Positions 1-64,000 of a stretch of DNA of 64,000 bases are shown here, piece after piece. The stretch lies in the NCBI GenBank assembly GCA_963768055.1, contig CAVYGN010000001.1, positions 1,184,001 through 1,248,000 of the forward strand, read 5' to 3'. The DNA comes from an uncultured Spirochaetota bacterium (lineage in GTDB: Bacteria; Spirochaetota; Brevinematia; Brevinematales; JAOACQ01). The notes under the pieces are model-generated. The model did no database searches. It was given only the letters and a program-made list of their open reading frames with translations, and was not told where the DNA came from. A program made the position numbers and the translations under genes. Each line of letters opens with the position of its first letter. Positions within the stretch are counted from its first letter, which is position 1.

Positions 1-653
1 CCGATAAAATCGATATCTCCCGCATTGATCTTATTGAGGTAACCTTTATAATCAAGTATGTAAAACTCCATCCAGTAGTGATAATTACCGCCCCATACCC
101 AGATATCCATGCTCCTGACCTGACCGGGCAGAGGTAAAGGGCTTATTTCGCCCTCGCCCTGAGGTGAAGTGGGAAGAGTTGCGGTAGTAGCGGTACTGGC
201 ATTCGTCTGGTTAGATGCAGTAGTCGTAGTAGTCTGTTTAGCCGGTTCGGTGCCGGTGCCGCTTTTCATCGGATAAACTTCGATCCAGTTATATCCTTTC
301 CGGAGAAATTGCGCCTTTACCCCGAGGGACCATTTCTGTCGGGCGTCAACCAGTGTCGGAAGGCCGAGGGGCCTGGCTTCGACATAGGTCACGCCGCAGG
401 CTTTCGGATCCGGAGGGCTGAGCTCCTGGTTGGGATCGGTAGGCTTGGCGAACCTTGAGAACTTGGCGTTCCATTTAATGTTATTCGATTGGTCATTCTC
501 ATTCCCGAAGTCTGAAACCGGCAGGGTCTGAAGATTTACCGCGTTCTTTTCGGTGCCGGAAAAGCTGAAAGAATAGGAATTGTTTTTAGAAATTATGACA
601 AACGCCAGAAGCAATGATAACCATATTAATCCAACATGTCCTTTGTTACCCAT
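1..653 (-). CDS. flaA: Flagellar filament outer-layer (sheath) protein FlaA, 5' part; the 3' end runs off the window
   Basis: Not in the ORF track. Manual translation from ATG 653 (RBS AAGGAGAGG) is open to the window edge: signal peptide, then LGVKAQFLRKGYNWIEVYP...LPGQVRSMDIWVWGGNYHYWMEFYILDYKG...GDIDFIG, matching spirochaete FlaA motifs. Confidence 0.85.
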   Translation of the reverse strand, partial: MGNKGHVGLIWLSLLLAFVIISKNNSYSFSFSGTEKNAVNLQTLPVSDFGNENDQSNNIKWNAKFSRFAKPTDPNQELSPPDPKACGVTYVEARPLGLPTLVDARQKWSLGVKAQFLRKGYNWIEVYPMKSGTGTEPAKQTTTTTASNQTNASTATTATLPTSPQGEGEISPLPLPGQVRSMDIWVWGGNYHYWMEFYILDYKGYLNKINAGDIDFI

Positions 654-680
654 AGACCTCTCCTTAGATCTTATTTTGTT

Positions 681-1037
681 TTATAAAATTTGCTTTAATT
701 TATTATCGTCATCTACGCATACAATCTTCGCCTTCACCTCGGAAGCTTCTTTTTCATCAACGAGCCCGAAAGCCGCTATGATAATCCGGTCGCCAACCCT
801 GTTCAAATGCGCACCTGCCCCATTCAGGCAGATGATCCCGCTCCCGGTTTCACCCGGAATCGCGTAAGTAACAAGCCTGGAACCGTTTGTCAGATTCCAG
901 ACATGCACTTGTTCGTAAGGGTATATTCCCGAGGCCTTAAGAAGGCCTTCATCTATAGTAATACTTCCTATATATTCCAGATTTGTTTCCGTTACCACCG
1001 CCCGGTGTATTTTAGCCCTCAAAACTGTCAGCAGCAT
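681..1037 (-). CDS. panD: Aspartate 1-decarboxylase
   Basis: KIHRAVVT..LEYIGSITID (G-S self-cleavage site), NGSRLVTY, ICLNGAGAH; ATG at 1037. Confidence 0.95.
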   Translation of the reverse strand: MLLTVLRAKIHRAVVTETNLEYIGSITIDEGLLKASGIYPYEQVHVWNLTNGSRLVTYAIPGETGSGIICLNGAGAHLNRVGDRIIIAAFGLVDEKEASEVKAKIVCVDDDNKLKQIL

Positions 1038-1129
1038 CAATAATTAAGCCCCTCTTCAATTATTTATTTTAATATACAAAAACCTTTATGTAAAGAGCAA
1101 ATATAAAATTAATCATGGGCAACCGGCCG

Positions 1130-1981
1130 CTATTTAAGGCTTATATAATTTTTATCCGCTACTCCCCAATATCGGCCTTCTTTTTTTAAAACTTCATACT
1201 TGGCGTTTTTTAATTTATAATATATGTATATATTATAATTGTCCTGAGGAAGGAAATCATCGTCGACATTCATGCCGTTCCAGTACTTGGTGTACTGGGC
1301 CTGTCCGTTGACTATATCGATATTTTTAGCCTCTCCTATTATATAATCGCTATCCAGGATTTTTCCTTTTCCAACCGGCATGGCATAGATTATAAAATCG
1401 CAGTATTTATAATCCCTGGATTTCGATACCGCAACGAATGTCATTTTAACTAATTTTCGGGGAGCGGCGTTCTGGTTTGCCGTACCGCTGCCTATCATAA
1501 CAATAAGGCCGTTCCTGGCCTTCTCATTTTCTGCAGGCTGTTCTTTTATATTTATATTCTTTTCTTTTTTTACCTTATTTTTCTTCTGGATTTTTTTTAC
1601 AATAGACGGCTTTTCCACATTAGTATTTTCCTTAACAGGGCTTTGCTTTTTTATTTCGGTATTCATGGAAACCGTATTACTTTTATTCGTTAATGAACCT
1701 GCATTCTCCCCGACTTCGGGTTCGACTGCGAGAGGAGTTTTTTCATGTATTCCGGGCAGCTCATTTGTCATACTTCCGGGTTTCACCGGTTCGGTCATAT
1801 TTTCATTTGTATTGACATTTTCACTATTAGTATTGGTAGATACGAATTCTTCCCTGATATTTTCACTGAATATATCATTAGTTTGTTCGATTGACTTTTT
1901 TCCCCAGGGAAGATGAATTTTCTGACAACCCGAAGCGGAAACAATAAGAATACTAATGAAAAATATTGTTAATTTTTTCAT
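1130..1981 (-). CDS. Hypothetical lipoprotein with low-complexity linker and C-terminal FlgD-Ig-like domain
   Basis: Lipobox SASGC; N/T/E/K-rich linker; YWNGMNVDDDFLPQDNYNIYI resembles the WDG..G..lp.G.Y motif of FlgD-Ig domains; RBS GGAGG. Confidence 0.65.
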   Translation of the reverse strand: MKKLTIFFISILIVSASGCQKIHLPWGKKSIEQTNDIFSENIREEFVSTNTNSENVNTNENMTEPVKPGSMTNELPGIHEKTPLAVEPEVGENAGSLTNKSNTVSMNTEIKKQSPVKENTNVEKPSIVKKIQKKNKVKKEKNINIKEQPAENEKARNGLIVMIGSGTANQNAAPRKLVKMTFVAVSKSRDYKYCDFIIYAMPVGKGKILDSDYIIGEAKNIDIVNGQAQYTKYWNGMNVDDDFLPQDNYNIYIYYKLKNAKYEVLKKEGRYWGVADKNYISLK

Positions 1982-1989
1982 TAATCCTC

Positions 1990-3288
1990 CTATAAACCGA
2001 TTTTGGAATATCTATAAGAAAAGACCATTCCGCCGCTCATGACCTTCGGGTAAAGGCTGATAGAGTTGTAAGGCATCCATTTCCCCTTGTCAGCCAGCTC
2101 CAGCAGTTTGAAGGCGTTAATACCGTTTGTCAGAAAAGCCGCCTCAAATTGCCCGCTTTTAACGGCCTTAAAAGCTTCAGAGTCAGAATAGGCATAACCG
2201 ACTTCAGCATCATTGTTTGATTCGTTTATCCCGAGTAAAGGCCCGAAAATAACGGATTCAAGAACTTCACTGTCAGCCACATCCTCCTTGACGGGTATAT
2301 TCATATTCAGGATGAGAAATTTATCCGGCATTGCTCTTGTATATATTCCATAACAGATATTTCCCCGGATGATACTGTCGTTTAATACCATTCTCATTTT
2401 TTTAGCGGCAAGTTTCTCCGTATTCGAATCGGTAAAAGGCACTGCTGAAAGTTTGTATTTTTGTGTAAGGGCTTTGATGAAATCAGCCGGTTTAGTGTTA
2501 AAATTTTTTACGAGCCTGTTGACAGGATAAATACGCATTGCCTTGTCGTAGGCGTTGAATATATTCACAAGCACGTAATTGCAGGGTTCTTTGCCCGTAT
2601 GTTTTTCCCTGAGCAATGCAGCCACATCGTTTTTATATTTCAAAGCCGCTTCATACCTGTAATCGTCTATAATATAAAGGATTTTCTCAGAGAAATATTT
2701 TATTATGTCATTTTTAAGATTGATATCTTCTACCCTGTTAATTATGTTTAAATTTCCGTCAATATCGGAAAAATTCAATACGGTCTTGACTGCCCCGTCT
2801 TTTTTAGGGTTAATCAAAGAAATCAGGCTGTTGGAACTATCCTTGATAAGGCAGACAACCGGTTCAAGATTAAATTGAGTCTCTTTTAAAAGGCTGTATT
2901 TATCATCTCTGTACTTTTCAATAGTTTTTTCCTGTTTTTTTATCTTACCGTCATAGTCTTCGATCTTCAAAAGCCCTATTACACCGAATCTTTTGTATTC
3001 CACCCCGTCCAGAAGAACATTCTGTTCATTAATATAAAGCGAAGGTGTATTATCTACTACTAAAATATCCCTAAGCAGCCATCCGTATAGTTTATGAACT
3101 GCATTCTTGTATTTTCCAACTCCCTCGCCCTCGCTGTATATGGCGTTACAGAAATTGTTTCCGTTTTCCCTTAATTTCAGGATCCTTTCATCGTTAAGAA
3201 AATCAGTCGAGGGACAGACCAATTCATTAATTTTATTGGATTTATCCGGGTTGTAATATATACCGGAAAAAGGCACAATCTCAGCCAT
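1990..3288 (-). CDS. DUF1015 family protein (divergent)
   Basis: N-terminal MAEIVPFSGIYYN, HE.T-like KQEKT, C-terminal MPYNSISLYPKVMSG; the usual IADGHHRY reads IIDDYRY. Confidence 0.8.
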   Translation of the reverse strand: MAEIVPFSGIYYNPDKSNKINELVCPSTDFLNDERILKLRENGNNFCNAIYSEGEGVGKYKNAVHKLYGWLLRDILVVDNTPSLYINEQNVLLDGVEYKRFGVIGLLKIEDYDGKIKKQEKTIEKYRDDKYSLLKETQFNLEPVVCLIKDSSNSLISLINPKKDGAVKTVLNFSDIDGNLNIINRVEDINLKNDIIKYFSEKILYIIDDYRYEAALKYKNDVAALLREKHTGKEPCNYVLVNIFNAYDKAMRIYPVNRLVKNFNTKPADFIKALTQKYKLSAVPFTDSNTEKLAAKKMRMVLNDSIIRGNICYGIYTRAMPDKFLILNMNIPVKEDVADSEVLESVIFGPLLGINESNNDAEVGYAYSDSEAFKAVKSGQFEAAFLTNGINAFKLLELADKGKWMPYNSISLYPKVMSGGMVFSYRYSKIGL

Positions 3289-3657
3289 ATTGACCCCTTA
3301 TAATAATAATAAATGATTATGATTTGATGAGTACATTTGAAATATTACGACTCCTAATTCCTTATCGGATTTTTACATAATAATGATAAGCCGGCCCAGC
3401 AGTTTATTCAGAACTGGCCTGATAAGACCTTACTTTGCGGAATTCCATTTATTATGACATAATATTTTAAGCAATTTTTTAAAAAAATAAAGTTTTTATG
3501 AATTAGCGACTGGAATTAAATTAGGGCCCTTCTAATAACCGCCTTTTCATCGGGCAAGCCGGTACAAGCAAGGCGGCAAGGTTGGCCCATAGGGCGGTTT
3601 CATTTTGATTAGAACATTATTTATTAATAACATAGTTAGTTTTTGGAACCGCCCTTT

Positions 3658-4269
3658 ATGATCAGGGTAATCGCGGCTACTCACAATCAGGGTAAAATTA
3701 AGGAAATAAGGCATATTCTTTATCCTGTCGATGTCATTTCCCTCTCTGATATAGGATTCTTTGAAGAAATCCCTGAAACCGGCAAAACATTTTATGAAAA
3801 CGCCCTTCTGAAAGCTTCTCAAATCAGGGAGCATTTCAAGATCATATATCCTGACGCATATATTCTTGCTGACGACTCAGGGCTTGAAATCGAAGCCCTG
3901 CATGGAAGGCCCGGAATTTTATCGGCACGCTACGGGGGTGAAAATTCAAATTTTGAAACCAAGATCATGATGGTTCTTTCAGAAATGTCGGAAGTCCCTA
4001 AAAAAAATAGAAAAGCAAGATTTGTTTGTTCAATGGTGCTGTTATCTCCGGATGGAGGAATATATCACTGCGAAGGATATTGCATCGGCAGAATAAGTGA
4101 GACAAGCCGGGGGTCGAACGGCTTCGGTTACGACCCCATATTTTTAATAAAAGAATTAGGATACAGGAAAACCATGGCGGAAATCCCCGATAGATTAAAA
4201 AATGAAATTTCTCACAGAAAAAAGGCCCTTGACGGGATAAAAAAAATTATCGGCAAAATGGAAATATAA
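3658..4269 (+). CDS. rdgB: RdgB/HAM1 non-canonical purine NTP pyrophosphatase
   Basis: ATHNQGKIKE, ETGKTFYENALLKA, ADDSGL, GFGYDPIF, ISHR; start moved to ATG 3658. Confidence 0.95.
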   Translation: MIRVIAATHNQGKIKEIRHILYPVDVISLSDIGFFEEIPETGKTFYENALLKASQIREHFKIIYPDAYILADDSGLEIEALHGRPGILSARYGGENSNFETKIMMVLSEMSEVPKKNRKARFVCSMVLLSPDGGIYHCEGYCIGRISETSRGSNGFGYDPIFLIKELGYRKTMAEIPDRLKNEISHRKKALDGIKKIIGKMEI

Positions 4270-4913
4270 TGAAAAAGAACGAATTATTATTTCAGATCGG
4301 TGCGCTTGTAAAGGAAGAATGGGTTTACAGGGAAGAATTTAAAGCCGGCAATGAAAAAGCCATTAAATTCGAGGAACTTGAAACCGCATGTTCTAATTGT
4401 AAAAAATGCGTCCTTTATAAAACTGCTAAAAATCTTGTTTTTTCAGACGGCAGCCCCGATGCTTCGCTTGTTTTCATCGGTGAAGCGCCCGGAGCGGATG
4501 AGGACGAACAGGGAAAACCCTTTGTCGGCAGGGCCGGTAAGCTTCTTACAGCGACTATAGAAAAATCGGGCCTTTCAAGAAGCGAAGTTTATATCTGCAA
4601 TATTTTAAAACACCGGCCTCCCGATAACAGGAACCCCCTTCCCGATGAAATCGAAGCATGTTCTCCTTACCTTGTTGAACAATTGGCTTTGATCAAACCC
4701 AGAATTATTGTTACCCTGGGCAATTTTTCCACAAAATTTTTACTCGCGACCGATGAAGGGATAACAAAGCTGAGGGGAATCATGAAAATCTCGCCGTGGG
4801 GTTATAACGTGATACCTACCTACCATCCGGCGGCTGTTCTTCGTAATCCGAATCTCCAGCCTGTAATGGAAGGAGATATTAAAAAGGCTATAGAAGAGTG
4901 CCGTTCAGGATAA
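4269..4913 (+). CDS. Uracil-DNA glycosylase family 4 (Fe-S type)
   Basis: CxxCxxC..., GEAPG, PFVGRAG, RPPDNRNP, TYHPAA; overlaps the rdgB stop (TAATG). Confidence 0.93.
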   Translation: MKKNELLFQIGALVKEEWVYREEFKAGNEKAIKFEELETACSNCKKCVLYKTAKNLVFSDGSPDASLVFIGEAPGADEDEQGKPFVGRAGKLLTATIEKSGLSRSEVYICNILKHRPPDNRNPLPDEIEACSPYLVEQLALIKPRIIVTLGNFSTKFLLATDEGITKLRGIMKISPWGYNVIPTYHPAAVLRNPNLQPVMEGDIKKAIEECRSG

Positions 4914-4914
4914 T

Positions 4915-6291
4915 TCAATCAATCATTCTGTGTAGAAGGACACTGTTAGTATATTCATCCATTATAGATTGAAGATAGGCGATGTCAGCCTGGTAGTATA
5001 ACATTTCCATTCCGTTTACTTCTGCCACCGGCGAAGCCCAAATCTTATATCGCTTCTGCGCCATATCGTATCCGTCAAGTGCTTTATTCATAATGTCCCT
5101 CTGGCTTATCACAATTTTTTCCCCATTCCTTTCCTCATCGTATAAGTTCCTGATCTGGTAAAAAATAGAATCGGAAACCTGTTTTTTAATCCATTCCAAT
5201 TTTTCTATGTTGTCGCCTGCTTCTTTAATGGCATTTGCTGTTTTTGAAACGGGAAAAAGATCGTCAATGGGCATGACAAACTGGAGTCCTGTATTCCATC
5301 CGGGGAGCCACTGTCTTTCTGTGTCGAGATAATTCTGTTTTTTATAGTCGTAAGTGTAGTTGAAAAAAGCGCTAAGGATCGGCCATCTTGATGATTCCGC
5401 AACTTTAAGAGATAGTTTTCCCATTTCAATAGATATGTCCAGCGTTTTAAGAGTTATATTATTGGACATGGTATTCGAGATTGCATTTTCCAGAGTAACT
5501 TCTTTATCGATTATATTTGTCAGGCTGTAAAAATCGCCGAGAAATTCAGCGTTACCGGGATAATTCAACCCCATTTCCTCGCAAAGGGCATTCCTGGCCT
5601 CGAATTCCGTATTAGAAAGTTTTATAAGAAGCGGAATGGTATTTTTATACTGCACCTCCGAGCTTATCTTGTCGAACTCGGAAATATACCCTCCGCTGTA
5701 ATTGGATATCGTCTCAACAAAACGGGAAAGAAAATGCCGGCTTAGTTCAGCCGTGAGGCTTATATTTTCATTTATGAAAAGCAGACTGTAAAAAAGTATC
5801 CTGACCCTTGCCGCAACATCGTTGCGTTTATCTTTTAATGAAAGCCCTGCCGCTTCAAGATTTATCTTTTTAAGGTCCATGGAATTCAAGTACCTGAATC
5901 CTGCAAAAAGGGGTTTCGATATGCCCAGGCTCATCGAATAATTGTCGGGAAAAACGTTTGTAATTTCATTTGAAACAATATTAAATCCGGGGGGAGTTTT
6001 GGCCGATTCTATGCTCGGCATATTGATCACAGAAGACTGGACAGAACCCGGGTTTAAGAGATTAACCCCGGCGTTAAAAGCAATCGAAGGGACCCAGAAA
6101 TCTCCCATGCTCTGGTCATATTGGGCCTGTGCTATTTTTAGATCCGTTTCATACTTTTTTATTTCGGTGTTGTTCTTAAGAGCTGTTTCCAGGGTGTTAT
6201 CCAACGTATAGGTAATAGTTTCAGCGCCGGATATTTCTAATGCTGCTACAGCCATTAATAATATAAACAATAATCTTAAAGACTTTTTCAT
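4915..6291 (-). CDS. TolC-family outer-membrane efflux protein
   Basis: Signal peptide; two OEP-like repeats (TLDNTLETALKNN; SSRWPILSAFFNY); last gene of the efflux operon; start at ATG 6291 after AGGAGG. Confidence 0.85.
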   Translation of the reverse strand: MKKSLRLLFILLMAVAALEISGAETITYTLDNTLETALKNNTEIKKYETDLKIAQAQYDQSMGDFWVPSIAFNAGVNLLNPGSVQSSVINMPSIESAKTPPGFNIVSNEITNVFPDNYSMSLGISKPLFAGFRYLNSMDLKKINLEAAGLSLKDKRNDVAARVRILFYSLLFINENISLTAELSRHFLSRFVETISNYSGGYISEFDKISSEVQYKNTIPLLIKLSNTEFEARNALCEEMGLNYPGNAEFLGDFYSLTNIIDKEVTLENAISNTMSNNITLKTLDISIEMGKLSLKVAESSRWPILSAFFNYTYDYKKQNYLDTERQWLPGWNTGLQFVMPIDDLFPVSKTANAIKEAGDNIEKLEWIKKQVSDSIFYQIRNLYDEERNGEKIVISQRDIMNKALDGYDMAQKRYKIWASPVAEVNGMEMLYYQADIAYLQSIMDEYTNSVLLHRMID

Positions 6292-6305
6292 GCCTTTTCC
6301 TCCTT

Positions 6306-7235
6306 TCAAACAAGCTTTGTTTTCCTTACACTTGTTACAAATACGTCTTCAAGTGAAGGAAATATTTTATCTACACTGAAATTAGAGAATTTACTTTTCT
6401 TAAATGCTTTTTCAATCTTGGGAACGGCATCAAGGCCTTTATCGCAAAGAATATGAATATCGGCTCCGAAAATCGCAGCTTCATGTATGAAATCCAGGGA
6501 AGCTAACTCGTTAAAGGTTTCTATCAGGTTTTCAGTTTTTATTGAGTAAACGTCGAATTGGAGAGAGGATTTTAATCCTTCCGGCGAATCGAGTGCGATT
6601 ATCTTACCCCCCAGGATAAGGGCAATTCTGTCGCAGTGTTCTGCTTCATCCATGTAATGGGTTGTAACAAATACAGTCTTGCCCGCTTCGGAAAAAGTAT
6701 AGATAAGGTCCCAGAAATTCCTCCTCATGATCGGATCGACGCCTGATGTCGGCTCATCGAGGAACAATATGCCCGGATAATGCAGTATAGCTCCCCCCAG
6801 AGCAAGGCGCTGTTTAATTCCAAGGGGAAGGTCTTTCATCATCTTTTTTTTCATATCCGTCATTTCCAACTGCCTGACAATCTCTTCTATCCTGTTATGC
6901 AGGACTTTTTCGGATAAACCGTAAATGGAACCGAAAAATTCAAGATTCTCTACAACCGAAAGGTCGTCGTACATTGAAAATCTCTGAGACATATAGCCGA
7001 TACTTCTTTTTATATTGAACTGCTCTTTTACTATATCGAACCCGTTTACATGGCCGGACCCGGAACTCGGCGTAATTATCCCGCAGAGCATTTTAATCGT
7101 AGTGCTTTTCCCTGCGCCGTTAGGGCCTAAAAATCCGAATATCTCACCCTTTTTAACGCTGAAACTTATGTTATCTACCGCCGTAAAATGATCGAACTTT
7201 TTAGTAAGGGAGATCACATCGACTGCACCGTTCAT
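6306..7235 (-). CDS. ABC transporter ATP-binding protein (YbhF-like half)
   Basis: Walker A GPNGAGKST, LFLDEPTSGVDP, TTHYMDEAE; start at ATG 7235 overlapping the upstream TAA. Confidence 0.93.
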   Translation of the reverse strand: MNGAVDVISLTKKFDHFTAVDNISFSVKKGEIFGFLGPNGAGKSTTIKMLCGIITPSSGSGHVNGFDIVKEQFNIKRSIGYMSQRFSMYDDLSVVENLEFFGSIYGLSEKVLHNRIEEIVRQLEMTDMKKKMMKDLPLGIKQRLALGGAILHYPGILFLDEPTSGVDPIMRRNFWDLIYTFSEAGKTVFVTTHYMDEAEHCDRIALILGGKIIALDSPEGLKSSLQFDVYSIKTENLIETFNELASLDFIHEAAIFGADIHILCDKGLDAVPKIEKAFKKSKFSNFSVDKIFPSLEDVFVTSVRKTKLV

Positions 7236-8386
7236 TATTCCAGCCTCCTTCTGAATCTTACCACGCTCAGGTAAAATAGAAAGGAACCAAGAATAATCAG
7301 AGCCAGCAGATCTTTCCATAGTTCAAAGAAAGACGTCCCCTTAAGGAAAACTCCCCTTACTATTGTCACAAAATATGCCATTGGATTGATGTAAGTTATA
7401 TATTGAATCACCCTGGGCATAGCATAAATGGGAAAAACAAACCCTGAAAAAAGGGTTGAAGGAAGAAAATAAAGAAAAGTGGAAAGAAGGGCTTCCTGCT
7501 GGCTTTTCGAAATTGTTGAAATATATAGCCCTATTGAAACTGTCGATATAATAAAAAACAGAGAGGCGAAAAGCATGAAGAAGAAATTGCCTGCAAAGGG
7601 CACCTTAAACCAGAATATTGTAATTAGTGAAACTATAATAACGTCGAAAAAGCTTACCAGTATAAAAGGTACGGTCTTCCCTGCTATAAGTTCAAAAGGC
7701 CGTATGGGCGATACGATAAGCTGGTCTATAGTGCCGGTTTCCCTCTCTTTTACTATTGACATTGCTGTAAGTACGATCGTAACAAGGGAAACCACAAGTC
7801 CCAGAACAGCCGGAAGAAAAAAGTTCCTGCTGGAAAGATCCGGATTGAAGAAAACCCTTTCCTTCATATCAATATTTTGCCTGAACTTAACCCCCATAAT
7901 CCCCTTATTCAGAAGAAAAAGCCTTATTCTTTTATTTAAATAGTCGATTGAATACTGCATGGTTATCTGGTTTACATATGAAACGATAACAGCAGCCCTG
8001 CTTGAATCGGTTCCATCCACTATCAGCTGGACCTCTGAAATTTTGCCGGCTTTTATTTTTTTTGAAAAATCTATTCCCATATGCAGATAAACCTCCGCGT
8101 CGCCCCTGTCCATAATTTCATCCAGTTCACGCGGCGTATCTATTTCCCTGTAAACGGCGAAGTAACCCGAACCGGTGAATTTCTCAATAAGCTCCCTGCT
8201 CATCCGGCTCCTGTCTTCATCCAGGATTACCATCCTGACGTCTTTAACGTCGGTATTGACCGCATATCCGAACAACAGGAGCGAAATAATCGGGGCCGCT
8301 AATATGACGAGCCTCATTCTCGGATCGCGGAACATCTGCTTGAATTCTTTAATTAAAAACGATCTTAGTAAAGAAAATCGGATCAT
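7235..8386 (-). CDS. ABC-2 transporter permease (YbhR-like)
   Basis: KEFKQMFRD, SIVKERETGT, GKTVPF, hydrophobic C-terminal helices; start at ATG 8386. Confidence 0.92.
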   Translation of the reverse strand: MIRFSLLRSFLIKEFKQMFRDPRMRLVILAAPIISLLLFGYAVNTDVKDVRMVILDEDRSRMSRELIEKFTGSGYFAVYREIDTPRELDEIMDRGDAEVYLHMGIDFSKKIKAGKISEVQLIVDGTDSSRAAVIVSYVNQITMQYSIDYLNKRIRLFLLNKGIMGVKFRQNIDMKERVFFNPDLSSRNFFLPAVLGLVVSLVTIVLTAMSIVKERETGTIDQLIVSPIRPFELIAGKTVPFILVSFFDVIIVSLITIFWFKVPFAGNFFFMLFASLFFIISTVSIGLYISTISKSQQEALLSTFLYFLPSTLFSGFVFPIYAMPRVIQYITYINPMAYFVTIVRGVFLKGTSFFELWKDLLALIILGSFLFYLSVVRFRRRLE

Positions 8387-8394
8387 ACTCCAGT

Positions 8395-9549
8395 TTATTC
8401 CTCCGGTAATTTCATAACTATGTTTCTTAGGCTTATAAAGCTTACAATAAATGCAAAAATAAAAAGGAAAACGATCTGCACCCACATAATTGTAAAACCT
8501 ATCCCTTTCAGCGCGATACCTTTCATGTATATGATCAGGTATTTGGCGGGGATCAGGTATGTAATGATCCGGACAAAGAACGGCATATTCTTTACAGGGA
8601 AAATGTACCCGGATAAAATAATAGAAGGAAGATATGTCAGGATTACCGCCAGCTGTACCGAAAGGACCTGGGATTTAGTCGCCGAGGATATGAAAATTCC
8701 GAGGCTTGAAGCGCCGATAAGGAAAAGGAGCGCGACAAGATATAACTCCAGAAAACTGCCCCTGATCGGAGCCTGGAAGACAAAATAACCTAAGCAAACA
8801 GAGACAATCAGGTCGAACAGGGCTATGAATACATAAGGAAACAGCTTCCCTATAAATATTTCATGGCGCCTCAAAGGGGTAGTAATCAGGCTTTCCATCG
8901 TCCCCCTTTCCCATTCCCTTGATATGGTGAGACTGGTTATCAGGGCCGATATAATGGACATAATGATTACAATGATGCCCGGGACAATATAATTCCGGCT
9001 TTTCAACTCCGCATTATACCAGATCCTAGTCCTTATATCGATCGGCAGCATGAGAGAAGAAAGGCCGAAAAGGTTCATTTCGCTTATCTTATTGTTCCTG
9101 TTGAATTCAAAAAGGATATTATTCACATAACCGAGCGCGACTGTCGCTGACGTCGAATCGGATCCGTCGACAATCAGCTGAATATCGGCTTTCTTGCCGG
9201 TTTTGAATTTTTGTTCGAAATTTTCAGGGATAACTATCGCTATGACTATGGCGCCGTTATTTATCAATCTATCTATTTCTTTATATTTCGAAACATATTT
9301 GTATAAGGAAAAATATTCTGTATGGAAGAAATTTTCAAGGAACTTCCTTGAAAATGCGGTTTTATCCTGATCGAAAACGGCGAAACTCACATGCTTGACA
9401 TCCATCGAAAGGGCGTATCCGAAAAGCAGGATCAGAAACACGGGTAGAATCAGAGAAAGTACCAGGCTCCTGAGATCCCTTCTAATTTGTATCCATTCTT
9501 TACCCGCTATCGCCCTCATCCTGCGTATGGATTTTATAAATAATTTCAT
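8395..9549 (-). CDS. ABC-2 transporter permease (YbhS-like)
   Basis: KEWIQIRRD, TISREWERGTME, GKLFPY; ATG 9549 overlaps the upstream TGA. Confidence 0.92.
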   Translation of the reverse strand: MKLFIKSIRRMRAIAGKEWIQIRRDLRSLVLSLILPVFLILLFGYALSMDVKHVSFAVFDQDKTAFSRKFLENFFHTEYFSLYKYVSKYKEIDRLINNGAIVIAIVIPENFEQKFKTGKKADIQLIVDGSDSTSATVALGYVNNILFEFNRNNKISEMNLFGLSSLMLPIDIRTRIWYNAELKSRNYIVPGIIVIIMSIISALITSLTISREWERGTMESLITTPLRRHEIFIGKLFPYVFIALFDLIVSVCLGYFVFQAPIRGSFLELYLVALLFLIGASSLGIFISSATKSQVLSVQLAVILTYLPSIILSGYIFPVKNMPFFVRIITYLIPAKYLIIYMKGIALKGIGFTIMWVQIVFLFIFAFIVSFISLRNIVMKLPEE

Positions 9550-10466
9550 GAAAGGCTCCGCAGGGCAAGAATTTGAATAAAGCAATCCTCAAGTCCAGGT
9601 ATATTTTCCCTTACGGTATTAATTTTTAAACCCTCTTTTTCAAGGATATCCTTTATATTTTGTCTGTGATTTCCTTTTTCGGAAACAAATAATTTCAAGG
9701 TCGCTCCCGTCAGGATGACTGATTTGTATTCATCATAGAGTTTCAGTATTCTTTCAGCCTTTCTTGAATCGGAGGTTGTTATCTCCATAAATTTCATGGA
9801 GATCATTTGTTTAATTTCTCCGGGAGTGCCTGTAGAGATTATTTTTCCCTTATGCATAAGAGCTATCCTGTTGCATCTTTCCGCCTCGTCAAGATAAGCC
9901 GTACTAATGACTATGGTTTTTTTTTCACCCAAAAGGTCATAGAGTATTTTCCAGAATTCCCTCCGCGACACTGGATCTACCCCGTTAGTAGGCTCGTCGA
10001 GTAGAATGATTTCAGGGTTATGAACAAGACAACAGGCAAGCCCCAATTTTTGTTTCATCCCGCCCGAAAGTTTCCCGGCCATTCTGTTCCTGAAAGGCTC
10101 AAGCAGGCTGAAGGAATAAAGAACCCTTAATTTTTTACGTATTTCTTTATTCGGCATTCCGAAAAGATTCCCGAAAAAGAAAATGTTTTCCTCGACGGTG
10201 AGGTCCTCGTACAACCCGAATTTTTGCGGCATGTATGCAAGCCCGTCTTTAAGGGCGTAAAGATTTTTAAATAGTTCGATATCCTTCATAAGGACCGATC
10301 CTGAAGAAGGCTGAAGAATCCCCGCAAGAATCCGGAGAAGGGTGCTTTTACCGGATCCATCCGGCCCGACGATACCGAAAATCTCCCCTGTGCCGACATT
10401 AAAAGAAACATTGTTTAAAGCCTCTGTTCCCTTAAATGATTTGACAAGGTTCTTCGCTTCGATCAA
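9546..10466 (-). CDS. ABC transporter ATP-binding protein
   Basis: GPDGSGKST, LSGGMKQK, LLDEPTNGVDP; TTG start overlapping the HlyD stop. Confidence 0.93.
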   Translation of the reverse strand: MIEAKNLVKSFKGTEALNNVSFNVGTGEIFGIVGPDGSGKSTLLRILAGILQPSSGSVLMKDIELFKNLYALKDGLAYMPQKFGLYEDLTVEENIFFFGNLFGMPNKEIRKKLRVLYSFSLLEPFRNRMAGKLSGGMKQKLGLACCLVHNPEIILLDEPTNGVDPVSRREFWKILYDLLGEKKTIVISTAYLDEAERCNRIALMHKGKIISTGTPGEIKQMISMKFMEITTSDSRKAERILKLYDEYKSVILTGATLKLFVSEKGNHRQNIKDILEKEGLKINTVRENIPGLEDCFIQILALRSLS

Positions 10467-11266
10467 TTTGAACTCTCCGTATAAATAACAGCGTCAGCCG
10501 GCATTCCCGGTTTAAGTGCTTCATCGGGATTATCAAGGGTTATTTTTACCGCGAACATCAATTTCACCCTTTCATCTTTTGTCTGTATCGTTTTTGGGGT
10601 GAACTCGGCCTCCTGGGAGATAGTTGAAACTATTCCGATGAAATCCCTCTTAGGATAGCTGTCGACATTTATAACAGCTTTCATACCCAGTTTTACAAGC
10701 CCCAGTTTTTTTTCATCAACATAAATCTTTATATAGACATGCCTGAGATCGGCCATCGTCAGGATGGCTGAACCTGGAAAAGCAGTCTCGCCGATTTCAA
10801 GGTTCTTTTCAAGAACAGTTCCGCTTATCGGAGCATAAATGACGGCATTCTCGATATCGGCAATAACCTGGTCAAGAGAGGCTTTTGAAACCATGAAAAC
10901 CGCCTCCGCATTATCCATTTCTTTTTTTGATACCGATCCTGCGGCGTAAAGGTCCTTGACCCTTTTAAGATTCAAATCCGCGTTTTCAAGGCTGGCCTTT
11001 GCTGAATTCCGTTCTGCCGCCAGTTCGTCGTAGATGAGTCTTACAATCAGTTGCCCTGCTTTAACTTCTACACCCTCGTCTACAGGAAGTTCGGCGATCC
11101 TCCCCGATATTTTCGAACTTATCTCTATCTCAGTTACCTCGATCGTTCCCGAACCTTCAATATTTCCGCTGTTTTTATTGATATTCCTGAATACTTCAAA
11201 AAATAATGTCGCCGCCGCAAGTATTACTATTACAGCGGCTATCGGCAATATCGCCTTTGATTTCAT
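10463..11266 (-). CDS. HlyD/YbhG-family efflux membrane-fusion protein
   Basis: N-terminal TM, SGTIEVTE, lipoyl-like half motifs, AEFTPKTIQT, LKPGMPAD. Confidence 0.93.
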   Translation of the reverse strand: MKSKAILPIAAVIVILAAATLFFEVFRNINKNSGNIEGSGTIEVTEIEISSKISGRIAELPVDEGVEVKAGQLIVRLIYDELAAERNSAKASLENADLNLKRVKDLYAAGSVSKKEMDNAEAVFMVSKASLDQVIADIENAVIYAPISGTVLEKNLEIGETAFPGSAILTMADLRHVYIKIYVDEKKLGLVKLGMKAVINVDSYPKRDFIGIVSTISQEAEFTPKTIQTKDERVKLMFAVKITLDNPDEALKPGMPADAVIYTESSN

Positions 11267-11276
11267 TTGAACCTCC

Positions 11277-11888
11277 TTATTTCAGTTTAAGAGTCCTCAA
11301 AAGGCTGTCTGAAAATTTTTCCGTAAAAGCATGCTCCAATTTTATATGGCTGATGCCGTAAACTCTTGCAACATCGTCAGAGATGCAATGATACATGATC
11401 AGAGGTATCCCCTGGAAGAAAAGCATTTTTGTAATATAAGATTCCCTGTCCTCAATTAAATTTCCCGCGTCTTTACTCATCATATTGTAAATTTCATTGT
11501 AAAAATCGCTCATCAGGGATAAGACAATTTCATAATCCAGTTTCCCCCTTAAAACTTCTGAAAGGATGATCCGGATGAAAGACGATTCACTGCCTATTAT
11601 CTGCCGCATATTCTCGAGTATGATTTCAGGCCTTATTGTTTTCTGGCTTTTCATACCTTCTATCTGCTCCGCCAGATGTTTTTTAGCCGCATCGATTATT
11701 CTTCCGATCAGCTCTTTAAGAATGTTTTCCTTGCTTTGAAAATGGTAGTAAAGCATGACTTTACTTACTCCGGCTTTACGGGCAATGTCCTCCATTTTTG
11801 TTCCGTCATAACCCTTATTTATCATAATTGCCCTGGCCGCGCCCAAAATACTCTCTTTCGTGTCCCCGGCCGTATTCTTTTTTTCCAT
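11277..11888 (-). CDS. TetR/AcrR family transcriptional regulator
   Basis: ILGAA...KGYDGTKMEDIARKAGVSKVMLYYHFQSKE HTH; first gene of the efflux operon. Confidence 0.93.
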   Translation of the reverse strand: MEKKNTAGDTKESILGAARAIMINKGYDGTKMEDIARKAGVSKVMLYYHFQSKENILKELIGRIIDAAKKHLAEQIEGMKSQKTIRPEIILENMRQIIGSESSFIRIILSEVLRGKLDYEIVLSLMSDFYNEIYNMMSKDAGNLIEDRESYITKMLFFQGIPLIMYHCISDDVARVYGISHIKLEHAFTEKFSDSLLRTLKLK

Positions 11889-11944
11889 ACCATACTCCTG
11901 GTTTATACTCAAGATATGAACTCATTATTTTAACTATTGGTATA

Positions 11945-11973
11945 ATTATAAATAATAAAGAATTCAATGTCAA
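11945..11973 (-). promoter_or_regulatory. Consensus sigma70 promoter of the TetR-efflux operon
   Basis: Minus strand TTGACA (11973-11968), 17-nt spacer, TATAAT (11950-11945). Confidence 0.8.
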
Positions 11974-12076
11974 TAGAAAAATAAAATAAAAAAACATGCG
12001 ATATTTTTATAATATGAATATAATAATTCGCCTGACAGGTAAAGGCCTGGTCATAAAAAAAGGGGGACTATATCGT

Positions 12077-12574
12077 ATGAAATATTCGATGATTTCAATT
12101 TTAATTGCATTTTCCGCATTCACTTTTGTTTTTTCCGAAGACGCCCCTACAAACGGCGGCAAGGCACCAATGATCAAGGGTGAAGACTTGGGTACGGACG
12201 CCGGGGATATTTCGCTCAAGCTTTATGCCGGGAAAGTAGTCCTTATTAATTTCTGGGCCACCTGGTGCCCGCCCTGCCGTGGTGAGATCCCCGACCTGAT
12301 AAAACTGCAGAAAGTTTATAAGGGGAAATTGGAGGTATTCAGTGTTTCTGTCGATCAGAACGGCCCTGATAAGGTCAGGGAATTTTCTAAAAAATACGGG
12401 ATCAATTATCCGGTCATAATGTCCGATGACGGCATAGTCCGTAGCTACGGCGGGATAGAGGCTATCCCCACGACTTTCTTAGTCGACACCAACGGCAATC
12501 TTGTAAAGAAATATGTAGGCTCTATGACTTTTGACCAGTACGAGGCTGAAATCAAGCCTTTCCTGCCGGAATGA
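12077..12574 (+). CDS. TlpA/ResA-like exported thiol-disulfide oxidoreductase
   Basis: Signal peptide, GKVVLINFWATWCPPC, cis-Pro motif AIPTTF; start at ATG 12077. Confidence 0.92.
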   Translation: MKYSMISILIAFSAFTFVFSEDAPTNGGKAPMIKGEDLGTDAGDISLKLYAGKVVLINFWATWCPPCRGEIPDLIKLQKVYKGKLEVFSVSVDQNGPDKVREFSKKYGINYPVIMSDDGIVRSYGGIEAIPTTFLVDTNGNLVKKYVGSMTFDQYEAEIKPFLPE

Positions 12575-12612
12575 ACAGGTTGACTGACATAATTTATTGT
12601 AAGGAGGTTATT

Positions 12613-13809
12613 ATGGTCGCAAAACAATTGAAAATGTGGCTGATTATTATCCTGATCTCGATTCCCGCCTTAACTTTTGGAAGTTCTCTGTATGACGCCG
12701 CCGACGACGGCAACGTCGCATTCATAAAAAATTACAGCGGCGATATCAATGCTAAAGATTCGGATGGTAAGACTGCATTGATGTTTGCATCCGAAAACGG
12801 CCAGTCTGTGGCTGCCGCAGCGCTGATGGAAGCCGGAGCCGATGTTAACGAAAAGGATAACGCCGGCATGACAACTTTAATGTATGCGTCTGAAAACGGC
12901 CAGCCTGATATTGTCAAATCACTAATTAAAGCTAAGGCGGAGATAAATGCGAAGGATAAAAATGCAAAAACGGCTTTAATGTATGCTGCTGAAAACGGCC
13001 AGTCTGTGGCTGCCGCTGCGCTGATCAAGGCGGGATCAGATGTCAATGCCAGGGATAATGACGGCAATACGGTTTTGATCTGGTCTGCCACTCGTAATGA
13101 CCCGGAAGCAGTTAAAGTTATAAAATCGTTGATAGAAGCGAAAGCCGATGTTAACGGCAGGGATAATGACGGCAGTACAGCATTAATGCAAGCGGGCAAA
13201 TCGGGGATTGCCGGAAACATCAAAGCATTGATAGAGGCCAATGCGGATATAAACGCCACCAATGAAGACGGAACGACTGCTTTGATGTATGCCATAAAGG
13301 CAGGAGCTGATTCAAATGTGATTAAATTATTAATCGATTCCGGGGCGGATGTCAACACTGTGGATAAAGACGGCAATACCGCTTTAATACGTGCGACCGA
13401 TTCATATACCTCAATGGTATCAGCAGCTTTTGGCGTTAATTCAGATGCGGCAGTAGTAATCAAACTTTTGGTTGAAGCGAAAGCGGATGTCAACATTATG
13501 GATAAAGACGGCAATACTGCTTTAATGTATGTAGCAAAGTGGGGATTAGCGGACGCAGTTAAAGTTTTGATCGAAGCGAAGGCAGATTTAAATGCCAGGA
13601 ATGATGAAGGAAAGACGGCCCTGATATTTGCAGCAAAATTTCCAATTTTGAATATGAAACCGAAAATCAAGTTAATTAGAGAGTTGATAGAAGCCGGAGC
13701 AGACATCAATATCAAGGATATGTACGGTTATACAGCTTTGACATATGCGGCCAGAAGGAATGCAACATCGGAAACGGTTGAAGTTTTAAAAGAAGCCGGT
13801 GCGAAATAG
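12613..13809 (+). CDS. Secreted ankyrin-repeat protein (about 10 repeats)
   Basis: Signal peptide, repeated G.TALM.A...LI.AGADVN.KD units; AAGGAGG RBS before ATG 12613. Confidence 0.92.
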   Translation: MVAKQLKMWLIIILISIPALTFGSSLYDAADDGNVAFIKNYSGDINAKDSDGKTALMFASENGQSVAAAALMEAGADVNEKDNAGMTTLMYASENGQPDIVKSLIKAKAEINAKDKNAKTALMYAAENGQSVAAAALIKAGSDVNARDNDGNTVLIWSATRNDPEAVKVIKSLIEAKADVNGRDNDGSTALMQAGKSGIAGNIKALIEANADINATNEDGTTALMYAIKAGADSNVIKLLIDSGADVNTVDKDGNTALIRATDSYTSMVSAAFGVNSDAAVVIKLLVEAKADVNIMDKDGNTALMYVAKWGLADAVKVLIEAKADLNARNDEGKTALIFAAKFPILNMKPKIKLIRELIEAGADINIKDMYGYTALTYAARRNATSETVEVLKEAGAK

Positions 13810-13812
13810 GCA

Positions 13813-14907
13813 TCAATTTTCGAGATATCCGAATACGGGCTCGCCGGCTTTGGGATGCCAGACCCTGTCCAGCTTTTCTTTAACGCGCCTTATGGCCCCT
13901 TCTTCGCTGGAGACATAGAGGGTTTTTCCGCTCTCGGCGGCGACAAGGGGCCTTAACTTTACCCTGTCCGAGAGGGCCATAAATCCGCCGTCGAAACCGA
14001 TAATGAACGCGAAGGGACCGTTCAAAAGCAGGCTTCCGTAAACAGTCCTGAGCCCGGTATAAAGCGATTTCGATTCCTCGTCCATAGCATCTATGTCTTT
14101 CCAGAACGGGGCGGCGAAAACCTTGGCGATCATATCCCATGACAGGTTATGTTTCCTTTTTAACAGGTCGACGCCGTAAGCGACAACTTCGGTATCGGTG
14201 CGCATTGTGCATTCGTAGCCGAAACTCTCAAGGTATCTCCGGTTGATGCCGTATGAAGAAATCTCTCCGTTATGGACTACCGAATAATTGAGAATTGTAA
14301 ATGGATGAGCGCCTCCCCACCAGCCGGGTGTATTCGTGGGAAATCTGCTGTGAGCGATCCATGTATGGGCCTCGTATTCATCAAGCCTGAAAAAATCGCC
14401 CAGCTCATGGGCCTCCCCGACCCCCTTGAATGCGCCCATGTTCTTGCCGCTTGACATGATGAAAACGCCTTCGATATTTTTATTGATGAATAAAACCTTT
14501 GAAACTACGTAGTCGTCTTCTTTTTCATTTCCCAGACGGGCGTCGGAAACCCGGCAGAAATACCTGTAAAAGAGGGGCGACCGGCCGATCGTCTTGTTTT
14601 TTCTCGTGGGTATCTGGTCTTCATAAACTATATCGAAATTCTCTTTTATATACTCCTTCCCCCTATCCATGGATGCGGTATCGTCATACATAACATGCAG
14701 GGCATAATAATCCTTATATGTATCGTAAAGGCCGTAAACGGCAAAACCGCCCCCAAGGCCGTTTCCCCTTTCTTTCATATGCTCTATGCCTTTTATGGCG
14801 TCGATGCCTTTGGATTTCCTGCCGTCCCTGTTTATAAAGCCGATAAGGCCGCAGCCGGATATATCCTTTTCACCATAAGGGCTTGAGAGCCCGTAATTAT
14901 GCGTCAT
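13813..14907 (-). CDS. Class-II glutamine amidotransferase, split glutamate-synthase (GltB N-terminal domain) type
   Basis: G-CG nucleophile near the N-terminus, ERGNGLGGG, AHSRFPTNT, WWGGAHPF, VHNGEISSY, TDTE, DRVKLRP. Confidence 0.88.
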   Translation of the reverse strand: MTHNYGLSSPYGEKDISGCGLIGFINRDGRKSKGIDAIKGIEHMKERGNGLGGGFAVYGLYDTYKDYYALHVMYDDTASMDRGKEYIKENFDIVYEDQIPTRKNKTIGRSPLFYRYFCRVSDARLGNEKEDDYVVSKVLFINKNIEGVFIMSSGKNMGAFKGVGEAHELGDFFRLDEYEAHTWIAHSRFPTNTPGWWGGAHPFTILNYSVVHNGEISSYGINRRYLESFGYECTMRTDTEVVAYGVDLLKRKHNLSWDMIAKVFAAPFWKDIDAMDEESKSLYTGLRTVYGSLLLNGPFAFIIGFDGGFMALSDRVKLRPLVAAESGKTLYVSSEEGAIRRVKEKLDRVWHPKAGEPVFGYLEN

Positions 14908-15106
14908 TTTTAACCTCTTGAAGACTATTACAGGATAATATTATAATTTCTTCATACTGATAATTCAAGAATAAGGGGTATCATCCAGGATTCATTTTTA
15001 AAATAATTCGAACTCCCGGTGGGGACAGATACTTGAAAGGCTTGGCAAGAAATTTATCGCTGAAAATAAAGTAATCGACAATTATAATTCTAAAATATTC
15101 TGAAGC

Positions 15107-15570
15107 AAGGAGGATACTTATAAAAATATTGTTATTTTAAACCTTCCTTATGATAGGTTCTTTCGAAACCGGAGAAGGTCAAACCACAAAATTGCAACCA
15201 TACAAATGTGACCCTTGATTCGGTTATTATAGTAGCCAGCTTTCAAATAAGATTAGTCTATAAATTTGGCGGAAAAGTTGAATACACTAAATTTATTATG
15301 ACTTTGAAGGCGGCATTCAAAATGAATTTGCAAAGATGTATATATACAAAATGCCCAGTCTTGAATGCATATGAATCCGAAAAGCTGGATATCGAAAAAA
15401 TTGTATCGGATTTAGTTATGAATCCTGCAGCGCTAATTACCATCAATGAAAAAATAAAGAGGGCTTGACTTACTTGACAACGGAATGCTAACTCAACAAA
15501 AATGACAACATGATGTTATATAAATAAAATTGCGCCTAAACAACAAATGACGGCAAAAAAAGCTATTTAA
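15107..15570 (+). pseudogene. Probable decayed gene for an exported protein
   Basis: Strong RBS AAGGAGG (15107-15113) is followed by ATA instead of ATG and a signal-peptide-like (I)KILLF*TFLMIG; several stops and frame changes follow; contains the 86-aa fragment 15208-15468. Confidence 0.35.
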
Positions 15571-15611
15571 GTGAAATAACCCCTGCAAGGGATAGCATCA
15601 GATCCGATTAA

Positions 15612-16190
15612 TCATATTTTCCCGACTTTTTTATAAGCGGTACGGAATTTGTCGGATTTAACAGCTTCCGCGATATCCTTTCCTATTCTGTTCATTACCT
15701 TATCAAAGGCTTCAAACATATAGCCTAAATTCGAGTGGAACAGCGTAATACAATCCATCTCCTCTTGATAAAGGACGGTCTCTTTATCGGCTGCTAACAG
15801 CCGGATTTCAACGGTGCCTTCAACCTTGTAAACCACCAATCCATAGCACCAGAACCTGGTTATGTAAACTTCCAGGGTTGGTGAGCCTTCCTCAACAACG
15901 GAATAACCGCTTTGAGAAAGCGCCTGTTTTACTGTTGTTTCCACTTCCCCCGTTATAGTCTTTCCTTTCTGTAAATATAAACGTTTGCCCATGAGAGCAG
16001 GTTCGTCTTTGCCAAAGTCCTTTTCACGCGAGTTGTAAACTTTTCCGATCGTAATATTGCCGAGATTATCTTCAGTTTTCGAGAATTTTGCCCTGGTAAA
16101 ATATATGCCGTCAAAACAGCCGTAAATGCAAAGGCAGAGAATAAAAGCGGGTAATAAAAATAAAACCCTTTTGAGCCTGAAAAACCTCAT
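15612..16190 (-). CDS. Putative lipoprotein, YajG-like
   Basis: Hydrophobic signal ending IYGC; VKQALSQSGYSV...LEVYITRFW pattern; start uncertain (16190 or 16232). Confidence 0.55.
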   Translation of the reverse strand: MRFFRLKRVLFLLPAFILCLCIYGCFDGIYFTRAKFSKTEDNLGNITIGKVYNSREKDFGKDEPALMGKRLYLQKGKTITGEVETTVKQALSQSGYSVVEEGSPTLEVYITRFWCYGLVVYKVEGTVEIRLLAADKETVLYQEEMDCITLFHSNLGYMFEAFDKVMNRIGKDIAEAVKSDKFRTAYKKVGKI

Positions 16191-16273
16191 TGAAACGGAA
16201 AAGTTCAATATATTCCCCCTTTTACCCGGCAATTAAGAATTATGGTTTACGCTCAAAAAATAATCAAGAATAA

Positions 16274-17440
16274 TCACCGGCGGCTGTTAATGTTAACAGG
16301 AATTTTTACTATGAAACGGCTTCCCTTTCCCGGGCCATCGCTTTCAGCCCATAAGGAGCCGTTGTGGAGCTCGGCCATTTTTCTGGACAGCGTTAAGCCG
16401 AGTCCTGTACCCGGTTCTTTGAACGAATTTTTGCCCTGAATCTGGTAAAAAGATTCGAAAATATTTTCAAGCTGGTCTTGAGGGATTCCTATGCCTGTAT
16501 CCTTTACGCTAATTATAATTTCATCGCCCGACATTTCACCGGCAACGGTTATTGTACCTCCGTCCGGAGTGACTTTCGAAGCATTGGAAAGAAGATTTAT
16601 AATGATCTGCCTGATCATTCTTTGATCCGCCTCAATCTCATGGTTTTCCATTTCCGAATCAAGAAACAACTCAAGCCTTATATGACGCTTCAGGCATCTT
16701 TCCTCGATTATAATCAGGCTCTTCCTGATTACCGGCCCGATCGGAAAAAATGATTTGACAAGCGTCATTTTATCGGCCTCGATTTTAGACAGGTCGAGTA
16801 ATTCGTTGATCAGCGACAGAAGATACCGTCCGCTTTCCATAATGTCACTGACATATTCCCTTTGCCGTTCATTTAATGGCCCGTAATATTGCTCATTAAG
16901 GATCTGGGAAAAACCTATGATGGAATTAAGCGGAGTCCGGAGTTCATGCGAAATATTCGCGATAAACATATTTTTAATACGATTAGCCGATTCCGCGGAA
17001 ATTTTAGCAATCTGAAGGCTTCGGATCCTGTTCAGGAAAACAAATAACAGGGTAATAAGGAAACCCGGGATCAGGACAAAAATGAAATTCGGATCCCTGA
17101 TAAGATTTACCGGATTGCCGCCGGTTAACGTCCCTATGCCATGCATATTGAAAATATAGATAAACAAAATAGAGAAAAAAACAAGAACCAGCATATAAAG
17201 AAATGTTTTAACAATCAATTCTTGCAAAAGCGAAACCCAGCGAACCAGATTGGATGAAAGTATTGCATCCAGTATAACTAAAATCAGAGAACAGGAAAAA
17301 CCTATGCCGACCGCCCCTTCAATATTGTTTAATGACGAGTTTCCGTATAAAAAAGGGATAACGAGGCTTATCAAAATACAGATAAGGATATTTTTGTTAT
17401 TGACTTTAACAGCATTGATTACGATAGAAGAAATATTCAT
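16274..17440 (-). CDS. Membrane sensor histidine kinase (orphan)
   Basis: About 4 TM helices, H-box FIANISHELRTPLNSI, N-box NLLSNA, G1 DTGIGI, G2 GTGLGL. Confidence 0.92.
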   Translation of the reverse strand: MNISSIVINAVKVNNKNILICILISLVIPFLYGNSSLNNIEGAVGIGFSCSLILVILDAILSSNLVRWVSLLQELIVKTFLYMLVLVFFSILFIYIFNMHGIGTLTGGNPVNLIRDPNFIFVLIPGFLITLLFVFLNRIRSLQIAKISAESANRIKNMFIANISHELRTPLNSIIGFSQILNEQYYGPLNERQREYVSDIMESGRYLLSLINELLDLSKIEADKMTLVKSFFPIGPVIRKSLIIIEERCLKRHIRLELFLDSEMENHEIEADQRMIRQIIINLLSNASKVTPDGGTITVAGEMSGDEIIISVKDTGIGIPQDQLENIFESFYQIQGKNSFKEPGTGLGLTLSRKMAELHNGSLWAESDGPGKGSRFIVKIPVNINSRR

Positions 17441-17483
17441 ATGGTATTATACTTCCGCCTGATTTTACGGTCAAAAATTTCAG

Positions 17484-17591
17484 CGGTCAACAGTCAGCAC
17501 TCAATAGTCGAAAGTCAATATTATAATCAATACTTTACGGGAGACAGCATGACCGTAGACTGCAGACTGCCGACTATATCGATATTGACGG
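17484..17591. repeat. Inverted heptamer array A (NAGTCRR)n ... (YYGACTN)n
   Basis: CGGTCAA CAGTCAG CACTCAA TAGTCGA AAGTCAA, spacer, then ATGACCG TAGACTG CAGACTG CCGACTA. Confidence 0.75.
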
Positions 17592-17639
17592 CAAGGTTTT
17601 TGTTGCTTAACTTTATTATATATAAAAAAGGGGTGTTTT

Positions 17640-17819
17640 ATGAAAAAAATAGATCCGGTATGCAGGGTGGAGGTGATTATGGACTCCGAATTGCATTCAG
17701 ATTACAAGGGTAAAACATATTATTTCAATTCAAAGGGATGTATGGACGAGTTCACCAAAGATCCTGAAAAATTTATAAATGAAAACGAACCGAGGAGAAA
17801 CCTCTATTCCTGCTGTTAA
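17640..17819 (+). CDS. YHS-domain small protein (59 aa)
   Basis: Not in the ORF track (below 60 aa): MKKIDPVCRVEVIMDSELHSDYKGKTYYFNSKGCMDEFTKDPEKFINENEPRRNLYSCC; RBS AGGGGTG. Confidence 0.85.
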   Translation: MKKIDPVCRVEVIMDSELHSDYKGKTYYFNSKGCMDEFTKDPEKFINENEPRRNLYSCC

Positions 17820-17821
17820 AA

Positions 17822-17901
17822 CAGTCGATAGTTTAAAGTCAACAGCCTATATTCATTAATTAATGTCATACTGTTGACTTTCGGCTGGCGACTGTCAACT
17901 A
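17822..17901. repeat. Inverted heptamer array B
   Basis: CAGTCGA TAGTTTA AAGTCAA CAGCCTA ... TTGACTT TCGGCTG GCGACTG TCAACTA. Confidence 0.75.
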
Positions 17902-17969
17902 TTTTTGGTTCAAAATTGATTAATTCCGATATTCAAAGTACTATCTAGTAAAGCAAGTAGAGATTATAT

Positions 17970-20900
17970 ATGGTAAATCATGACGACGTTATAAGAGAAC
18001 TAACGGGATCAAGCGAGTATTTAAGGGCGCTGATATCGAAAAATAACGATATTTATTATGAGTTGGAATCGGCTATCGCTGATTGGAACGATAAAAAGGT
18101 TTTTAAAAGAACCGCATATTATGAAAAATACCAATTTAAGGCATCTTTAAAGGATAATGAAGGCATACTTCTCCAATCAAGATTAATTAAAAACAGGGAA
18201 CTGGCTTTGATAGCTTTAAGGGATTTCTTACATATAAATTCAGTAAGCGATACTCTTACGGATCTTTCAAAACTCGCGGATTTCTGCATCGATTATTCAA
18301 TAAAAAGCCTGCTCAGTTTTTCAGACATTAAAAAAAGCGTTACTTATGAAGTTTTAAAAAGAAATCTTATAATTATCGGAATGGGCAAGCTCGGGGGCAA
18401 CGAACTCAATATAAGTTCAGACATAGATCTTATCTTTCTCGGGAAAGACTCAAGTCTGTCCGATGACGGTATGAGGCATGATATTGAAAACTTCCTTTCA
18501 AGGCTTCTTGATTTTATTTACGCAACTTCCAGCGAAGGATTTTTATATCGAGTCGATATGAGACTCAGGCCGGAGGGCGAAAACGGACCCTTGATCATGG
18601 GAATTCAAAACGCAATCGAATATTACAAAAGCAGGGCCAGGAAGTGGGAACTCCAGGCTATGATAAAAAAAAGACTTGTCTGGGGAAGCGAGGAACTCTA
18701 TCAGGATTTTGCAATCCCCCTTGACAATATTGTGTACCGGCACCATCAGCCCCAGAGTATCATTTACGATATTAAAAAGATCAAGAACGAAATCGAACTA
18801 AATATCCGGCGCAAAAAACTTGCGTTTGAAATAAAACAATCTCCCGGCGGCATAAGGGATATTGAATTTATTATCCAATTTCTCCAGCTTATTCATGGAA
18901 TCCGTTATCCCGAGATAAGGAACTCGAATTCAATATCGGCATTGGCCTCGCTAAATACTTTCCATATAATAACCCCTGACGAATTTACTACTCTGAATAT
19001 CAGTTATATCATCCTGAGGAAGATTGAAAATATACTTCAGCTGAAAAACAATACCCCCGAACATGCCTTGCCGGAAAAAGACAGCGATATCGAGAAACTT
19101 TTCAGATACTGGAAGATCGGCGGATTTGAAAGCGGTTCGGGCAATTATGGCAGGGATTTTAAAAACAGGGTCGCAAAGATTATGACGGATGTGAGAAGTA
19201 TTTTCTCATCCCTGTTCGACGAAACGATCCGTTATCTTGAATTAAAGGACAACCTTATCAAGGAGCATCCGGATATAGATAAAACTCTTCTTGAGGATCA
19301 TTTTCTGAGAATGGACAGCGAATATTTTCTCCGTTTCCAGGAAAATGAAATCTATAATCATATAAAAATGATCTCAAAGCTCGATCTTCAAAATCCCGCC
19401 GAGTTGGAAGCTGAAGAGGCCGGCCAGGGCAAATGGAAAATTACAATTGTAGCTTTTGATTATTATTATGAATTTTCCAAAATCGCGGGCCTGGTCTCCG
19501 CTTATTATTTAAAGATAATCAGCGGAGAATCATTTACATACAGCGATTATACGCCTTCGATAAGCAGTGATCCGGATACTATTTACAGGAGAAAAAAAAA
19601 GAGGATCTATCCCTTTTCCTCTGCAAATAAATCCGAATTACTTATATATAGAAGAAAAATAGTATGTTTTTTATTTGTTGCGCCGCTGGAAGGGCATGTC
19701 CTGGAAGGGTATGCCCCGGAGGGACCTGATTGGGATGCCTTTAAAAAAGAATTTATCCATATACTTAATTTCCTGGAAACTAACAGAATAAGAGAATCGG
19801 AGGAATTTCTCAACAATAAGATCCTGGGACTTATTTCCGGAATTCAATCCGGGGAAACCCTGATGCTTTCACCGGTCGATATAGAGGTGGACAATGATTC
19901 AAGCAGCCAGTATACCATATTGAACATACGTTCGAGAGACAGTTTCGCTTTCCTTTACACTTTTACCAATGTACTTGCCCTCAATAATTATTATATTTTT
20001 AAAATCGAAATAGATACTGTCGATGACAGGGCCTTCGACAGGCTGTTCATTCTCACCAGGGACGGTAAAAAAATACTGGAATCTGAAAAAATTGAAAATC
20101 TTAAAATAGCCGTCGCGCTTATCAAGCAGTATTCAACCTTGCTTCAGAACGCTGTCAACCCGGATAAGGCGCTTCATTATTTCGACGAACTTCTTTCAAA
20201 GGTACTTGAAAGCGGAGGTAAAACGGAATTGCCTATTCTCGGTCAGAATGACGTTCAGAAAAAACTTGCAACCGTTTTCGGGATCGGGGATTATTTTTGG
20301 GAGGATCTTATAAGATTTCAATACACAGATATGCTCCCTATATTGAACGATCCCTCGCTTGAATTACGATTTTCAAGAAGCCTTTTAACGGCCAATTTTA
20401 CAAATAATTATCTTAAAAAAAAACCTGAAGCAGAAGGCCTTGGTGAATTCGGAAAACATTTGAGTGAATGGAAAGATATGGAAATGTTCAGGATCGATCT
20501 CAGGCAGATCCTGAAAAAAATCGATATGATCCAATTTTCACTTGAACTGACTGAATTGGCTGAAGCTGTAATAGAAATAGCCCTTCAAAGGATAAATAAA
20601 GAAATTTTCGGGGTCCATGTTAAAAATATACCTCCCCTGGCCGTATTCGGCCTCGGAAAACTCGGAGGAAGGGAACTCGGATATGCTTCCGATATAGAAA
20701 TTATGTTTATTTATGATGATACCGATATCGGCGGCGACCTGGCCGATATCGATTCGTATTTTGAAAAATTCATTCAAACTTTTCTCAGCGTCATCCGTTC
20801 AAAGAGGGAGGGAATTTTTGAAATCGACCTCAACCTGAGGCCATATGGGAAGTCTTCCAAATTGTCGGTGTCAAAATCGAGCTTCTTTGAATATTTCACC

Positions 20901-21509
20901 GACGGCAAGGCTTATTATTTTGAAAAACAGGCGCTTGTTAAATTAAGGCCTGTTTCGAACGAAAAATCCTCCTTAAAATTAATACAGGAAATAACAGCCC
21001 ACCGCGATAAATTCGTTTACAGCGGGGAAAAGCCTGACATAACAGCGCTCCTGAATTTGAGGGAAAAGCAGATCCGCACATACATTAAGGATCCCGTTCT
21101 TACAAATATAAAATATTCTAAGGGGTGTCTCGTAGATATAGAATATCTGGTCCAGACCCTTCAGATTGCATATGGAAAGACTTTTTTATCCCTGAGACTC
21201 GAATCCACGCTCGAGGCTGCGGAGGCCCTCTTCAATACTGGTATAATTAGCGAACAGGTCCGGAACGGATTAACTGAAAGCTATCTTTTTTTCAGGAATC
21301 TGATAAATATTCTCCGAATGGTTAAGGGAAACGCCAAAGATCTGAATGTATACCCGGAATCTTCAATGGAATTCGATTACCTTGTCAGGAGGAGTTATTT
21401 TATCGGCATTATCGAACAGAAATCACCCTCGCTTTTAAAAAACATGATTGAAAAATACAGACAGCAAGTCTTAAATATTTTTAACGATGAAATCGGCAAG
21501 TTAAAATGA
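17970..21509 (+). CDS. glnE: Glutamine synthetase adenylyltransferase/removase GlnE with inserted tandem ACT domains
   Basis: Two NTase domains (GMGKLGGNELNISSDIDL..RVDMRLRPEG; GLGKLGGRELGYASDIE..EIDLNLRPYG), each followed by K..PGGIRDIEF / KYSKGCLVDIEY; central GlnD-like ACT pair. Confidence 0.9.
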   Translation: MVNHDDVIRELTGSSEYLRALISKNNDIYYELESAIADWNDKKVFKRTAYYEKYQFKASLKDNEGILLQSRLIKNRELALIALRDFLHINSVSDTLTDLSKLADFCIDYSIKSLLSFSDIKKSVTYEVLKRNLIIIGMGKLGGNELNISSDIDLIFLGKDSSLSDDGMRHDIENFLSRLLDFIYATSSEGFLYRVDMRLRPEGENGPLIMGIQNAIEYYKSRARKWELQAMIKKRLVWGSEELYQDFAIPLDNIVYRHHQPQSIIYDIKKIKNEIELNIRRKKLAFEIKQSPGGIRDIEFIIQFLQLIHGIRYPEIRNSNSISALASLNTFHIITPDEFTTLNISYIILRKIENILQLKNNTPEHALPEKDSDIEKLFRYWKIGGFESGSGNYGRDFKNRVAKIMTDVRSIFSSLFDETIRYLELKDNLIKEHPDIDKTLLEDHFLRMDSEYFLRFQENEIYNHIKMISKLDLQNPAELEAEEAGQGKWKITIVAFDYYYEFSKIAGLVSAYYLKIISGESFTYSDYTPSISSDPDTIYRRKKKRIYPFSSANKSELLIYRRKIVCFLFVAPLEGHVLEGYAPEGPDWDAFKKEFIHILNFLETNRIRESEEFLNNKILGLISGIQSGETLMLSPVDIEVDNDSSSQYTILNIRSRDSFAFLYTFTNVLALNNYYIFKIEIDTVDDRAFDRLFILTRDGKKILESEKIENLKIAVALIKQYSTLLQNAVNPDKALHYFDELLSKVLESGGKTELPILGQNDVQKKLATVFGIGDYFWEDLIRFQYTDMLPILNDPSLELRFSRSLLTANFTNNYLKKKPEAEGLGEFGKHLSEWKDMEMFRIDLRQILKKIDMIQFSLELTELAEAVIEIALQRINKEIFGVHVKNIPPLAVFGLGKLGGRELGYASDIEIMFIYDDTDIGGDLADIDSYFEKFIQTFLSVIRSKREGIFEIDLNLRPYGKSSKLSVSKSSFFEYFTDGKAYYFEKQALVKLRPVSNEKSSLKLIQEITAHRDKFVYSGEKPDITALLNLREKQIRTYIKDPVLTNIKYSKGCLVDIEYLVQTLQIAYGKTFLSLRLESTLEAAEALFNTGIISEQVRNGLTESYLFFRNLINILRMVKGNAKDLNVYPESSMEFDYLVRRSYFIGIIEQKSPSLLKNMIEKYRQQVLNIFNDEIGKLK

Positions 21510-22397
21510 AATATTCCCGTTTATTTTTTTTATTTTCTTATCGTCGTACATAAGTGAATCCGCTGCCTTCAAAGCGTCTTTAAGGGCCTCCCTGCTAAAA
21601 TCATAAAGCTTGGAAATCCCGAAGGAAAGAGAAAGGCAGTATGGATTTCCTCTTTTATTATACTCGCTGACTTGCTCCCTTATCCGGGATATAACAGCGG
21701 TTTCAAGATTTTCGGACTTACCGGTTATTACAAGTACCGCAAACTCATCTCCTCCCATACGGGCAATAACATCCCATTCCCTGAAAACATTTTTTAAAAA
21801 TAACGCTGTGTCTTTAATAACAGCATCGCCGGTGTCATGACCGAAAGCATCGTTAATCAGCTTGAGATTGTCTATATCGATATAAACTATATGAGTAAAT
21901 AAATTATTCCTTGCGGCAAACTGGTATTGCTTGGCCGCCAATGCATAAAACCCTCTTCGGTTTGATAGTCCTGTAAGTTCGTCAGTTCTGGAGAGCCGGG
22001 AAACCGAGTTGAATAATCTGAAGCGTTCAACCGCATATTTGATCGATTTATTAATATTTTCAGCATTGATCTCGGACTTTACTAAATAATCCTGAGCTCC
22101 GAACCGTATAGAGGTAAGAGCCATCCTCTCATCCCTCAAGCCGGTCAGCACAATAATCGGCACATCGCTTGACAATAATTTTATATTATTGACTGTTTTA
22201 TTTCCCTGGCTGTCGGGCAGTTCTAGATCCAGAATAATCAGCCCTATGTCTTCGTTCAGGACTATTTTCTTCCCCTGCGCCAGGGTTTCCGCTTTAATTA
22301 TCCTGCTGTCTGTGTCCTTTAAGTACTCCTCCAGCAGCCTTGCATCCCCGGGGTTGTCCTCTATGACCAGGATATTGCCGTATTCTGTCGATATCAT
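21501..22397 (-). CDS. Response-regulator diguanylate cyclase (REC-GGDEF)
   Basis: IEDNPGD, ILDLELPD receiver; DELTGLSNRR, I-site RxxD (REWD), RMGGDEF. Confidence 0.93.
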   Translation of the reverse strand: MISTEYGNILVIEDNPGDARLLEEYLKDTDSRIIKAETLAQGKKIVLNEDIGLIILDLELPDSQGNKTVNNIKLLSSDVPIIVLTGLRDERMALTSIRFGAQDYLVKSEINAENINKSIKYAVERFRLFNSVSRLSRTDELTGLSNRRGFYALAAKQYQFAARNNLFTHIVYIDIDNLKLINDAFGHDTGDAVIKDTALFLKNVFREWDVIARMGGDEFAVLVITGKSENLETAVISRIREQVSEYNKRGNPYCLSLSFGISKLYDFSREALKDALKAADSLMYDDKKIKKINGNISF

Positions 22398-23944
22398 CCT
22401 GAACTCCCGGACCCATTTTGGGCCTCCAGTTCAGCGGGAATAGTAAAATAAAAAGTCGATCCTTTTTGCACTTCCGATTCAACCCAGATATTACCCCCAT
22501 GTCTTTCAACTATTTTCTTGCAGATTGAGAGGCCTATGCCGGTTCCCCCGTATTCGGACCTGGGATGAAGGCGCTGGAAGATCACAAATATCTTTTCGAA
22601 GTAAGCCGGATCTATTCCAATACCGTTGTCCTTAACTGAGAACAGCCATTTCCTGCCGCATTTCGATGCTGAAACAGCGATGCATGGTTTTTCACTCCCC
22701 TTGAACTTTATAGAATTTGACACAAGGTTTTCAAAAAGTTGTATAAGCTGCGCCCTGTCATATAAGATCTTCGGGAGACGGCTATGGGTAATTTCTACCC
22801 CGCTCTCCTTAATAGCCACAGCCAGATCTATTTTTATCTCTTCAATGATCTCGTTGCAGTCGATAATTGCAGGAGGATTACCCATAGTAGATATTCTCGA
22901 GTAATCGAGCAAATCGTTAATAAAGTTCTGCATTCTTGTGGCGCCGTCGACGGCAAAATTGATGAATTCGTCCGCATTTTTGTCAAGTTTACCCTTGTAC
23001 CGGTCAGAAAGGAGTTTTGTATAGCTTGCAACCATCCTCAGGGGTTCCTGGAGGTCATGGGAGGCCACATAGGCGAATTGTTCAAGGTCATGATTGGAAC
23101 GCCTCAACTCTTCCTGGGTTTTTTTCAAATCGGAAATTTCATGCAGAACGGAAATTATTTTCATGGGTTCGCCATGTTCATCATAAACGACCCTCGAATT
23201 GATAAGCACAGGATACTTCTTGCCATTTTTATCCATTATCTCTATTTCGAAATTTCTAAAACACCCATCGTTCAAGCATTGAGAAAGGCTTTTAACCATC
23301 CTGACATGTTCCTCTTCATCTATCATTTGAAGCGGCATGCTGCCTATAACTTCCTGTTCATTATAGCCTGTTAATTCAAGGAACGCCCTGTTCACCTGTA
23401 TTATCCTCCCCTGCAGGTCTGTTACTTCAATGGGATCCATCATGCCTTCGATAATTTCGGATGCCGTTTTAAGCGACTTGGCGGTTAATAAGGCCGTTTC
23501 CCTTTCAGCCTGTTCCTTTTTAAGCTCCGTTATGTCGTTAAATACAACCAGGAGGTTCTGGGCGCCATTGATATTGAAAGAGATGAACCGGTTGTTAAGC
23601 CATATATCCTTTCCGGTTTCTGTTGTAATATGGATTTCTCTTTCAGCCTCCTCCCCGGTATTAAGGGTATAATCTTTAGCCTCAATAAACCCTGAATTCT
23701 TCCGGTTTTCAAGAAAGCCGGGAAAACCCTTGCCGATTTTCATCAGGGTCCGATTTGCCGCCACAAGGTTCCCGTTATTATCGTACAATGCTATGCCTAC
23801 CGGAAGAATATCTATTATTTTCTTGTCAAATTCCAGGATATCCTGCCGGGGTTGCAGCGATGAATTATTCTTCAACACTTCAATTTCTCTTTCAAGTTCC
23901 ACGATCTTTTGCTTTAATCTGAAAACATCTTCCTTTTCTTTCAT
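22394..23944 (-). CDS. Cytoplasmic PAS-PAS histidine kinase (Cph1-like kinase core)
   Basis: Two PAS/PAC domains, FAYVASHDLQEPLR, DNGIGI, FQRLH, GTGIGL; ATGA overlap with the REC-GGDEF gene. Confidence 0.93.
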   Translation of the reverse strand: MKEKEDVFRLKQKIVELEREIEVLKNNSSLQPRQDILEFDKKIIDILPVGIALYDNNGNLVAANRTLMKIGKGFPGFLENRKNSGFIEAKDYTLNTGEEAEREIHITTETGKDIWLNNRFISFNINGAQNLLVVFNDITELKKEQAERETALLTAKSLKTASEIIEGMMDPIEVTDLQGRIIQVNRAFLELTGYNEQEVIGSMPLQMIDEEEHVRMVKSLSQCLNDGCFRNFEIEIMDKNGKKYPVLINSRVVYDEHGEPMKIISVLHEISDLKKTQEELRRSNHDLEQFAYVASHDLQEPLRMVASYTKLLSDRYKGKLDKNADEFINFAVDGATRMQNFINDLLDYSRISTMGNPPAIIDCNEIIEEIKIDLAVAIKESGVEITHSRLPKILYDRAQLIQLFENLVSNSIKFKGSEKPCIAVSASKCGRKWLFSVKDNGIGIDPAYFEKIFVIFQRLHPRSEYGGTGIGLSICKKIVERHGGNIWVESEVQKGSTFYFTIPAELEAQNGSGSSG

Positions 23945-24059
23945 TAACGAAACCTTGAGTCAAACAATTGTTTAAGTATTTTCTATTTTAATAGTAATAA
24001 CATTTCACAGGCGAGGCAAATTAATAGGCTTATGCTTTGCGCCCTGCCGGGCGCACCAT

Positions 24060-24091
24060 AAAAAAAACCCGCCCGTTAAAAGGGCGGGTTT
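24060..24091 (-). terminator. Rho-independent terminator of glnA
   Basis: AAACCCGCCC-gttaaaa-GGGCGGGTTT stem, with an A-run at 24060-24067 (U-tract on the minus strand). Confidence 0.85.
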
Positions 24092-24128
24092 GTGAATTTA
24101 AAATCTCGTTAGAAGTCAGAGGTTAGAT

Positions 24129-25547
24129 TTAAATATCGTAGTAGAGGAAAAACTCGTAGGGATGCGGCCTCTGCTGAATAGCCCTGACTTCGTTAACCAT
24201 TTTATATTCTATCCAGGTATCGATCACGTCTTTTGTGAATACATCGCCCTTCAGGAGAAACTCATGGTCGTTTTGAAGGTTGTTTAAAGCCTCTTCGAGC
24301 GAACCTGGAATGTTGCCGACTTTAGACTGTTCTTCCGGAGGAAGATCGTAGATATTTTTATCCATCGGCTCGCCTGGGTCAATCTTATTCTGGATTCCGT
24401 CGAGTCCGGCCAGGAGCATAGCGGAAAACGCAAGGTAAGGGTTACAGCTCGGATCGGGTGTCCTGAATTCAAGCCGTTTTGACGCAGGGTTTGTAGAATA
24501 CATTGGAATTCTTACGGCAGCGCTTCTATTCCTTGCCGAATATGCCAGTTTGATTGGTGCTTCGAAGCCGGGAACAAGCCTCTTATAAGAATTCATAGTA
24601 GGACAGGTAATGGCGACAAGGGAATTAGCGTGCTTTAAAATTCCGCCGATATACCAGAGTCCTTCCTGCGAAAATCCGGCATATTTATTACCAGCAAAGA
24701 GGTTTTTACCGCCCTTCCAGATACTCTGATGGCAATGCATACCGCTTCCATTATCGCCGAAGAGAGGCTTGGGCATGAATGTAACGGTCTTGCAGTTGTT
24801 GACGGCTACGCTCTTCGTAACGTATTTATAAAATAGAACCTGGTCGGCCATTTTCACGAGATCGGTATACCTCATATCTATTTCAGCCTGTCCGGCTGTT
24901 GCGACTTCATGATGGTGCGCTTCGATGCGGATTCCGACTTTTTCAAGCATCTGCACCATTTCACTTCGGATGTCCATAAGAGAATCGGAGGGAGGAACCG
25001 GGAAATATCCTTCTTTATGCCTGATCTTATAACCCTTGTTCCCGCATTCTTCTACCCTGCCTGTATTCCATACGCCTTCATCGGAATCGATGTAATAATA
25101 GCCCTCTTTCGCATTCTGGCCGTATCTTATATCATCGAATATGAAGAATTCAAGCTCCGGGCCAATATAAATAGTGTCTCCTATTCCGGTGCTTTTTAAA
25201 TAATTGACCGCTTTTTTAGCGATATGCCTCGGATCTCTTGTGTATTCCTGGAGGGTGATGGGATCCTTGATATCCGCTATCATTATCAAAGTGGGATACT
25301 GTGAGAACGGATCGATTACAGCAGTAGTCGGGTCAGCCATTAAAAGCATATCGGATTCGTTAATCCCCTGCCAGCCTCGGATGGAAGAACCGTCAAATCC
25401 TAATCCTTCCTCAAAAGGACTTTCGTCCTTGAATTCTGAAACAGGATAAGTACAGTGCTGCCACATACCCGGAAAATCCATGAAACGCAAATCTACCTGA
25501 ACGATACCTTCTTTTTTTATCAGGTCCAATACTCCTTTAGCGTCCAT
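24129..25547 (-). CDS. glnA: Glutamine synthetase type I (GSI-beta)
   Basis: [50 protein letters not shown]; adenylylation loop [10 protein letters not shown]. Confidence 0.98.
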
Positions 25548-25590
25548 ATATATACCTCCTTAATTTTATGCGAAACGCTGTCTTTTAGAG

Positions 25591-25606
25591 AGCAATTATT
25601 GTTCCA
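25591..25606 (-). promoter_or_regulatory. Sigma54 (-24/-12) promoter of glnA
   Basis: Minus strand TGGAACAATAATTGCT = GG-N10-GC, about 45 nt upstream of the glnA ATG. Confidence 0.8.
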
Positions 25607-25747
25607 TAATTTTAACTTTTTAGGATACTTCCACACAAGCAGGTAACCCTAACGGACACAGGTACCCTGCGGGCACAGGCAATTATTATAATTAACTAAA
25701 ATTAAATTACAACTTTTATTAAATAATTTCTTGAGGGTTAAATTTAT

Positions 25748-25776
25748 TTGCTTATATTTTACTCAACACTTATAAT
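25748..25776 (+). promoter_or_regulatory. Sigma70-type promoter of the enhancer-binding protein gene
   Basis: TTGCTT-17 nt-TATAAT. Confidence 0.6.
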
Positions 25777-25810
25777 AATGATTAAATAATAATCATATCA
25801 AGGAATAAGT

Positions 25811-27886
25811 ATGGACAATAATTACACTAAGGAACTTGAGGAAAAGATAAAACGGTTAAAACTTATCCAATATCTCACAATAGCTATGAACGAGACTTCC
25901 GATTCCCAGGAACTTTTAAAAATAATGCTTGATAAATGCATAGCTATTACGGGCGCTGACAGCGGTTCAATTATGATAAAAGACCCCGGTTCCAGGCACC
26001 TGCGTTACGAGGCGTTTAAGGGGCTTGACGAGGATATGGTCTTCCGGACCCCGATCGAAGTGGGTGAAGGCCTCACAGGAACTGTGTTTCAGGATGGAAT
26101 TCCCAGGCTTGTCAGTGATGTAAGTATCGATCCGGTCTATATTTCTGTACGGAAGGATATACGGTCGGAACTGGCAGTCCCGCTCTCAGTACAGGGAAAA
26201 ATAATAGGTGTTGTTAATGTTGACAGCGCTAAGATAGGTGCTTTTACCGAGGGCGACATGGAATTTCTGCAGACAATATCCAACCAGGCCGCCCAGATAC
26301 TTGTCAGAACAAACCTGAACCATCAACTTGAAAGTAAAATAAAATTCAAGGATATTCTTCTGGATATATCCCAGAGTATTGAAAAGATCTTCGAATTGTC
26401 GGATTCATTTGAAATCGTGATGAAAAAACTGGCTGACAGCTTTGGAATTTACAGGGGAATGCTCGTTCTCTTCGAGAAGAACGAACCGAATAAGCTTTCG
26501 ATATATAACGCCTACAATATTACAGACGAAGAAATGTCCCGAGGTATTTACAAAGTAGGCGAAGGAGTCGTAGGCAAGGTCGTCGAAACCGGCAAGGCCC
26601 TTTCAATTAAAGATATCAATAAAGACGATTCATATCTCAACAGGCTTCAAATCAAGCGCGATAAAAATGTCCCGATCTCTTTTATAGCAGTTCCGATAAA
26701 AATCGAGGGGATAGTAGTAGGCGTTCTCGCTGTCGAAAAATACTTTGAAAATGAGAACACTTTAAACGACGAGGAAGACATGATGATCCTTGTGGCAAAT
26801 ATCATAGCAAATAAAGTCAAATCGTGGGAAAGAATATATAAAGACAAAGAGAATCTCATCGCTGAAAATACTATTCTAAAAAAAGAGCTTTTCAAGAATT
26901 TCGCAATCGACAATATTATCGGTAAAAACAAGCAAATGATAGCGGTTTTCGAACTTATTAAAACCGTGTCCGACAGCAATTCATCTATTTTGATCCTAGG
27001 TGAAAGCGGTACAGGTAAAGAACTTGTCGCCCAGGCCCTGCATGTCGGAAGCGGAAGAAAGGATTCCCCCTTTGTAAGCATCAACTGCGCATCGATCCCT
27101 GAAAATCTTCTCGAGTCCGAACTCTTCGGATATAAAAAAGGGGCTTTTACCGGTGCGATATCCGATAAAAAGGGGAAATTTCAATTGGCTAACGGGGGGA
27201 CAATATTCCTCGATGAAATCGGCGATATGCCCCTTTATCTTCAGGCAAAACTTTTAAGGGCTATACAGGAAAGGGAAATCGAACCCCTCGGCAGCGAGGC
27301 CAAAATAAAAATAGATATCAGGATCATTTCGGCAACCAACAAGGAGCTTGATAAATTGATAAAGGACGGAAAATTCAGGAAAGACCTTTATTACCGCCTC
27401 AATGTAATCGAAATCCAGATACCCCCTCTGAGGAGCAGAAAAGACGATATCCCGCTTCTTGTAAACCATTTTATCAAAAAGTATTCAACCCGGGACAACA
27501 AAAATGTGTATGGCATCTCGCAGGAATCTTTAAGGCTCCTCCAGTCTTATAACTGGCCGGGCAATATCAGGGAACTTGAAAATGTAATTGAAAGAGCGGT
27601 TCTCCTCTGCCGGTCTCAGACTATTGAGGTTGTGAACCTCCCGTCATTTCTCATGGATATAGAAGAAGTGCCTGATATTCATATAAGCAAATGGATAGAA
27701 GGCTTTGTTAAAAATCCGGCCTGCAACGGGAAACTTTATGAAAGGATTATAGGCCATATTGAAAAGGAGCTTATTTCAAGGTCTCTTATATTCAACAATC
27801 GAAACAAGGTCAAGACCTCGGACTTTCTCGGCATCAACAGGAATACCCTTAGAAGCAAGATGGAAGAGTATAATATCAAAATATAA
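25811..27886 (+). CDS. Sigma54-dependent activator, GAF-GAF-AAA+-Fis-HTH (NifA-like)
   Basis: Two GAF domains (GEGLTG; RGIYKVGEGVVG), GESGTGKE, ESELFG, GAFTGA, FLDEIG, WPGNIREL, LGINRNTL; no receiver domain. Confidence 0.93.
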   Translation: MDNNYTKELEEKIKRLKLIQYLTIAMNETSDSQELLKIMLDKCIAITGADSGSIMIKDPGSRHLRYEAFKGLDEDMVFRTPIEVGEGLTGTVFQDGIPRLVSDVSIDPVYISVRKDIRSELAVPLSVQGKIIGVVNVDSAKIGAFTEGDMEFLQTISNQAAQILVRTNLNHQLESKIKFKDILLDISQSIEKIFELSDSFEIVMKKLADSFGIYRGMLVLFEKNEPNKLSIYNAYNITDEEMSRGIYKVGEGVVGKVVETGKALSIKDINKDDSYLNRLQIKRDKNVPISFIAVPIKIEGIVVGVLAVEKYFENENTLNDEEDMMILVANIIANKVKSWERIYKDKENLIAENTILKKELFKNFAIDNIIGKNKQMIAVFELIKTVSDSNSSILILGESGTGKELVAQALHVGSGRKDSPFVSINCASIPENLLESELFGYKKGAFTGAISDKKGKFQLANGGTIFLDEIGDMPLYLQAKLLRAIQEREIEPLGSEAKIKIDIRIISATNKELDKLIKDGKFRKDLYYRLNVIEIQIPPLRSRKDDIPLLVNHFIKKYSTRDNKNVYGISQESLRLLQSYNWPGNIRELENVIERAVLLCRSQTIEVVNLPSFLMDIEEVPDIHISKWIEGFVKNPACNGKLYERIIGHIEKELISRSLIFNNRNKVKTSDFLGINRNTLRSKMEEYNIKI

Positions 27887-27899
27887 TTATCAGGGCCTT

Positions 27900-28622
27900 T
27901 TACAGGGCTTCAGGAAGGCCGATAAAGGATAACATTCTCTTACCGTTATCGCCTCCTCGGTATGAATAAAACAAAGGATTTTTACTGCACTTAGTACATA
28001 AAGAGGCTTTTTTAATATTATCTGACAAAATTCCAACAGCAATTAAATCTTCAATTAGCCCTGACTCAAGGTCCAGAAATATTTTGCCGTCCCTTGATTC
28101 ATAATGAACGTTTTCGAATTCTTCAATCAATTCATGACCTACATTATAACAGCATTTCCGGATATGCGGCCCTATAAGGACATGAAGCCTTTCAGGCCCG
28201 ATATCCAGGCGTTCTTTAATTTTTTCCACTATTTTCATATGTATCTTGCCTTTTATTCCCTTCCAACCCGCATGTACTATCCCGGCGACTTTTAATCCGG
28301 CATCGGCATATAAAACAGGAATACAGTCCGCTGTAAGAACGCCAAGCAATAACTCCCTGACATCAGTAAAAATTCCGTCTCCTTCGATCAATGGGTAGTC
28401 CTGTAAGGGATTAACCAGGAATTTTTTTATATTGGCGGAATCGATAAAATGAACCTGATCTGAATGAACCTGTTTCAAGGCTGCAAGTCCCGTAAATCCC
28501 AGCCTCCGGACTATCGAACCGCCGGCATCAGCCATATCCTGAGCAAAGTTCCTGCCCCTTAAAGTCGTACCGGCATTCAACCGTCCGCCTAAAAAATCTT
28601 GATAAGTTAAAATATCGGACAT
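27900..28622 (-). CDS. pgeF: YfiH/PgeF-family protein (peptidoglycan editing factor / purine nucleoside phosphorylase)
   Basis: QVHS, GDG, LTADCIPV, VHAGWKG, IGPHIRKCCY, CT.C, FYSYR. Confidence 0.9.
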   Translation of the reverse strand: MSDILTYQDFLGGRLNAGTTLRGRNFAQDMADAGGSIVRRLGFTGLAALKQVHSDQVHFIDSANIKKFLVNPLQDYPLIEGDGIFTDVRELLLGVLTADCIPVLYADAGLKVAGIVHAGWKGIKGKIHMKIVEKIKERLDIGPERLHVLIGPHIRKCCYNVGHELIEEFENVHYESRDGKIFLDLESGLIEDLIAVGILSDNIKKASLCTKCSKNPLFYSYRGGDNGKRMLSFIGLPEAL

Positions 28623-30377
28623 TTAAGGAACTTTGAAGACCAGGATGGTCATATCATCCCACTGGGGAGCTCCGTTCGACCACAAATCGATTTCCCTGAA
28701 GATGATGTTTACAATAGTCGATGAGTTTAAAGAAGAATATTCCTTTATTAATTTTTTAAGCCTTTCAAGCCCGAAATCGGCGCCCTTGTCGTTTACAGCG
28801 TCAATGATGCCATCCGTGAAGCAGAATACCAGATCGCCCTGATCAAGCTGGATGCTTGAAGATATGTAATTCTCGGATTTTGTAATTCCAAGCGGAATAC
28901 CCTTGCTTGAAAGAGAATCGAATTGCCCCGTCCTCGTTTTGTAAACATATTGGAGATTATGTCCGGCGTTCGAATATTCCAGGATCCTCCTGTTCAAGTC
29001 AAGACTGCCGTAAAACATCGTAACGAACATCCCTACTCTCGAATCTTCAACAAGAATATCATTTGAATATTCCAGGAGCCTGTGAGGTTCCTTGGTATGA
29101 AACGCGTAGGCTTTCACCACGCTTCTGGATACAGCCATATATAAGGATGCCGGTAGGCCTTTCCCCGAAACATCTCCTATTACGAATCCGATCCTGCTCG
29201 GGGTTAATGTATATATATCGTAAAAATCCCCGCCGACAACTTCAGCCGTCTGCATCTTCGCAAACACCGATATATTTTTAAAGGTATTGAAATCGCTTAT
29301 CAGCAGGGCATTTTGAAGGGTTTTCATGATATCGATTTCCTTTTTGATCTTTTCATGCTCGAGCTGTTCATTATAACTCAATATGCTTTCATATGTATGG
29401 CCTACCTGGTTGGCGATCGTCCTCAGTGTTTTTATCATTTCAGGCGTGTATCGAGCCCATTTTTTAGGTTCGGAAATATTGATAACTCCGACGCATATGT
29501 TTTTAATCTTGATAGGGGTGCAGATAAAGCTTGCATTTTTATACCTGAACCGTTTGTTCCTGCCCAGACCGGTCTTTTCAATATCGTTTGAATAAATTGT
29601 TTTACCCTGCTTCATAGCCCTGCTCGATATTTTATCTATATCGAGGCTGTGTTCCATTTTTTCCACTACATCCTGAGGCATGCCGATGGCACTCTCAATG
29701 TGAAGATTGCCTGTTTTTTCATTAATAAACATTATTGATACACGGTGCGAATTGAAGATTTTCGACAGCAGTTCTACAATCTTTGAGAAGAGAACCTTCC
29801 TGTCATATGTAAGATTTGTGAGATTGGATATCTGGTAAAGATATTCCAGTTCTTTGGCCCTTGTTTGTATAGCCTTATATAACAGGGCATTAGCAATGGC
29901 TGTTGCAGCCTGTTCGGCAAACTGTTTCAATAGCATTACGTCATCGTCTGTAAATATTTTTTTGGCGGGATTTATTACCTCGATGACCCCTATCGATTTT
30001 TCATTGTGGATCAGGGGCATTGCAAGGAGATTTTTTGTTTTCAGATTGGTCTTTTCATCGACCCCTTTGTAAAACCTTTCATCCTTTTCCGCATCGTAAA
30101 CGATGACATGCTCCTTGGTCTGAGCCGCATATCCTGCAATGCCTTTTCCCTTAGGAACTATTACATCGCTGAGGGCGTCTGCATTTTCTCCAAACGCTAC
30201 CTCGAAAAACATGTTGTTGGTATCAGGGTCTACAAGCAGAATGGATGCGCCTTCCGCATTCAGGAGAACGCCGGAATAATGAGAAATGTCATTCAGAATG
30301 CTGCGTACATCCTCAATCGAGTTGATCTTCCTGTTTATATCAAGTACTGCCTGTAAATCTTCTATCTTTAAAGCCAT
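28623..30377 (-). CDS. GAF-GAF-PP2C (SpoIIE/RsbU-type) protein phosphatase
   Basis: Two GAF domains, VGGDFYD, GDVSGKG, SNAGH, TDGI, DDMT. Confidence 0.93.
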   Translation of the reverse strand: MALKIEDLQAVLDINRKINSIEDVRSILNDISHYSGVLLNAEGASILLVDPDTNNMFFEVAFGENADALSDVIVPKGKGIAGYAAQTKEHVIVYDAEKDERFYKGVDEKTNLKTKNLLAMPLIHNEKSIGVIEVINPAKKIFTDDDVMLLKQFAEQAATAIANALLYKAIQTRAKELEYLYQISNLTNLTYDRKVLFSKIVELLSKIFNSHRVSIMFINEKTGNLHIESAIGMPQDVVEKMEHSLDIDKISSRAMKQGKTIYSNDIEKTGLGRNKRFRYKNASFICTPIKIKNICVGVINISEPKKWARYTPEMIKTLRTIANQVGHTYESILSYNEQLEHEKIKKEIDIMKTLQNALLISDFNTFKNISVFAKMQTAEVVGGDFYDIYTLTPSRIGFVIGDVSGKGLPASLYMAVSRSVVKAYAFHTKEPHRLLEYSNDILVEDSRVGMFVTMFYGSLDLNRRILEYSNAGHNLQYVYKTRTGQFDSLSSKGIPLGITKSENYISSSIQLDQGDLVFCFTDGIIDAVNDKGADFGLERLKKLIKEYSSLNSSTIVNIIFREIDLWSNGAPQWDDMTILVFKVP

Positions 30378-30401
30378 TTTCCCTCTCCCTTACGCCCTTT
30401 T

Positions 30402-31547
30402 TTAGAGAGCGGCGGAAAATATTTCATGGATCTCGCTTCTCCCGGCAGGCCTTGGGGTATATGATAAAAATTCATATTCCGAACCAATCTGAGCGGCTTT
30501 ATTGATGATTTCCTGTTCGATTTTATATTCCATCAGCCGTTGAGGAATATGAAGGTCCATCATTAATCTCCTTATGGATTCAATAGCCATAATGGCCGCT
30601 TCAATGACTGTTATATCGGCGACTTTTTCGCCGAGAGCCATTGCGATCTGGATGAACTTGTTGGCGGCGGCTGTCAGGTTAAACTCCATAACATGCGGTA
30701 ATATAACTCCGGAGCCTATCTGCTGTGCAATATCCGATGCTGAAGAAAGTCCCATGGAACAGGCCGCCGACAATCCCGGGGACGATCCGTATACTGCAAG
30801 AGAAGCCAGAAGAGTTCCAATAGAGAGGTTTCCCTTTATCTTCGTATTGGCCGGTTCCAGGGCAAGTCTTTTCAAATTGACGCTCAGATACTCTATAGCT
30901 TTAAGGCTCATAGAATCGGAGATTGGGTTTGACTTTTTAGAAATATAAGCGTCGAAGGAATAAGAAATGCCTTCAAGACTCGAATATATTAAATCATTCA
31001 GTGGGACATCCTCGGTGATCAAAGGATCGATTATCAGGGCTTCCGCATAAGAAGTTTTATCGGAATAAGGCTTTCTGATCCTGTCTGTTTCATCAATCAC
31101 ATATGTAATCGGAATTATACCCCAGGTAACGACCTGGATTGACGGCACCTCTATGTAACGGACTTTTTTAACGTTTATCCATTTGCCGCCTTTATGTTCC
31201 CCTTTAGATACTTCCTGGGTGCTGAATTGTGCTATGCATTTCGCAACCGATAGGACGTTTTCTCCGCCTACTCCGATTACAACATCCGTGCGGCTTGTTT
31301 TTGCTATGTTAACACCCTCGAAAAGATCCTTGGTGCTTGCATTGGATGGAATTTCATAGATGATTATGTCATAAGCATAACCTTCGATAAGCCTTTTGAT
31401 CTTCTGGGTAAGTCCGGTTTCAGAATACTTTTTTTCGCAGACCATAATGACTTTTTCATTATTCGGACAGGCGATTTCAGAAAGTTTCTGCAAGCTGTCC
31501 GCGCCGCAGATAATATTTGTCGGAATCTGAAATTCTATCAAGGCCAT
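30402..31547 (-). CDS. Iron-containing alcohol dehydrogenase-fold protein with degenerate active site
   Basis: F..PTNIICG, IGVGG..LSVAK, IIDP, SNPISD, ILPHVMEFN, L.IPQRL; the metal-ligand histidines are missing. Confidence 0.8.
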   Translation of the reverse strand: MALIEFQIPTNIICGADSLQKLSEIACPNNEKVIMVCEKKYSETGLTQKIKRLIEGYAYDIIIYEIPSNASTKDLFEGVNIAKTSRTDVVIGVGGENVLSVAKCIAQFSTQEVSKGEHKGGKWINVKKVRYIEVPSIQVVTWGIIPITYVIDETDRIRKPYSDKTSYAEALIIDPLITEDVPLNDLIYSSLEGISYSFDAYISKKSNPISDSMSLKAIEYLSVNLKRLALEPANTKIKGNLSIGTLLASLAVYGSSPGLSAACSMGLSSASDIAQQIGSGVILPHVMEFNLTAAANKFIQIAMALGEKVADITVIEAAIMAIESIRRLMMDLHIPQRLMEYKIEQEIINKAAQIGSEYEFLSYTPRPAGRSEIHEIFSAAL

Positions 31548-31627
31548 TAAGATTCTCCCATCTCGAACAATAGTTTACCATGAATCAGCTCTTTTGCACA
31601 AGTTCGATTAATGATTATCGGTAGTAT

Positions 31628-32542
31628 TTATTTTATAAATAAGTTAAGTAAATATATGATACCCGAGAGGCTTACTATGCTTAGAAGAAGGGATGCCAGG
31701 ACTATTTCACTGGCAAGCTTGACATCACTGTTAAAATGGCTTGCAAGTATGGAGCAGTAAATTGCGGAAGGCATAGCTATCTGGGTCAATGTTACCTTTA
31801 AATCAAAACCTTTTAACCCGAAGAGCAGGAGAAGCGGAAAAGCAATGAGCGGTATTATCACAAGTTTAGCAAAGCTTATTAAAAAAACGCTTAAAAATTT
31901 CTTTTTTATATGAATATCTGAAAGGGTTATGCCTACGAAAAGAAGATTCAGGGTTATTCCGCTGTAGCCAAGTTCCCTGACACTGTTCAATACCTGGCCC
32001 GGAATAGGAATTTTGAAATAATTCAGGGCCATGGCAGCTACAAAGGAATAAAAAACCGGTATTTTCAGCATTTGTAAAAATGCGTCTCTCGCATTGCTCT
32101 TATCGGAAGCTGCAATAAAAACTCCGGCCGTATGTGTATAAAAAATGTAAAAGACCATGGCCAAAGTGCCTAATAAAAGGCCCTCTTTTCCGAACGCATA
32201 CTGCGTGACCGGAAGGCCGAAATTTCCCGAATTCGTGAGTATAAGCGCCAGAAGAAGGATCGTTTTAAAAGCCCTTTCAAAGTGAAAAATCACATCGAGC
32301 AGTTCTACCGCAAGTATAGTTAAAATAATAGTGATGGTAATAACAATAAAAATATTCAGGGTCGTGCCTGAAAAAAAATCCTTATTTTCGTAAATCGATG
32401 AAAACACAAGCGCAGGTGTAAGCAAATATATAGATATAGTTGAAAATGATTTCCTGTTAACTGGAAATAATTTCCCAATTAAATAACCCGCAGCAAAAAT
32501 CAGGACAACAGGGAACAATACATTATAAAAGACTTCAAGCAT
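31628..32542 (-). CDS. AEC (auxin efflux carrier) family transporter
   Basis: About 10 TM, PALVF, NSGNFGLP, KLVIIP, AMPSA. Confidence 0.9.
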   Translation of the reverse strand: MLEVFYNVLFPVVLIFAAGYLIGKLFPVNRKSFSTISIYLLTPALVFSSIYENKDFFSGTTLNIFIVITITIILTILAVELLDVIFHFERAFKTILLLALILTNSGNFGLPVTQYAFGKEGLLLGTLAMVFYIFYTHTAGVFIAASDKSNARDAFLQMLKIPVFYSFVAAMALNYFKIPIPGQVLNSVRELGYSGITLNLLFVGITLSDIHIKKKFLSVFLISFAKLVIIPLIAFPLLLLFGLKGFDLKVTLTQIAMPSAIYCSILASHFNSDVKLASEIVLASLLLSIVSLSGIIYLLNLFIK

Positions 32543-32545
32543 CCT

Positions 32546-33883
32546 TTACAATCTCTTTAATTTATTTTTATAATAGTTTAAAACATTGGGCTCTTTTTTA
32601 ACTTCCCTGCCTATCCGGATATCGGGACATATCAGGCCTTCTTCCCTTTTCTTTTCAAGCAGTTTACTGATTTCAGCTGCCAATTTCTGGGGCTGGATCG
32701 GATTAATATATATCTTTGTATTTCCTTCAAAACCTGCGGGAGTATGAATACGTAATTTTATGCATATATGCCAGGGAAGGCTGTAAACCGAATCGAAGGG
32801 GGCATAATACCATTCCTCGTTGCATGTAGTCTGACTCGTAATGACCGAATGAATTGAATGCACTAGATCGCTCATTCCCTTGATTTCTTCACTTGTCTGT
32901 TCAAACGGCCTGCTGGTCGGGCTCTTGGAATATACAACGACTGTAGGAAAGCGGTGGCCTATCTCGGATACAGCGATGGCATGATCGTTCTCTGCGATTA
33001 TCATTGAATGATAAATGCCGAAATTAATTGAAAATTCATTATAAAGATTTGGATTTTTTACAAGTTCCGCCATTTCCCTTTCCATCTGAACGCCCCATTC
33101 GTCCAATCCGACAAGCTGTTTATGAAGATGGTCAAAGGATGCTCCGGCAGGCCTTAGCCAGTTCTGGAAAACGCTTATATACCTGATAAACGGATTTTGA
33201 TCATAAATATCTCTCAGGCTTTCGGCTGTAAATAAAATGTATTGAAAATGCTCTTCAACAGTCAGTTCTCCCGATGAACAAAGTTCGTTAGAAAACCGGG
33301 CTCCATCTTTATAATGGCGTTTCCCGATTATAAGGTCGTGAGAACCTCCGAAAAAGGGGTTTAATTTTTCTATTTTCTCATACTCGGGCATTGAGTCAAA
33401 ATCAGATTCGATCCTTTTCGATTTCAATTCAAGCATTTTCATCGCATGAATATAGCCTTTAGAACTGTTCAGATATTTTTCTTTCCAATCCCTGTTAGTT
33501 TTATTCATTTTGAAATGATAGTTTTTAGACCAATAATCATAGGTAACTATTTCAAAAAGGTTTCCGACCCGTCTGAAATCTGCGGAACATTCCTTGATTT
33601 TTTCCGGGTCCATTCTGTAATATTTTCTCCATTCCCCGCCGGGGTCAGGTTCTCTTATGATCCTGGCCTTTTCCGGAGTGCATAATTCATACTTCGAACA
33701 GCAAAAGTCGCAGTAGTCCTCCGGACTTTTATGCGATAGGGGCAGAGGATTTTCAGTAACCCCGTTAAAAATCGGCCCTCTTTTTCTTTCTTCAACGCAC
33801 CACACTTCAGTGCCGTTGTACGGATTCACCTGTTTCAACGTTCCGTCGGGCATCCTCTGATAATATTTATCATAGAACGACAT
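32546..33883 (-). CDS. DUF4921 family protein (GalT-like HIT fold)
   Basis: MPDGTLKQVNP..GTEVW, CDFC, TPEKAR, NLFEIV, FQNW..PAGASFDHLHKQL, TPAGFEG.TKIY; start at ATG 33883. Confidence 0.8.
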   Translation of the reverse strand: MSFYDKYYQRMPDGTLKQVNPYNGTEVWCVEERKRGPIFNGVTENPLPLSHKSPEDYCDFCCSKYELCTPEKARIIREPDPGGEWRKYYRMDPEKIKECSADFRRVGNLFEIVTYDYWSKNYHFKMNKTNRDWKEKYLNSSKGYIHAMKMLELKSKRIESDFDSMPEYEKIEKLNPFFGGSHDLIIGKRHYKDGARFSNELCSSGELTVEEHFQYILFTAESLRDIYDQNPFIRYISVFQNWLRPAGASFDHLHKQLVGLDEWGVQMEREMAELVKNPNLYNEFSINFGIYHSMIIAENDHAIAVSEIGHRFPTVVVYSKSPTSRPFEQTSEEIKGMSDLVHSIHSVITSQTTCNEEWYYAPFDSVYSLPWHICIKLRIHTPAGFEGNTKIYINPIQPQKLAAEISKLLEKKREEGLICPDIRIGREVKKEPNVLNYYKNKLKRL

Positions 33884-33999
33884 AGTTACCGGTCCTTCTT
33901 CAGTATTAGAGCAGCTGGAAATTATAAAATTCGAAAGTAAATAAATCAATAAATAACAAGCCATATGTCGATTCCAGACAAGTTTGTGATTTATTTACT

Positions 34000-34028
34000 T
34001 TGACATTTATAAAAAAATGCAATAATAT
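34000..34028 (+). promoter_or_regulatory. Sigma70-type promoter of the discoidin lipoprotein gene (about 150-nt leader)
   Basis: TTGACA-17 nt-TAATAT. Confidence 0.55.
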
Positions 34029-34182
34029 GTATTAATTTTGGGCATTTATACAAAAAAGCGGTTAATTTCGATTTTTTAAGGTTGCAATGTGCCCTTTTAG
34101 GCTAACCCTGCCGCTAAAAATAAGTAATTGTATGTTTATAGTTAAAATTCGGGGTTTATTACCCTGTAAAAGGAGATAAAGT

Positions 34183-34692
34183 ATGGTCAGAAAAATTACT
34201 CTGGGTGTTTTACTTGGCGCTTTAGTCTTATGTTTTGCCGGTTGTGGCGAAAGCAAACCTGAAAAATCAAAGACGGACCTGGCTTTGAATAAGAAAGCCG
34301 TAGCCTCTTCCTTTGAAAAGGCGAACAAGTACAGCGACATGAAAGACCTTGTCGCCGCTTATGCCGTGGATGGAGATACTAAAACCCGTTGGGGTTCGGG
34401 TTGGAGCGATGATCCGGATCCGAACGTCGCCTGGATATATGTCGACCTCGGCGCCAGCATGCCCTTCCAGGAAGTTAAAATCAAATGGGAACCTTCCAAA
34501 GCAGTGGATTATAATATTGAAACTTCGGACGACGCCAATACCTGGACTGTCGTAAAAGCTGTGACCGGCAATGTTGTGGCGGATAATGATATCATCCTGG
34601 ATAAGCCCGTTACAGCCCGATATGTAAAGATAAATTGCAAAAAGCGTTCATCGCAGTACGGGTATTCGATATTTGAAATCTGGATTTACTGA
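34183..34692 (+). CDS. Discoidin / F5-8 type C (CBM32-like) lipoprotein
   Basis: Lipobox FAGC, DLALNKKAVASS, AVDGDTKTRW, WIYVDLG, ARYVKI, GYSIFE. Confidence 0.9.
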   Translation: MVRKITLGVLLGALVLCFAGCGESKPEKSKTDLALNKKAVASSFEKANKYSDMKDLVAAYAVDGDTKTRWGSGWSDDPDPNVAWIYVDLGASMPFQEVKIKWEPSKAVDYNIETSDDANTWTVVKAVTGNVVADNDIILDKPVTARYVKINCKKRSSQYGYSIFEIWIY

Positions 34693-34739
34693 TCGTTTTT
34701 ACATTAAAAGGATATGATTTTTCGGCATTAATCTGATTG

Positions 34740-34782
34740 ACTTTAACCCTGCCCGACTTCGCCTTCCGGGCAGGGTTAAAGT
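34740..34782 (+). terminator. 16-bp perfect hairpin downstream of the discoidin gene
   Basis: ACTTTAACCCTGCCCG-11 nt-CGGGCAGGGTTAAAGT followed by a short T run. Confidence 0.6.
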
Positions 34783-34890
34783 TTTAAGGACCGGGCTCGA
34801 CAGCCGGAAGTTCGGAACGCCCGCTCTTACCCGGGTTTATGAATTATATGACTGACTGCTCCGAATATATTAACTCATTGAAATAGAATT

Positions 34891-34925
34891 ACGGCGGAAG
34901 CGAATGAAACTTCCGCCGTTTTTTT
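34891..34925 (+). terminator. Rho-independent terminator about 30 nt upstream of the next ATG
   Basis: ACGGCGGAAG-cgaatgaaa-CTTCCGCCGT followed by a T tract. Confidence 0.75.
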
Positions 34926-34956
34926 CGCCGCGTTTATAATAAATGGGGATATTTGT

Positions 34957-35727
34957 ATGTATTTTATAAAGATAATAAAAGAATCGATAAAAAGCATAAA
35001 AAAATATTATATTTACTTTTTCATTGCGGCTTTGATAGGAGCGGCCAATCCTTTCTTTTTAATAATTGTTCTAAGGTCGATAAGGGAAATCCTTTCCCCC
35101 GTCCGATTCGGCGATCTGTCCTCGTTTCTTACCTCTAACTATTTCAGAATTTCTTTTTATTCATTTGTGATCTTTACAGTTCAGGGATTTTTTCCGCTTT
35201 CTATTTTCTCTATGGACGTTCAGAACAGCTTTTTGGACAATGAAAAGCCAGGCCTAAAAATATTTTTCAAGGGATTCGGCCGTTCTCTTCTCCGCACGAT
35301 CATACCCTCGATTTTCATGACCTTCATTTACGGCGCTCTGACCCTTTTATTTATTTCAATAGGGCTTTTCTATTTTTATAACATAAAAAACACAGTTATT
35401 TTGCTGGCCATAATATGCTTCATCTTTTTATCATACCTTTTCCTGCTGATAACCGAATATTTCTTTACACCGATGTTCGTGATGTATAAAAAACTTAAAT
35501 TCAGCGATATCCTGAAATATTCAATGGAGATTGCGGTAAGAAACGCACCGCGTGTACTGCTGATATTTATCGTCGATCTCGTCATTTTGATTTTATTAAC
35601 ACTTGCATGGAACGCGTCGATTTTATTTTATTTCGGAATTTCGAATATTCTGAGGCTTTATATGTTCAGGGAAATAATATCCGTGTACGAATTTCCTCCG
35701 GTTACCGGCTATTTGAGGCGTCGATAG
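34957..35727 (+). CDS. Hypothetical integral membrane protein
   Basis: 256 aa, 5-6 hydrophobic helices, no recognisable motif. Confidence 0.7.
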   Translation: MYFIKIIKESIKSIKKYYIYFFIAALIGAANPFFLIIVLRSIREILSPVRFGDLSSFLTSNYFRISFYSFVIFTVQGFFPLSIFSMDVQNSFLDNEKPGLKIFFKGFGRSLLRTIIPSIFMTFIYGALTLLFISIGLFYFYNIKNTVILLAIICFIFLSYLFLLITEYFFTPMFVMYKKLKFSDILKYSMEIAVRNAPRVLLIFIVDLVILILLTLAWNASILFYFGISNILRLYMFREIISVYEFPPVTGYLRRR

Positions 35728-37072
35728 CAGTGATTTTTTCATGAAATTCCCTGGTAATAGGGTAAAATAACAGAAATACCGATCCTATTATTATTAAAAT
35801 TACCGGTATTATACTTAAAAGCAATTTAATTCCGCCCAAAGCCTCGGCAGTCTGCTTTATTATTCCGCCGGCATTGGCGGATTGAAAGTGCGACACCGAA
35901 AGAACAACCCCGTTGATCAGGAAAGAAACGGCCATACCCAGCTTTTGAATGAAAAACCAGATCCCGTAATAAAGTCCCTCGCTCCTTTTTCCATGAAGGT
36001 ATTCCCCGTAATCGACAACATCCGGGAGTATAGACCATAGGATAACAAAGAAAGTTGATAAACCTATTCCGGCTATGACAACAAATAAATAGAAAACCGG
36101 ATACCCAAGCGTAAGGCCGATTCCGGATATTATGACTATTGAAGCGGCTAAAACAACCGAGCCTGATAACAGCGCCGCTTTTTTCCCGAATTTCCTGGAA
36201 ACTGCAGTCCAGACCGGTAAAGCGAAAATGGAGGATATGATCAACACCCCCATGATCAGGCTGGATGAAAAACCTGTCAAACCCAGGTTGTAATTGATAT
36301 AATATACGAATATCGAAGAAAGGCCTGTGGTTGCAAGGGAATAAAAGAAAAAGGAACCCAGAAGAATTACAAAAGGTTTGTTCTTAAAAGTGTTCAAATA
36401 GTACTGCAGCTTGAATCCATGCTTTTCCCTGGCGACAGTATCATGCCCTCTAGTTGACAAATACGACGCTATTCCCGATATAACCATGATAATGCCGAAT
36501 ATGACGCTCATAGCCATATACCCCTGGGAAGATTTCAGCTGGCCTTTTGGAGAAAAAAGCGATACTATGATTTCAACCGCCCCGGCGCCTATAATGGTAG
36601 CAAGTAGTGAGAAAACAATCCGAACAGCGGTAAGAGAGGTTCTTTCATGATAATCCGCAGTCAAATCCGCGGTCATAGCGCCGTATGGGACATTGTAAAC
36701 CGTAAAAAACGTGCTGAACAATACAAAAAGTAATGCATAAAAAATAAATCTGAAAATCAGGCTTCCGCCAATAGGCAGCCATATAAATATGAAAGCTGCA
36801 GCAAAGGGAATTATGGACAAAATCAGCCAGAAACGGTGCTTGCCTTTTTTTGAAACAGTATTATCGACAAGCATGCCCATGAAAGGGTCCGCGATGCCGT
36901 CCCAGGCCCTCCCAAGAAGAAGAACCATGCCGGAAAGATAGCCGGGAAGGCCGATCATTGCATTTAGAAAAAAAAGGTAATGAAAGTTTATAGTTTGAAA
37001 TGCCAGTCCGGCGACCAAATCCCCTATTCCGTATCCTATCTTTATTCCAGTAGTAAGTTTATTCTTTTTCAT
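35702..37072 (-). CDS. MFS transporter, GPH/MelB (MFS_2) family
   Basis: KIGYGIGD, WDGIADPFMG, G.HRFW, NVPYGAM, ERT.L, PDVVDY, EGLYYG. Confidence 0.92.
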   Translation of the reverse strand: MKKNKLTTGIKIGYGIGDLVAGLAFQTINFHYLFFLNAMIGLPGYLSGMVLLLGRAWDGIADPFMGMLVDNTVSKKGKHRFWLILSIIPFAAAFIFIWLPIGGSLIFRFIFYALLFVLFSTFFTVYNVPYGAMTADLTADYHERTSLTAVRIVFSLLATIIGAGAVEIIVSLFSPKGQLKSSQGYMAMSVIFGIIMVISGIASYLSTRGHDTVAREKHGFKLQYYLNTFKNKPFVILLGSFFFYSLATTGLSSIFVYYINYNLGLTGFSSSLIMGVLIISSIFALPVWTAVSRKFGKKAALLSGSVVLAASIVIISGIGLTLGYPVFYLFVVIAGIGLSTFFVILWSILPDVVDYGEYLHGKRSEGLYYGIWFFIQKLGMAVSFLINGVVLSVSHFQSANAGGIIKQTAEALGGIKLLLSIIPVILIIIGSVFLLFYPITREFHEKITAIDASNSR

Positions 37073-37075
37073 TAT

Positions 37076-38440
37076 TTACTCTCCATGTGGCATTCTCTTC
37101 CGCTTATATTCATCAATGCAAGTCAGAAATCTCCGGGACAACTCCGAGGTCAGAAGACTGACTGCCTTTTGGGAATTTTTTTTATTTATGTCCGAATAAT
37201 TCGTAACTTTAATCGTTTCGCCGGCGACAATATGGGCCGTTTGTCCCCGGATCATAATTCTATTTTTAATGTTTCCCCCGAGGCATCTTCCGGCAAAATC
37301 ATAATAGTTCTGCGCCGTTTCTATATAAAGTTCAAGGGGATCTTCCGGTTTTAGTTTTTCAAAATCCAGATAAAATCCTATATCCACAAATTCCATATAA
37401 CGGGAAGCAAGCCATGCTTCCTCCGACAATCTGTCAGCCAGTCTTTTTTCCAGGGGGGATAATTTATTAATATTTTTGATGTCGGAACGGAACATCCTGT
37501 CCCAGGCTGTCTGCCTTATCCGGTAAACACGGTTGATATTATCTCCCTCGGAATCGATATTCAGGATTTTTTCGGCATGGTTTAATGCGGCTTCCAGAAG
37601 GATTTTCAATCTTTCGTTCGGGGGCGGTTTTACAGGAATATTTCGAAAATTGGAAAAAATAGAATATGAATCCTCCAGTATAGATAAGCATTTTTCCGGA
37701 ATATTTTTCAGCCTTTGATAAAGCGATAGCGACGGATCGGCTTTTATCCCGCAAATTTTTTCCGTTCCGGCGATCAATTTTTCAAGGCTTTTCCCGGCTT
37801 TAGCCGGCCATGAAAAATGCACCGATAAAGGAAGTATCTCTACTTCTTCATTTCGCTTTTCTTTTGCAAGATCCCCGGAACACCATAATGCTATTCTCGC
37901 GGAACCCTGCTCAATACGGGGAAGCGTATCGCTTGAATAGGAAGTCTGCCCCTCAGGAGCCAGGGCAAGGGGGTAAGCCCCGTTTTTTACCAATTCACGG
38001 ATGCGGCGGATACTTTTCATATCCACTTTTACATGGTACACAGGTAAGGCCCCGACGCGGGGAAGGACCCAGCGTTCGAACGGGCCTCCCCAGAGCGGAA
38101 CTTCGTAACCATAAATAAAATGCGCATGAGGTTCAACAGGATATCTGCAACCAAGTTTTGCCGCTTCTTTCGATAAAATCTTTCCGATTACATATGACAT
38201 AAGCTGGGGTTCATTTCCAAAGGGATGGCGGAATGCTACAATCAAACGAGACTTATTATTGAAAAAACGCTGAAAAGCGCCTGTAAACCGTTCCGGATGT
38301 ATGAATTTCACTCCTTTAAAACCCATAGATGAGAAATATATTGAACCGAACAGCCTGAAAAATCCGATGACCCAGGGCTTTATTTCAGGTTCGGGCAATT
38401 GAAAAGCCGCTTTAACTTTGTTTATAGGTTTTACAAACAT
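37076..38440 (-). CDS. Glycerolipid acyltransferase (PlsC-like)
   Basis: IVAFRHPFGNEP (HxxxxD/E variant), LALAPEG, ILPLSVHF. Confidence 0.8.
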   Translation of the reverse strand: MFVKPINKVKAAFQLPEPEIKPWVIGFFRLFGSIYFSSMGFKGVKFIHPERFTGAFQRFFNNKSRLIVAFRHPFGNEPQLMSYVIGKILSKEAAKLGCRYPVEPHAHFIYGYEVPLWGGPFERWVLPRVGALPVYHVKVDMKSIRRIRELVKNGAYPLALAPEGQTSYSSDTLPRIEQGSARIALWCSGDLAKEKRNEEVEILPLSVHFSWPAKAGKSLEKLIAGTEKICGIKADPSLSLYQRLKNIPEKCLSILEDSYSIFSNFRNIPVKPPPNERLKILLEAALNHAEKILNIDSEGDNINRVYRIRQTAWDRMFRSDIKNINKLSPLEKRLADRLSEEAWLASRYMEFVDIGFYLDFEKLKPEDPLELYIETAQNYYDFAGRCLGGNIKNRIMIRGQTAHIVAGETIKVTNYSDINKKNSQKAVSLLTSELSRRFLTCIDEYKRKRMPHGE

Positions 38441-38535
38441 TACGATAGCTCCCGATCCATTATAATTTAATCCCCGGGAGCAGGCAAATTAAAATGCATT
38501 TATTGATCTGTAAGAGCCGGGCTTTTCCAGGAACT

Positions 38536-39270
38536 TTAGATATAATTGGGAAGGGTTATTTTAACCCAATCATCGGTGAAATATCCGTAGTGAGCTTCAA
38601 TAGTCATATTCTTCAGGTCGCACAGGGCCGTGCTCCCCTCGATCTTTCTATTGCCATGATCTTCCGGGCTGTTATCATAGTAATGGATGCAATCGTCGCC
38701 GAATATCCAGGAAACTCCCCTGTCAAGGCCGGCCATGATCTCTACAGCATTTTCAGCGCTTTCCGCAAACTGCGCGCTATGTTTGACAAGAAGAAGAGAG
38801 TTGACACCAATGCAGTCCGGTGTGCAGTTGCCCGCGGCAACGATCTGGACGCCGCAGCATATGCCCCTGATGTTCATAGATGTAGGGCTGCCTACATGGC
38901 CCGGAGCGGTTAAATTGACTGTGGGAAGGGCCTTTGAGCCGTTTTTCGCAACGACGTTTATGGGATTGTTGATAAGGCAGGCCGTATACTGGTATATCTC
39001 CCCTGTAGGGAACATGAAATCCCTTCCCATGTAGCGCCCCCCTCCGGCCGATTTTTCGAAAACGGAAAAGCCGTTGCACATCATAGGCAATTTAAAATCC
39101 CCGGACTTGAGATTTAAATGCATGAGTTTAACGAATAATTCCTCTTTTAAATCCCGGGGTGAATATTCGATTTCAGAAGGCGGGTTTTTAAATCGCTTAC
39201 CTGAATGCCCTGCTTGTTAAGGCTTAAAGATAAAAAATCCCCTGTATAGATCATGGAGCAGAGAATGTCA
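38536..39270 (-). pseudogene. Remnant of a C45-like Ntn-hydrolase gene (internally deleted or fragmented)
   Basis: MCNGF..GRDFMF..APGHVG...MN..G..NSLLLV..RGVSW then jumps directly to a C-terminal HYGYFTDDWV; an upstream out-of-frame piece reads GHDILCSMIYTG; no clear RBS. Confidence 0.5.
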
Positions 39271-39341
39271 TGACCGAGGTTTATCATCAGAAGATCTTTT
39301 TTTGTTACTTTGGTAGCCTAAACCTTGCAGCCCGCTTAAAA

Positions 39342-39370
39342 TTGACACAAATTTGCACAGGAAATAGAAT
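39342..39370 (+). promoter_or_regulatory. Sigma70 promoter
   Basis: TTGACA-17 nt-TAGAAT, about 35 nt before ATG 39404. Confidence 0.75.
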
Positions 39371-39403
39371 AATCCTGGTACAGCTCAATTTAAGGAGGGC
39401 TTT

Positions 39404-41287
39404 ATGGGGCAAAAAATTCTTTTTCGTATTAAATATTTATCCCGCTTTTTTCTTCTGTCATCCGTTTTTATACCTGCTTTAATTTGGGGGCAGGTTTCCG
39501 GCGGCGTCCGGTTTAAGCCTGCTGTAGTTTTGATGCCGCTGGGAAGTACGAACAGTCCCGATATTTATGCAAAGGGATATTCGCTGTTATTGGGAAGGAT
39601 CAAGTCTTTCGACGGGATAAACCTGATCACGAACGGGCCCGTCCTGGAAGGACTTCTTCAAAAGATGCCTGAAATGGCTGAAACAAACAGCTTTATAACT
39701 ATCCATAGCAAAATAATACCATTCGCTTACGAACATTTCATAGACGAGATTCTCTTAATACATAACGGGAATACTTCGAACGATTTTATCGATATTATCG
39801 GCAGGCATGTCGATGACAAAAACTGGTCATGGAATAAAAACGAATTTACATTCACGGAAGATAACCTCGACTTGCAGATAGATTGCGAGATAACAAATTT
39901 ACTAACCGGTGTGGATTCCATTCAGGGCTGGCGCGACCCGAAATTCTGGAATTTCAGCGGGAAATTCCATCTCAAGGATTTAAAAACCGGAAAAATTATG
40001 GATCTTGAAAAGTACCGGGGGAAACTGGTCGTATTAACCGAATATCCGGCCGGGGGTTTCGACGCCGACTTATATTACTTAATGAAGGTCATTTTCGATA
40101 AACTGAATTATAAATTTCCGGATATCATCACCCTGTTCGGTGTTTACGATTCCTCAGCAAACGGTAAAAATTTAAAATGCGCAGATGTTATGAGAGAAAA
40201 GGGAGTACTTGCTGATCCGGAATTCAAGTATCCTGTCGTTGACGTGACTCCCCTTCCAAGGGACAGGAACTATAGTTTCATGGCTTTTTATTACGGTTAT
40301 CTGACCGCTGACGGGATGACCAATAAGCAATTCGATATTAATACCCATGACAGGATCATTTTTGGGAATCTTGAAGACATTTTGCCACCGGAGAAACGTG
40401 GCGGGATCCGGACGACCCTGGTCGAAGCGGCCAGGGACAACGACCTTCCCCTTGTAAGCCGGCTCATTAAGGAAGGCGCCGACCCTCTCGTCGCCGAAGA
40501 CTCCCGGTTTGCTCTCGATTGGGCGGTTTTCCATGAAAACGGCGCCATGATCGATGAAATAACAGGTCATAGAACAAGCGCAGCCGATATCTACCACGCA
40601 GCTTATATGGCGCTTGTCAACGGAAAGAAGGGGATTTTCACCGGCCTTATCGGGAAAATCGTACGGTCCGAGAATCCGGACTATATAAAACTTAGATATA
40701 TATTCACCCTGGCTGGACAATCGGGAGACAAAGACTGGCTGGCCTTACTGGATAAGACCTTTCCCGCGGTTTCGTTTTTTTTCAGTCCTTCTTTCAGCTT
40801 CGAAAGTCTTATAGCGTCGGGAATAAAACCGGGTATCGACCCCGCTTATCCCTTCCCCGTCTCGCCCCAGCCCTTCAAATCCCATGAATGCGAACTCTAC
40901 GCCATGAAGCATTTATTGAAATACAAGTACGATTTTAACCTGGACATACCCAAGTGGGAAAAAAAGATGAAAAAAGGTCCTCTCGACCTCTGGTTTTTCA
41001 CGGAATGCGCCGAGGTCGCCTACGGCGAAGGATTTGATTTTGAATATTACACGGAATATAATGCAGACCCCGGGCTGTTCTTCTACTATCTCTCGAAGGG
41101 CGAACCCGTGATCACGGAAAGAATGTTTGGAAAAGACCGGCATTCGGTCGTAGCCTATTCCTACGATACGAACGGGGTCTGGCTCTCGGATTCGGGCAAT
41201 GGCAGGAGGTGGGTCATACCTGTTGAAAAGCTCATTACAAATGAAATATTTTCAATGCGGGTGTTAAAAAAGGCGGATGCTAAATAA
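39404..41287 (+). CDS. Secreted multidomain protein: Cys-less thioredoxin-like domain, ankyrin repeats, C39-like cysteine peptidase domain
   Basis: Signal peptide; FHLKDLKTGKIMDLEKYRGKLVVL; LVEAARDNDLPLVSRLIKEGAD / ALDWAV; Q-PFKSHE-C...LSKGEPVI...H-SVVAYSYDTNGVWLS-D. Confidence 0.65.
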   Translation: MGQKILFRIKYLSRFFLLSSVFIPALIWGQVSGGVRFKPAVVLMPLGSTNSPDIYAKGYSLLLGRIKSFDGINLITNGPVLEGLLQKMPEMAETNSFITIHSKIIPFAYEHFIDEILLIHNGNTSNDFIDIIGRHVDDKNWSWNKNEFTFTEDNLDLQIDCEITNLLTGVDSIQGWRDPKFWNFSGKFHLKDLKTGKIMDLEKYRGKLVVLTEYPAGGFDADLYYLMKVIFDKLNYKFPDIITLFGVYDSSANGKNLKCADVMREKGVLADPEFKYPVVDVTPLPRDRNYSFMAFYYGYLTADGMTNKQFDINTHDRIIFGNLEDILPPEKRGGIRTTLVEAARDNDLPLVSRLIKEGADPLVAEDSRFALDWAVFHENGAMIDEITGHRTSAADIYHAAYMALVNGKKGIFTGLIGKIVRSENPDYIKLRYIFTLAGQSGDKDWLALLDKTFPAVSFFFSPSFSFESLIASGIKPGIDPAYPFPVSPQPFKSHECELYAMKHLLKYKYDFNLDIPKWEKKMKKGPLDLWFFTECAEVAYGEGFDFEYYTEYNADPGLFFYYLSKGEPVITERMFGKDRHSVVAYSYDTNGVWLSDSGNGRRWVIPVEKLITNEIFSMRVLKKADAK

Positions 41288-41360
41288 AGCTGTTCAGCCG
41301 ATTCCGAGGGGACAAGCCCTCAGTTTGCATCCTCTCCCTGCGGCGATCATGTCGGTTATC

Positions 41361-43316
41361 CTAGGGTTTGTAAATGCCAATCCCCTCGAAAGCCTTGCCG
41401 TTGGCCCTGAAAAACCTGGTAAAGAATTCGTAATATTCGAGTCTCAAGACCTGTATAGCCACTATGAAGCCCTCGAAGCCGATAACGAATATATTTCCGA
41501 TAAGAATGGTGATCCACTGGCCGACCGGGCCTGCAGACATGTGAGAAATGGTAAAAACGACGCTCATAAGTGCGACATGGTTCAAAGCGAAGGCGCCTAC
41601 CCTTATGAAAGATATGGTGTTGCTCAAGAAGCCCATCGCGGATTCGTATATGTCAACCAGGCCCAGTGCAATGCTTGGCTTTTCCTCGCCTGCTTCCTCT
41701 TTTTTATGCTTGAATAAAAGCCTTTCAAGGAATTTCTCAAGTGCGATGCATAGAGCGCAGACGGCTGTCACAGCAAAAATATAAGAAGGATAATGCTGGC
41801 CCCGCATGACGCAGAAGACTACATACAATAAAGAACCGTAAAAACCCAGGCCGGCCAGGCCGTTGGTCGTAAAAAGTAGTTTCGGGTAATTCTTTTCCAT
41901 TAAACTGTTTATAATATTAAGCAGGATTGCGAACATGATAACAACAGCACCGAAAACTACCGCCAGTGTAAGAATATCCATGATATGGTCCATGGGCTGT
42001 ATCCATACCGGCTTTATGATGCCTTCGTTTCCGAATAAGGCACCGTATAAAAAACCGAAAATGACGGACGACAGGCCTACCCCGATTAATATGAATCCGA
42101 AGTTCCTGAACGATTTGAATTTTTTTATTAAAAAAATAATGGCGCCGAGCAGGGCTATAGTAAAGCCATGACCAACGTCCCCGAACATCGCGCCGTACAT
42201 CAGCATATATGAAATCGCAAAAATGGGGGTCGGGTCGATTTCCGTGTAATTAGGGGTTCCGAATGTCGATACAAGCATTTCGAAGGGTTTGATGAAGAAC
42301 GGGTTTGAAAATTTTGTAGGTACGGTAAGCCCTTCCTGTTCCATCGCATCCGACGCTTTCTGCTCGAGAAACGCGCACCTGTTTTGAGTAACCTGCTCCA
42401 TTTTCTTTTCCAGTTTATTGGCCGAGTCCGCGGGGACCCATCCTGAAAACAGGCATACTTTTGTTGAAGACACCATTTCCCCTTTGAGGCGTTCCATGGC
42501 TATATAATACCTTGCGCTGTTTTTGAGGCTTCTCAGAAGGGCAATGTAACCGAGAAGCTTTTTTTTAAATTGCTTTTCATGCCACAATTCCTCGTCATAG
42601 ACCGAAGAGAGCTCGAAAGCGTAATGAACAATAGAGGATTTATCGACTTCTCCAGGGGTTTTCGGGATCCCGTAATCCTTGAAGTACACGCTTTTTAAAA
42701 TCTGCTGGACTTTGTCTTTAACGGACGACGGGGCTATATAGAAGACTATAACCGATTCATCTACCATGTCTATCTCTTCTATGATGGTCGGCAATGTTTC
42801 CATTGCGCTTTCAAAACCTTCATAGCTTGTCTGGGGAATGCTGCCATAGCCTAAAGTGAAATACTGAATATCGGCCGCTTTGTTCCAGTCAATATCCCGT
42901 GCTGAAAAATAATTTATCTTTTTAATTTTTATTTTAGTCTCTTTCTGGGCATCCTTTAATTTTTCAAGTACGCTATAGTGATTGTTAAGTTCAGCCTCTA
43001 TGGTTTTAACATTATTTTCAAGAGTTTCTGCATCGATTATTCCGGTTTCAGTTATTTCCACTTCTTCTCTTGTTTCAAGCCTTTCCATAAAACTCTCGAA
43101 AGTGGCGAGAAGGTAATTGACCCTTTTGTCAAGATCCAGAAATCTGGCTGTACCTGTTTCCGCATCGCTTTTAGCGAGCATGTAACTTTTTGCTTTTTCC
43201 AGGGATATTTCAATCGATTGAAAATCCCCGAATTTTACTACTTCCCTCGATACCTCGTCAGCAAGTTTTTTCATTATCAGGAAGTCGATTTTCTTCATTC
43301 TCTGCGCGATGAACAT
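41361..43316 (-). CDS. ntpI: V/A-type ATPase subunit I (a)
   Basis: PTKFSN, EIDPT, GAMFGDVGHG, SNTISFIR (essential Arg), LRLEYYEFF. Confidence 0.95.
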   Translation of the reverse strand: MFIAQRMKKIDFLIMKKLADEVSREVVKFGDFQSIEISLEKAKSYMLAKSDAETGTARFLDLDKRVNYLLATFESFMERLETREEVEITETGIIDAETLENNVKTIEAELNNHYSVLEKLKDAQKETKIKIKKINYFSARDIDWNKAADIQYFTLGYGSIPQTSYEGFESAMETLPTIIEEIDMVDESVIVFYIAPSSVKDKVQQILKSVYFKDYGIPKTPGEVDKSSIVHYAFELSSVYDEELWHEKQFKKKLLGYIALLRSLKNSARYYIAMERLKGEMVSSTKVCLFSGWVPADSANKLEKKMEQVTQNRCAFLEQKASDAMEQEGLTVPTKFSNPFFIKPFEMLVSTFGTPNYTEIDPTPIFAISYMLMYGAMFGDVGHGFTIALLGAIIFLIKKFKSFRNFGFILIGVGLSSVIFGFLYGALFGNEGIIKPVWIQPMDHIMDILTLAVVFGAVVIMFAILLNIINSLMEKNYPKLLFTTNGLAGLGFYGSLLYVVFCVMRGQHYPSYIFAVTAVCALCIALEKFLERLLFKHKKEEAGEEKPSIALGLVDIYESAMGFLSNTISFIRVGAFALNHVALMSVVFTISHMSAGPVGQWITILIGNIFVIGFEGFIVAIQVLRLEYYEFFTRFFRANGKAFEGIGIYKP

Positions 43317-43335
43317 TCAGCGAACCCCGTCTTTA

Positions 43336-44340
43336 TTAGTCATAAATCAGCATATCCATTATTTTTGCCGTATCTATATTAAGTTTTTTCCCTTCAAGGG
43401 CTGTAATAAGATTCTTTACATGAATAATGTTAAGGATAAAAAAACCCAGAAAGACTCCGAGGCTGAATGGATATCCGATAAGATAGGACTTTGCCTTTTT
43501 AAAAAGCTTGATAAACATTTCCTTTTCAAGATTCAAATGATCCGGACCGCCTTCTTCCAGAAACCTGAAATCATTCAGATACCCTATGTATATTTCCTTT
43601 GTCTCCGCATCGAGAAGTTTCTGATATTTATTTTTCGAAAAAAGGATAGGGATATTAGGCACAATAGCGATTATCTCTTCATTCGACATTGAATAATTGA
43701 ATTTGGCCCTGTATATCCATAACAGCCTGTTGATATTCAAATAATGAAAAAACACATCCCCGATAAGTTTTTTCTCATTTGGTCCAAGCCTCGAAATTTT
43801 CTTTTTTATGTTGACTGCGAAATAGTTATCAAGGTTCATTTCATAATAAAACGTGGTATTTTCGTTCTCGATCCTGGGAATGGCATCCGAGGCAAGCCTG
43901 TAATATTCCGATCCGCTTAACAGTTCCTGGAATTCCTCAAGGGTCTTTACATCTTTTATAAACTCCATCTGAATGCGGCTGGTTTTATTGATCCTGTACA
44001 GGAATTTCACAGGCCTTTTATTTATTATAGCCCTTGTTATTATTTTTAAATTCTCGATTTCGAAAATTTTCCCTAAATAGAGCACAAAATCTTTAGTGTA
44101 GCCCATCAAAAATCTGCTGATGCTCTCAAGAAAATAGAAGCCCTCCTGTTTAAGCTGTCCTTCAAGCCTGACATTGTCTTCAGTGTCCAATTCCACTTTT
44201 TTCGACAGGGTTTTTAAAAATTGCTTGTATTCGGCAATATTCATCGAAAGCATTTCAGAGCATTTCTCCCTGGTAAGCATCAGCGAAGCTGACCAGCTTT
44301 TAATTTTGGGATAAACCGAAGTATATTCTTCTCCGAACAT
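43336..44340 (-). CDS. ntpC: V/A-type ATPase subunit C (d)
   Basis: FEIENLKII.R, EMNLDNYF, N..WIYRAK..Y, NLITALEG; operon position. Confidence 0.85.
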   Translation of the reverse strand: MFGEEYTSVYPKIKSWSASLMLTREKCSEMLSMNIAEYKQFLKTLSKKVELDTEDNVRLEGQLKQEGFYFLESISRFLMGYTKDFVLYLGKIFEIENLKIITRAIINKRPVKFLYRINKTSRIQMEFIKDVKTLEEFQELLSGSEYYRLASDAIPRIENENTTFYYEMNLDNYFAVNIKKKISRLGPNEKKLIGDVFFHYLNINRLLWIYRAKFNYSMSNEEIIAIVPNIPILFSKNKYQKLLDAETKEIYIGYLNDFRFLEEGGPDHLNLEKEMFIKLFKKAKSYLIGYPFSLGVFLGFFILNIIHVKNLITALEGKKLNIDTAKIMDMLIYD

Positions 44341-44350
44341 AATTATCCCC

Positions 44351-44668
44351 TTATAAGTCCTGGCCGATAATTGAATTTATAATCTTTGAAAAAATTGCTG
44401 ATTTTTTTGAATTCAGCTTTTCTTCCTTTGCTTTCATTTCCAGCACAAGGTCGTTATGGATCTTTTCGTTGTATTCTCTGATCTCTCTTTCAAGGATATC
44501 CGATTTTTCATTTTTTTCCTTGAGGATCTCTTCTTCAAGTTTTTCGGTCATTTGTTCGATTCTATGGTCGGCCTGTTCGTTTATTTCCTGTATTTTTTCA
44601 GCCGCGGCTTTTGCAGTATTTTGAAGGGTTTCCTCGGCGTTTAAAACCTCGGCTATCAAATCTTTCAT
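44351..44668 (-). CDS. V/A-type ATPase subunit G/H (peripheral stalk)
   Basis: 105-aa charged coiled coil, I..V..AE..; sits directly upstream of subunit C. Confidence 0.7.
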   Translation of the reverse strand: MKDLIAEVLNAEETLQNTAKAAAEKIQEINEQADHRIEQMTEKLEEEILKEKNEKSDILEREIREYNEKIHNDLVLEMKAKEEKLNSKKSAIFSKIINSIIGQDL

Positions 44669-45117
44669 ATATTCTCTCCGATGACAAAAGTGTCGCAGGT
44701 ACAGTTCAGAAGAATCTTTCTTTCAACAGCCGAAAAGATGTCTTTTAAAAATTCTCCCCCGCATTTTTTTACAACGCAGACGATTTTATATTCTTCGTCG
44801 TCATGTTTTATGAATTCCATAATCTTCGAATAAGGGTCGCCTTCAAGAAGGACGGGAATAATATCTACCCCGCTGTCCATACCGAGTTTTTTTACATGGT
44901 TCAAGTATCTTTCAGCGTCCCTTGTCATACCCTCCTTTATAATCGAGGTTTCTTCCCTGATGAAAATCTTGTATCTTTCCATTTTTAATAATAATTCGTT
45001 GTTGATTACCGAAATAGCGCTTAATTTCATGTTAAAGGATCTGGCAAGCGAAATAACCCTGGGAATAGCCTTCCTGTTCTCAGCAGAGCCAGTCAAAGGA
45101 AAATACATTTTGCCCAT
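44665..45117 (-). CDS. Universal stress protein (USP) family protein
   Basis: USP topology: F.LTGS....A.....LA....L.AISV, YL..V...G...GV.....L.EGDP...I, V.RKILL..TCDTFVI. Confidence 0.75.
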   Translation of the reverse strand: MGKMYFPLTGSAENRKAIPRVISLARSFNMKLSAISVINNELLLKMERYKIFIREETSIIKEGMTRDAERYLNHVKKLGMDSGVDIIPVLLEGDPYSKIMEFIKHDDEEYKIVCVVKKCGGEFLKDIFSAVERKILLNCTCDTFVIGENI

Positions 45118-45135
45118 CGTGAACCTCCCCGCCCG

Positions 45136-45771
45136 CTAAACGGAAGCGTTTTGACTGTTTTTAATTCTTTTCAGCTGGAAAAAAGTTTCTCTTTCCCTTT
45201 CCTCAAGCGTGTCCTGGATAAATTTTATTATTTCTTTAAATTCCGGAATAAAAATATTTTCAAGCGCGTTTACCCGTCTCTGCGTCTTTTTTATTTCATA
45301 AGCGAGTCTCCAGGCCGAATCTTCAACCTGCGCAACTACAACTATCAGGTTGACTATTTCTTTAATATGCCTGGACAGGATATCATAATTAGCCGTGGAT
45401 GACGCAAAGGAAATATCGGGCTTGCCGTTATCCCTGATCTCCTCTTTATACCTGATGGCGGGAATACTTACTCCCATAACCCTTTTTTCATGGATCTCCA
45501 GCTCTGGCAATTCCTTATGAGTGTCGGCAATGTTTTTAAGTTCAAGTTCGCCGATTTCAAGTACTACGGTTTGCAGTAAATCATAGCTCTTCTCAAGAAG
45601 GGAATCGAGATTTTCCCTCACATCTTTTATTTTCGAAATTATTTCCACAAGATGCAATACAAGAATTTCCCGTTTTTCTTCCAGCAGCGTATGTCCTTCG
45701 ATGGAAAACTCGAGCTGTGATTTGTAATCAAGAAGGTTTGTCTTAGTCGGCGCTATTTCCGCTAAATTCAT
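45136..45771 (-). CDS. ntpD: V/A-type ATPase subunit D
   Basis: APTKTNL, GHTLLEEKR, VMGV.IP, EIKKTQRRVNALE, LEERERE. Confidence 0.95.
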   Translation of the reverse strand: MNLAEIAPTKTNLLDYKSQLEFSIEGHTLLEEKREILVLHLVEIISKIKDVRENLDSLLEKSYDLLQTVVLEIGELELKNIADTHKELPELEIHEKRVMGVSIPAIRYKEEIRDNGKPDISFASSTANYDILSRHIKEIVNLIVVVAQVEDSAWRLAYEIKKTQRRVNALENIFIPEFKEIIKFIQDTLEERERETFFQLKRIKNSQNASV

Positions 45772-45786
45772 AAATTATTCCTGTTA

Positions 45787-47178
45787 TTATTCCGTTTCAA
45801 TGTAATATTTTTTTATTTCTTCCTCGCGAAGTCCGGTCAGTTCTGTTGTCGGAAGCAAAGACACCATTTTCCAGCCTAAGGCGAGACTGTCCTCCATCGA
45901 ACGGTCTTCATTGAAGCCCTGGCCGATAAATTCATGCTCGAATTTATCGCCGAATTTAAGATAGCATTTATCGACGGCCCCAAGTTCCTCTTCGCCGACT
46001 ATAGATGATATAGCCCTGACCTCTTTTACCCTGGCGTAGCTGGCATACAGCTGCATGAAAAGATGGGGATGATCGTCCCTTGTATAGCCCTTGCCGATGC
46101 TGTCCTTCATAAGCCTTGAAAGGGAGGGCAGGATATCGACGGGCGGGTATATGCCTTTTCCGTTCAGTTCCCTTCCCAAAACGATCTGGCCCTCGGTTAT
46201 ATAGCCTGTCAGGTCGGGGACCGGATGTGTTATATCGTCATTTGGCATTGTCAGGATGGGTATCTGGGTTATGCTCCCCTTTTTATTCTGGACACGTCCG
46301 GCCCTTTCATAGATCGTGGAAAGGTCGCTGTACATATAGCCGGGAAAACCCTTTCTGGCGGGTACTTCGCCTCTCGCGTTAGCGATTTCCCGCAGCGCTT
46401 CGCAATAACTCGTCATATCTGTAAGGATCACAAGCACATGCTTGTCCTTTTCATACGCTAAATACTCGGCGGCGGTAAGCGCGACGCGGGGAGTTATGAT
46501 CCTTTCGATGGGAGGGTCGTCGGCCCGGTTTAAAAACATCGCTACGTTTTTAAGAGCTCCTGTTTCTTCGAAATTTTTGATAAAAAAGAAGGCGTCATCA
46601 TGTTTTATACCCATGGCTGCAAAAATAACGGCGAAATTACCGGATTCCTCGCCCGGAAGCTTTGCCTGGGCGGCGATCTGAGCCGCTAATTCGTTATGCG
46701 GCAGGCCGGCTGCGGAAAAAATGGGAAGTTTCTGGCCCCGTACAAGCGTATTCATGAGATCGATTGTCGAAACGCCGGTTTCAATGTATTCGCGCGGATA
46801 CGCCCTGACCACCGGGTTCAACGGCTCGCCGTTGGCATTTTTTACCGTTTCCGGAATAATATCGGATAATCCGTCGATCTGTTTTCCCATTCCGTTAAAA
46901 ACCCTGCCGAGTATCTTTTCCGAAAGCCCTATTTCGAAAGGTTTGCCTTTGAAAATAACCCTGATCTTTTGAGGATTTATGCCGCTGGAACCCTCGAATA
47001 ATTGTATTAAAAGGGCTTCGTCTGAAGACTCGAGAACTTTGCCATGCCTTACGGAACCGTCCGATAATTTCATTTCGACCATTTCGTCATAGCCTATGCC
47101 TTTTATGCCTTCCACGATAGCGAGAGGCCCTTTTAAGCCTGCGATTCCGACATATTCTTTACTCATTTCTATGGCCAT
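45787..47178 (-). CDS. ntpB: V/A-type ATPase subunit B
   Basis: [44 protein letters not shown]; start at ATG 47178. Confidence 0.97.
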
Positions 47179-47212
47179 TTTAAACTCCACCGATCTTTAT
47201 TAAGGACGGTCA

Positions 47213-48988
47213 CTATTTATATTCTTCCCTTAAATCATCGAATTCCTTATGCATTTCCTTTTCGACTTCGTCAATATCTGTTAACCGGTCGTTGGGTACG
47301 GTAAGCTTGATGCGGATCATTTTTGGAATGCATTTCATATCGCGGATTGTAAGGATAGGCGCGCCAAGCTTGATAATTTCCTCCGCCCTTTCAAGGAATC
47401 TAAGAAAGATCCTCAATATTTTCAACTGCTTCTCCGGGGTGGAGTAAGTGTCTATTTCATCGAATGCTCCCTGCTGAAGAAATCCGAGCTTGATCAGCCT
47501 CGCCGTTTCCAGGTAAAGCCTTTCGCTGTCGGGCAGCGCGTCGGGTCCTATCAATTTGACTATCCTCAGAAGCCTGTCCTCTTTCTGGAGAATTTCATAG
47601 GTTTTAATCCTGACTTCCCTGTAATCGTTTGCGACATGTTCATCCCACCATGGACGGACATCTTCGACATACTGGCTGTAACTCCTCATCCAGTTTATAG
47701 CCGGGTAATGGCGACTGCTTGCCAGATTTTTATCCAATTCCCAGAAACACCTCACAAACCTTTTCGTGTTCTGGGTCACAGGTTCTGAAAAATCCCCCCC
47801 TGGAGGCGAAACGGCGCCAATCACGCTTATGGAACCCCAGGACCCGCTTTTTGTTTTGACATAACCGGCCCTTTCATAAAACGCCGCAAGCCTTGACCCC
47901 AGGTATGCCGGAAATCCCTCTTCAGCGGGCATTTCTTCAAGCCTTCCGGATAGTTCTCTCAGGGCTTCCGCCCAGCGTGACGTAGAGTCGGCCATGATGG
48001 CGACATCATAACCCATATCCCTGTAATATTCCCCGAGAGTTATCCCTGTATAAATCGAAGCCTCTCTCGCTGTAACCGGCATGTTCGAGGTATTTGCAAT
48101 AAGTATCGTTCTTTCCATTAAAGGTTTCCCGGTCCTGGGATCGATAAGCTTGGGAAAGTCTTCAAGCACTTCCGTCATCTCGTTTCCCCTTTCGCCGCAG
48201 CCTATATAAACTATAACCTGGGCGTCGGCCCATTTTGCAAGCTGGTGCTGAGTTATAGTTTTCCCTGTACCGAAACCGCCGGGTATGCCAGCCGTTCCGC
48301 CTTTTGTTATTGGAAAAAATATATCCACGATCCTCTGCCCTGTAATCAGGGGAATTATCGGCTTGGACCTTTCCAAGATAGGCCTTAAAACTTTTACAGG
48401 CCACCTATGGTATAATTTTATTTCAATTTCCTCGTCTTCATCGGTTTTAACTACGGCAATTACATCGTCAAGCTTATAATCCCCTTCCGGGGCCATCTTC
48501 ACTAAAACCCCTTGTTTTACGTCGGGCTTAATGAGTATTCTATGTTCAATAACGCTTGTTTCCTGCACTGTTCCAAGTATTGCGCCGCCTTCAACCCTTG
48601 TTCCCTCTGTAAGAACAGGCTTAAAATGCCACACTTTCTCCCTGTCGAGGGAAGGTACATTAATACCCCTGCCGATGTAAATTCCCGACCTTCTTTCAAT
48701 TTCCTCAAGGGGCCTCTGGATCCCGTCGAATATATTGCCGATGATTCCCGGCCCCAACTCTACCGATAAGGGGAGCCCGGTGCCGTATACAGGATCGCCC
48801 GGCCTGATGCCGCTCGTGTCCTCATAGACCTGGATGATCGCGATATCGCCCCTGATGCTTAATACTTCAGCAATCAGGCGGTAATCGGATACCTCGACGA
48901 GTTCCATCATCTGCAGCATATCTTCGAGCTTGGCATGAATGATGGGGCCGTTGATTTTTAATATAATGCCCGCTTTTTTACTTTCCAT
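47213..48988 (-). CDS. ntpA: V/A-type ATPase subunit A (catalytic)
   Basis: GGFGTGKT, GCGERGNE, ANTSNMPV, DSTSRWAEA, SPPGGDFSEPVT; no intein. Confidence 0.98.
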   Translation of the reverse strand: MESKKAGIILKINGPIIHAKLEDMLQMMELVEVSDYRLIAEVLSIRGDIAIIQVYEDTSGIRPGDPVYGTGLPLSVELGPGIIGNIFDGIQRPLEEIERRSGIYIGRGINVPSLDREKVWHFKPVLTEGTRVEGGAILGTVQETSVIEHRILIKPDVKQGVLVKMAPEGDYKLDDVIAVVKTDEDEEIEIKLYHRWPVKVLRPILERSKPIIPLITGQRIVDIFFPITKGGTAGIPGGFGTGKTITQHQLAKWADAQVIVYIGCGERGNEMTEVLEDFPKLIDPRTGKPLMERTILIANTSNMPVTAREASIYTGITLGEYYRDMGYDVAIMADSTSRWAEALRELSGRLEEMPAEEGFPAYLGSRLAAFYERAGYVKTKSGSWGSISVIGAVSPPGGDFSEPVTQNTKRFVRCFWELDKNLASSRHYPAINWMRSYSQYVEDVRPWWDEHVANDYREVRIKTYEILQKEDRLLRIVKLIGPDALPDSERLYLETARLIKLGFLQQGAFDEIDTYSTPEKQLKILRIFLRFLERAEEIIKLGAPILTIRDMKCIPKMIRIKLTVPNDRLTDIDEVEKEMHKEFDDLREEYK

Positions 48989-49015
48989 AATTTTCCTCTA
49001 AACAATTGTTCGGGG

Positions 49016-49693
49016 CTAAAGTTCTCTTATAATACCAATGGGTGTTTGCTCCGAGCTCTGCCCAAGGGGATTGTCCCTCAAGACTGCCAAAAGCCAATTT
49101 TTATCTAACGACCTGTCGGACCTTCCCAGAATTTTCCCTCCAAGGTCGTTAAGATCGACAATTACAGCTCGTTCCATAACTTTTCCGGCAATTTCAGACG
49201 CAACTTTATCGGGTTTATCGGGCCCGAGGACAACATAAGAATTATAGGGAGGAAGAGTATTAGGGGTCGGACCGTCGATCGACGAAGCCTTATAACCGGC
49301 GACCCTGTAAAAATCACCCTTTCTTCCAAGAAGCTTCCCTGCGGATCCGATTACCGCTGCGATAAGGATCCTGACAGCGCCGCATTCTTTTAAAGCCATT
49401 TCCATCGTTTCAGGTATCCCAAGCCCTATCCCGTTCGGGGTCTTAGTCACATAATGTGAAAGAAATACGGCAAGGCGGCCGGGCTTGATCTCCTTTACCG
49501 GATATGCCCTTCCCTGCGTAATGGCTACAGCTTTCTCGCTGATAAAAATAATATCTTTCTTTTTTAACGCCGGAAGCGTATATTTTTTTACGACATCTAC
49601 AATGTTGTCTTCCCTGGTGATTACATGAGTTTTTATTGGTAATCTAACATACTTTTTGCCGCTTACGGCTATCTCGGGATTTTTAACCTTCAT
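49016..49693 (-). CDS. Coenzyme F420-0:gamma-glutamyl ligase (CofE-like) family protein
   Basis: IKTHVI, DIIFISEKAVAITQGR, GDFYRVAG, IDG..T.PPY, IVD.NDLG, DNPLGQS.EQTP; RBS AAGGAG before ATG 49693. Confidence 0.8.
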   Translation of the reverse strand: MKVKNPEIAVSGKKYVRLPIKTHVITREDNIVDVVKKYTLPALKKKDIIFISEKAVAITQGRAYPVKEIKPGRLAVFLSHYVTKTPNGIGLGIPETMEMALKECGAVRILIAAVIGSAGKLLGRKGDFYRVAGYKASSIDGPTPNTLPPYNSYVVLGPDKPDKVASEIAGKVMERAVIVDLNDLGGKILGRSDRSLDKNWLLAVLRDNPLGQSSEQTPIGIIREL

Positions 49694-49723
49694 CGACACT
49701 CCTTAACAGGACAAGCTCTCCGA

Positions 49724-50305
49724 TCAGCCCAATTCTTCCGAAATCATTTTAAGAAAAACAGGTCTTTTCCTTTCAAAAATATTTTCAAGAGAATTGTCAA
49801 CATAACTTCCGCCTGAACTGCATATGACTCCGCCGTCTATCTTCACGGCATCCTTAAGGACCAGCTCTCCTTCTCTGAAATCCTTAGCCAATTCGCTGAA
49901 AAGGCCGATATCGTCCTTTGAGAGAGACACCTCTACGGGGATCGAACCTATTAAATCGGCCGACAACCTGACCAGCTTCTTTAGAAAATTCAGGTAGCCT
50001 TCCCTGTTCTGCTTCAATTGCCTGATCAATTCTTTTAAAGATTCTTCAAGGATCCTGTCTATGAGATTTACTTCCATTTTCTGACGGTCTCTGTAAGTTT
50101 CCAGTTCCGCCTTTGCGGTCAGCTTGATCCTTTTCCGTTTTATTTCAGCCGCCAGAACCTCTTTCGCCTCCGACATCCTCTTATCGATTTCTTCAGCAGC
50201 CTCTATGATCCTTTTATCAGTCTCAATTATGGCCGCATTCAGAGACTCGTTATTGAGTTCTTCAGAATCACGGCTGATGTCGTTTAAAATTTCCTTAAGA
50301 CCCAT
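49724..50305 (-). CDS. ntpE: V/A-type ATPase subunit E
   Basis: MGL..IL..I coiled coil, IDGGVI, VDNSLE; operon position. Confidence 0.88.
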   Translation of the reverse strand: MGLKEILNDISRDSEELNNESLNAAIIETDKRIIEAAEEIDKRMSEAKEVLAAEIKRKRIKLTAKAELETYRDRQKMEVNLIDRILEESLKELIRQLKQNREGYLNFLKKLVRLSADLIGSIPVEVSLSKDDIGLFSELAKDFREGELVLKDAVKIDGGVICSSGGSYVDNSLENIFERKRPVFLKMISEELG

Positions 50306-50329
50306 AGGTCGTACCTTCGCCTCTTTTTT

Positions 50330-50635
50330 TTATATCCTTATTCCCACGGCTTCCCTTATATAATCCGCGAGGTTTTTTAAACCCTCGATGTGCCCCTTCG
50401 AATCTGGTATATCAATGACAAGGGGAAGCTCTTTTGAAAATCTCATCTGATTTATCAACTCCCTGGCCCATTCCGCTACTCTTTCCGTTACTACTATCAA
50501 GCCGAAGCTTTTTGATTTCCTGATCTTTTTGATTTCATTTATAGCGTCTTCCTGGTTTTCAATTATCCTGCTTTCCATGCCGGAAAGGCCGAATAAAAGA
50601 GAGGTTTCTTTGTCGCCAAGAACGATCAGTTTCAT
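50330..50635 (-). CDS. V/A-type ATPase subunit F
   Basis: VLGDKET...F.LSG, PLVIDIPD, YIREAVGI. Confidence 0.92.
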   Translation of the reverse strand: MKLIVLGDKETSLLFGLSGMESRIIENQEDAINEIKKIRKSKSFGLIVVTERVAEWARELINQMRFSKELPLVIDIPDSKGHIEGLKNLADYIREAVGIRI

Positions 50636-50654
50636 TCATAATTCCTTTTTATAA

Positions 50655-51122
50655 TTATATTCTTGTCATTATGAGAATAGCTATGACTATTCCGTAAATA
50701 GCGATGCCTTCGCCCATTGCGACAAAGACGATCGCGCTTCCGAATATTTTAGGGTTTTCAGATATGCCTCCGATAGCCGCGGCTCCCGACATTCCTACTG
50801 CTATGCCCGCTCCCAGCGAGCCGATGCCGACGGCAAGCGCAGCCGCTATTAAGCCCAGCCCCGACTGGTCTTGAGCGGGAGGTTTAGTTTCCTGTACCGA
50901 TGTCTGTGTCTGTGCAGATTGTGTTTGCGCATGGCCCTTGGTCACGGCAAGTGATAAAATCCCGACGCTGAGGATCAGGAGTGAAAAAAGGCCGGTCAGG
51001 CCCAACGTTTTAATGAAAGCCCCTTTCATTTTCCCGCTTATATTTTCTTTTTTGTGACACAGATAAATCAGGATAATACCGCCCATAAGCGCAGCGAATA
51101 CGACCAAACCGATAATTATCAT
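50655..51122 (-). CDS. ntpK: V/A-type ATPase proteolipid subunit K/c with N-terminal extension
   Basis: GLGLIAAALAVGIGSLGAGIAVG...ENP...VAMGEGIAIYG single hairpin, preceded by 2 hydrophobic segments and a Q/T linker. Confidence 0.92.
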   Translation of the reverse strand: MIIIGLVVFAALMGGIILIYLCHKKENISGKMKGAFIKTLGLTGLFSLLILSVGILSLAVTKGHAQTQSAQTQTSVQETKPPAQDQSGLGLIAAALAVGIGSLGAGIAVGMSGAAAIGGISENPKIFGSAIVFVAMGEGIAIYGIVIAILIMTRI

Positions 51123-51151
51123 ACTTTCCTCCGCATTGTAATTTATAAATC

Positions 51152-51180
51152 ATTATAAAACTCTTTCCTTTTTATTGCAA
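51152..51180 (-). promoter_or_regulatory. Sigma70-type promoter of the V-ATPase operon
   Basis: Minus strand TTGCAA-17 nt-TATAAT, about 30 nt upstream of the K ATG. Confidence 0.65.
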
Positions 51181-51193
51181 AGGATTTTTTGTT

Positions 51194-51269
51194 CAGTCAA
51201 CAGTCGATAGTCGACAATCAACAGACAGCATAACCGCACTTCAGACTAACGACTGCAGATTGGCGACTG
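51194..51269. repeat. Inverted heptamer array C
   Basis: CAGTCAA CAGTCGA TAGTCGA CAATCAA CAGACAG ... CAGACTA ACGACTG CAGATTG GCGACTG. Confidence 0.8.
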
Positions 51270-51361
51270 ATTATATATCTCATCAAAAGTTCGCAAAAAT
51301 ATTGATGCCCGGTTAAAATTATTATTTGGAAAAGGGGCATTAAAAATATAAGGATAGAATA

Positions 51362-52018
51362 ATGATCGACCTCCATACCCACACTCTGTGGAGTGACGGC
51401 GAACTTATGCCGGCGGAACATGTAAGAAGGGCAATTAAGGCAGGATATGAGGCTATCGCTTTGACGGACCATGCCGATACATCGAATATCGAGGAACTCT
51501 GTAAGGAAAGCGTGCAATTTGCATCAGCCATGAACAGGCTGCAGAATGAAATTACCGTACTGTCCGGTTTGGAACTGACGCATATTTTGCCTGAAGAGAT
51601 CCCGGAATTGACGAAATATGCAAGGGGTAATGGAGTTTTAATTATTGTTGTCCATGGAGAAACGATAACCGAGCCCGTAAGGGCCGGAACTAATATGGCT
51701 GCTATCAAAGCGGGCGTTGACATCCTGGCCCATCCCGGACTTATTTCCGATGAGGAAGTCCGCCTCGCGGCGCAGAAGGGCGTTTTTCTTGAAATTTCCG
51801 CTCGAAGAGGACATTCCCTGACAAACGGGCATGTCGCCCGCCTTTCAAGCCTGCATGGCAGTCCGATGGTAATCGATACGGATTCCCATTCCCACAATGA
51901 TTTTATATCCGATCAAACAGCGGAAAAAATCCTGCTCGGTGCCGGGCTCGACATGCAATCCCTGCCCGGAATATTCCAGAATTCACATGAAATTGTTAAA
52001 AAATCTTTCAATAGATAA
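51362..52018 (+). CDS. PHP-domain protein (histidinol-phosphatase-like)
   Basis: DLHTHT..SDG, TDH, GLELTH, VVHGET, ILAHPG, DTDSH. Confidence 0.9.
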   Translation: MIDLHTHTLWSDGELMPAEHVRRAIKAGYEAIALTDHADTSNIEELCKESVQFASAMNRLQNEITVLSGLELTHILPEEIPELTKYARGNGVLIIVVHGETITEPVRAGTNMAAIKAGVDILAHPGLISDEEVRLAAQKGVFLEISARRGHSLTNGHVARLSSLHGSPMVIDTDSHSHNDFISDQTAEKILLGAGLDMQSLPGIFQNSHEIVKKSFNR

Positions 52019-52033
52019 TCTAAAGGGATAAAA

Positions 52034-53539
52034 ATGGCTTATTCCAATTCATTTTCCCTCGATCTTTTCCCTGAAAAAATCCCCGAAGACCTGGTTTTCA
52101 TCACAGAAAGGCTGAAATCTGAAGGATATGAGGCATTTCTCGTTGGGGGAGCGGTAAGGGATATCATTTTATCGGGTATGAAGAAAAATTCTTATTCCGA
52201 TATGGAGTTCGACTTAACGACAAACGCCGAACCCGAAAAGGTAATATCCCTGTTCAGGAAAAACGGCAGGACCAGGATTTTTACAGTTCCCACCGGGCTA
52301 TTACATGGCACAGTCACTGTAATAATAGTAACGAACGATATCGCTTCCAGCTATGAAGTCACCACATACCGTGTAGACAGCTTTTATAAAGACGGCCGGC
52401 ATCCTTCATCCGTAAGCTTTTCTTCATCATTGACTGAAGATCTTGCCCGAAGGGACTTTACAATCAACGCCCTTGCTTATGATATACAGGAGAAGCAAGT
52501 AATCGATCCCTTTCAGGGGCTCTCAGATCTTAAAAGGAATATAATAAAAACTGTAGGAGACCCCTTGACCCGCTTCATGGAAGACGGATTACGGCCTGTG
52601 AGGGCCTGCCGTTTTGCAGCACAGCTCGGGTTTAAAATCGACAACGGCACTTTCGGGGCTATTCCAAGGGTATTAGAAACTGTAAGAATGGTATCCCTTG
52701 AAAGGATCCATGACGAAATCATGAAACTCATGAAAACCGGAAAACCGTCTATCGGCATTGAATACTTGAGGAAATCGGGCATACTCGAAATATTTATTCC
52801 CGAATTGCTTGAAGGATACAGGCTCAATCAAAATGAGTATCATAAATACGATGTTTACTATCATAATTTATATACATGCGACGCGGTCAATTTGGCAAAA
52901 CCCCAGATAAGGCTTGCCGGTCTTTTTCATGATATAGGAAAACCAAGGGCGCAGTATTTCGCTTCTACGAACGGCAACGGAAATGTGTTTTACAATCATG
53001 AAGTGATCGGTGAAAAGCTGACGGAAAAAATCCTTAAAAGGCTGAAATTCAGCAACAACGACACAAAAAAAATAAAGAAATTGGTAAAGCTCCATATGTT
53101 TTATTATACGGAGGAATGGAGCGACGGTGCCGTGAGGCGTTTTTTAAAAAAACTGAGGGACGATTCCATAGACCTTGACGATCTTTTCGAGCTTCGTAAA
53201 GCCGACAGGATAGGCAGCGGCCTGCGAAGCGGAGATGCTGAGATTCTTGATAAATTTAAAAATCGGATCGAAACTATCATTAAAGAGGACAACGCCCTTA
53301 AAGTAACGGATCTTGACATAGACGGCAATGAAATAATGAAGCGGTTCAATATCGGCCCTTCGAAAATTATCGGGGAAATTCTTGAATATATGCTCCAGAG
53401 AGTCCTTGACAATCCGGATTTAAACAAAAAAGATAAACTATATACTATAGGCGAGGAGTTTCTAAAAAAGAAAGCCGATTCATTAAAAGAAAATTCCTCA
53501 TCAAAAAATCAAACGGATGAAATGCCGATTTTCATTTAA
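52034..53539 (+). CDS. cca: CCA tRNA nucleotidyltransferase with HD domain
   Basis: LVGGAVRD, EFDLTT, EVTTYR, DGRHP, DLARRDFTINA, EDGLR, ERI..E, LFHDIGK. Confidence 0.9.
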   Translation: MAYSNSFSLDLFPEKIPEDLVFITERLKSEGYEAFLVGGAVRDIILSGMKKNSYSDMEFDLTTNAEPEKVISLFRKNGRTRIFTVPTGLLHGTVTVIIVTNDIASSYEVTTYRVDSFYKDGRHPSSVSFSSSLTEDLARRDFTINALAYDIQEKQVIDPFQGLSDLKRNIIKTVGDPLTRFMEDGLRPVRACRFAAQLGFKIDNGTFGAIPRVLETVRMVSLERIHDEIMKLMKTGKPSIGIEYLRKSGILEIFIPELLEGYRLNQNEYHKYDVYYHNLYTCDAVNLAKPQIRLAGLFHDIGKPRAQYFASTNGNGNVFYNHEVIGEKLTEKILKRLKFSNNDTKKIKKLVKLHMFYYTEEWSDGAVRRFLKKLRDDSIDLDDLFELRKADRIGSGLRSGDAEILDKFKNRIETIIKEDNALKVTDLDIDGNEIMKRFNIGPSKIIGEILEYMLQRVLDNPDLNKKDKLYTIGEEFLKKKADSLKENSSSKNQTDEMPIFI

Positions 53540-53551
53540 GGGTGCTTCCGT

Positions 53552-54847
53552 ATGGAGAATACAATGAATGATTATACATTGTTAAGCAGAAAGAGCCTGA
53601 TATCGAAGCTTTCAGAAATGCAGAAAAGATTTGAAGATATCAAATCCATGGGACTGAAACTGGACATGTCGCGTGGAAAGCCCTGCCCGGAACAGCTTGA
53701 TCTGTCTATGGAAATTCTTAAAATCAATGACTTTATATCATCCGATGGAAATGACTGCAGAAATTACGGCATGGTCGACGGTCTGCCTGAAGCCAGGAAA
53801 CTTTTTTCCGAATTATTGGAAGTAAGCGAAGAGGAAATAATAATAAGCGGTAACTCCAGCCTCAATCTGATGCATGATATAATCGCGGCAGCTCTCCTGC
53901 TGGGTGTAAACGGAATAGACAAGCCCTGGCGTTCGGAGGGTCTTCCGGCAGTAAAATTCCTATGCCCCAGCCCGGGTTATGACAGGCATTTCGCAATATG
54001 TGAGCTTTTTGGAATCGGCATGATCCCTATCGACATGAAAAACGACGGCCCGGATATGGATAGGATAGAAAAACTGGTTTCAAAGGATGAACTTATCAAA
54101 GGGATCTGGTGCGTCCCAAATTACAGCAATCCCGATGGAATTAATTATTCCGGCGAAGTGGTGGTGAGGCTTGCCGAAATGGAAACAAAAGCCCCGGATT
54201 TCAGGATCTTCTGGGATAAGGCATACGCGTTTCATCACCTGACTGACACGCATGTAAAAGTTGATAACCTTCTTGAAGCCTGTAAAAAAACCGGAAATCC
54301 TGACAGGGTATTTATATTCGCTTCCACCTCTAAAATTACCTTTGCCGGAGCGGGTATTTCAATGGTGGCTTCAAGCGTGTCAAATATTAAATACCTGAAA
54401 AGGCTTATATCCATTCAGACGATCGGACCTGACAAGCTTAACCAGCTGCGTCATGTAAAATTCTTTAAAAACGCCGAAGGAATTTATTCTCATATGAAAA
54501 AACATGGTGCAATTTTAAAACCCAAGTTTGACGCCGTGTTTTCAATTCTCGAAAAGGAACTGGGCAATAAAGGAATAGCCTCATGGAATAAACCCGACGG
54601 AGGCTATTTTATCAGCCTTAATGTGATGGATAACTGCGCAGGAAAAATCGTCGCTATGGCAGGCGATGGCGGAGCTGTATTCACCAAGGCCGGGGCGACT
54701 TTCCCTTACGGAAGGGACCCGAGGGATAGAAATATCAGGATCGCGCCTACCTACCCCTCGCTGGACGAACTCAGGAAGGCTATTGAACTTTTATGCATCT
54801 GCGTCCAGATCGTCTGTATCCGTTCATTGCTGGAAAAAGAGCCGTAG
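53552..54847 (+). CDS. PLP-dependent aminotransferase class I/II (aspartate aminotransferase-like)
   Basis: LDMSRGKP, PGYDRHF, YSNPDG, ASTSK (PLP Lys), GGYF, IRIAP. Confidence 0.9.
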   Translation: MENTMNDYTLLSRKSLISKLSEMQKRFEDIKSMGLKLDMSRGKPCPEQLDLSMEILKINDFISSDGNDCRNYGMVDGLPEARKLFSELLEVSEEEIIISGNSSLNLMHDIIAAALLLGVNGIDKPWRSEGLPAVKFLCPSPGYDRHFAICELFGIGMIPIDMKNDGPDMDRIEKLVSKDELIKGIWCVPNYSNPDGINYSGEVVVRLAEMETKAPDFRIFWDKAYAFHHLTDTHVKVDNLLEACKKTGNPDRVFIFASTSKITFAGAGISMVASSVSNIKYLKRLISIQTIGPDKLNQLRHVKFFKNAEGIYSHMKKHGAILKPKFDAVFSILEKELGNKGIASWNKPDGGYFISLNVMDNCAGKIVAMAGDGGAVFTKAGATFPYGRDPRDRNIRIAPTYPSLDELRKAIELLCICVQIVCIRSLLEKEP

Positions 54848-54867
54848 GGTATTAGAAGCACCTAAAT

Positions 54868-55719
54868 TTAATTTCTCTTTGAGACCGCTTCCTGTTTTAT
54901 TTTTTTTGCTTCGGCGTCTTTTTTCCTGATATCCTGCTCAAGCTTGTCTTTCCATTTTTCGATTGTTTTTTTCGTTTCCTGGGCCTGTAACTGTTCATTC
55001 AATATAATATATATGCGCAGGAGCAAATTGAGGAATTCTATCCCCTTGTTCATGTCCGTTACACCCATTGTGGTTAGTTCATATTTATTTCTGTATTTCT
55101 GTGCGGCGTTTTCAATAAGTCTTTTGGCCAGCTGGAACAGCTCGTTTATTTCCTTGTAGAAAGGCGTTGTTGGATCGTATACCTGCTGGGCGTAAACCTT
55201 GAAATTTATCATGTTCTTTGTAAGGGCGGCAAGCTTTCCGTACATTTCAACAAACGTCCATTTCCATTTTGAAGTATCGCCTTCAGCAAGCTGGACGATC
55301 GCTATGCAGTAATCTATCTTTTTCAGAAGATTTAAAACTCTTTTAGGATTCAAGAGAGATAGCTTCTCGATTATTTCCGCATTATCGGTAAGGGAGGAAT
55401 CGATTATATTCCCTACTATAGTTTCAAGCATTTTTATTGCCTGGTAAATGTTCTTTCTTGAATTAGTAAGGTACAGGTCGTTTTTCATATCCATAATTTG
55501 AATGCTGTATTCGTTCATTTTAGCATAAACTTTGACTGTTTCAAGATAATTATTACTCGCAGCCACTCTTTTATAAAATGAGACCGTCTCTTTATCCCTC
55601 ATGCCTTCGCGTTCGAATTTCTGGGCCTTTTTCTGGATCGTTTCAACCTTTTCTTTAAGGTCTTTAACGGTTATGTTATAAGCCTCTTTTTTTTCCTTTG
55701 GAATCTGTTTAAGCGGCAT
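54868..55719 (-). CDS. Conserved hypothetical helical protein (spirochaete-type)
   Basis: 283-aa clean ORF, RKNIYQAI..LE.IV, KWKWTFVE, KNMINF, AAQKYR.KYE; family assignment from memory only. Confidence 0.7.
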   Translation of the reverse strand: MPLKQIPKEKKEAYNITVKDLKEKVETIQKKAQKFEREGMRDKETVSFYKRVAASNNYLETVKVYAKMNEYSIQIMDMKNDLYLTNSRKNIYQAIKMLETIVGNIIDSSLTDNAEIIEKLSLLNPKRVLNLLKKIDYCIAIVQLAEGDTSKWKWTFVEMYGKLAALTKNMINFKVYAQQVYDPTTPFYKEINELFQLAKRLIENAAQKYRNKYELTTMGVTDMNKGIEFLNLLLRIYIILNEQLQAQETKKTIEKWKDKLEQDIRKKDAEAKKIKQEAVSKRN

Positions 55720-55821
55720 TTGATTATTAACCCCGACTTTTCTATTTACATTTATTATTATATAATGCTAATATTATAATCGGAATTTTTATGTTTACAA
55801 ATAAAGAGGGGCCTTTTTTTT

Positions 55822-56985
55822 ATGAGTGATAATAAATTTTTCGATAAGATACTTGAAAATATCTCGAGGCTGGACGAAACCAAGATCAAGTCCCTCATGG
55901 AAAACCTGGAAAACGAAAAGCGGATCTATAGGGACGCTCTTGAGAATTCTGAAGAAGCCCTTATAATCGTCAATGAAAATAAGATATTCTTTATAAACCG
56001 GAACGCCAAAAGGCTGCTGATAACTCCGAATGTAATCAATCTTCCCGCATATCCCAATGAATTGAAAAAGCAGGTGGGCAACCAGGATCTTTTCTCTTTT
56101 CTGTTGAAAGCTATGGCAATGAACGATTTTAAAAAAGAATTCGCGGACAGTTCGAGGGAATCAAGGTATTATTTTGTCGAGAGGGTAACGGTTTCCAAGA
56201 ATATTTTCCTTATCAAAGTAAAGGATATTTCAAAAAATAAGGAGATGGAATTCCAGTTGAAAAACCTGGAATCGGTTTCCGCCCTCAATACCCTTGCCGC
56301 CGGAATAGCCCATGAGATTAAAAATCCGCTCACAGCGATTGACCTTCATACCCAGATTTTAAAAAAAGGGATAAACAAGAAGATGATCGAGGTACCTCCA
56401 GAAGTTCTTCAATATGTTCAGATCATTGACGAGGAACAGAGAAGGCTTGGCCTGATCGTGAACGACTTCCTTACTGCCGCCAGGAAACGCGATCTCAAGC
56501 TTACTTTTGAAGATATAAATCAATACCTGAGAGATATACTGTTCCTGATCAAGCCGGAAATAGAAAAAAACGAGATCGGCCTCAATGAGGAATACGAAGA
56601 TGTGCCCAAGATATTTATCGATAAGGATTACCTTAAACAGGCGGTGATAAATCTTTTGAAAAACGCGATGGAATCGATGAAAGCTTCCGTGAACGTTCAG
56701 GCCAAAAAAAAGATTCTCACTGTAAGGACATTTTATGACAATGCGATGGATTCTGTCGGCATCTCTATAATTGACAACGGGATGGGTATCGATAGTGAGA
56801 AAATAAAGAAAATTTTCGAACCCTATTACTCCACAAAAGACTATGGAACGGGCCTGGGTTTGACCATTGTCTATAAGATAATACAGGAACATGGGGGCGA
56901 TATCAAGGTCGAAAGCAGGAAAGGGGAAGGCAGTAATTTTACAATATACCTGCCTCTCTCAAAGGGGACAAAATTGATCTCTTAA
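55822..56985 (+). CDS. Cytoplasmic PAS histidine kinase, NtrB/Hk2-like
   Basis: N-terminal helical segment resembling spirochaete Hk2, PAS-like region, LAAGIAHEIKNPL, NL.KNA, DNGMGI, FEPYYSTK, GTGLGL. Confidence 0.9.
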   Translation: MSDNKFFDKILENISRLDETKIKSLMENLENEKRIYRDALENSEEALIIVNENKIFFINRNAKRLLITPNVINLPAYPNELKKQVGNQDLFSFLLKAMAMNDFKKEFADSSRESRYYFVERVTVSKNIFLIKVKDISKNKEMEFQLKNLESVSALNTLAAGIAHEIKNPLTAIDLHTQILKKGINKKMIEVPPEVLQYVQIIDEEQRRLGLIVNDFLTAARKRDLKLTFEDINQYLRDILFLIKPEIEKNEIGLNEEYEDVPKIFIDKDYLKQAVINLLKNAMESMKASVNVQAKKKILTVRTFYDNAMDSVGISIIDNGMGIDSEKIKKIFEPYYSTKDYGTGLGLTIVYKIIQEHGGDIKVESRKGEGSNFTIYLPLSKGTKLIS

Positions 56986-57024
56986 TCTGCGTCGGAGAAA
57001 TTGACCCCAGGTATTTCATTCTAA

Positions 57025-57609
57025 CTACGCTATATTGTCAGTCGCAGAATCATCCATTCTGAAGTGGAATTTATAATTTATTTCCTTATCGCCTTTTTCG
57101 ATGGTTTTGATTTTTTCATAAGTAATGGATTTTGCCCCGCAAAGCTCGAGTATTTTATTAAGATAACCCATTACGACATATTCAAAATGATAGTGGTTAA
57201 TAGGAACATTATACAGCCTTGCATCTACGCTTCCAGGTTCATACTTTACTTCAACATCTCCGGCGGTATAATACACTTTCCATAAAACCGGAAGCGCTTC
57301 CGTCACTACACGGCCTATCTCTCTATTTTTAATCAAATTCCTGTAAGGCCCATCTATTAAAGCATATTCCGCGGATTTTTCCCCCATTATCCAATATACT
57401 CTATTATCATTGTTATAAAATTTTTTTAATGAAAGATCGCTGAATAAAAGGAACTTATCAACGGGGATCAGGGTAAACGGCAGAATGTCGTTTTTAAAAT
57501 ACGGTTCCTTTTCGATTACCTCATTCATCAATTCTTTAAACTTCTCTTCCCCGAATTGTGAAATAATCATTTTTTTTCTTGCCACGAATGCCGTCCCCTT
57601 TACTTCCAT
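57025..57609 (-). CDS. Hypothetical protein, DUF2378/V4R-like fold
   Basis: MEVKGTAF.....I..QFGEE, MGEKSA, LWKVYY.AG, GYL..ILELCG; GGAGG RBS before ATG 57609. Confidence 0.6.
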   Translation of the reverse strand: MEVKGTAFVARKKMIISQFGEEKFKELMNEVIEKEPYFKNDILPFTLIPVDKFLLFSDLSLKKFYNNDNRVYWIMGEKSAEYALIDGPYRNLIKNREIGRVVTEALPVLWKVYYTAGDVEVKYEPGSVDARLYNVPINHYHFEYVVMGYLNKILELCGAKSITYEKIKTIEKGDKEINYKFHFRMDDSATDNIA

Positions 57610-57728
57610 AAAAACCTCCACATTATTTTTTGCGGATTAATATTGCTCATTATAATTAACCTTATATAAATAGCAATAATAAATATTTTTGTCAAATGAG
57701 AATTAAAAAAGCTTGCTTTTCCGGACGC

Positions 57729-58937
57729 TTATAACTGATAACCAAAGGAAACGCCGGCTGTAAAAGCCCCTCCGTAGGCTGTAGTTACAGGTATTAACCA
57801 TATTGAACCCGATGAGGGTTTAGCTGTTAAATCATAGCCGTAAAATGCGTAAGGCATAATTACAAAATTGGCTACTTTTATAGTAAATCCCCCCCCTATT
57901 TTTAATAAAAGAGGGCTGAATACATCAATTTGATCCTGGGTTAGCGTTACCGTTATGCCGTTTTCAGTTTCATTTAATAAAAAAACCTTTTCAAGCCCTA
58001 TTGCAGGCCAGAAACTGAAAACGCTCGAGCCTAAAGGCAATTTAAGGAATATGCTTAAATCAAGGAATGAATCAGCGACATTTGTAACTGTTATATTTGT
58101 AGTATTGCCTAAAAGTACAAAAGAAGCGCTGGGTTGACCGGAATTAATACCATAACCTGCGCTTACGTTCAAGTAAGTCAAATCTAAAAATGTGCTGATG
58201 TACATGCTCGGTTCGCTAAAAACAGCACTCCATGGCAAAGATAAAGGGCTGCCCAGGCTGCCTGATAACAAATCCAAATATGATATATACTTCAAATCCA
58301 AACCGAAGCTTATAATGCTCGAATGCTGCTCATTTGTTTTTACCGGTATGTTTGTTTCCGCTTTTTCCTCGCTCGGATGCTGCTCCTCAGTTTTTTCCGG
58401 AGCGTTTGTTTCTATTTTTCCTTCGCTCGAAGGCTGCTCATTTGTTTTTTCCGGAATGTTTGTTTCTATTTTTTCTTCATCAGAATAAGCCTCAAAACCG
58501 GCGTTTATATAAACACTGCCTTCATTATTCTCGAAACTGCCTCTTTCGCCGTTAGGAACAAAGATCACAAAATCATTTTTCTTTAATTCAACAGTTATAT
58601 ATTGGCCTTTCATGTTTTCTTCCGCTTTTTCAGGCGTTGATTCTTCCCCGTCGCTTCCCATCTGATAATCGAAAGATACCGGGTACCCGTTGTTTCCATT
58701 CCCCCAGACAATATCCCGGTTAATATAGACCAGAATTTTTGTTTTATAACCGGGCTTTTCACTCAATTTATAAGCCCCTCTGGTAAATTCGAATGTATAT
58801 GTGCCGGATTCTTCGGCAATATATTTTGTACCTGAGCTCATGTTTCCAGCTATTTGAATTTCTTTAGCGGCTCCAAAAGAAACCGCCGTAATAAAAAAGC
58901 AGAGGACCAACCCCGTTAAGGTTTTAATGCTCCACAT
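57729..58937 (-). CDS. Exported protein: N-terminal beta domain, 3x18-aa repeat linker, C-terminal outer-membrane beta-barrel
   Basis: Signal peptide (SFG-A), alternating amphipathic strands, terminal GVSFGYQL beta-signal-like end. Confidence 0.65.
   Translation of the reverse strand: MWSIKTLTGLVLCFFITAVSFGAAKEIQIAGNMSSGTKYIAEESGTYTFEFTRGAYKLSEKPGYKTKILVYINRDIVWGNGNNGYPVSFDYQMGSDGEESTPEKAEENMKGQYITVELKKNDFVIFVPNGERGSFENNEGSVYINAGFEAYSDEEKIETNIPEKTNEQPSSEGKIETNAPEKTEEQHPSEEKAETNIPVKTNEQHSSIISFGLDLKYISYLDLLSGSLGSPLSLPWSAVFSEPSMYISTFLDLTYLNVSAGYGINSGQPSASFVLLGNTTNITVTNVADSFLDLSIFLKLPLGSSVFSFWPAIGLEKVFLLNETENGITVTLTQDQIDVFSPLLLKIGGGFTIKVANFVIMPYAFYGYDLTAKPSSGSIWLIPVTTAYGGAFTAGVSFGYQL
58317..58478 (-). 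repeat. Three tandem 54-bp intragenic repeats
   Basis: Units start at 58317, 58371 and 58425; they encode EEKIETNIPEKTNEQPSS / EGKIETNAPEKTEEQHPS / EEKAETNIPVKTNEQHSS. Confidence 0.9.
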
Positions 58938-58982
58938 TTTTTTCTCCTAAAAATACCGGGATGAACACTTTTCCTTACCGAA

Positions 58983-59011
58983 ATTCTAATTCAGCGAATT
59001 TTTATTGTCAA
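58983..59011 (-). promoter_or_regulatory. Sigma70 promoter
   Basis: Minus strand TTGACA-17 nt-TAGAAT upstream of ATG 58937. Confidence 0.7.
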
Positions 59012-59059
59012 TATTATTATCCGGGGCAATAAAATATTATGCTCAAAGCAGATCGATCA

Positions 59060-59093
59060 TTACTGCCGACTGCCGGCTGCCGGCTATCGACTG
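59060..59093. repeat. Single-arm heptamer array D
   Basis: TTACTG CCGACTG CCGGCTG CCGGCTA TCGACTG, immediately downstream of the ttcA stop. Confidence 0.65.
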
Positions 59094-59098
59094 GGATA

Positions 59099-59893
59099 TT
59101 AAGGCCTTTTAAAAAGGCCCGAGGATTTCGGTGAAAAGAACCTGTCCAGGAGATAATCCGGCTTCGGGTTCCTGAAGGCTGCGAATATATTTTTAGAAAA
59201 TCCCGGGATCTTCGGTGAAAGTATCTTGATCATATCCCTCACTTTCTCCCTCCTGAGATCCCGGCGTATCATTTTTGAAGGGCAGACTTCTCCGAAAACA
59301 GGCAGAACTTCTTCCCTTCCGTATATGAAGCTTTCAAGCCTTGGTTTAGATATATAACAAAGGGGCCTGATCAGCGACATTTTGCCGCCGAAGATATCCA
59401 GCCTCGGAAGCATTGAAGAAAGCTCCCTGCCGTAGAACATATTCATAAGGCTGGTCTCCACGATATCGTCCATATGGTGGCCCAGGGCTATGGATGAGCA
59501 TTCATGACCCGAAGCGTATTTGATCAATTCGGTCCTTCTTTTCCGGGAACAAAGAAAGCATGTATCCCTCCGCCTGAAATTTTCATCGGTCAGTATTTTT
59601 ACCGCTGTAATCTTGATAATATCCATGGATAGCCCTGTTTTTTCCGCAACACAGGTCCTTAATTTTTCTATTCTCTCGTTATGAAGGGAATTTTCCCCGT
59701 TAAAGTTATCAACAAACACGGGAAAAAGTTTATATTTTATAGGGATACGGTCAAGCCGGGCATAGAGAAGGAGGAGCAGTGCAAGGCTGTCGATTCCGCC
59801 TGACAGCCCTATCACAATACGGTCGCCGTCCTTTATCATTTCATAATCGTTTATCGCGAGCCCCATCAGCTTTGAAAGATTTTTCTCGGTCAA
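59099..59893 (-). CDS. ttcA: tRNA 2-thiocytidine biosynthesis TtcA-family protein
   Basis: AINDYEMI, PP-loop SGGIDS, CFLCSRKRR, GHHMDD, IRPL, CP. Confidence 0.85.
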   Translation of the reverse strand: MTEKNLSKLMGLAINDYEMIKDGDRIVIGLSGGIDSLALLLLLYARLDRIPIKYKLFPVFVDNFNGENSLHNERIEKLRTCVAEKTGLSMDIIKITAVKILTDENFRRRDTCFLCSRKRRTELIKYASGHECSSIALGHHMDDIVETSLMNMFYGRELSSMLPRLDIFGGKMSLIRPLCYISKPRLESFIYGREEVLPVFGEVCPSKMIRRDLRREKVRDMIKILSPKIPGFSKNIFAAFRNPKPDYLLDRFFSPKSSGLFKRP

Positions 59894-60067
59894 TGAATAT
59901 GCCTCCGATTTTAAAGCTTATTATAACAAAATATTCAAAATATTTCTCATTATTGCCCTCGCGACAATCATTAAAGAAATGTTCTGGAATAACCGGCTTA
60001 ATTGTGTTATAATTTTATCACACTGCAAAGCTCACGCCTTCGCAGTGATCCATCAAGGAGAAATTAC

Positions 60068-60733
60068 TTGAAAGAATTCGACAGGCTTTATGACATAGTT
60101 AAAACTCTCAGGACCAAGTGCCCCTGGGACAGGGAACAGACTCCCCGGTCGGCGACCGCCGATCTTGTGGAAGAGGTCTATGAAACAATTGAAGCGATAG
60201 AACTTGATAAGCCGGCAGACGCCAGGGAAGAACTTGGCGATTTGATCTTCCTTGTACTTTTTATCGGCAGAATGTACGAGGAATCCGGATATTTTACCTT
60301 TATGGATATTCTTAACGAGATTTCAGAAAAGCTTATCAGGCGCCACCCGCATGTTTTCGGAGACAGGAAGGAGAAAAACATCGACGAGATCCTTGTAAAA
60401 TGGGAAGCGATAAAATCCTCCGAAAAGAAAAATTCACATAGAAAAACGCCTTTTGACGGAATTCCTAAAAAACTCCCTGAAATTCAAAGATTCGATAAAA
60501 TACTCGAAAAAGCCAGAAGGGTAGAGCTCGAGATTCCTGAAATTAAAGATAGTGAACTGGCCGGGACTTTAAGCTTCTTTATTGAGAATAAAAACGAGGA
60601 AAGTTTTTCGGAGTTTCTTGAGAAATTTTTAATATACTCTTTTCAAAAAAAATTTTCAATCCCGCCGCTGATAAGGAAAATAGGCCGGAAAACCGTTTCC
60701 AGATATAAAAAAATCGTCAAAATAATTAAGTAA
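60068..60733 (+). CDS. mazG: MazG nucleoside triphosphate pyrophosphohydrolase
   Basis: CPWDREQT, EEVYE, EELGDL, KLIRRHPHVF, WEAIK; TTG 60068 after AAGGAG; second MazG domain degenerate. Confidence 0.88.
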   Translation: MKEFDRLYDIVKTLRTKCPWDREQTPRSATADLVEEVYETIEAIELDKPADAREELGDLIFLVLFIGRMYEESGYFTFMDILNEISEKLIRRHPHVFGDRKEKNIDEILVKWEAIKSSEKKNSHRKTPFDGIPKKLPEIQRFDKILEKARRVELEIPEIKDSELAGTLSFFIENKNEESFSEFLEKFLIYSFQKKFSIPPLIRKIGRKTVSRYKKIVKIIK

Positions 60734-60813
60734 CAGAACTTTAATAACGATACTATATATATAAATAGGATTCCCCTTTGAGGGAGTCCGAATAAATTCC
60801 AAGGAGGGAATTT

Positions 60814-61119
60814 ATGATTGTTAACGGATTAAGCCCGGGTATAGCTATCAATGATACCGTGACGCCGGTACCCGACAGGGATCTTCTTCAAAAACAGGAG
60901 ATCGAACAGGAAATACGCATTGAAAGGCAGAAGCTTGAAAAAGACACTGCTGAAAAAAACCCGAAAAAGGATTCCAGCAGATCTTCTGAACCTGATATGA
61001 GCGAATATTACCTGAAAGAGCTTCTCTTTCTCATGAGTTCCAGGGGAAATACGGCAACGATAGAAAAATTAGCTCAGCTTCTTAAAAAAGAAAGGGATAC
61101 TTTGACTGGAGTTAAATGA
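60814..61119 (+). CDS. Hypothetical protein (101 aa)
   Basis: Strong RBS AAGGAGGG, clean ORF, no recognised motif. Confidence 0.7.
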   Translation: MIVNGLSPGIAINDTVTPVPDRDLLQKQEIEQEIRIERQKLEKDTAEKNPKKDSSRSSEPDMSEYYLKELLFLMSSRGNTATIEKLAQLLKKERDTLTGVK

Positions 61120-61238
61120 AAAGCCCGGAATTTGCCATATCGTAAACTTTTATTTGCAAAACCGCACTATCAAAAATTGTTTAATTTGAAAAAAAAGACG
61201 GCCTGTGCTATTATATTCGAACAATTAAGGAGTGCGGC

Positions 61239-62546
61239 ATGCCTGTCTGGAACCCTCAAATTGAATCCATGCCGAGAAGAGATTTAAAAGAACTTCAATT
61301 AGCCAAGCTTAAAAAACTCGCTGAATATGTTTACAAAAATGTACCTTTTTACAGAAAAAAATTCGATTCAATTAATTTCAAGCCCGATTCAATAAAAAAA
61401 CTTGATGATATAAAATATATTCCATTTACTTCGAAAGACGATCTGAGAGATAATTACCCCTTTCAGCTTTTCGCTACGCCCCTCCGCGATGTCGTCAGGA
61501 TCCATGCTTCAAGCGGCACGACAGGCAAACCCACCGTAGTGGGCTACACAAAAAAAGACCTCGAACTCTGGAGTGAATTAATGGCGCGTATACATACTGC
61601 CGGGGGAGTGACCAGGGACGATATTGCGCAAATTTCATTCGGATACGGACTTTTTACCGGAGGATTCGGGCATCATTACGGACTCGAAAAAATCGGAGCC
61701 ACTGTAATCCCTGCCTCAAGCGGAAACACGGAACGCCAGGTGCAGATCATGAAAGATTTCGGTACAACAGTACTGATCTGTACACCCTCATACGCCTTGC
61801 ATATCGCCGATGTAATGAATGAAATGGGTGTAGATCCGAAAACCGATCTCAAACTTAAATTCGGACTTTTCGGAGCCGAGCCATGGAGCGAGTCGATAAG
61901 GAGAGAGATCGAAAAAAAACTTAACGTAACGGCAACCGATAATTACGGCCTTTCGGAATTAATAGGCCCCGGAGTATCCGGAGAATGCCTTGAAAAAAAC
62001 GGGATGCATGTAAATGAAGATTCTTTCCTCGTTGAAATTATCGACCCGGAGACCGGGGAAAGCCTTAAAGACGGCGATAAGGGCGAATTAGTCATTACGC
62101 CCCTTGACAAGGAAGCCCTGCCCCTTCTGCGTTATCGAACAAAAGACCTTTCGATATTTTCTCCCGAACCCTGCCGCTGCGGCAGGACTACGGCCCGAAT
62201 TATGAAGATCCTGGGCCGGACCGACGATATGCTTATTATCCGCGGGATCAATGTTTTCCCTTCTCAGATCGAAGAAGCCCTCCTGGAAGTCGAGGGCATA
62301 GCGCCTCATTACCAGATAATTGTCGAAAGGCAGAAAAATATCGATACCCTTGAAGTCCATGTCGAAGTCACCGACAGATTGTTTTTTGATGAAATGAAAA
62401 AAATAGTCGAACTTGAAACCCGGATCGTCGACAGGTTATATACCGTACTGGGAATCAAGGTAAAGCTGAAATTAGTAGAGCCGAGGACCATAGAAAGAAG
62501 CATAGGCAAGGCCAGGCGGGTTATCGATAACAGGAAAATTTTTTAG
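61239..62546 (+). CDS. paaK: Phenylacetate-CoA ligase family protein
   Basis: [54 protein letters not shown]. Confidence 0.93.
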
Positions 62547-62568
62547 TGCCTTACAGCTAAAAGCACCG

Positions 62569-63336
62569 TTAATCGAATTCAATAATTTGCCCGTCAAAAG
62601 CCAGATTTATCCCTCCGGGCAGGGTAAGACTATCCCTTTCATGAAGAAAATGGTGGGTCAAATGAATCAGGTATGTTTTTTCAGGCTTAATAATTTCCGA
62701 AAGCCTGACAGCATCTTCGAGGTTAAAATGGGTCGGATGGGGCTCGCGTCTTAAAGCGTTTATTACAAGCTGCTTAACCCCATGAATTTTTTCTATGCTT
62801 TGCCCTGAAATAAAACTCGCATCGGTAATATAGGCCAGATTTCCGATCCTGTAGCCAAGGATCGGAATAACGCCATGCATGACAGGTATGGGAATTATTT
62901 CAAGTTCATTGATCTTGAAATCATTTTTTACATTAATGAGATTTATTCTAGGTTTTCCGCCGCCTTCCTGGGTTTTTTTGAAGATATAACCGAATCGTAT
63001 CTTTATCTCTTCCAAGGCCTCTTCATTGCCGAATATATCTATAATCCTTTTCATCAGGAAATTAAACTGACGGACTTCGTCCAGGCCGCCGATATGATCC
63101 TGGTGGGAATGAGTTATAAGGATCCCGTCAATCCATTCAATCCCATATTTAAGCGCCTGATACCTGAAATCAGGCCCTATGTCTATGAGTATTTTCGTCC
63201 CGGCGGCACTTACAAAATATGCGCTGCTCCTGAGCCTTTTATCTTTAGGGTCGGAAGACTTGCATATCTCGCATCTACAGCCCGGAACCGGAACCCCGCT
63301 CGAGGTTCCGGTCCCCAGAAAAGTCAGTTTATGCAT
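62569..63336 (-). CDS. MBL-fold metallo-hydrolase (PhnP-like)
   Basis: FLGTGTSSGVP..C.C..C, THSHQDH, HG, YITD, H..H, IHLTH. Confidence 0.92.
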   Translation of the reverse strand: MHKLTFLGTGTSSGVPVPGCRCEICKSSDPKDKRLRSSAYFVSAAGTKILIDIGPDFRYQALKYGIEWIDGILITHSHQDHIGGLDEVRQFNFLMKRIIDIFGNEEALEEIKIRFGYIFKKTQEGGGKPRINLINVKNDFKINELEIIPIPVMHGVIPILGYRIGNLAYITDASFISGQSIEKIHGVKQLVINALRREPHPTHFNLEDAVRLSEIIKPEKTYLIHLTHHFLHERDSLTLPGGINLAFDGQIIEFD

Positions 63337-63348
63337 ATCAATCCCTGC

Positions 63349-64000
63349 TCATTCATTGCCGGATGACTTTAATTTGCGAAGCCATTCCATTATCTTTTTC
63401 TCGAAACCGAGGGTGCCAGGTTCATAATAAGACACTTCATTTTCAGTGTATTTCTGGTCAATATAATGGTTTTCGAAATCATGGGGGTATTTATAACCTT
63501 CTGACCTGGCGGGACTTCTCAGATAATCGGGTACATTCATGATGTTTCCATTTTTTATATCTTCCTGCGCTTTATTCAGGGCCATATATGCGGTGTTGCT
63601 TTTCGGGACGCCGGCTAACAGAACGGTTGTAAATGCAAGCAATATCCTGCCCTCCGGCATGCCGATCCTCTCTATACCCTCGTAACAGCTTACCGCAGCG
63701 TTCAGGCCTTCCGGATAAGCGAGCCCTATATCTTCGGATGATAGAATTATCAGCCTCCTTGCAATAAAAAGGGGATCCTCCCCTCCCTCAAGCATGAGAG
63801 CAAGATAATACAGGGCGGCGTCGGCATCGCTTCCCCGGACGGATTTTATAAATGCCGAGATTACATCGTAATGGCCTTCTTTATCGGAATATTTTGTTTC
63901 AGCCGACTGGGTTATTTCAAAAATTTTATCTCGTGTGATCTTTATAATCTCCATATTTCCGCTTGAAAAGGCAGCCATTTCAAGAATGTTAAGGATCCTC
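63349..64000 (-). CDS. rarA: Replication-associated recombination protein A, 3' part; the 5' end is off the window
   Basis: Frame open to the window edge (RILNILE), HYDVISAFIKSVRGSD, GEDP.FIARR, SEDIGLA, PKSN, GYKYPHD. Confidence 0.95.
   Translation of the reverse strand, partial: RILNILEMAAFSSGNMEIIKITRDKIFEITQSAETKYSDKEGHYDVISAFIKSVRGSDADAALYYLALMLEGGEDPLFIARRLIILSSEDIGLAYPEGLNAAVSCYEGIERIGMPEGRILLAFTTVLLAGVPKSNTAYMALNKAQEDIKNGNIMNVPDYLRSPARSEGYKYPHDFENHYIDQKYTENEVSYYEPGTLGFEKKIMEWLRKLKSSGNE

Follow-up and report, generated by a model that had tools for sequence, protein, structure and literature searches.

The window, a 64,000-nucleotide stretch of the genome of an uncultured Spirochaetota bacterium, carries a glnE-type gene whose product (P0001) has the order nucleotidyltransferase (NT) half, ACT module, NT half. 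The gene for its presumed substrate, glutamine synthetase (GS), lies 2.6 kb away. The features of the locus are:

17970..21509, plus strand: glnE-type gene, 1179 amino acids (ORF, translation, Pfam, NCBIfam)
17991..19217, plus strand: N-terminal half, GlnE NT domain (residues 8-247) and GlnD_UR_UTase helical domain (272-416) (Pfam, BLASTP)
18378..18437, plus strand: catalytic motif of the N-terminal half, G-x-G-K-L-G-G-x-E-L-N-x-S-S-D-I-D, with D151/D153 (column read-out)
19257..20213, plus strand: GlnD-type regulatory module, residues 430-748 (NCBIfam, hhalign, AF2)
19281..19376, plus strand: three linker helices, module residues 9-40 (model secondary structure, PRK05007 match)
19398..19778, plus strand: ACT1, module residues 48-174 (model elements, structural matches)
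19875..20144, plus strand: ACT2, module residues 207-296 (PF24931, GlnD models)
20235..21506, plus strand: C-terminal, post-module half, GlnE NT and helical domains (Pfam GlnE 2e-31, GlnD_UR_UTase 1.7e-9)
20649..20708, plus strand: post-module catalytic motif, ending E-L-G-Y-A-S-D-I-E, with D908/E910 (column read-out)
24129..25547, minus strand: glnA, type I glutamine synthetase, 472 amino acids (Pfam)
24348..24350, minus strand: Tyr400 codon, predicted adenylylation site (alignment to E. coli GlnA)
25811..27886, plus strand: GAF-GAF sigma-54 enhancer-binding protein, divergent from glnA (Pfam)

Alignments of four close homologues (P0002-P0005, 1162-1186 amino acids) to P0001 start at residues 1-3. 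Pfam recognises two GlnE NT domains in the protein (residues 8-247 and about 764-1000) and, behind each, a GlnD_UR_UTase helical domain (272-416 and about 1045-1124); over the whole ORF PF03710 (E 3.9e-80) and PF08335 (E 1.4e-31) match two stretches apiece, which is the tandem NT-plus-helical arrangement that identifies GlnE. In this P0001 resembles E. coli GlnE (ATase, 946 amino acids), where two homologous NT-plus-helical halves also share one chain, and the structures of the E. coli N-terminal AR domain (PDB 1v4a) and C-terminal AT domain (3k7d) are its PDB sequence matches. The aligned halves, however, are 397 residues apart in P0001 against 164 in the E. coli enzyme. P0001 does not reach the cut-offs of the NCBIfam GlnE equivalogs, the best being NF008292 (397.8 bits against 487), followed by NF010707 (350.5 against 625) and NF010706 (350.2 against 724), a shortfall that fits an inserted module and a divergent C-terminal half. 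The gene product is probably a bifunctional GS adenylyltransferase/adenylyl-removing GlnE of a distinct and widespread long form, a grade that applies to the whole explanation favoured here.

The GlnA of the window is 57% identical to that of E. coli and is the only GS found in the whole genome (one PF00120 match). Its Tyr400 loop aligns with MDKNLYDLPPEE of E. coli GlnA, the two synthetases having the same Tyr loop, and the Tyr is presumably the adenylylated residue. The first-pass annotation had pointed to a nearby GlnA with an intact target loop (NIYDLPPEE), and this gene is real. glnE and glnA are found a few kilobases apart in all three Brevinematales loci. The GAF-GAF enhancer-binding protein gene stands next to glnA in relatives too (loci L009 and L010).

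The N-terminal half is predicted to be AR-like, that is, adenylyl-removing by homology. Residues 58-415 align by BLASTP with residues 78-435 of E. coli GlnE at 189 bits, against 118 bits for the E. coli C-terminal half; 1v4a is its closest PDB match by sequence (E 2.6e-51), and the half groups with canonical GlnE N-terminal halves in trees of 119 and of 41 rows. Its G139, K140, D151 and D153 are invariant columns across 44 full-length homologues.

Between the halves lies a module made up of a helical linker, ACT1, connecting helices, ACT2 and a helical tail. This region had been read at first pass as a GlnD-type linker and ACT pair set between the NT halves, a reading confirmed by Pfam, NCBIfam, hhalign and AF2, and all three peptide strings quoted for it occur in the translation, at residues about 444-713 (nt 19299-20110). 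When the module alone was scanned against NCBIfam, the matching families were GlnD equivalog models in six of six cases: its residues 206-286, the last ACT, match GlnD-model positions 839-919 of 940 (E 2.1e-14), and residues 6-96, the linker and first ACT, match positions 648-738 of 884 in PRK05007, so that the linker helices correspond to the stretch ahead of ACT1 in GlnD. Residues 651-871 (of 890) of E. coli GlnD align with a module profile, A1, built from 29 sequences, in one colinear stretch of 221 columns (hhalign 97.4%, E 1.2e-11), whereas E. coli GlnE has no match to that profile (hhalign 0.3%); the extra central part of P0001 has no counterpart there. A search of the genome with A1 recovered its own GlnD (E 4.3e-10), residues 630-721 of which align by BLASTP with the linker stretch (27% identity over 97 amino acids, E 0.019), and this low identity implies an old relationship and no recent copy. 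In the protein library, a profile search with the module retrieved 669 representative proteins at E ≤ 1e-3. The GlnD C-terminus and the module thus have in common the colinearity of linker, ACT1 and ACT2 and the tandem ACT fold, and their host enzymes belong to the same NT superfamily and to nitrogen control. They differ in that the GlnD pair is C-terminal and downstream of an HD domain, whereas that of P0001 is N-terminal to an NT half and without HD, and in a long variable loop in ACT1 of the module.

The AF2 model (pLDDT 87.3, pTM 0.86) consists of two strand-helix-strand-strand-helix units; the centre of the protein, on whose ACT fold the first-pass reading depended, is modelled confidently as two ACT domains. 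In ACT1 the elements are E48-56, E59-67, H72-82, E85-94, E134-143 and H157-174 (module numbering), and the loop between strands 2 and 3, residues about 95-133, is basic, alignment-variable and poorly predicted (pLDDT below 50 at residues 109-115). The Pfam scan for ACT domains that had been proposed gave a borderline score for ACT2 (PF24931, cut-off 27: 27.7 bits for ACT2 scanned alone, 23.3 bits with the full-length protein) and no match for ACT1 in either the whole-protein or the separate scans; the latter unit is covered by the structural matches 9c7n, 3w7b and 1zpv. Among 29 module sequences at E ≤ 0.01, PF01842 was matched by 16 and PF24931 by 14. The best structural match of the module is the ACT tandem of aspartate kinase 3l76 (Z 10.1, rmsd 3.7, 160 residues), followed by the threonine dehydratase regulatory domain 9d2s (Z 8.0, rmsd 3.5, 139 residues), with CASTOR1/2 lower (Z 5.6-6.5); the top matches are ligand-binding, tandem ACT regulatory domains. 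The ACT-like domains of the Mycobacterium smegmatis 180-kDa glutamate dehydrogenase (7a1d, 7jsr), likewise a nitrogen-metabolism enzyme, gave the best Foldseek match (E 2.5e-4), the best PDB sequence match of the module profile (E 0.032, over linker plus ACT1) and a VIA-align Z of 7.5 (7a1d), a likeness that is marginal and set in a different catalytic context.

Among 156 module sequences, conservation is strong in two loops of the ACT pair, D-Y-x-x-x-F-S-x-I-x-G and D-[TS]-x-x-F-L-Y (of the latter, the ACT2 loop, 153 sequences keep the F, 154 the L and 122 the Y), which is what a functional site would lead one to expect. The pair of P0001 would bind a small ligand, and the relationship to GlnD makes glutamine the best guess for its identity. 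In excerpts of PMC3173338, the ACT pair of GlnD (residues 708-890) is described as the presumed glutamine sensor, and a Gly at the turn between strand 1 and helix 1 as the hallmark of the ACT ligand site. P0001 lacks this Gly in both domains (Tyr in ACT1, Ala in ACT2), and of the 156 module sequences only 90 have it in ACT1 and 56 in ACT2. The same excerpts present the plant proteins ACR11 and ACR12 as carrying GlnD-like ACT pairs and as proposed glutamine sensors, ACR11 being co-expressed with GLN2. As far as described there, they resemble the module in tying a GlnD-like ACT pair to glutamine synthetase, and the Pfam model that matches ACT2 of P0001 is the ACR9-like one; ACR11 and ACR12, however, are stand-alone chloroplast proteins unfused to a GS-modifying enzyme, whereas the pair of P0001 is fused. 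It is distinctly unlikely that the pair senses another ligand, such as another amino acid, 2-oxoglutarate or a nucleotide. The loop residues of the module do differ from those of GlnD, and the ligands of same-fold pairs are Lys/Thr, Ile/Val or Arg in aspartate kinase, threonine dehydratase and CASTOR; yet, outside the family, only GlnD models come close in sequence, in all six matches, and glutamine is the product of the enzyme's own pathway. E. coli ATase is reported to respond to glutamine without any ACT domain, which means that an ACT pair is dispensable for glutamine sensing by GlnE.

The position of the module follows a rule. In 125 of 172 module-bearing sequences an NT half begins a median of 11 residues past the module, and the other 47 stop within 128 residues after it, so that the module directly precedes an NT half of the DxE type wherever enough sequence follows. 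Writing N for an NT half and M for the module, the resulting cassette is found in three arrangements, N-M-N, M-N alone and M-N-N. The DxE signature refers to the second catalytic carboxylate: all 103 post-module halves examined have Glu there and all 75 partner halves Asp; nine of ten canonical halves and both E. coli halves also have D-x-D, in contrast to the S-D-x-E of the post-module halves. In P0001 this conservative change is seen as S-D-I-D in the N-terminal half and S-D-I-E in the C-terminal one, where D908 and E910 are invariant in the 44 homologues, as are G-K-x-G-G and R-P-x-G. All 62 post-module halves in the 119-row tree form one clade, supported at 100/100 in the careful 41-row tree and carried on a long stem (0.66-0.71). 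What is new here is the placement of the module directly before one special NT half with a clade of its own and an invariant Glu.

Residues 813-1117 of P0001 align with residues 600-916 of E. coli GlnE, and by BLASTP the post-module half scores 94 bits with the E. coli C-terminal half and 93 bits with the N-terminal one. In the 41-row tree the post-module halves and the canonical C-terminal halves, including the E. coli AT domain, stand apart from all N-like halves (support 65/86), alternative groupings being unrejected (p-AU 0.079 and 0.283). The post-module half thus probably belongs to the adenylylating lineage, a weak assignment, and it is from this that we infer which half of P0001 adenylylates. 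The separate, long-branched clade and the invariant change at the metal site could also mean that the DxE half has acquired a new job, acting on a target other than GS (PII, for example) or serving as a non-catalytic regulatory copy, so that P0001 would be no plain two-way GS switch; an ACT pair, an NT domain and a helical unit together do resemble a permuted GlnD minus its HD domain. We regard this as very improbable, since Pfam still assigns the half to GlnE (2e-31) and not to the GlnD NT, the invariance of the first Asp, G-K-x-G-G and R-P-x-G argues for catalysis, the cassette is present in genomes without PII, and a Tyr-loop GS accompanies it in every genome checked, namely this one and the five of five PII-less ACT-GlnE genomes.

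The first-pass annotation had further proposed that the enzyme bypasses GlnD and PII. For this genome the claim did not survive the check for glnD and PII genes: contig 2 holds an amtB-PII-glnD operon, whose GlnD (873 amino acids) has NT, helical, HD and ACT domains, and there are further PII genes, at least two PII genes of the genome being good ones. A bypass is unnecessary here because both GlnD and PII are present. A different picture is seen in a sample of 151 Spirochaetota genomes, several of them incomplete, in which GlnE was found in 33 and the module in 19 of these 33. With GlnD called at E ≤ 1e-30, it was found in only three of the 19 ACT-GlnE genomes against seven of the eight module-less GlnE genomes with full two-module frames of 944-1024 amino acids, or seven of 12 when four genomes of family f5, which have a degenerate second half and also lack GlnD, are added. 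The genomes behind this anti-correlation are related to one another (10 families have the module and seven do not). PII was absent even at E ≤ 0.01 in five of the 19. Direct sensing by ACT-GlnE is plausible, and the enzyme may act independently of PII.

The retained amtB-PII-glnD operon and further PII genes are also what an unchanged classical relay would predict, with PII and PII-UMP, set by GlnD, in control and the ACT module, in place of the central regulatory region of E. coli ATase, reduced to structural spacing, oligomerisation or the docking of PII. An excerpt of the review PMC12409994 on E. coli-type GlnE describes PII control through a central regulatory domain and makes no mention of an ACT domain. 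The module occupies just this position between the halves, and the hallmark Gly is substituted in both of its ACT loops. Nevertheless, the homology of the module is with GlnD's sensor end, and no part of E. coli GlnE shares it, both ACT loops are strongly conserved, the cassette occurs in the 16 of 19 genomes without GlnD, and in the five sampled genomes without PII a docking role would be partnerless. These points make the classical relay unlikely, though less so than the other two alternatives.

The reading that we favour, and consider somewhat probable, is that of a long-form GlnE in which a ligand-sensing ACT pair gates GS adenylylation through the DxE half. The pair would most likely bind a small nitrogen-status ligand, with glutamine as the best guess, and act through the fixed junction with the DxE half to set the balance between adenylylation of Tyr400 in the neighbouring GlnA and its removal, so that the enzyme would read nitrogen status directly. 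Because the amtB-glnK-glnD genes are retained in this genome, the module would here add a direct input, not replace a lost relay; in relatives without GlnD, some of them also without PII, it may be the sole input. A bolder version, less likely than not, is that ACT-GlnE is a self-contained ligand-gated GS switch: glutamine sensing by the GlnD-derived ACT pair would drive the DxE half directly and leave GlnD and PII dispensable for GS control. What points to it are the sampled genomes in which the cassette and a Tyr-loop GS are accompanied by neither GlnD nor PII. If it were true, amtB-glnK-glnD in this genome would serve the control of ammonium transport only, and the invariant change from Asp to Glu would have adapted the active site to such gating.

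Named members of ACT-GlnE come from Spirochaetota, Nitrospira, Acidobacteriota, Kiritimatiellae, Tectomicrobia and Abditibacteriales, and the first-pass mention of similar architectures in Nitrospirae is borne out, for Nitrospira, in the one-module form. No paper joining GlnE with an ACT domain was found in the literature searched, and the design is widespread but apparently unstudied. It provides a simple test system for the gating of a nucleotidyltransferase by an ACT pair, and the DxE signature an annotation marker for a subfamily that is now missed by the NCBIfam equivalog cut-offs. In the textbook bicyclic cascade, adenylylation of GS is governed from GlnD through PII to GlnE. In a large branch of GlnE the sensor module of GlnD itself is coupled to one particular catalytic half, which suggests a cascade condensed into a single protein in many bacteria, with a bearing on how ammonium assimilation is tuned in nitrite oxidisers and in peat and sediment bacteria.

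The open reading frame 17970..21509 (+), 1179 amino acids long, coincides exactly with the one in which the first-pass annotation placed a GlnE with an inserted ACT pair, and the three peptide strings quoted there all occur in its translation, at residues ~444-713. In the product, ACT-GlnE, the pairing of a GlnE nucleotidyltransferase (NT) domain with a GlnD_UR_UTase helical domain behind it occurs twice. Pfam places these domains at the following residues:

N half: NT 8-247, GlnD_UR_UTase 272-416
C half: NT ~764-1000, GlnD_UR_UTase 1045-1124

The NCBIfam GlnE equivalog models match ACT-GlnE strongly, all of them under cut-off (best 397.8 bits vs 487). Residues 58-415 and 813-1117 align with 78-435 and 600-916 of E. 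coli K-12 GlnE, so that the two halves are 397 amino acids apart here, compared with 164 in the E. coli protein.

The stretch between the halves carries a GlnD-type module, comprising a linker and two ACT domains (residues ~430-748). When residues 430-760 were scanned alone, the six NCBIfam families matched were all GlnD models; module residues 6-96 correspond to the linker and first ACT of a GlnD model (positions 648-738 of 884) and residues 206-286 to the last ACT (positions 839-919 of 940, E 2.1e-14). A profile built from ACT-GlnE and 28 short hits of the module search (A1) aligned colinearly with E. coli GlnD residues 651-871 of 890, as a single 221-column stretch (probability 97.4%, E 1.2e-11). 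No match to E. coli GlnE was obtained with hhalign (probability 0.3%), which leaves unsupported the idea that the central regulatory region of that enzyme is a degenerate ACT pair. The profile also matches the GlnD of the same genome (E 4.3e-10); plain BLASTP of the module against this protein gives just E 0.019 at 27% identity, so the homology is old and a recent copy of the genome's own GlnD is ruled out. The Pfam scan for ACT domains proposed by the first-pass annotation recovered the second ACT of ACT-GlnE at borderline scores (23.3-27.7 bits, cut-off 27) and left the first ACT stretch unmatched; among the 29 module sequences of A1, PF01842 was found in 16 and PF24931 in 14. Against PDB sequences the profile gave a marginal match to large glutamate dehydrogenase (E 0.032) and none to a GlnD chain.

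The AlphaFold2 model of the module, computed from A1 (pLDDT 87.3, pTM 0.86), consists of three linker helices, ACT1, two connecting helices, ACT2 and a helical tail, with a variable, poorly predicted loop in ACT1. Comparison of this model with 48,161 chains by VIA-align placed tandem ACT regulators at the top ranks: aspartate kinase 3l76 (Z 10.1, rmsd 3.7, 160 aligned residues), the regulatory domain of threonine dehydratase 9d2s (Z 8.0) and large glutamate dehydrogenase 7a1d (Z 7.5). Lower ranks were occupied by the GL3 ACT-like domain, CASTOR1/2 and the single ACT units of 3w7b and 1zpv, and the best Foldseek matches were to the same large glutamate dehydrogenase (E 2.5e-4). The central region, on whose modelling as ACT folds the claim had been made to depend, does model in this way, and the GlnD-style linker and ACT pair inside GlnE are confirmed by the GlnD-model matches, the alignment of A1 with GlnD and the predicted fold. 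The hallmark glycine of the ACT ligand turn is replaced by tyrosine in ACT1 and alanine in ACT2 and is variable throughout the family. In 156 module sequences the ACT1 loop conserves D (149), S (127) and G (152), and the ACT2 loop F (153), L (154) and Y (122).

The half that follows the module is distinctive. FastTree, run on 119 NT halves, gathers all 62 post-module ones into a single clade (support 100) that excludes the pre-module and distal halves as well as both canonical GlnE halves; IQ-TREE on 41 halves recovers the clade at 100/100. The second catalytic carboxylate, read from a MAFFT alignment of 190 halves, is glutamate (S-D-x-E) in 103/103 post-module halves, aspartate in 75/75 partner halves of the same proteins and aspartate in 9/10 halves of module-less spirochaete GlnE. 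E. coli GlnE has aspartate at this position in both halves, whereas the C half of ACT-GlnE has glutamate. The catalytic residues of ACT-GlnE, D151 and D153 in the N half and D908 and E910 in the C half, are all invariant across 44 full-length homologues. By score, the N half clearly resembles the N (adenylyl-removing) domain of E. coli GlnE more than the C half of that enzyme (189 vs 118 bits). As to the post-module half, passages of PMC12409994 give the C-terminal domain of E. coli GlnE as the adenylylating one. FastTree and the LG+G4 tree do not decide between an adenylylating and an adenylyl-removing identity; a mixture-model tree separates the post-module halves together with the canonical C halves, including the E. 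coli adenylylating domain, from all N-like halves (support 65/86), and the alternative groupings survive AU tests (p 0.079, 0.283). Membership of the post-module half in the adenylylating lineage is thus only moderately favoured.

A module search of a library of 1.84 billion proteins returned 669 representative proteins at E <= 1e-3; of these, 278 reach E <= 1e-10. A GlnE domain is present in 31 of the 35 matches scanned with Pfam, the other four being fragments of ~300 amino acids. Among 172 module-bearing sequences, 125 have an NT half that begins a median of 11 amino acids past the module; the remaining 47 stop within 128 amino acids of it, which fits truncated gene calls. Three layouts occur: NT-module-NT, as in ACT-GlnE; module-NT alone (~680-780 amino acids); and module-NT-NT (~1240-1290 amino acids). 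The last is a permutation of the first, judging from locus L020, in which the post-module half is closest to the C half of ACT-GlnE (235 bits) and the distal half to its N half (139 bits). In a single-contig genome, a module-NT-NT GlnE frame (G030:C1:1442752-1443663) has one in-frame TAG within the module match. Named carriers belong to Brevinematales and other Spirochaetes, Kiritimatiellae, Acidobacteriota, Nitrospira, Tectomicrobia and Abditibacteriales; of the similar architectures mentioned in the first-pass annotation, that of Nitrospirae is therefore found, and Planctomycetes are absent among the few names inspected. The stretch of DNA itself is partially shared with peat and freshwater-sediment metagenomes, and none of the RNA data sets was listed as containing it.

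The presumed substrate is encoded nearby. The only glutamine synthetase (GS) gene of the genome, glnA, lies 2.6 kb from glnE; its product shares 57% identity with E. coli GlnA, and a 12-residue stretch of it that aligns with MDKNLYDLPPEE of the E. coli protein shows that the target Tyr loop is indeed intact. The neighbouring genes are:

13813-14907 (-), amidotransferase-like gene, 364 amino acids, upstream of glnE, as are its counterparts L009:4758-5852 (-) and L010:4564-5658 (-)
16274-17440 (-), histidine kinase
21501-22397 (-), response-regulator diguanylate cyclase (REC-GGDEF)
22394-23944 (-), PAS histidine kinase
24129-25547 (-), glnA
25811-27886, GAF-GAF sigma-54 activator, divergent from glnA

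The gene order amidotransferase-like gene, glnE, glnA, sigma-54 activator is shared by the window, L009 and L010, the three Brevinematales loci compared. The 364-residue protein, with only weak matches to class-II glutamine amidotransferases (E ~1e-9), could be a stand-alone amidotransferase serving nitrogen assimilation. The two kinases and the REC-GGDEF gene are interspersed among these conserved neighbours in the window and absent there in L009; the REC-GGDEF frame and glnE are convergent and share 9 nt at their stop ends. A sigma-54-type promoter-like site (25592-25606 (-)), differing from TGGCAC-N5-TTGC at one position, precedes the glnA start by 45 bp and faces the divergent activator gene; matches to the pattern are fewer across the window than in shuffles (21 vs 34), so it is by position alone that the site is suggestive. 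Around glnE (17300-21900), neither promoter-like sites (17 vs a shuffle mean of 14.2) nor terminator-like sites (3 vs 4.4) rise above shuffles. Farther upstream, 12571-13809 (+), after a redoxin-like gene, encodes a 412-residue protein that consists nearly entirely of ankyrin repeats (Ank_2, E 6.1e-69); in a free-living bacterium such a protein is unusual. The interval 4915-11912 (-) holds an efflux-type cluster unrelated to ACT-GlnE (TetR regulator, HlyD-type adaptor, two ABC ATPases, two ABC-2 permeases, outer-membrane factor).

The suggested check of the genome for glnD and PII genes found both. On contig 2, amtB, a PII gene and the gene for an 873-residue GlnD are consecutive; NT, helical, HD and ACT domains are all present in this GlnD, and its match to TIGR01693 spans positions 13-845 (E 1.6e-108, under cut-off). 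The bypass of GlnD/PII proposed for ACT-GlnE is therefore not required in this genome. Three more PII matches lie outside this operon. PII matches occur at C1:100763-101374 (L003) and C1:256227-256544 (L002). One PII domain lies at the C-terminal end of a ~609-residue frame, possibly an ammonium-transporter-PII fusion; right behind it comes a second match to PII, a partial one. Another PII gene comes after a 475-residue frame.

An even selection of 151 Spirochaetota genomes was surveyed at E <= 1e-28 for the module within a GlnE frame and E <= 1e-30 for GlnD, with PII absence tested to E <= 0.01. GlnE is present in 33 genomes and the module in 19 of these. GlnD occurs in 26 of the 151, yet in only three of the 19 module-bearing ones (G000, G132 and G077). 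The 14 module-less GlnE genomes comprise two with fragments, eight with full two-module frames (944-1024 amino acids), seven of which have GlnD, and the four of family f5 (G076, G086, G103, G139; genomes of ~1.8 Mb), none of which has it. The GlnE-like proteins of f5 (~900-940 amino acids) have a good N half and a degenerate second half, barely recognisable at locus L018 (18.9-19.0 bits). At family level, GlnD is found with the module in 2/10 and with module-less GlnE in 5/7. PII is present in 14 of the 19 module-bearing genomes and was not detected at E <= 0.01 in G032 (98% complete), G119 (95%), G068 (83%), G088 (75%) and G097 (84%), all five of which have a GS with the Tyr loop. The genome's own GlnD, used as query, matched nothing in ten GlnD-less ACT-GlnE genomes; having no positive control, this search shows little, and GlnD absence rests on the family search. 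Since the sampled genomes are kin and some are incomplete, the distribution of GlnD and PII is a pattern, not a test.

No paper joining GlnE with an ACT domain was found in the full-text literature covered, which excludes ~1.7 million PMC articles and subscription journals; a further full-text search of the same coverage gave a plant ACR11 paper as its sole match. What appears to be added here is the DxE signature with its invariance, the counted rule that the module directly precedes an NT half wherever enough sequence follows, and the GlnD/PII cross-tabulation in Spirochaetota.

ACT-GlnE is well supported as a real new variant of a known enzyme, and it is most likely a GS adenylyltransferase/adenylyl-removing enzyme. 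Two points count against reading its ACT pair as a sensor: the ATase of E. coli, which has no ACT domain, is reported to respond to glutamine, and the ligand-turn glycine is substituted, although other residues of the ACT loops are very well conserved. The GlnD-derived ACT pair is in every case fused straight onto the DxE half; as to mechanism, we infer that it probably serves as the binding site of an amino-acid signal, which would shift the balance of adenylylation against removal. Glutamine is the best guess for the ligand, since passages of PMC3173338 regard the ACT pair of GlnD as a glutamine sensor. In this genome the ACT input would add to any contribution of PII, and in relatives without GlnD or PII the ACT pair may act alone.

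Follow-up and report, generated by a model that had tools for sequence, protein, structure and literature searches.

A receiver-less double-GAF activator, probable orthologue of spirochaetal EbpA, divergent from a sigma-54-type glnA promoter in an uncultured Brevinematales bacterium

The glnA gene of an uncultured bacterium of the order Brevinematales (phylum Spirochaetota) is very probably transcribed with sigma-54 under the control of a divergently encoded, receiver-less double-GAF activator, and not of a classical NtrBC pair; this much of the original prediction is supported by the promoter, the gene arrangement and their conservation. The activator gene (25811–27886, plus strand) is, with good confidence, the Brevinematales orthologue of spirochaetal EbpA and would activate a nitrogen regulon of glnA, amtB and permease-PII genes. 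The locus had been put forward as an undescribed system, which it is not, because the activator is, as its reciprocal best hit, the counterpart of the EbpA already described in Leptospira; judged from sequence, the glnA/activator locus is a well-supported new example of the known EbpA nitrogen switch. A literature search retrieved no description of a Brevinematales glutamine synthetase, and among the papers retrieved on sigma-54, glnA and GAF in spirochetes no title or abstract indicated one on Brevinematales. Positions refer to the window, the whole stretch of 64,000 nucleotides analysed (contig CAVYGN010000001.1), unless a contig is named.

The activator comprises 691 aa. Its Pfam domains were two GAF stretches (GAF1, the best, at residues 30–164; GAF2 at about 183–346), Sigma54_activat (PF00158, 244 bits, residues 369–536), AAA_lid_14 and HTH_8 (650–687), and no Pfam match to Response_reg was obtained in the protein. 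The GAFTGA loop was read directly at residues 444–449, confirming the order GAF-GAF-AAA+(GAFTGA)-HTH without a receiver that had been described for the divergent gene. The stretches GESGTGKE, GAFTGA and DEIG were invariant in 38 orthologues; the AAA+ domain with Walker A and B and the GAFTGA loop, the C-terminal HTH and the presence of rpoN in the genome place the protein among the enhancer-binding proteins. The ntrC model matched only residues 366–686, and the receiver characteristic of NtrC is lacking. The NifA model TIGR01817 aligned with residues 183–608 at 475.3 bits, below its cut-off of 528.85, and the protein is not classed as a NifA equivalog. The best solved relatives of GAF2 were the GAF domains of Aquifex Nlh1 and Nlh2 and of NifA (E 3e-14 to 5e-9), so that the resemblance of the second GAF to that of NifA, already remarked on, is borne out as a GAF of NifA/Nlh type; it carries a Y-x-x-GEG-x-x-G stretch invariant across the 38 orthologues. 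For GAF1, the best solved relative was the GAF of PtsP/EI-Ntr (3trc, E 3e-8). A GAF-GAF-PP2C gene at 28623–30377 is colinear with the activator at 23% identity, and the GEG motif of GAF2 is not kept in it.

The activator and the GAF-type activator of Leptospira were each other's best hit, and over 693 aa the L. interrogans protein shares 44% identity with it. The GAF-type activator of genome G071 matched this gene with 536 bits and the next activator of this genome with 296 bits, and the same pattern of best matches was observed for all 11 orthologues tested. With the N-terminal 350 aa of the activator as query, one frame of about 700 aa was recovered in each of 75 genomes of family f15; these frames fall in protein clusters whose named members are Leptospira species. 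In the passages cited, only two sigma-54 activators are reported for L. interrogans, EbpA, which has two GAF domains, and EbpB, which has a receiver (PMC12655853); EbpA is LIC_10132 (Hu et al. 2017 AEM, via PMC12655853 and PMC5243855), activates amtB together with RpoN and is required for growth when nitrogen is limiting, and a sigma-54 promoter upstream of Leptospira glnA was already predicted there (PMC12655853, PMC5243855). The matched protein was identified as EbpA by elimination, as the single GAF-type activator reported, and not by an accession match. The assignment of the activator to the EbpA type is based on two GAF domains, AAA+ and HTH without a receiver and on a reciprocal best hit over the full length. 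Its role at nitrogen-uptake promoters under nitrogen limitation is a candidate one, suggested by the promoter and dyad arrangement described below. In genomes without type I glutamine synthetase (GS), the orthologue was divergent to type III GS (G016, G031) or to gltB (G271), or lay between gltBD and asparagine synthase (G304).

The glnA gene (24129–25547, minus strand) encodes a type I glutamine synthetase of 472 aa, with the Pfam domains Gln-synt_N and Gln-synt_C and 676 bits on the type I model TIGR00653 (cut-off 429). The stretch NIYDLPPEE, which we take to be the site of the adenylylation tyrosine, is kept. A hairpin resembling an intrinsic terminator (24065..24091, minus strand; 10 pairs, 7 of them G-C, followed by a T run) lies 38 nt 3' of the stop codon and suggests that glnA is monocistronic and transcribed alone. 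Two genes downstream of glnA, for a PAS histidine kinase and a REC-GGDEF protein, might have supplied an ntrB-like partner in the same operon; this was rejected on account of the strong terminator after glnA and of the different genes found at this position in two close relatives.

The sigma-54 element TGGAACAATAATTGCT (25591–25606, minus strand) is located 43 nt upstream of the glnA ATG and has the exactly spaced GG (−24) and GC (−12); the site had been described as well formed, and spacing, position and conservation agree with that description. If C25592 corresponds to −12, transcription is predicted to start near 25580, in agreement with the original prediction. The loose pattern TGG-N8-TTGCW occurred twice in the window, with 3.9 occurrences expected from shuffles, so the motif alone is not above chance, and the weight for the element rests on position and conservation, not on motif frequency. 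The second occurrence (17680–17695) was rejected as a glnE promoter because it lies inside a small ORF of 59 codons. The −24/−12 element was identical in two 91%-identical relatives (L016 and L017), in which the flanks diverge. All 12 genomes of the order with this glnA, representing 4 genera and 3 families, have glnA divergent from the activator and TGG-N8-TTGC 46–111 nt upstream of the ATG. The same divergent arrangement with TGG-N8-TTGC was present in G034, of another family, and a sigma-54-type motif stood within about 100 nt upstream of glnA in 4/4 genomes of family f15 with the type I enzyme; in family f7 the motif was not found in five of seven glnA loci within 420 nt of the approximate start. 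The rpoN gene is present and intact, with an open frame of 461 aa and 339 bits on TIGR02395 (cut-off 277).

The spacer between the two genes contains two dyads of 17 bp each with the form TG-N13-CA, 30 bp apart from start to start and straddling the −10 box of the activator gene, 160–190 bp upstream of the glnA −24 element. Site 1, TGATTAAATAATAATCA (25779..25795), is located 16 nt 5' of the activator ATG; with respect to glnA it stands about 190 bp upstream of the −24 element. It is proposed as a candidate binding site of the activator. Site 2, TGCTTATATTTTACTCA on the plus strand (25749..25765), overlaps the −35-like TTGCTT of the activator gene. This TTGCTT and the TATAAT 17 nt downstream of it (25771..25776, plus strand), conserved in L016 and L017, presumably form the activator gene's own promoter. 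The consensus of the dyads was TGATTAAT-N-ATTAATCA. The arrangement of dyad, TATTATA-containing spacer and dyad was recovered in 12/12 loci (the full score in ten, 5 of 6 in one and 4 of 6 in another), with the TATTATA core itself between the dyads in 11 of them; the glnA-side dyads of G276, G285, G132 and G201 were degenerate, with at least three mismatches to the consensus or no dyad at that threshold. Facing glnA, upstream of the sigma-54 element, a sigma-70-like TTGTAA-16-TATAAT (25685..25712, minus strand; 10 of 12 hexamer matches) lies inside a block conserved in L016 and L017 and may be a second, glnAp1-like promoter of glnA; such sites are common in this AT-rich spacer, with nine found and 4.8 expected.

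The dyad consensus was first derived from three promoters of this genome and is circular as evidence within it, so the only independent test of the dyad is a scan whose matrix came from 22 sites in 11 other genomes, all relatives, with this genome left out. Over 3.69 Mb, its first three ranks were the sites upstream of the permease-PII gene, glnA (site 1, rank 2) and amtB1, and glnA site 2 ranked fifth; each of these four sites is followed by a sigma-54 element 116–189 bp downstream, the larger value corresponding to glnA site 1. Ranks 4 and 6–10 were inside ORFs, without a nearby sigma-54 element, and rank 19 was a weaker site upstream of amtB2-glnK2 with a sigma-54 element 146 bp on. A dyad and a sigma-54 promoter precede amtB1-glnK-glnD, amtB2-glnK2, a gene for a fusion of amino acid permease and PII, and glnA, and the dyad-bearing sigma-54 promoters define one putative nitrogen regulon. 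Another dyad, at C2:473610, has a TGG-N8-TTGC close by but is intragenic and was discarded. In the relative G181, all four one-mismatch dyads lay 100–225 bp upstream of sigma-54 elements, and the genes concerned were two amtB genes, a permease gene and glnA; in G211 a one-mismatch dyad was located upstream of a glutamate dehydrogenase gene. In the five f15 genomes examined, no such dyad was found upstream of the sigma-54 promoters of amtB, which indicates that the enhancer sequence is lineage-specific.

Under nitrogen limitation, EbpA dimers on the dyads would assemble into an ATPase ring, which would loop to the sigma-54 RNA polymerase and open glnA and the other dyad promoters; occupancy of the dyads may also hold down transcription of the activator gene from its sigma-70 promoter (autorepression). 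If the solved GAF of Nlh1 is a guide (PMC9866876), the ATPase would be kept inactive by the GAF domains, together with the helix that links GAF2 to it, until the signal arrives. That signal may be 2-oxoglutarate or glutamine as a directly bound ligand, or an action of GlnK on the GAF region. The glnA product would be further controlled by a GlnE adenylyltransferase of 1179 aa (17970..21509, plus strand). Residues ~426–715 of this protein form a central insert that aligns with the ACT region of GlnD models, so that the ACT domain attributed to GlnE in the original prediction is supported as an ACT-like insert, with a Pfam score (ACT_ACR9_3rd, 24.8 bits) below the cut-off of 27. Neither a sigma-54 element nor a dyad was found upstream of the GlnE gene.

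The input to the activator is where an alternative survives best. GlnK, in a state set by GlnD, could gate the GAF region of the activator, as in NifL-less NifA systems; this would be an ordinary PII cascade in which a GAF activator replaces NtrBC, and it concerns the input only, being compatible with the regulon. We hold this reading as tentative and somewhat less likely than not. The genome has two amtB-glnK operons, both GlnK with the T-loop Tyr51, and a glnD gene in the amtB1-glnK operon, whose product carries the Pfam domains GlnD_UR_UTase, HD and ACT and scored 364.7 bits on TIGR01693, below the cut-off of 519. With the permease-PII fusion gene, all stand behind dyad-bearing sigma-54 promoters, so a PII/GlnD cascade is present and appears to belong to the same regulon, and the earlier idea of control by single-component metabolite sensors is not supported. 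The absence of ntrB/ntrC, PII, amtB and nif genes holds for the window but does not extend to the genome, where PII and amtB are encoded elsewhere. GlnB or GlnK act on the NifA GAF in Azospirillum and Herbaspirillum according to the passages cited, whereas the A. vinelandii NifA GAF binds 2-oxoglutarate directly (PMC9866876), and the invariant stretch of GAF2 would also fit a conserved ligand pocket. Complex prediction for activator residues 1–350 (38-row alignment) with three GlnK copies gave a score of 0.02, against a mark of 0.32, which speaks neither for nor against such contact.

It is quite unlikely that a receiver-type activator, similar to NtrC or EbpB, drives glnA and that the GAF activator regulates other genes or only itself. 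An absence of NtrC-type regulators is not supported: three receiver-AAA+-HTH activators are encoded elsewhere in the genome (C2:661966, C2:404901 and C2:1325559) and scored 355–407 bits on the NtrC model TIGR01818, one of them having its own sigma-54 element and a cytoplasmic kinase of 358 aa. However, none of the three reaches the NtrC cut-off of 558.6, and this kinase falls in the LIC_11548 family, the type that partners EbpB in Leptospira (PMC12655853). No nitrogen gene was found near any of the three, the dyads always straddle the promoter of the GAF activator, and the latter keeps nitrogen-assimilation neighbours even when the neighbour differs. The GAF activator is retained as the more probable regulator of glnA.

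That the −24/−12 match arose by coincidence and that glnA relies solely on sigma-70-type promoters of the AT-rich spacer is highly improbable, for although the loose motif occurs at chance frequency in the window and the sigma-70-like site at 25712–25685 lies in a conserved block, the motif is kept in place in all 12 loci while the spacer diverges, it recurs upstream of glnA in the four f15 genomes, rpoN is present, and the two kinds of promoter can occur side by side, as they do in E. coli (glnAp1/p2).

With this analysis, the EbpA-RpoN nitrogen pathway of Leptospira gains a probable counterpart in a deep, uncultured order of spirochaetes. Relative to the passages of the Leptospira accounts cited, three elements are new: a candidate enhancer formed by a paired 17-bp dyad across the activator's −10 box; a regulon, predicted by computation, that comprises glnA, permease-PII and two amtB-glnK operons, of which one contains glnD; and a nitrogen neighbour kept though switched among GS type I, GS type III, GOGAT and asparagine synthetase. 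A wider reading, in which double-GAF EbpA is a phylum-wide master regulator of nitrogen assimilation in Spirochaetota, a stand-in for NtrBC, a direct C/N sensor and a cassette that moves in the course of evolution, is speculative and in our opinion rather doubtful. If it were true, the C/N balance would be read by the pockets of GAF1 (PtsP/EI-Ntr-related) and GAF2 (NifA-related), the cassette would dock divergently onto GS type I, GS type III, GOGAT or asparagine synthetase, and, with the ACT-bearing GlnE, GS would be metabolite-gated at both levels, alongside PII and not through it. The EbpA family provides a clean case for asking which ligand a double-GAF nitrogen sensor binds, and no new kind of system.

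In E. coli, NtrC (NR-I) activates the sigma-54 glnA promoter glnAp2 from a pair of 17-bp TG-N13-CA dyads that lie 100–200 bp upstream and are spaced by about three helical turns, and the NtrC regulon includes amtB-glnK. The present locus resembles that system in the paired 17-bp TG-N13-CA dyads upstream of a sigma-54 glnA promoter, in the presence of amtB-glnK in the predicted regulon, and in a possible upstream sigma-70 promoter overlapping the regulatory region. It differs in that the activator has neither a receiver nor an NtrB partner and would take its input via GAF domains, in the sequence of the dyad, and in the position of the activator gene, divergent from glnA instead of downstream in a glnA-ntrBC operon.

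With NifA, whose binding site is TGT-N10-ACA, the dyad described here is not shared; the activator has the additional N-terminal GAF1 and scores below the cut-off of the NifA model, and nifH was not found in the genome, which is 94.75% complete (best match 23.9 bits, cut-off 394). The likeness to NifA, Nlh1 and Nlh2 (PDB 4g3k and 4g3v; NifA 9qq6 and 8jrc) lies in GAF2 and AAA+, which align with the NifA model. Nlh1 is thought, in the part of the account cited, to control nitrogen assimilation and not fixation (PMC9866876).

From Leptospira EbpA-RpoN, the locus differs in the divergence of activator and glnA, as no type I GS was located within 8 kb in 10/10 f15 loci examined; in the 17-bp dyad, not seen upstream of f15 amtB promoters; and in a predicted regulon that includes glnD and the permease-PII fusion. 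Both have two N-terminal GAF domains, AAA+ with GAFTGA, a Fis-type HTH and no receiver, ammonium-transporter genes with sigma-54 promoters and, for Leptospira in the passages cited above, a predicted sigma-54 promoter at glnA; an EbpB-like receiver activator and a LIC_11548-type kinase are also encoded in the present genome.

The gene at 25811-27886 (plus strand) encodes a protein of 691 aa, for which Pfam detected a pair of GAF stretches (best 30-164), the sigma-54 interaction domain at 369-536 together with an AAA lid, an HTH of Fis type at 650-687, and no receiver domain. The GAFTGA motif was read from the sequence at residues 444-449, confirming the predicted GAF-GAF-AAA+(GAFTGA)-HTH activator without receiver, divergent from glnA. 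The NifA model aligned to residues 183-608 with 475 bits, below its cut-off of 528.85. The nearest solved structures by sequence were the GAF domains of Aquifex Nlh1/Nlh2 and NifA for GAF2 (182-346), in agreement with the NifA-likeness proposed for this domain, and the GAF of PtsP for GAF1 (14-162).

Orthologues were searched with the N-terminal 350 aa of the activator. Full-length relatives (frames of about 690 aa) were found across the order, in families f1 (11/11 genomes), f2 (4/4), f4 (4/4), f5 (1/1) and f6 (2/2), all with E <= 1e-115; family f3 had no full-length activator of this type, the GAF-GAF query matching only GAF-only frames of about 370 aa. With the same N-terminal query, one frame of about 710 aa was matched in 75/75 genomes of the large Leptospira-type family f15 (E about 1e-48 to 1e-65). 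In the reverse test, the proteins of eleven orthologue loci, five of them from f15, all had this activator gene as best match in the genome of the window; the protein of one f15 locus, L147, gave 536 bits against it and 296 bits against the next activator. Two f15 proteins were looked up and the named members of their clusters were Leptospira species; identity with the L. interrogans member was 44% over 693 aa, the GAF2 stretch G-x-Y-x-x-GEG-V-x-GKV included. By elimination, the Leptospira protein matched is EbpA, the receiver-less one of the two sigma-54 activators reported for L. interrogans in the literature. On sequence evidence, 25811-27886 encodes an orthologue of EbpA in which the AAA+/GAFTGA module and the HTH are intact. 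According to a review on Leptospira, amtB and two lipoprotein genes are bound and activated by EbpA together with RpoN, growth of an ebpA mutant is poor when nitrogen is limiting, and a sigma-54 promoter is predicted upstream of glnA (PMC12655853); a further paper agrees on amtB (PMC5243855).

A GAF-GAF-PP2C (SpoIIE-type) phosphatase is encoded at 28623-30377 (minus strand), two genes from the activator, and its double GAF is colinear with that of the activator (23% identity). A SpoIIE-type PP2C phosphatase is also the divergent neighbour of the orthologous activator in two f15 loci (L147:5685-7721 and L149:5812-7743; GAF domain detected only for L147), and the association recurs in the window and two Leptospira-type loci.

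The type I glutamine synthetase gene glnA (TIGR00653, 676 bits; Pfam Gln-synt_N and Gln-synt_C) is located at 24129-25547 on the minus strand. The sigma-54 element TGGAACAATAATTGCT (25591-25606, minus strand) lies 43 nt before its ATG with correct -24/-12 spacing. TGG-N8-TTGCW was observed twice in the window (3.9 expected), the second copy inside a small ORF; the motif alone is not more than chance, and conservation decides. Two relatives of 91% identity share all 16 bases of the element, in flanks that have diverged, and 12/12 glnA-bearing genomes of the order have the divergent glnA-activator pair, with a TGG-N8-TTGC 46-111 nt upstream of the glnA start codon. The well-formed -24/-12 site originally described is supported by these data. 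The divergent pair with its motif was also found in G034, a genome of another family; the motif preceded glnA in 2/7 loci of family f7, where start coordinates are approximate, and a canonical -24/-12 motif was present at glnA in 4/4 f15 genomes with the type I enzyme. The rpoN gene is intact in the genome of the window.

The roughly 50 bp at about 25632-25682, between the sigma-54 element and a conserved AT-rich block, are richer in G+C and repeat ACAGG(T/C)A-like words. Both closest relatives lack this stretch, which increases the distance from enhancer to promoter to about 190 bp, versus about 115-145 bp in f4 and f5. Beyond a strong terminator-like hairpin (24091-24065) 3' of glnA, genes for a PAS histidine kinase of 516 aa and a response regulator of REC-GGDEF type (21501-23944, minus strand) follow directly on the same strand; other genes occupy this position in both 91%-identical relatives.

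A 17-bp dyad, TGATTAAT-N-ATTAATCA, is common to the upstream regions of glnA, amtB-glnK-glnD and a permease-PII fusion gene. Sites with up to two mismatches from its consensus number only 5 in 3.69 Mb, a count that is circular, three being the source sites from which the consensus was derived. As an independent test, a symmetrised matrix from 22 sites of 11 other genomes was scanned on the genome of the window. Rank 1 was the site upstream of permease-PII, ranks 2 and 5 the two glnA sites (25779-25795 and 25749-25765) and rank 3 the site of the first amtB; all four are intergenic and lie 116-189 bp upstream of a sigma-54 element. None of ranks 4 and 6-10, which fell within ORFs, had such an element. 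Rank 19 precedes the second amtB-glnK operon, for which a sigma-54 element of its own and the true gene start were subsequently located.

All 12 glnA-activator spacers of the order contain a TG-N13-CA dyad, a 13-bp spacer and a second TG-N13-CA (30 bp start to start); the glnA-side dyads are degenerate in four genomes. TATTATA, the complement of the -10 box of the activator gene, is in the 13-bp spacer of 11/12 loci, G276 having TAATAATAATATA instead. The paired dyads span the activator gene's own predicted -10 box.

The genome-wide scan gave 29 intergenic candidate sigma-54 elements followed by a gene; among these were the elements of three nitrogen-related units, namely glnA, amtB (467 aa) with glnK and glnD behind it, and the 633-aa amino-acid-permease-PII fusion. 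Together, the candidate dyad and sigma-54 element precede four nitrogen-uptake or assimilation units. In G181 (activator N-terminus 84% identical), 4/4 one-mismatch dyads have a sigma-54 element 100-225 bp downstream; the promoters concerned are those of glnA, a permease gene and two amtB genes. One dyad of G201 lies between the divergent sigma-54 elements of amtB and a permease gene, and one of G211 before a Glu/Leu/Phe/Val-dehydrogenase (gdhA-type) gene. Against this pattern, several dyad sites of G211 were without a sigma-54 element, as were the three fetched (L170, L175, L180) of the 13 in G276.

The permease-PII fusion (G000:C1:99203-101104 in the genome of the window; L183:3204-5102) joins AA_permease_2 to a PII domain at the C-terminus, with a T-loop unlike that of GlnK; in front of the gene are a sigma-54 element and the top-ranking dyad of the genome. 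Next to it comes a PII-like frame with an apparent frame change after about 10 codons, a frameshift or assembly error. Homologous permease genes stand behind sigma-54 elements in G181 and G201. Other well-formed intergenic sigma-54 elements without dyad (G000 C2:712622 (-), C2:1075266 (-), C1:384498, C1:381325 and C1:1764591 (-)) precede genes for a 284-aa sigma-70-family factor, lpxC and three TonB-dependent-receptor-like genes, and are presumably targets of other activators; the first of these genes recalls the RpoN-RpoS cascade of Borrelia.

The PII-free circuit of single-component sensors envisaged in the original prediction is not supported, because the genome holds the full PII apparatus: two GlnK, both with Tyr51, a GlnD-like gene (364.7 bits on TIGR01693, which is below cut-off; its Pfam domains are those expected) and GlnE. 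GlnE (17970-21509, plus strand; 1179 aa) exceeds the E. coli-type model by about 230 aa. The part separating its two nucleotidyltransferase halves includes two stretches, residues about 426-524 and 635-715, that can be aligned with the ACT region at the C-terminus of GlnD models, and Pfam ACT_ACR9_3rd scored 24.8 bits, just under cut-off. The proposed ACT-containing GlnE is upheld in this form, and the insert may be glutamine-sensing. Between a histidine kinase gene and glnE, a 59-codon ORF at 17640-17819 (plus strand) encodes a small protein (MKKIDPVCRV...) with paired cysteines. A circuit running without NtrBC is plausible; three receiver-type activators exist in the genome, all below the NtrC cut-off and without nitrogen neighbours.

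Type I glutamine synthetase was found in only 20/43 genomes of the class (E <= 1e-80) and in 0/12 of the small-genome family f3 (1.4-2.3 Mb). Among 40 author-chosen loci around orthologues, taken from the query matches (ten from f15, several cut by contig ends), type I glnA was adjacent and divergent in 10 and about 3 kb away in 2; none of the ten f15 loci had it within 8 kb of the activator. Where no type I enzyme was found, the neighbour was a divergent type III glutamine synthetase (G016 and G031; TGGCACGTTTCTTGCA motif at the 5' end of the gene in G016), glutamate synthase large subunit (G271), asparagine synthase and gltB-gltD on opposite sides (G304), or an aminotransferase (G066).

NtrC binds 17-bp TG-N13-CA dyads about 32 bp apart, and activator dimers would bind the present dyads likewise. 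The dyad-bound activator would oligomerise and activate the sigma-54 polymerase by looping, and would repress its own sigma-70 promoter. According to the review PMC9866876, the GAF of Nlh1 is a back-to-back dimer whose coiled-coil signalling helix keeps the ATPase domains separated pending the binding of an unknown ligand, the GAF of A. vinelandii NifA binds 2-oxoglutarate directly, and in Azospirillum and Herbaspirillum the NifA GAF is acted on by PII. The GAF2-to-AAA+ linker could act like the Nlh1 signalling helix.

The system had been put forward as undescribed, a claim that is not supported, since its kind is known from the EbpA-RpoN nitrogen control of Leptospira, together with NifA-like GAF activators for assimilation genes. 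The literature search found no published work on nitrogen control in Brevinematales. The genome also encodes a receiver-type activator with a kinase for which the best model is the 'LIC_11548 family', the partner type of Leptospira EbpB. In contrast to the genome of the window, five f15 genomes showed no such dyad upstream of their sigma-54 amtB promoters. The present system extends EbpA-type control to another order, and adds to it a candidate enhancer of defined sequence, a regulon derived by computation and a neighbour-swapping pattern.
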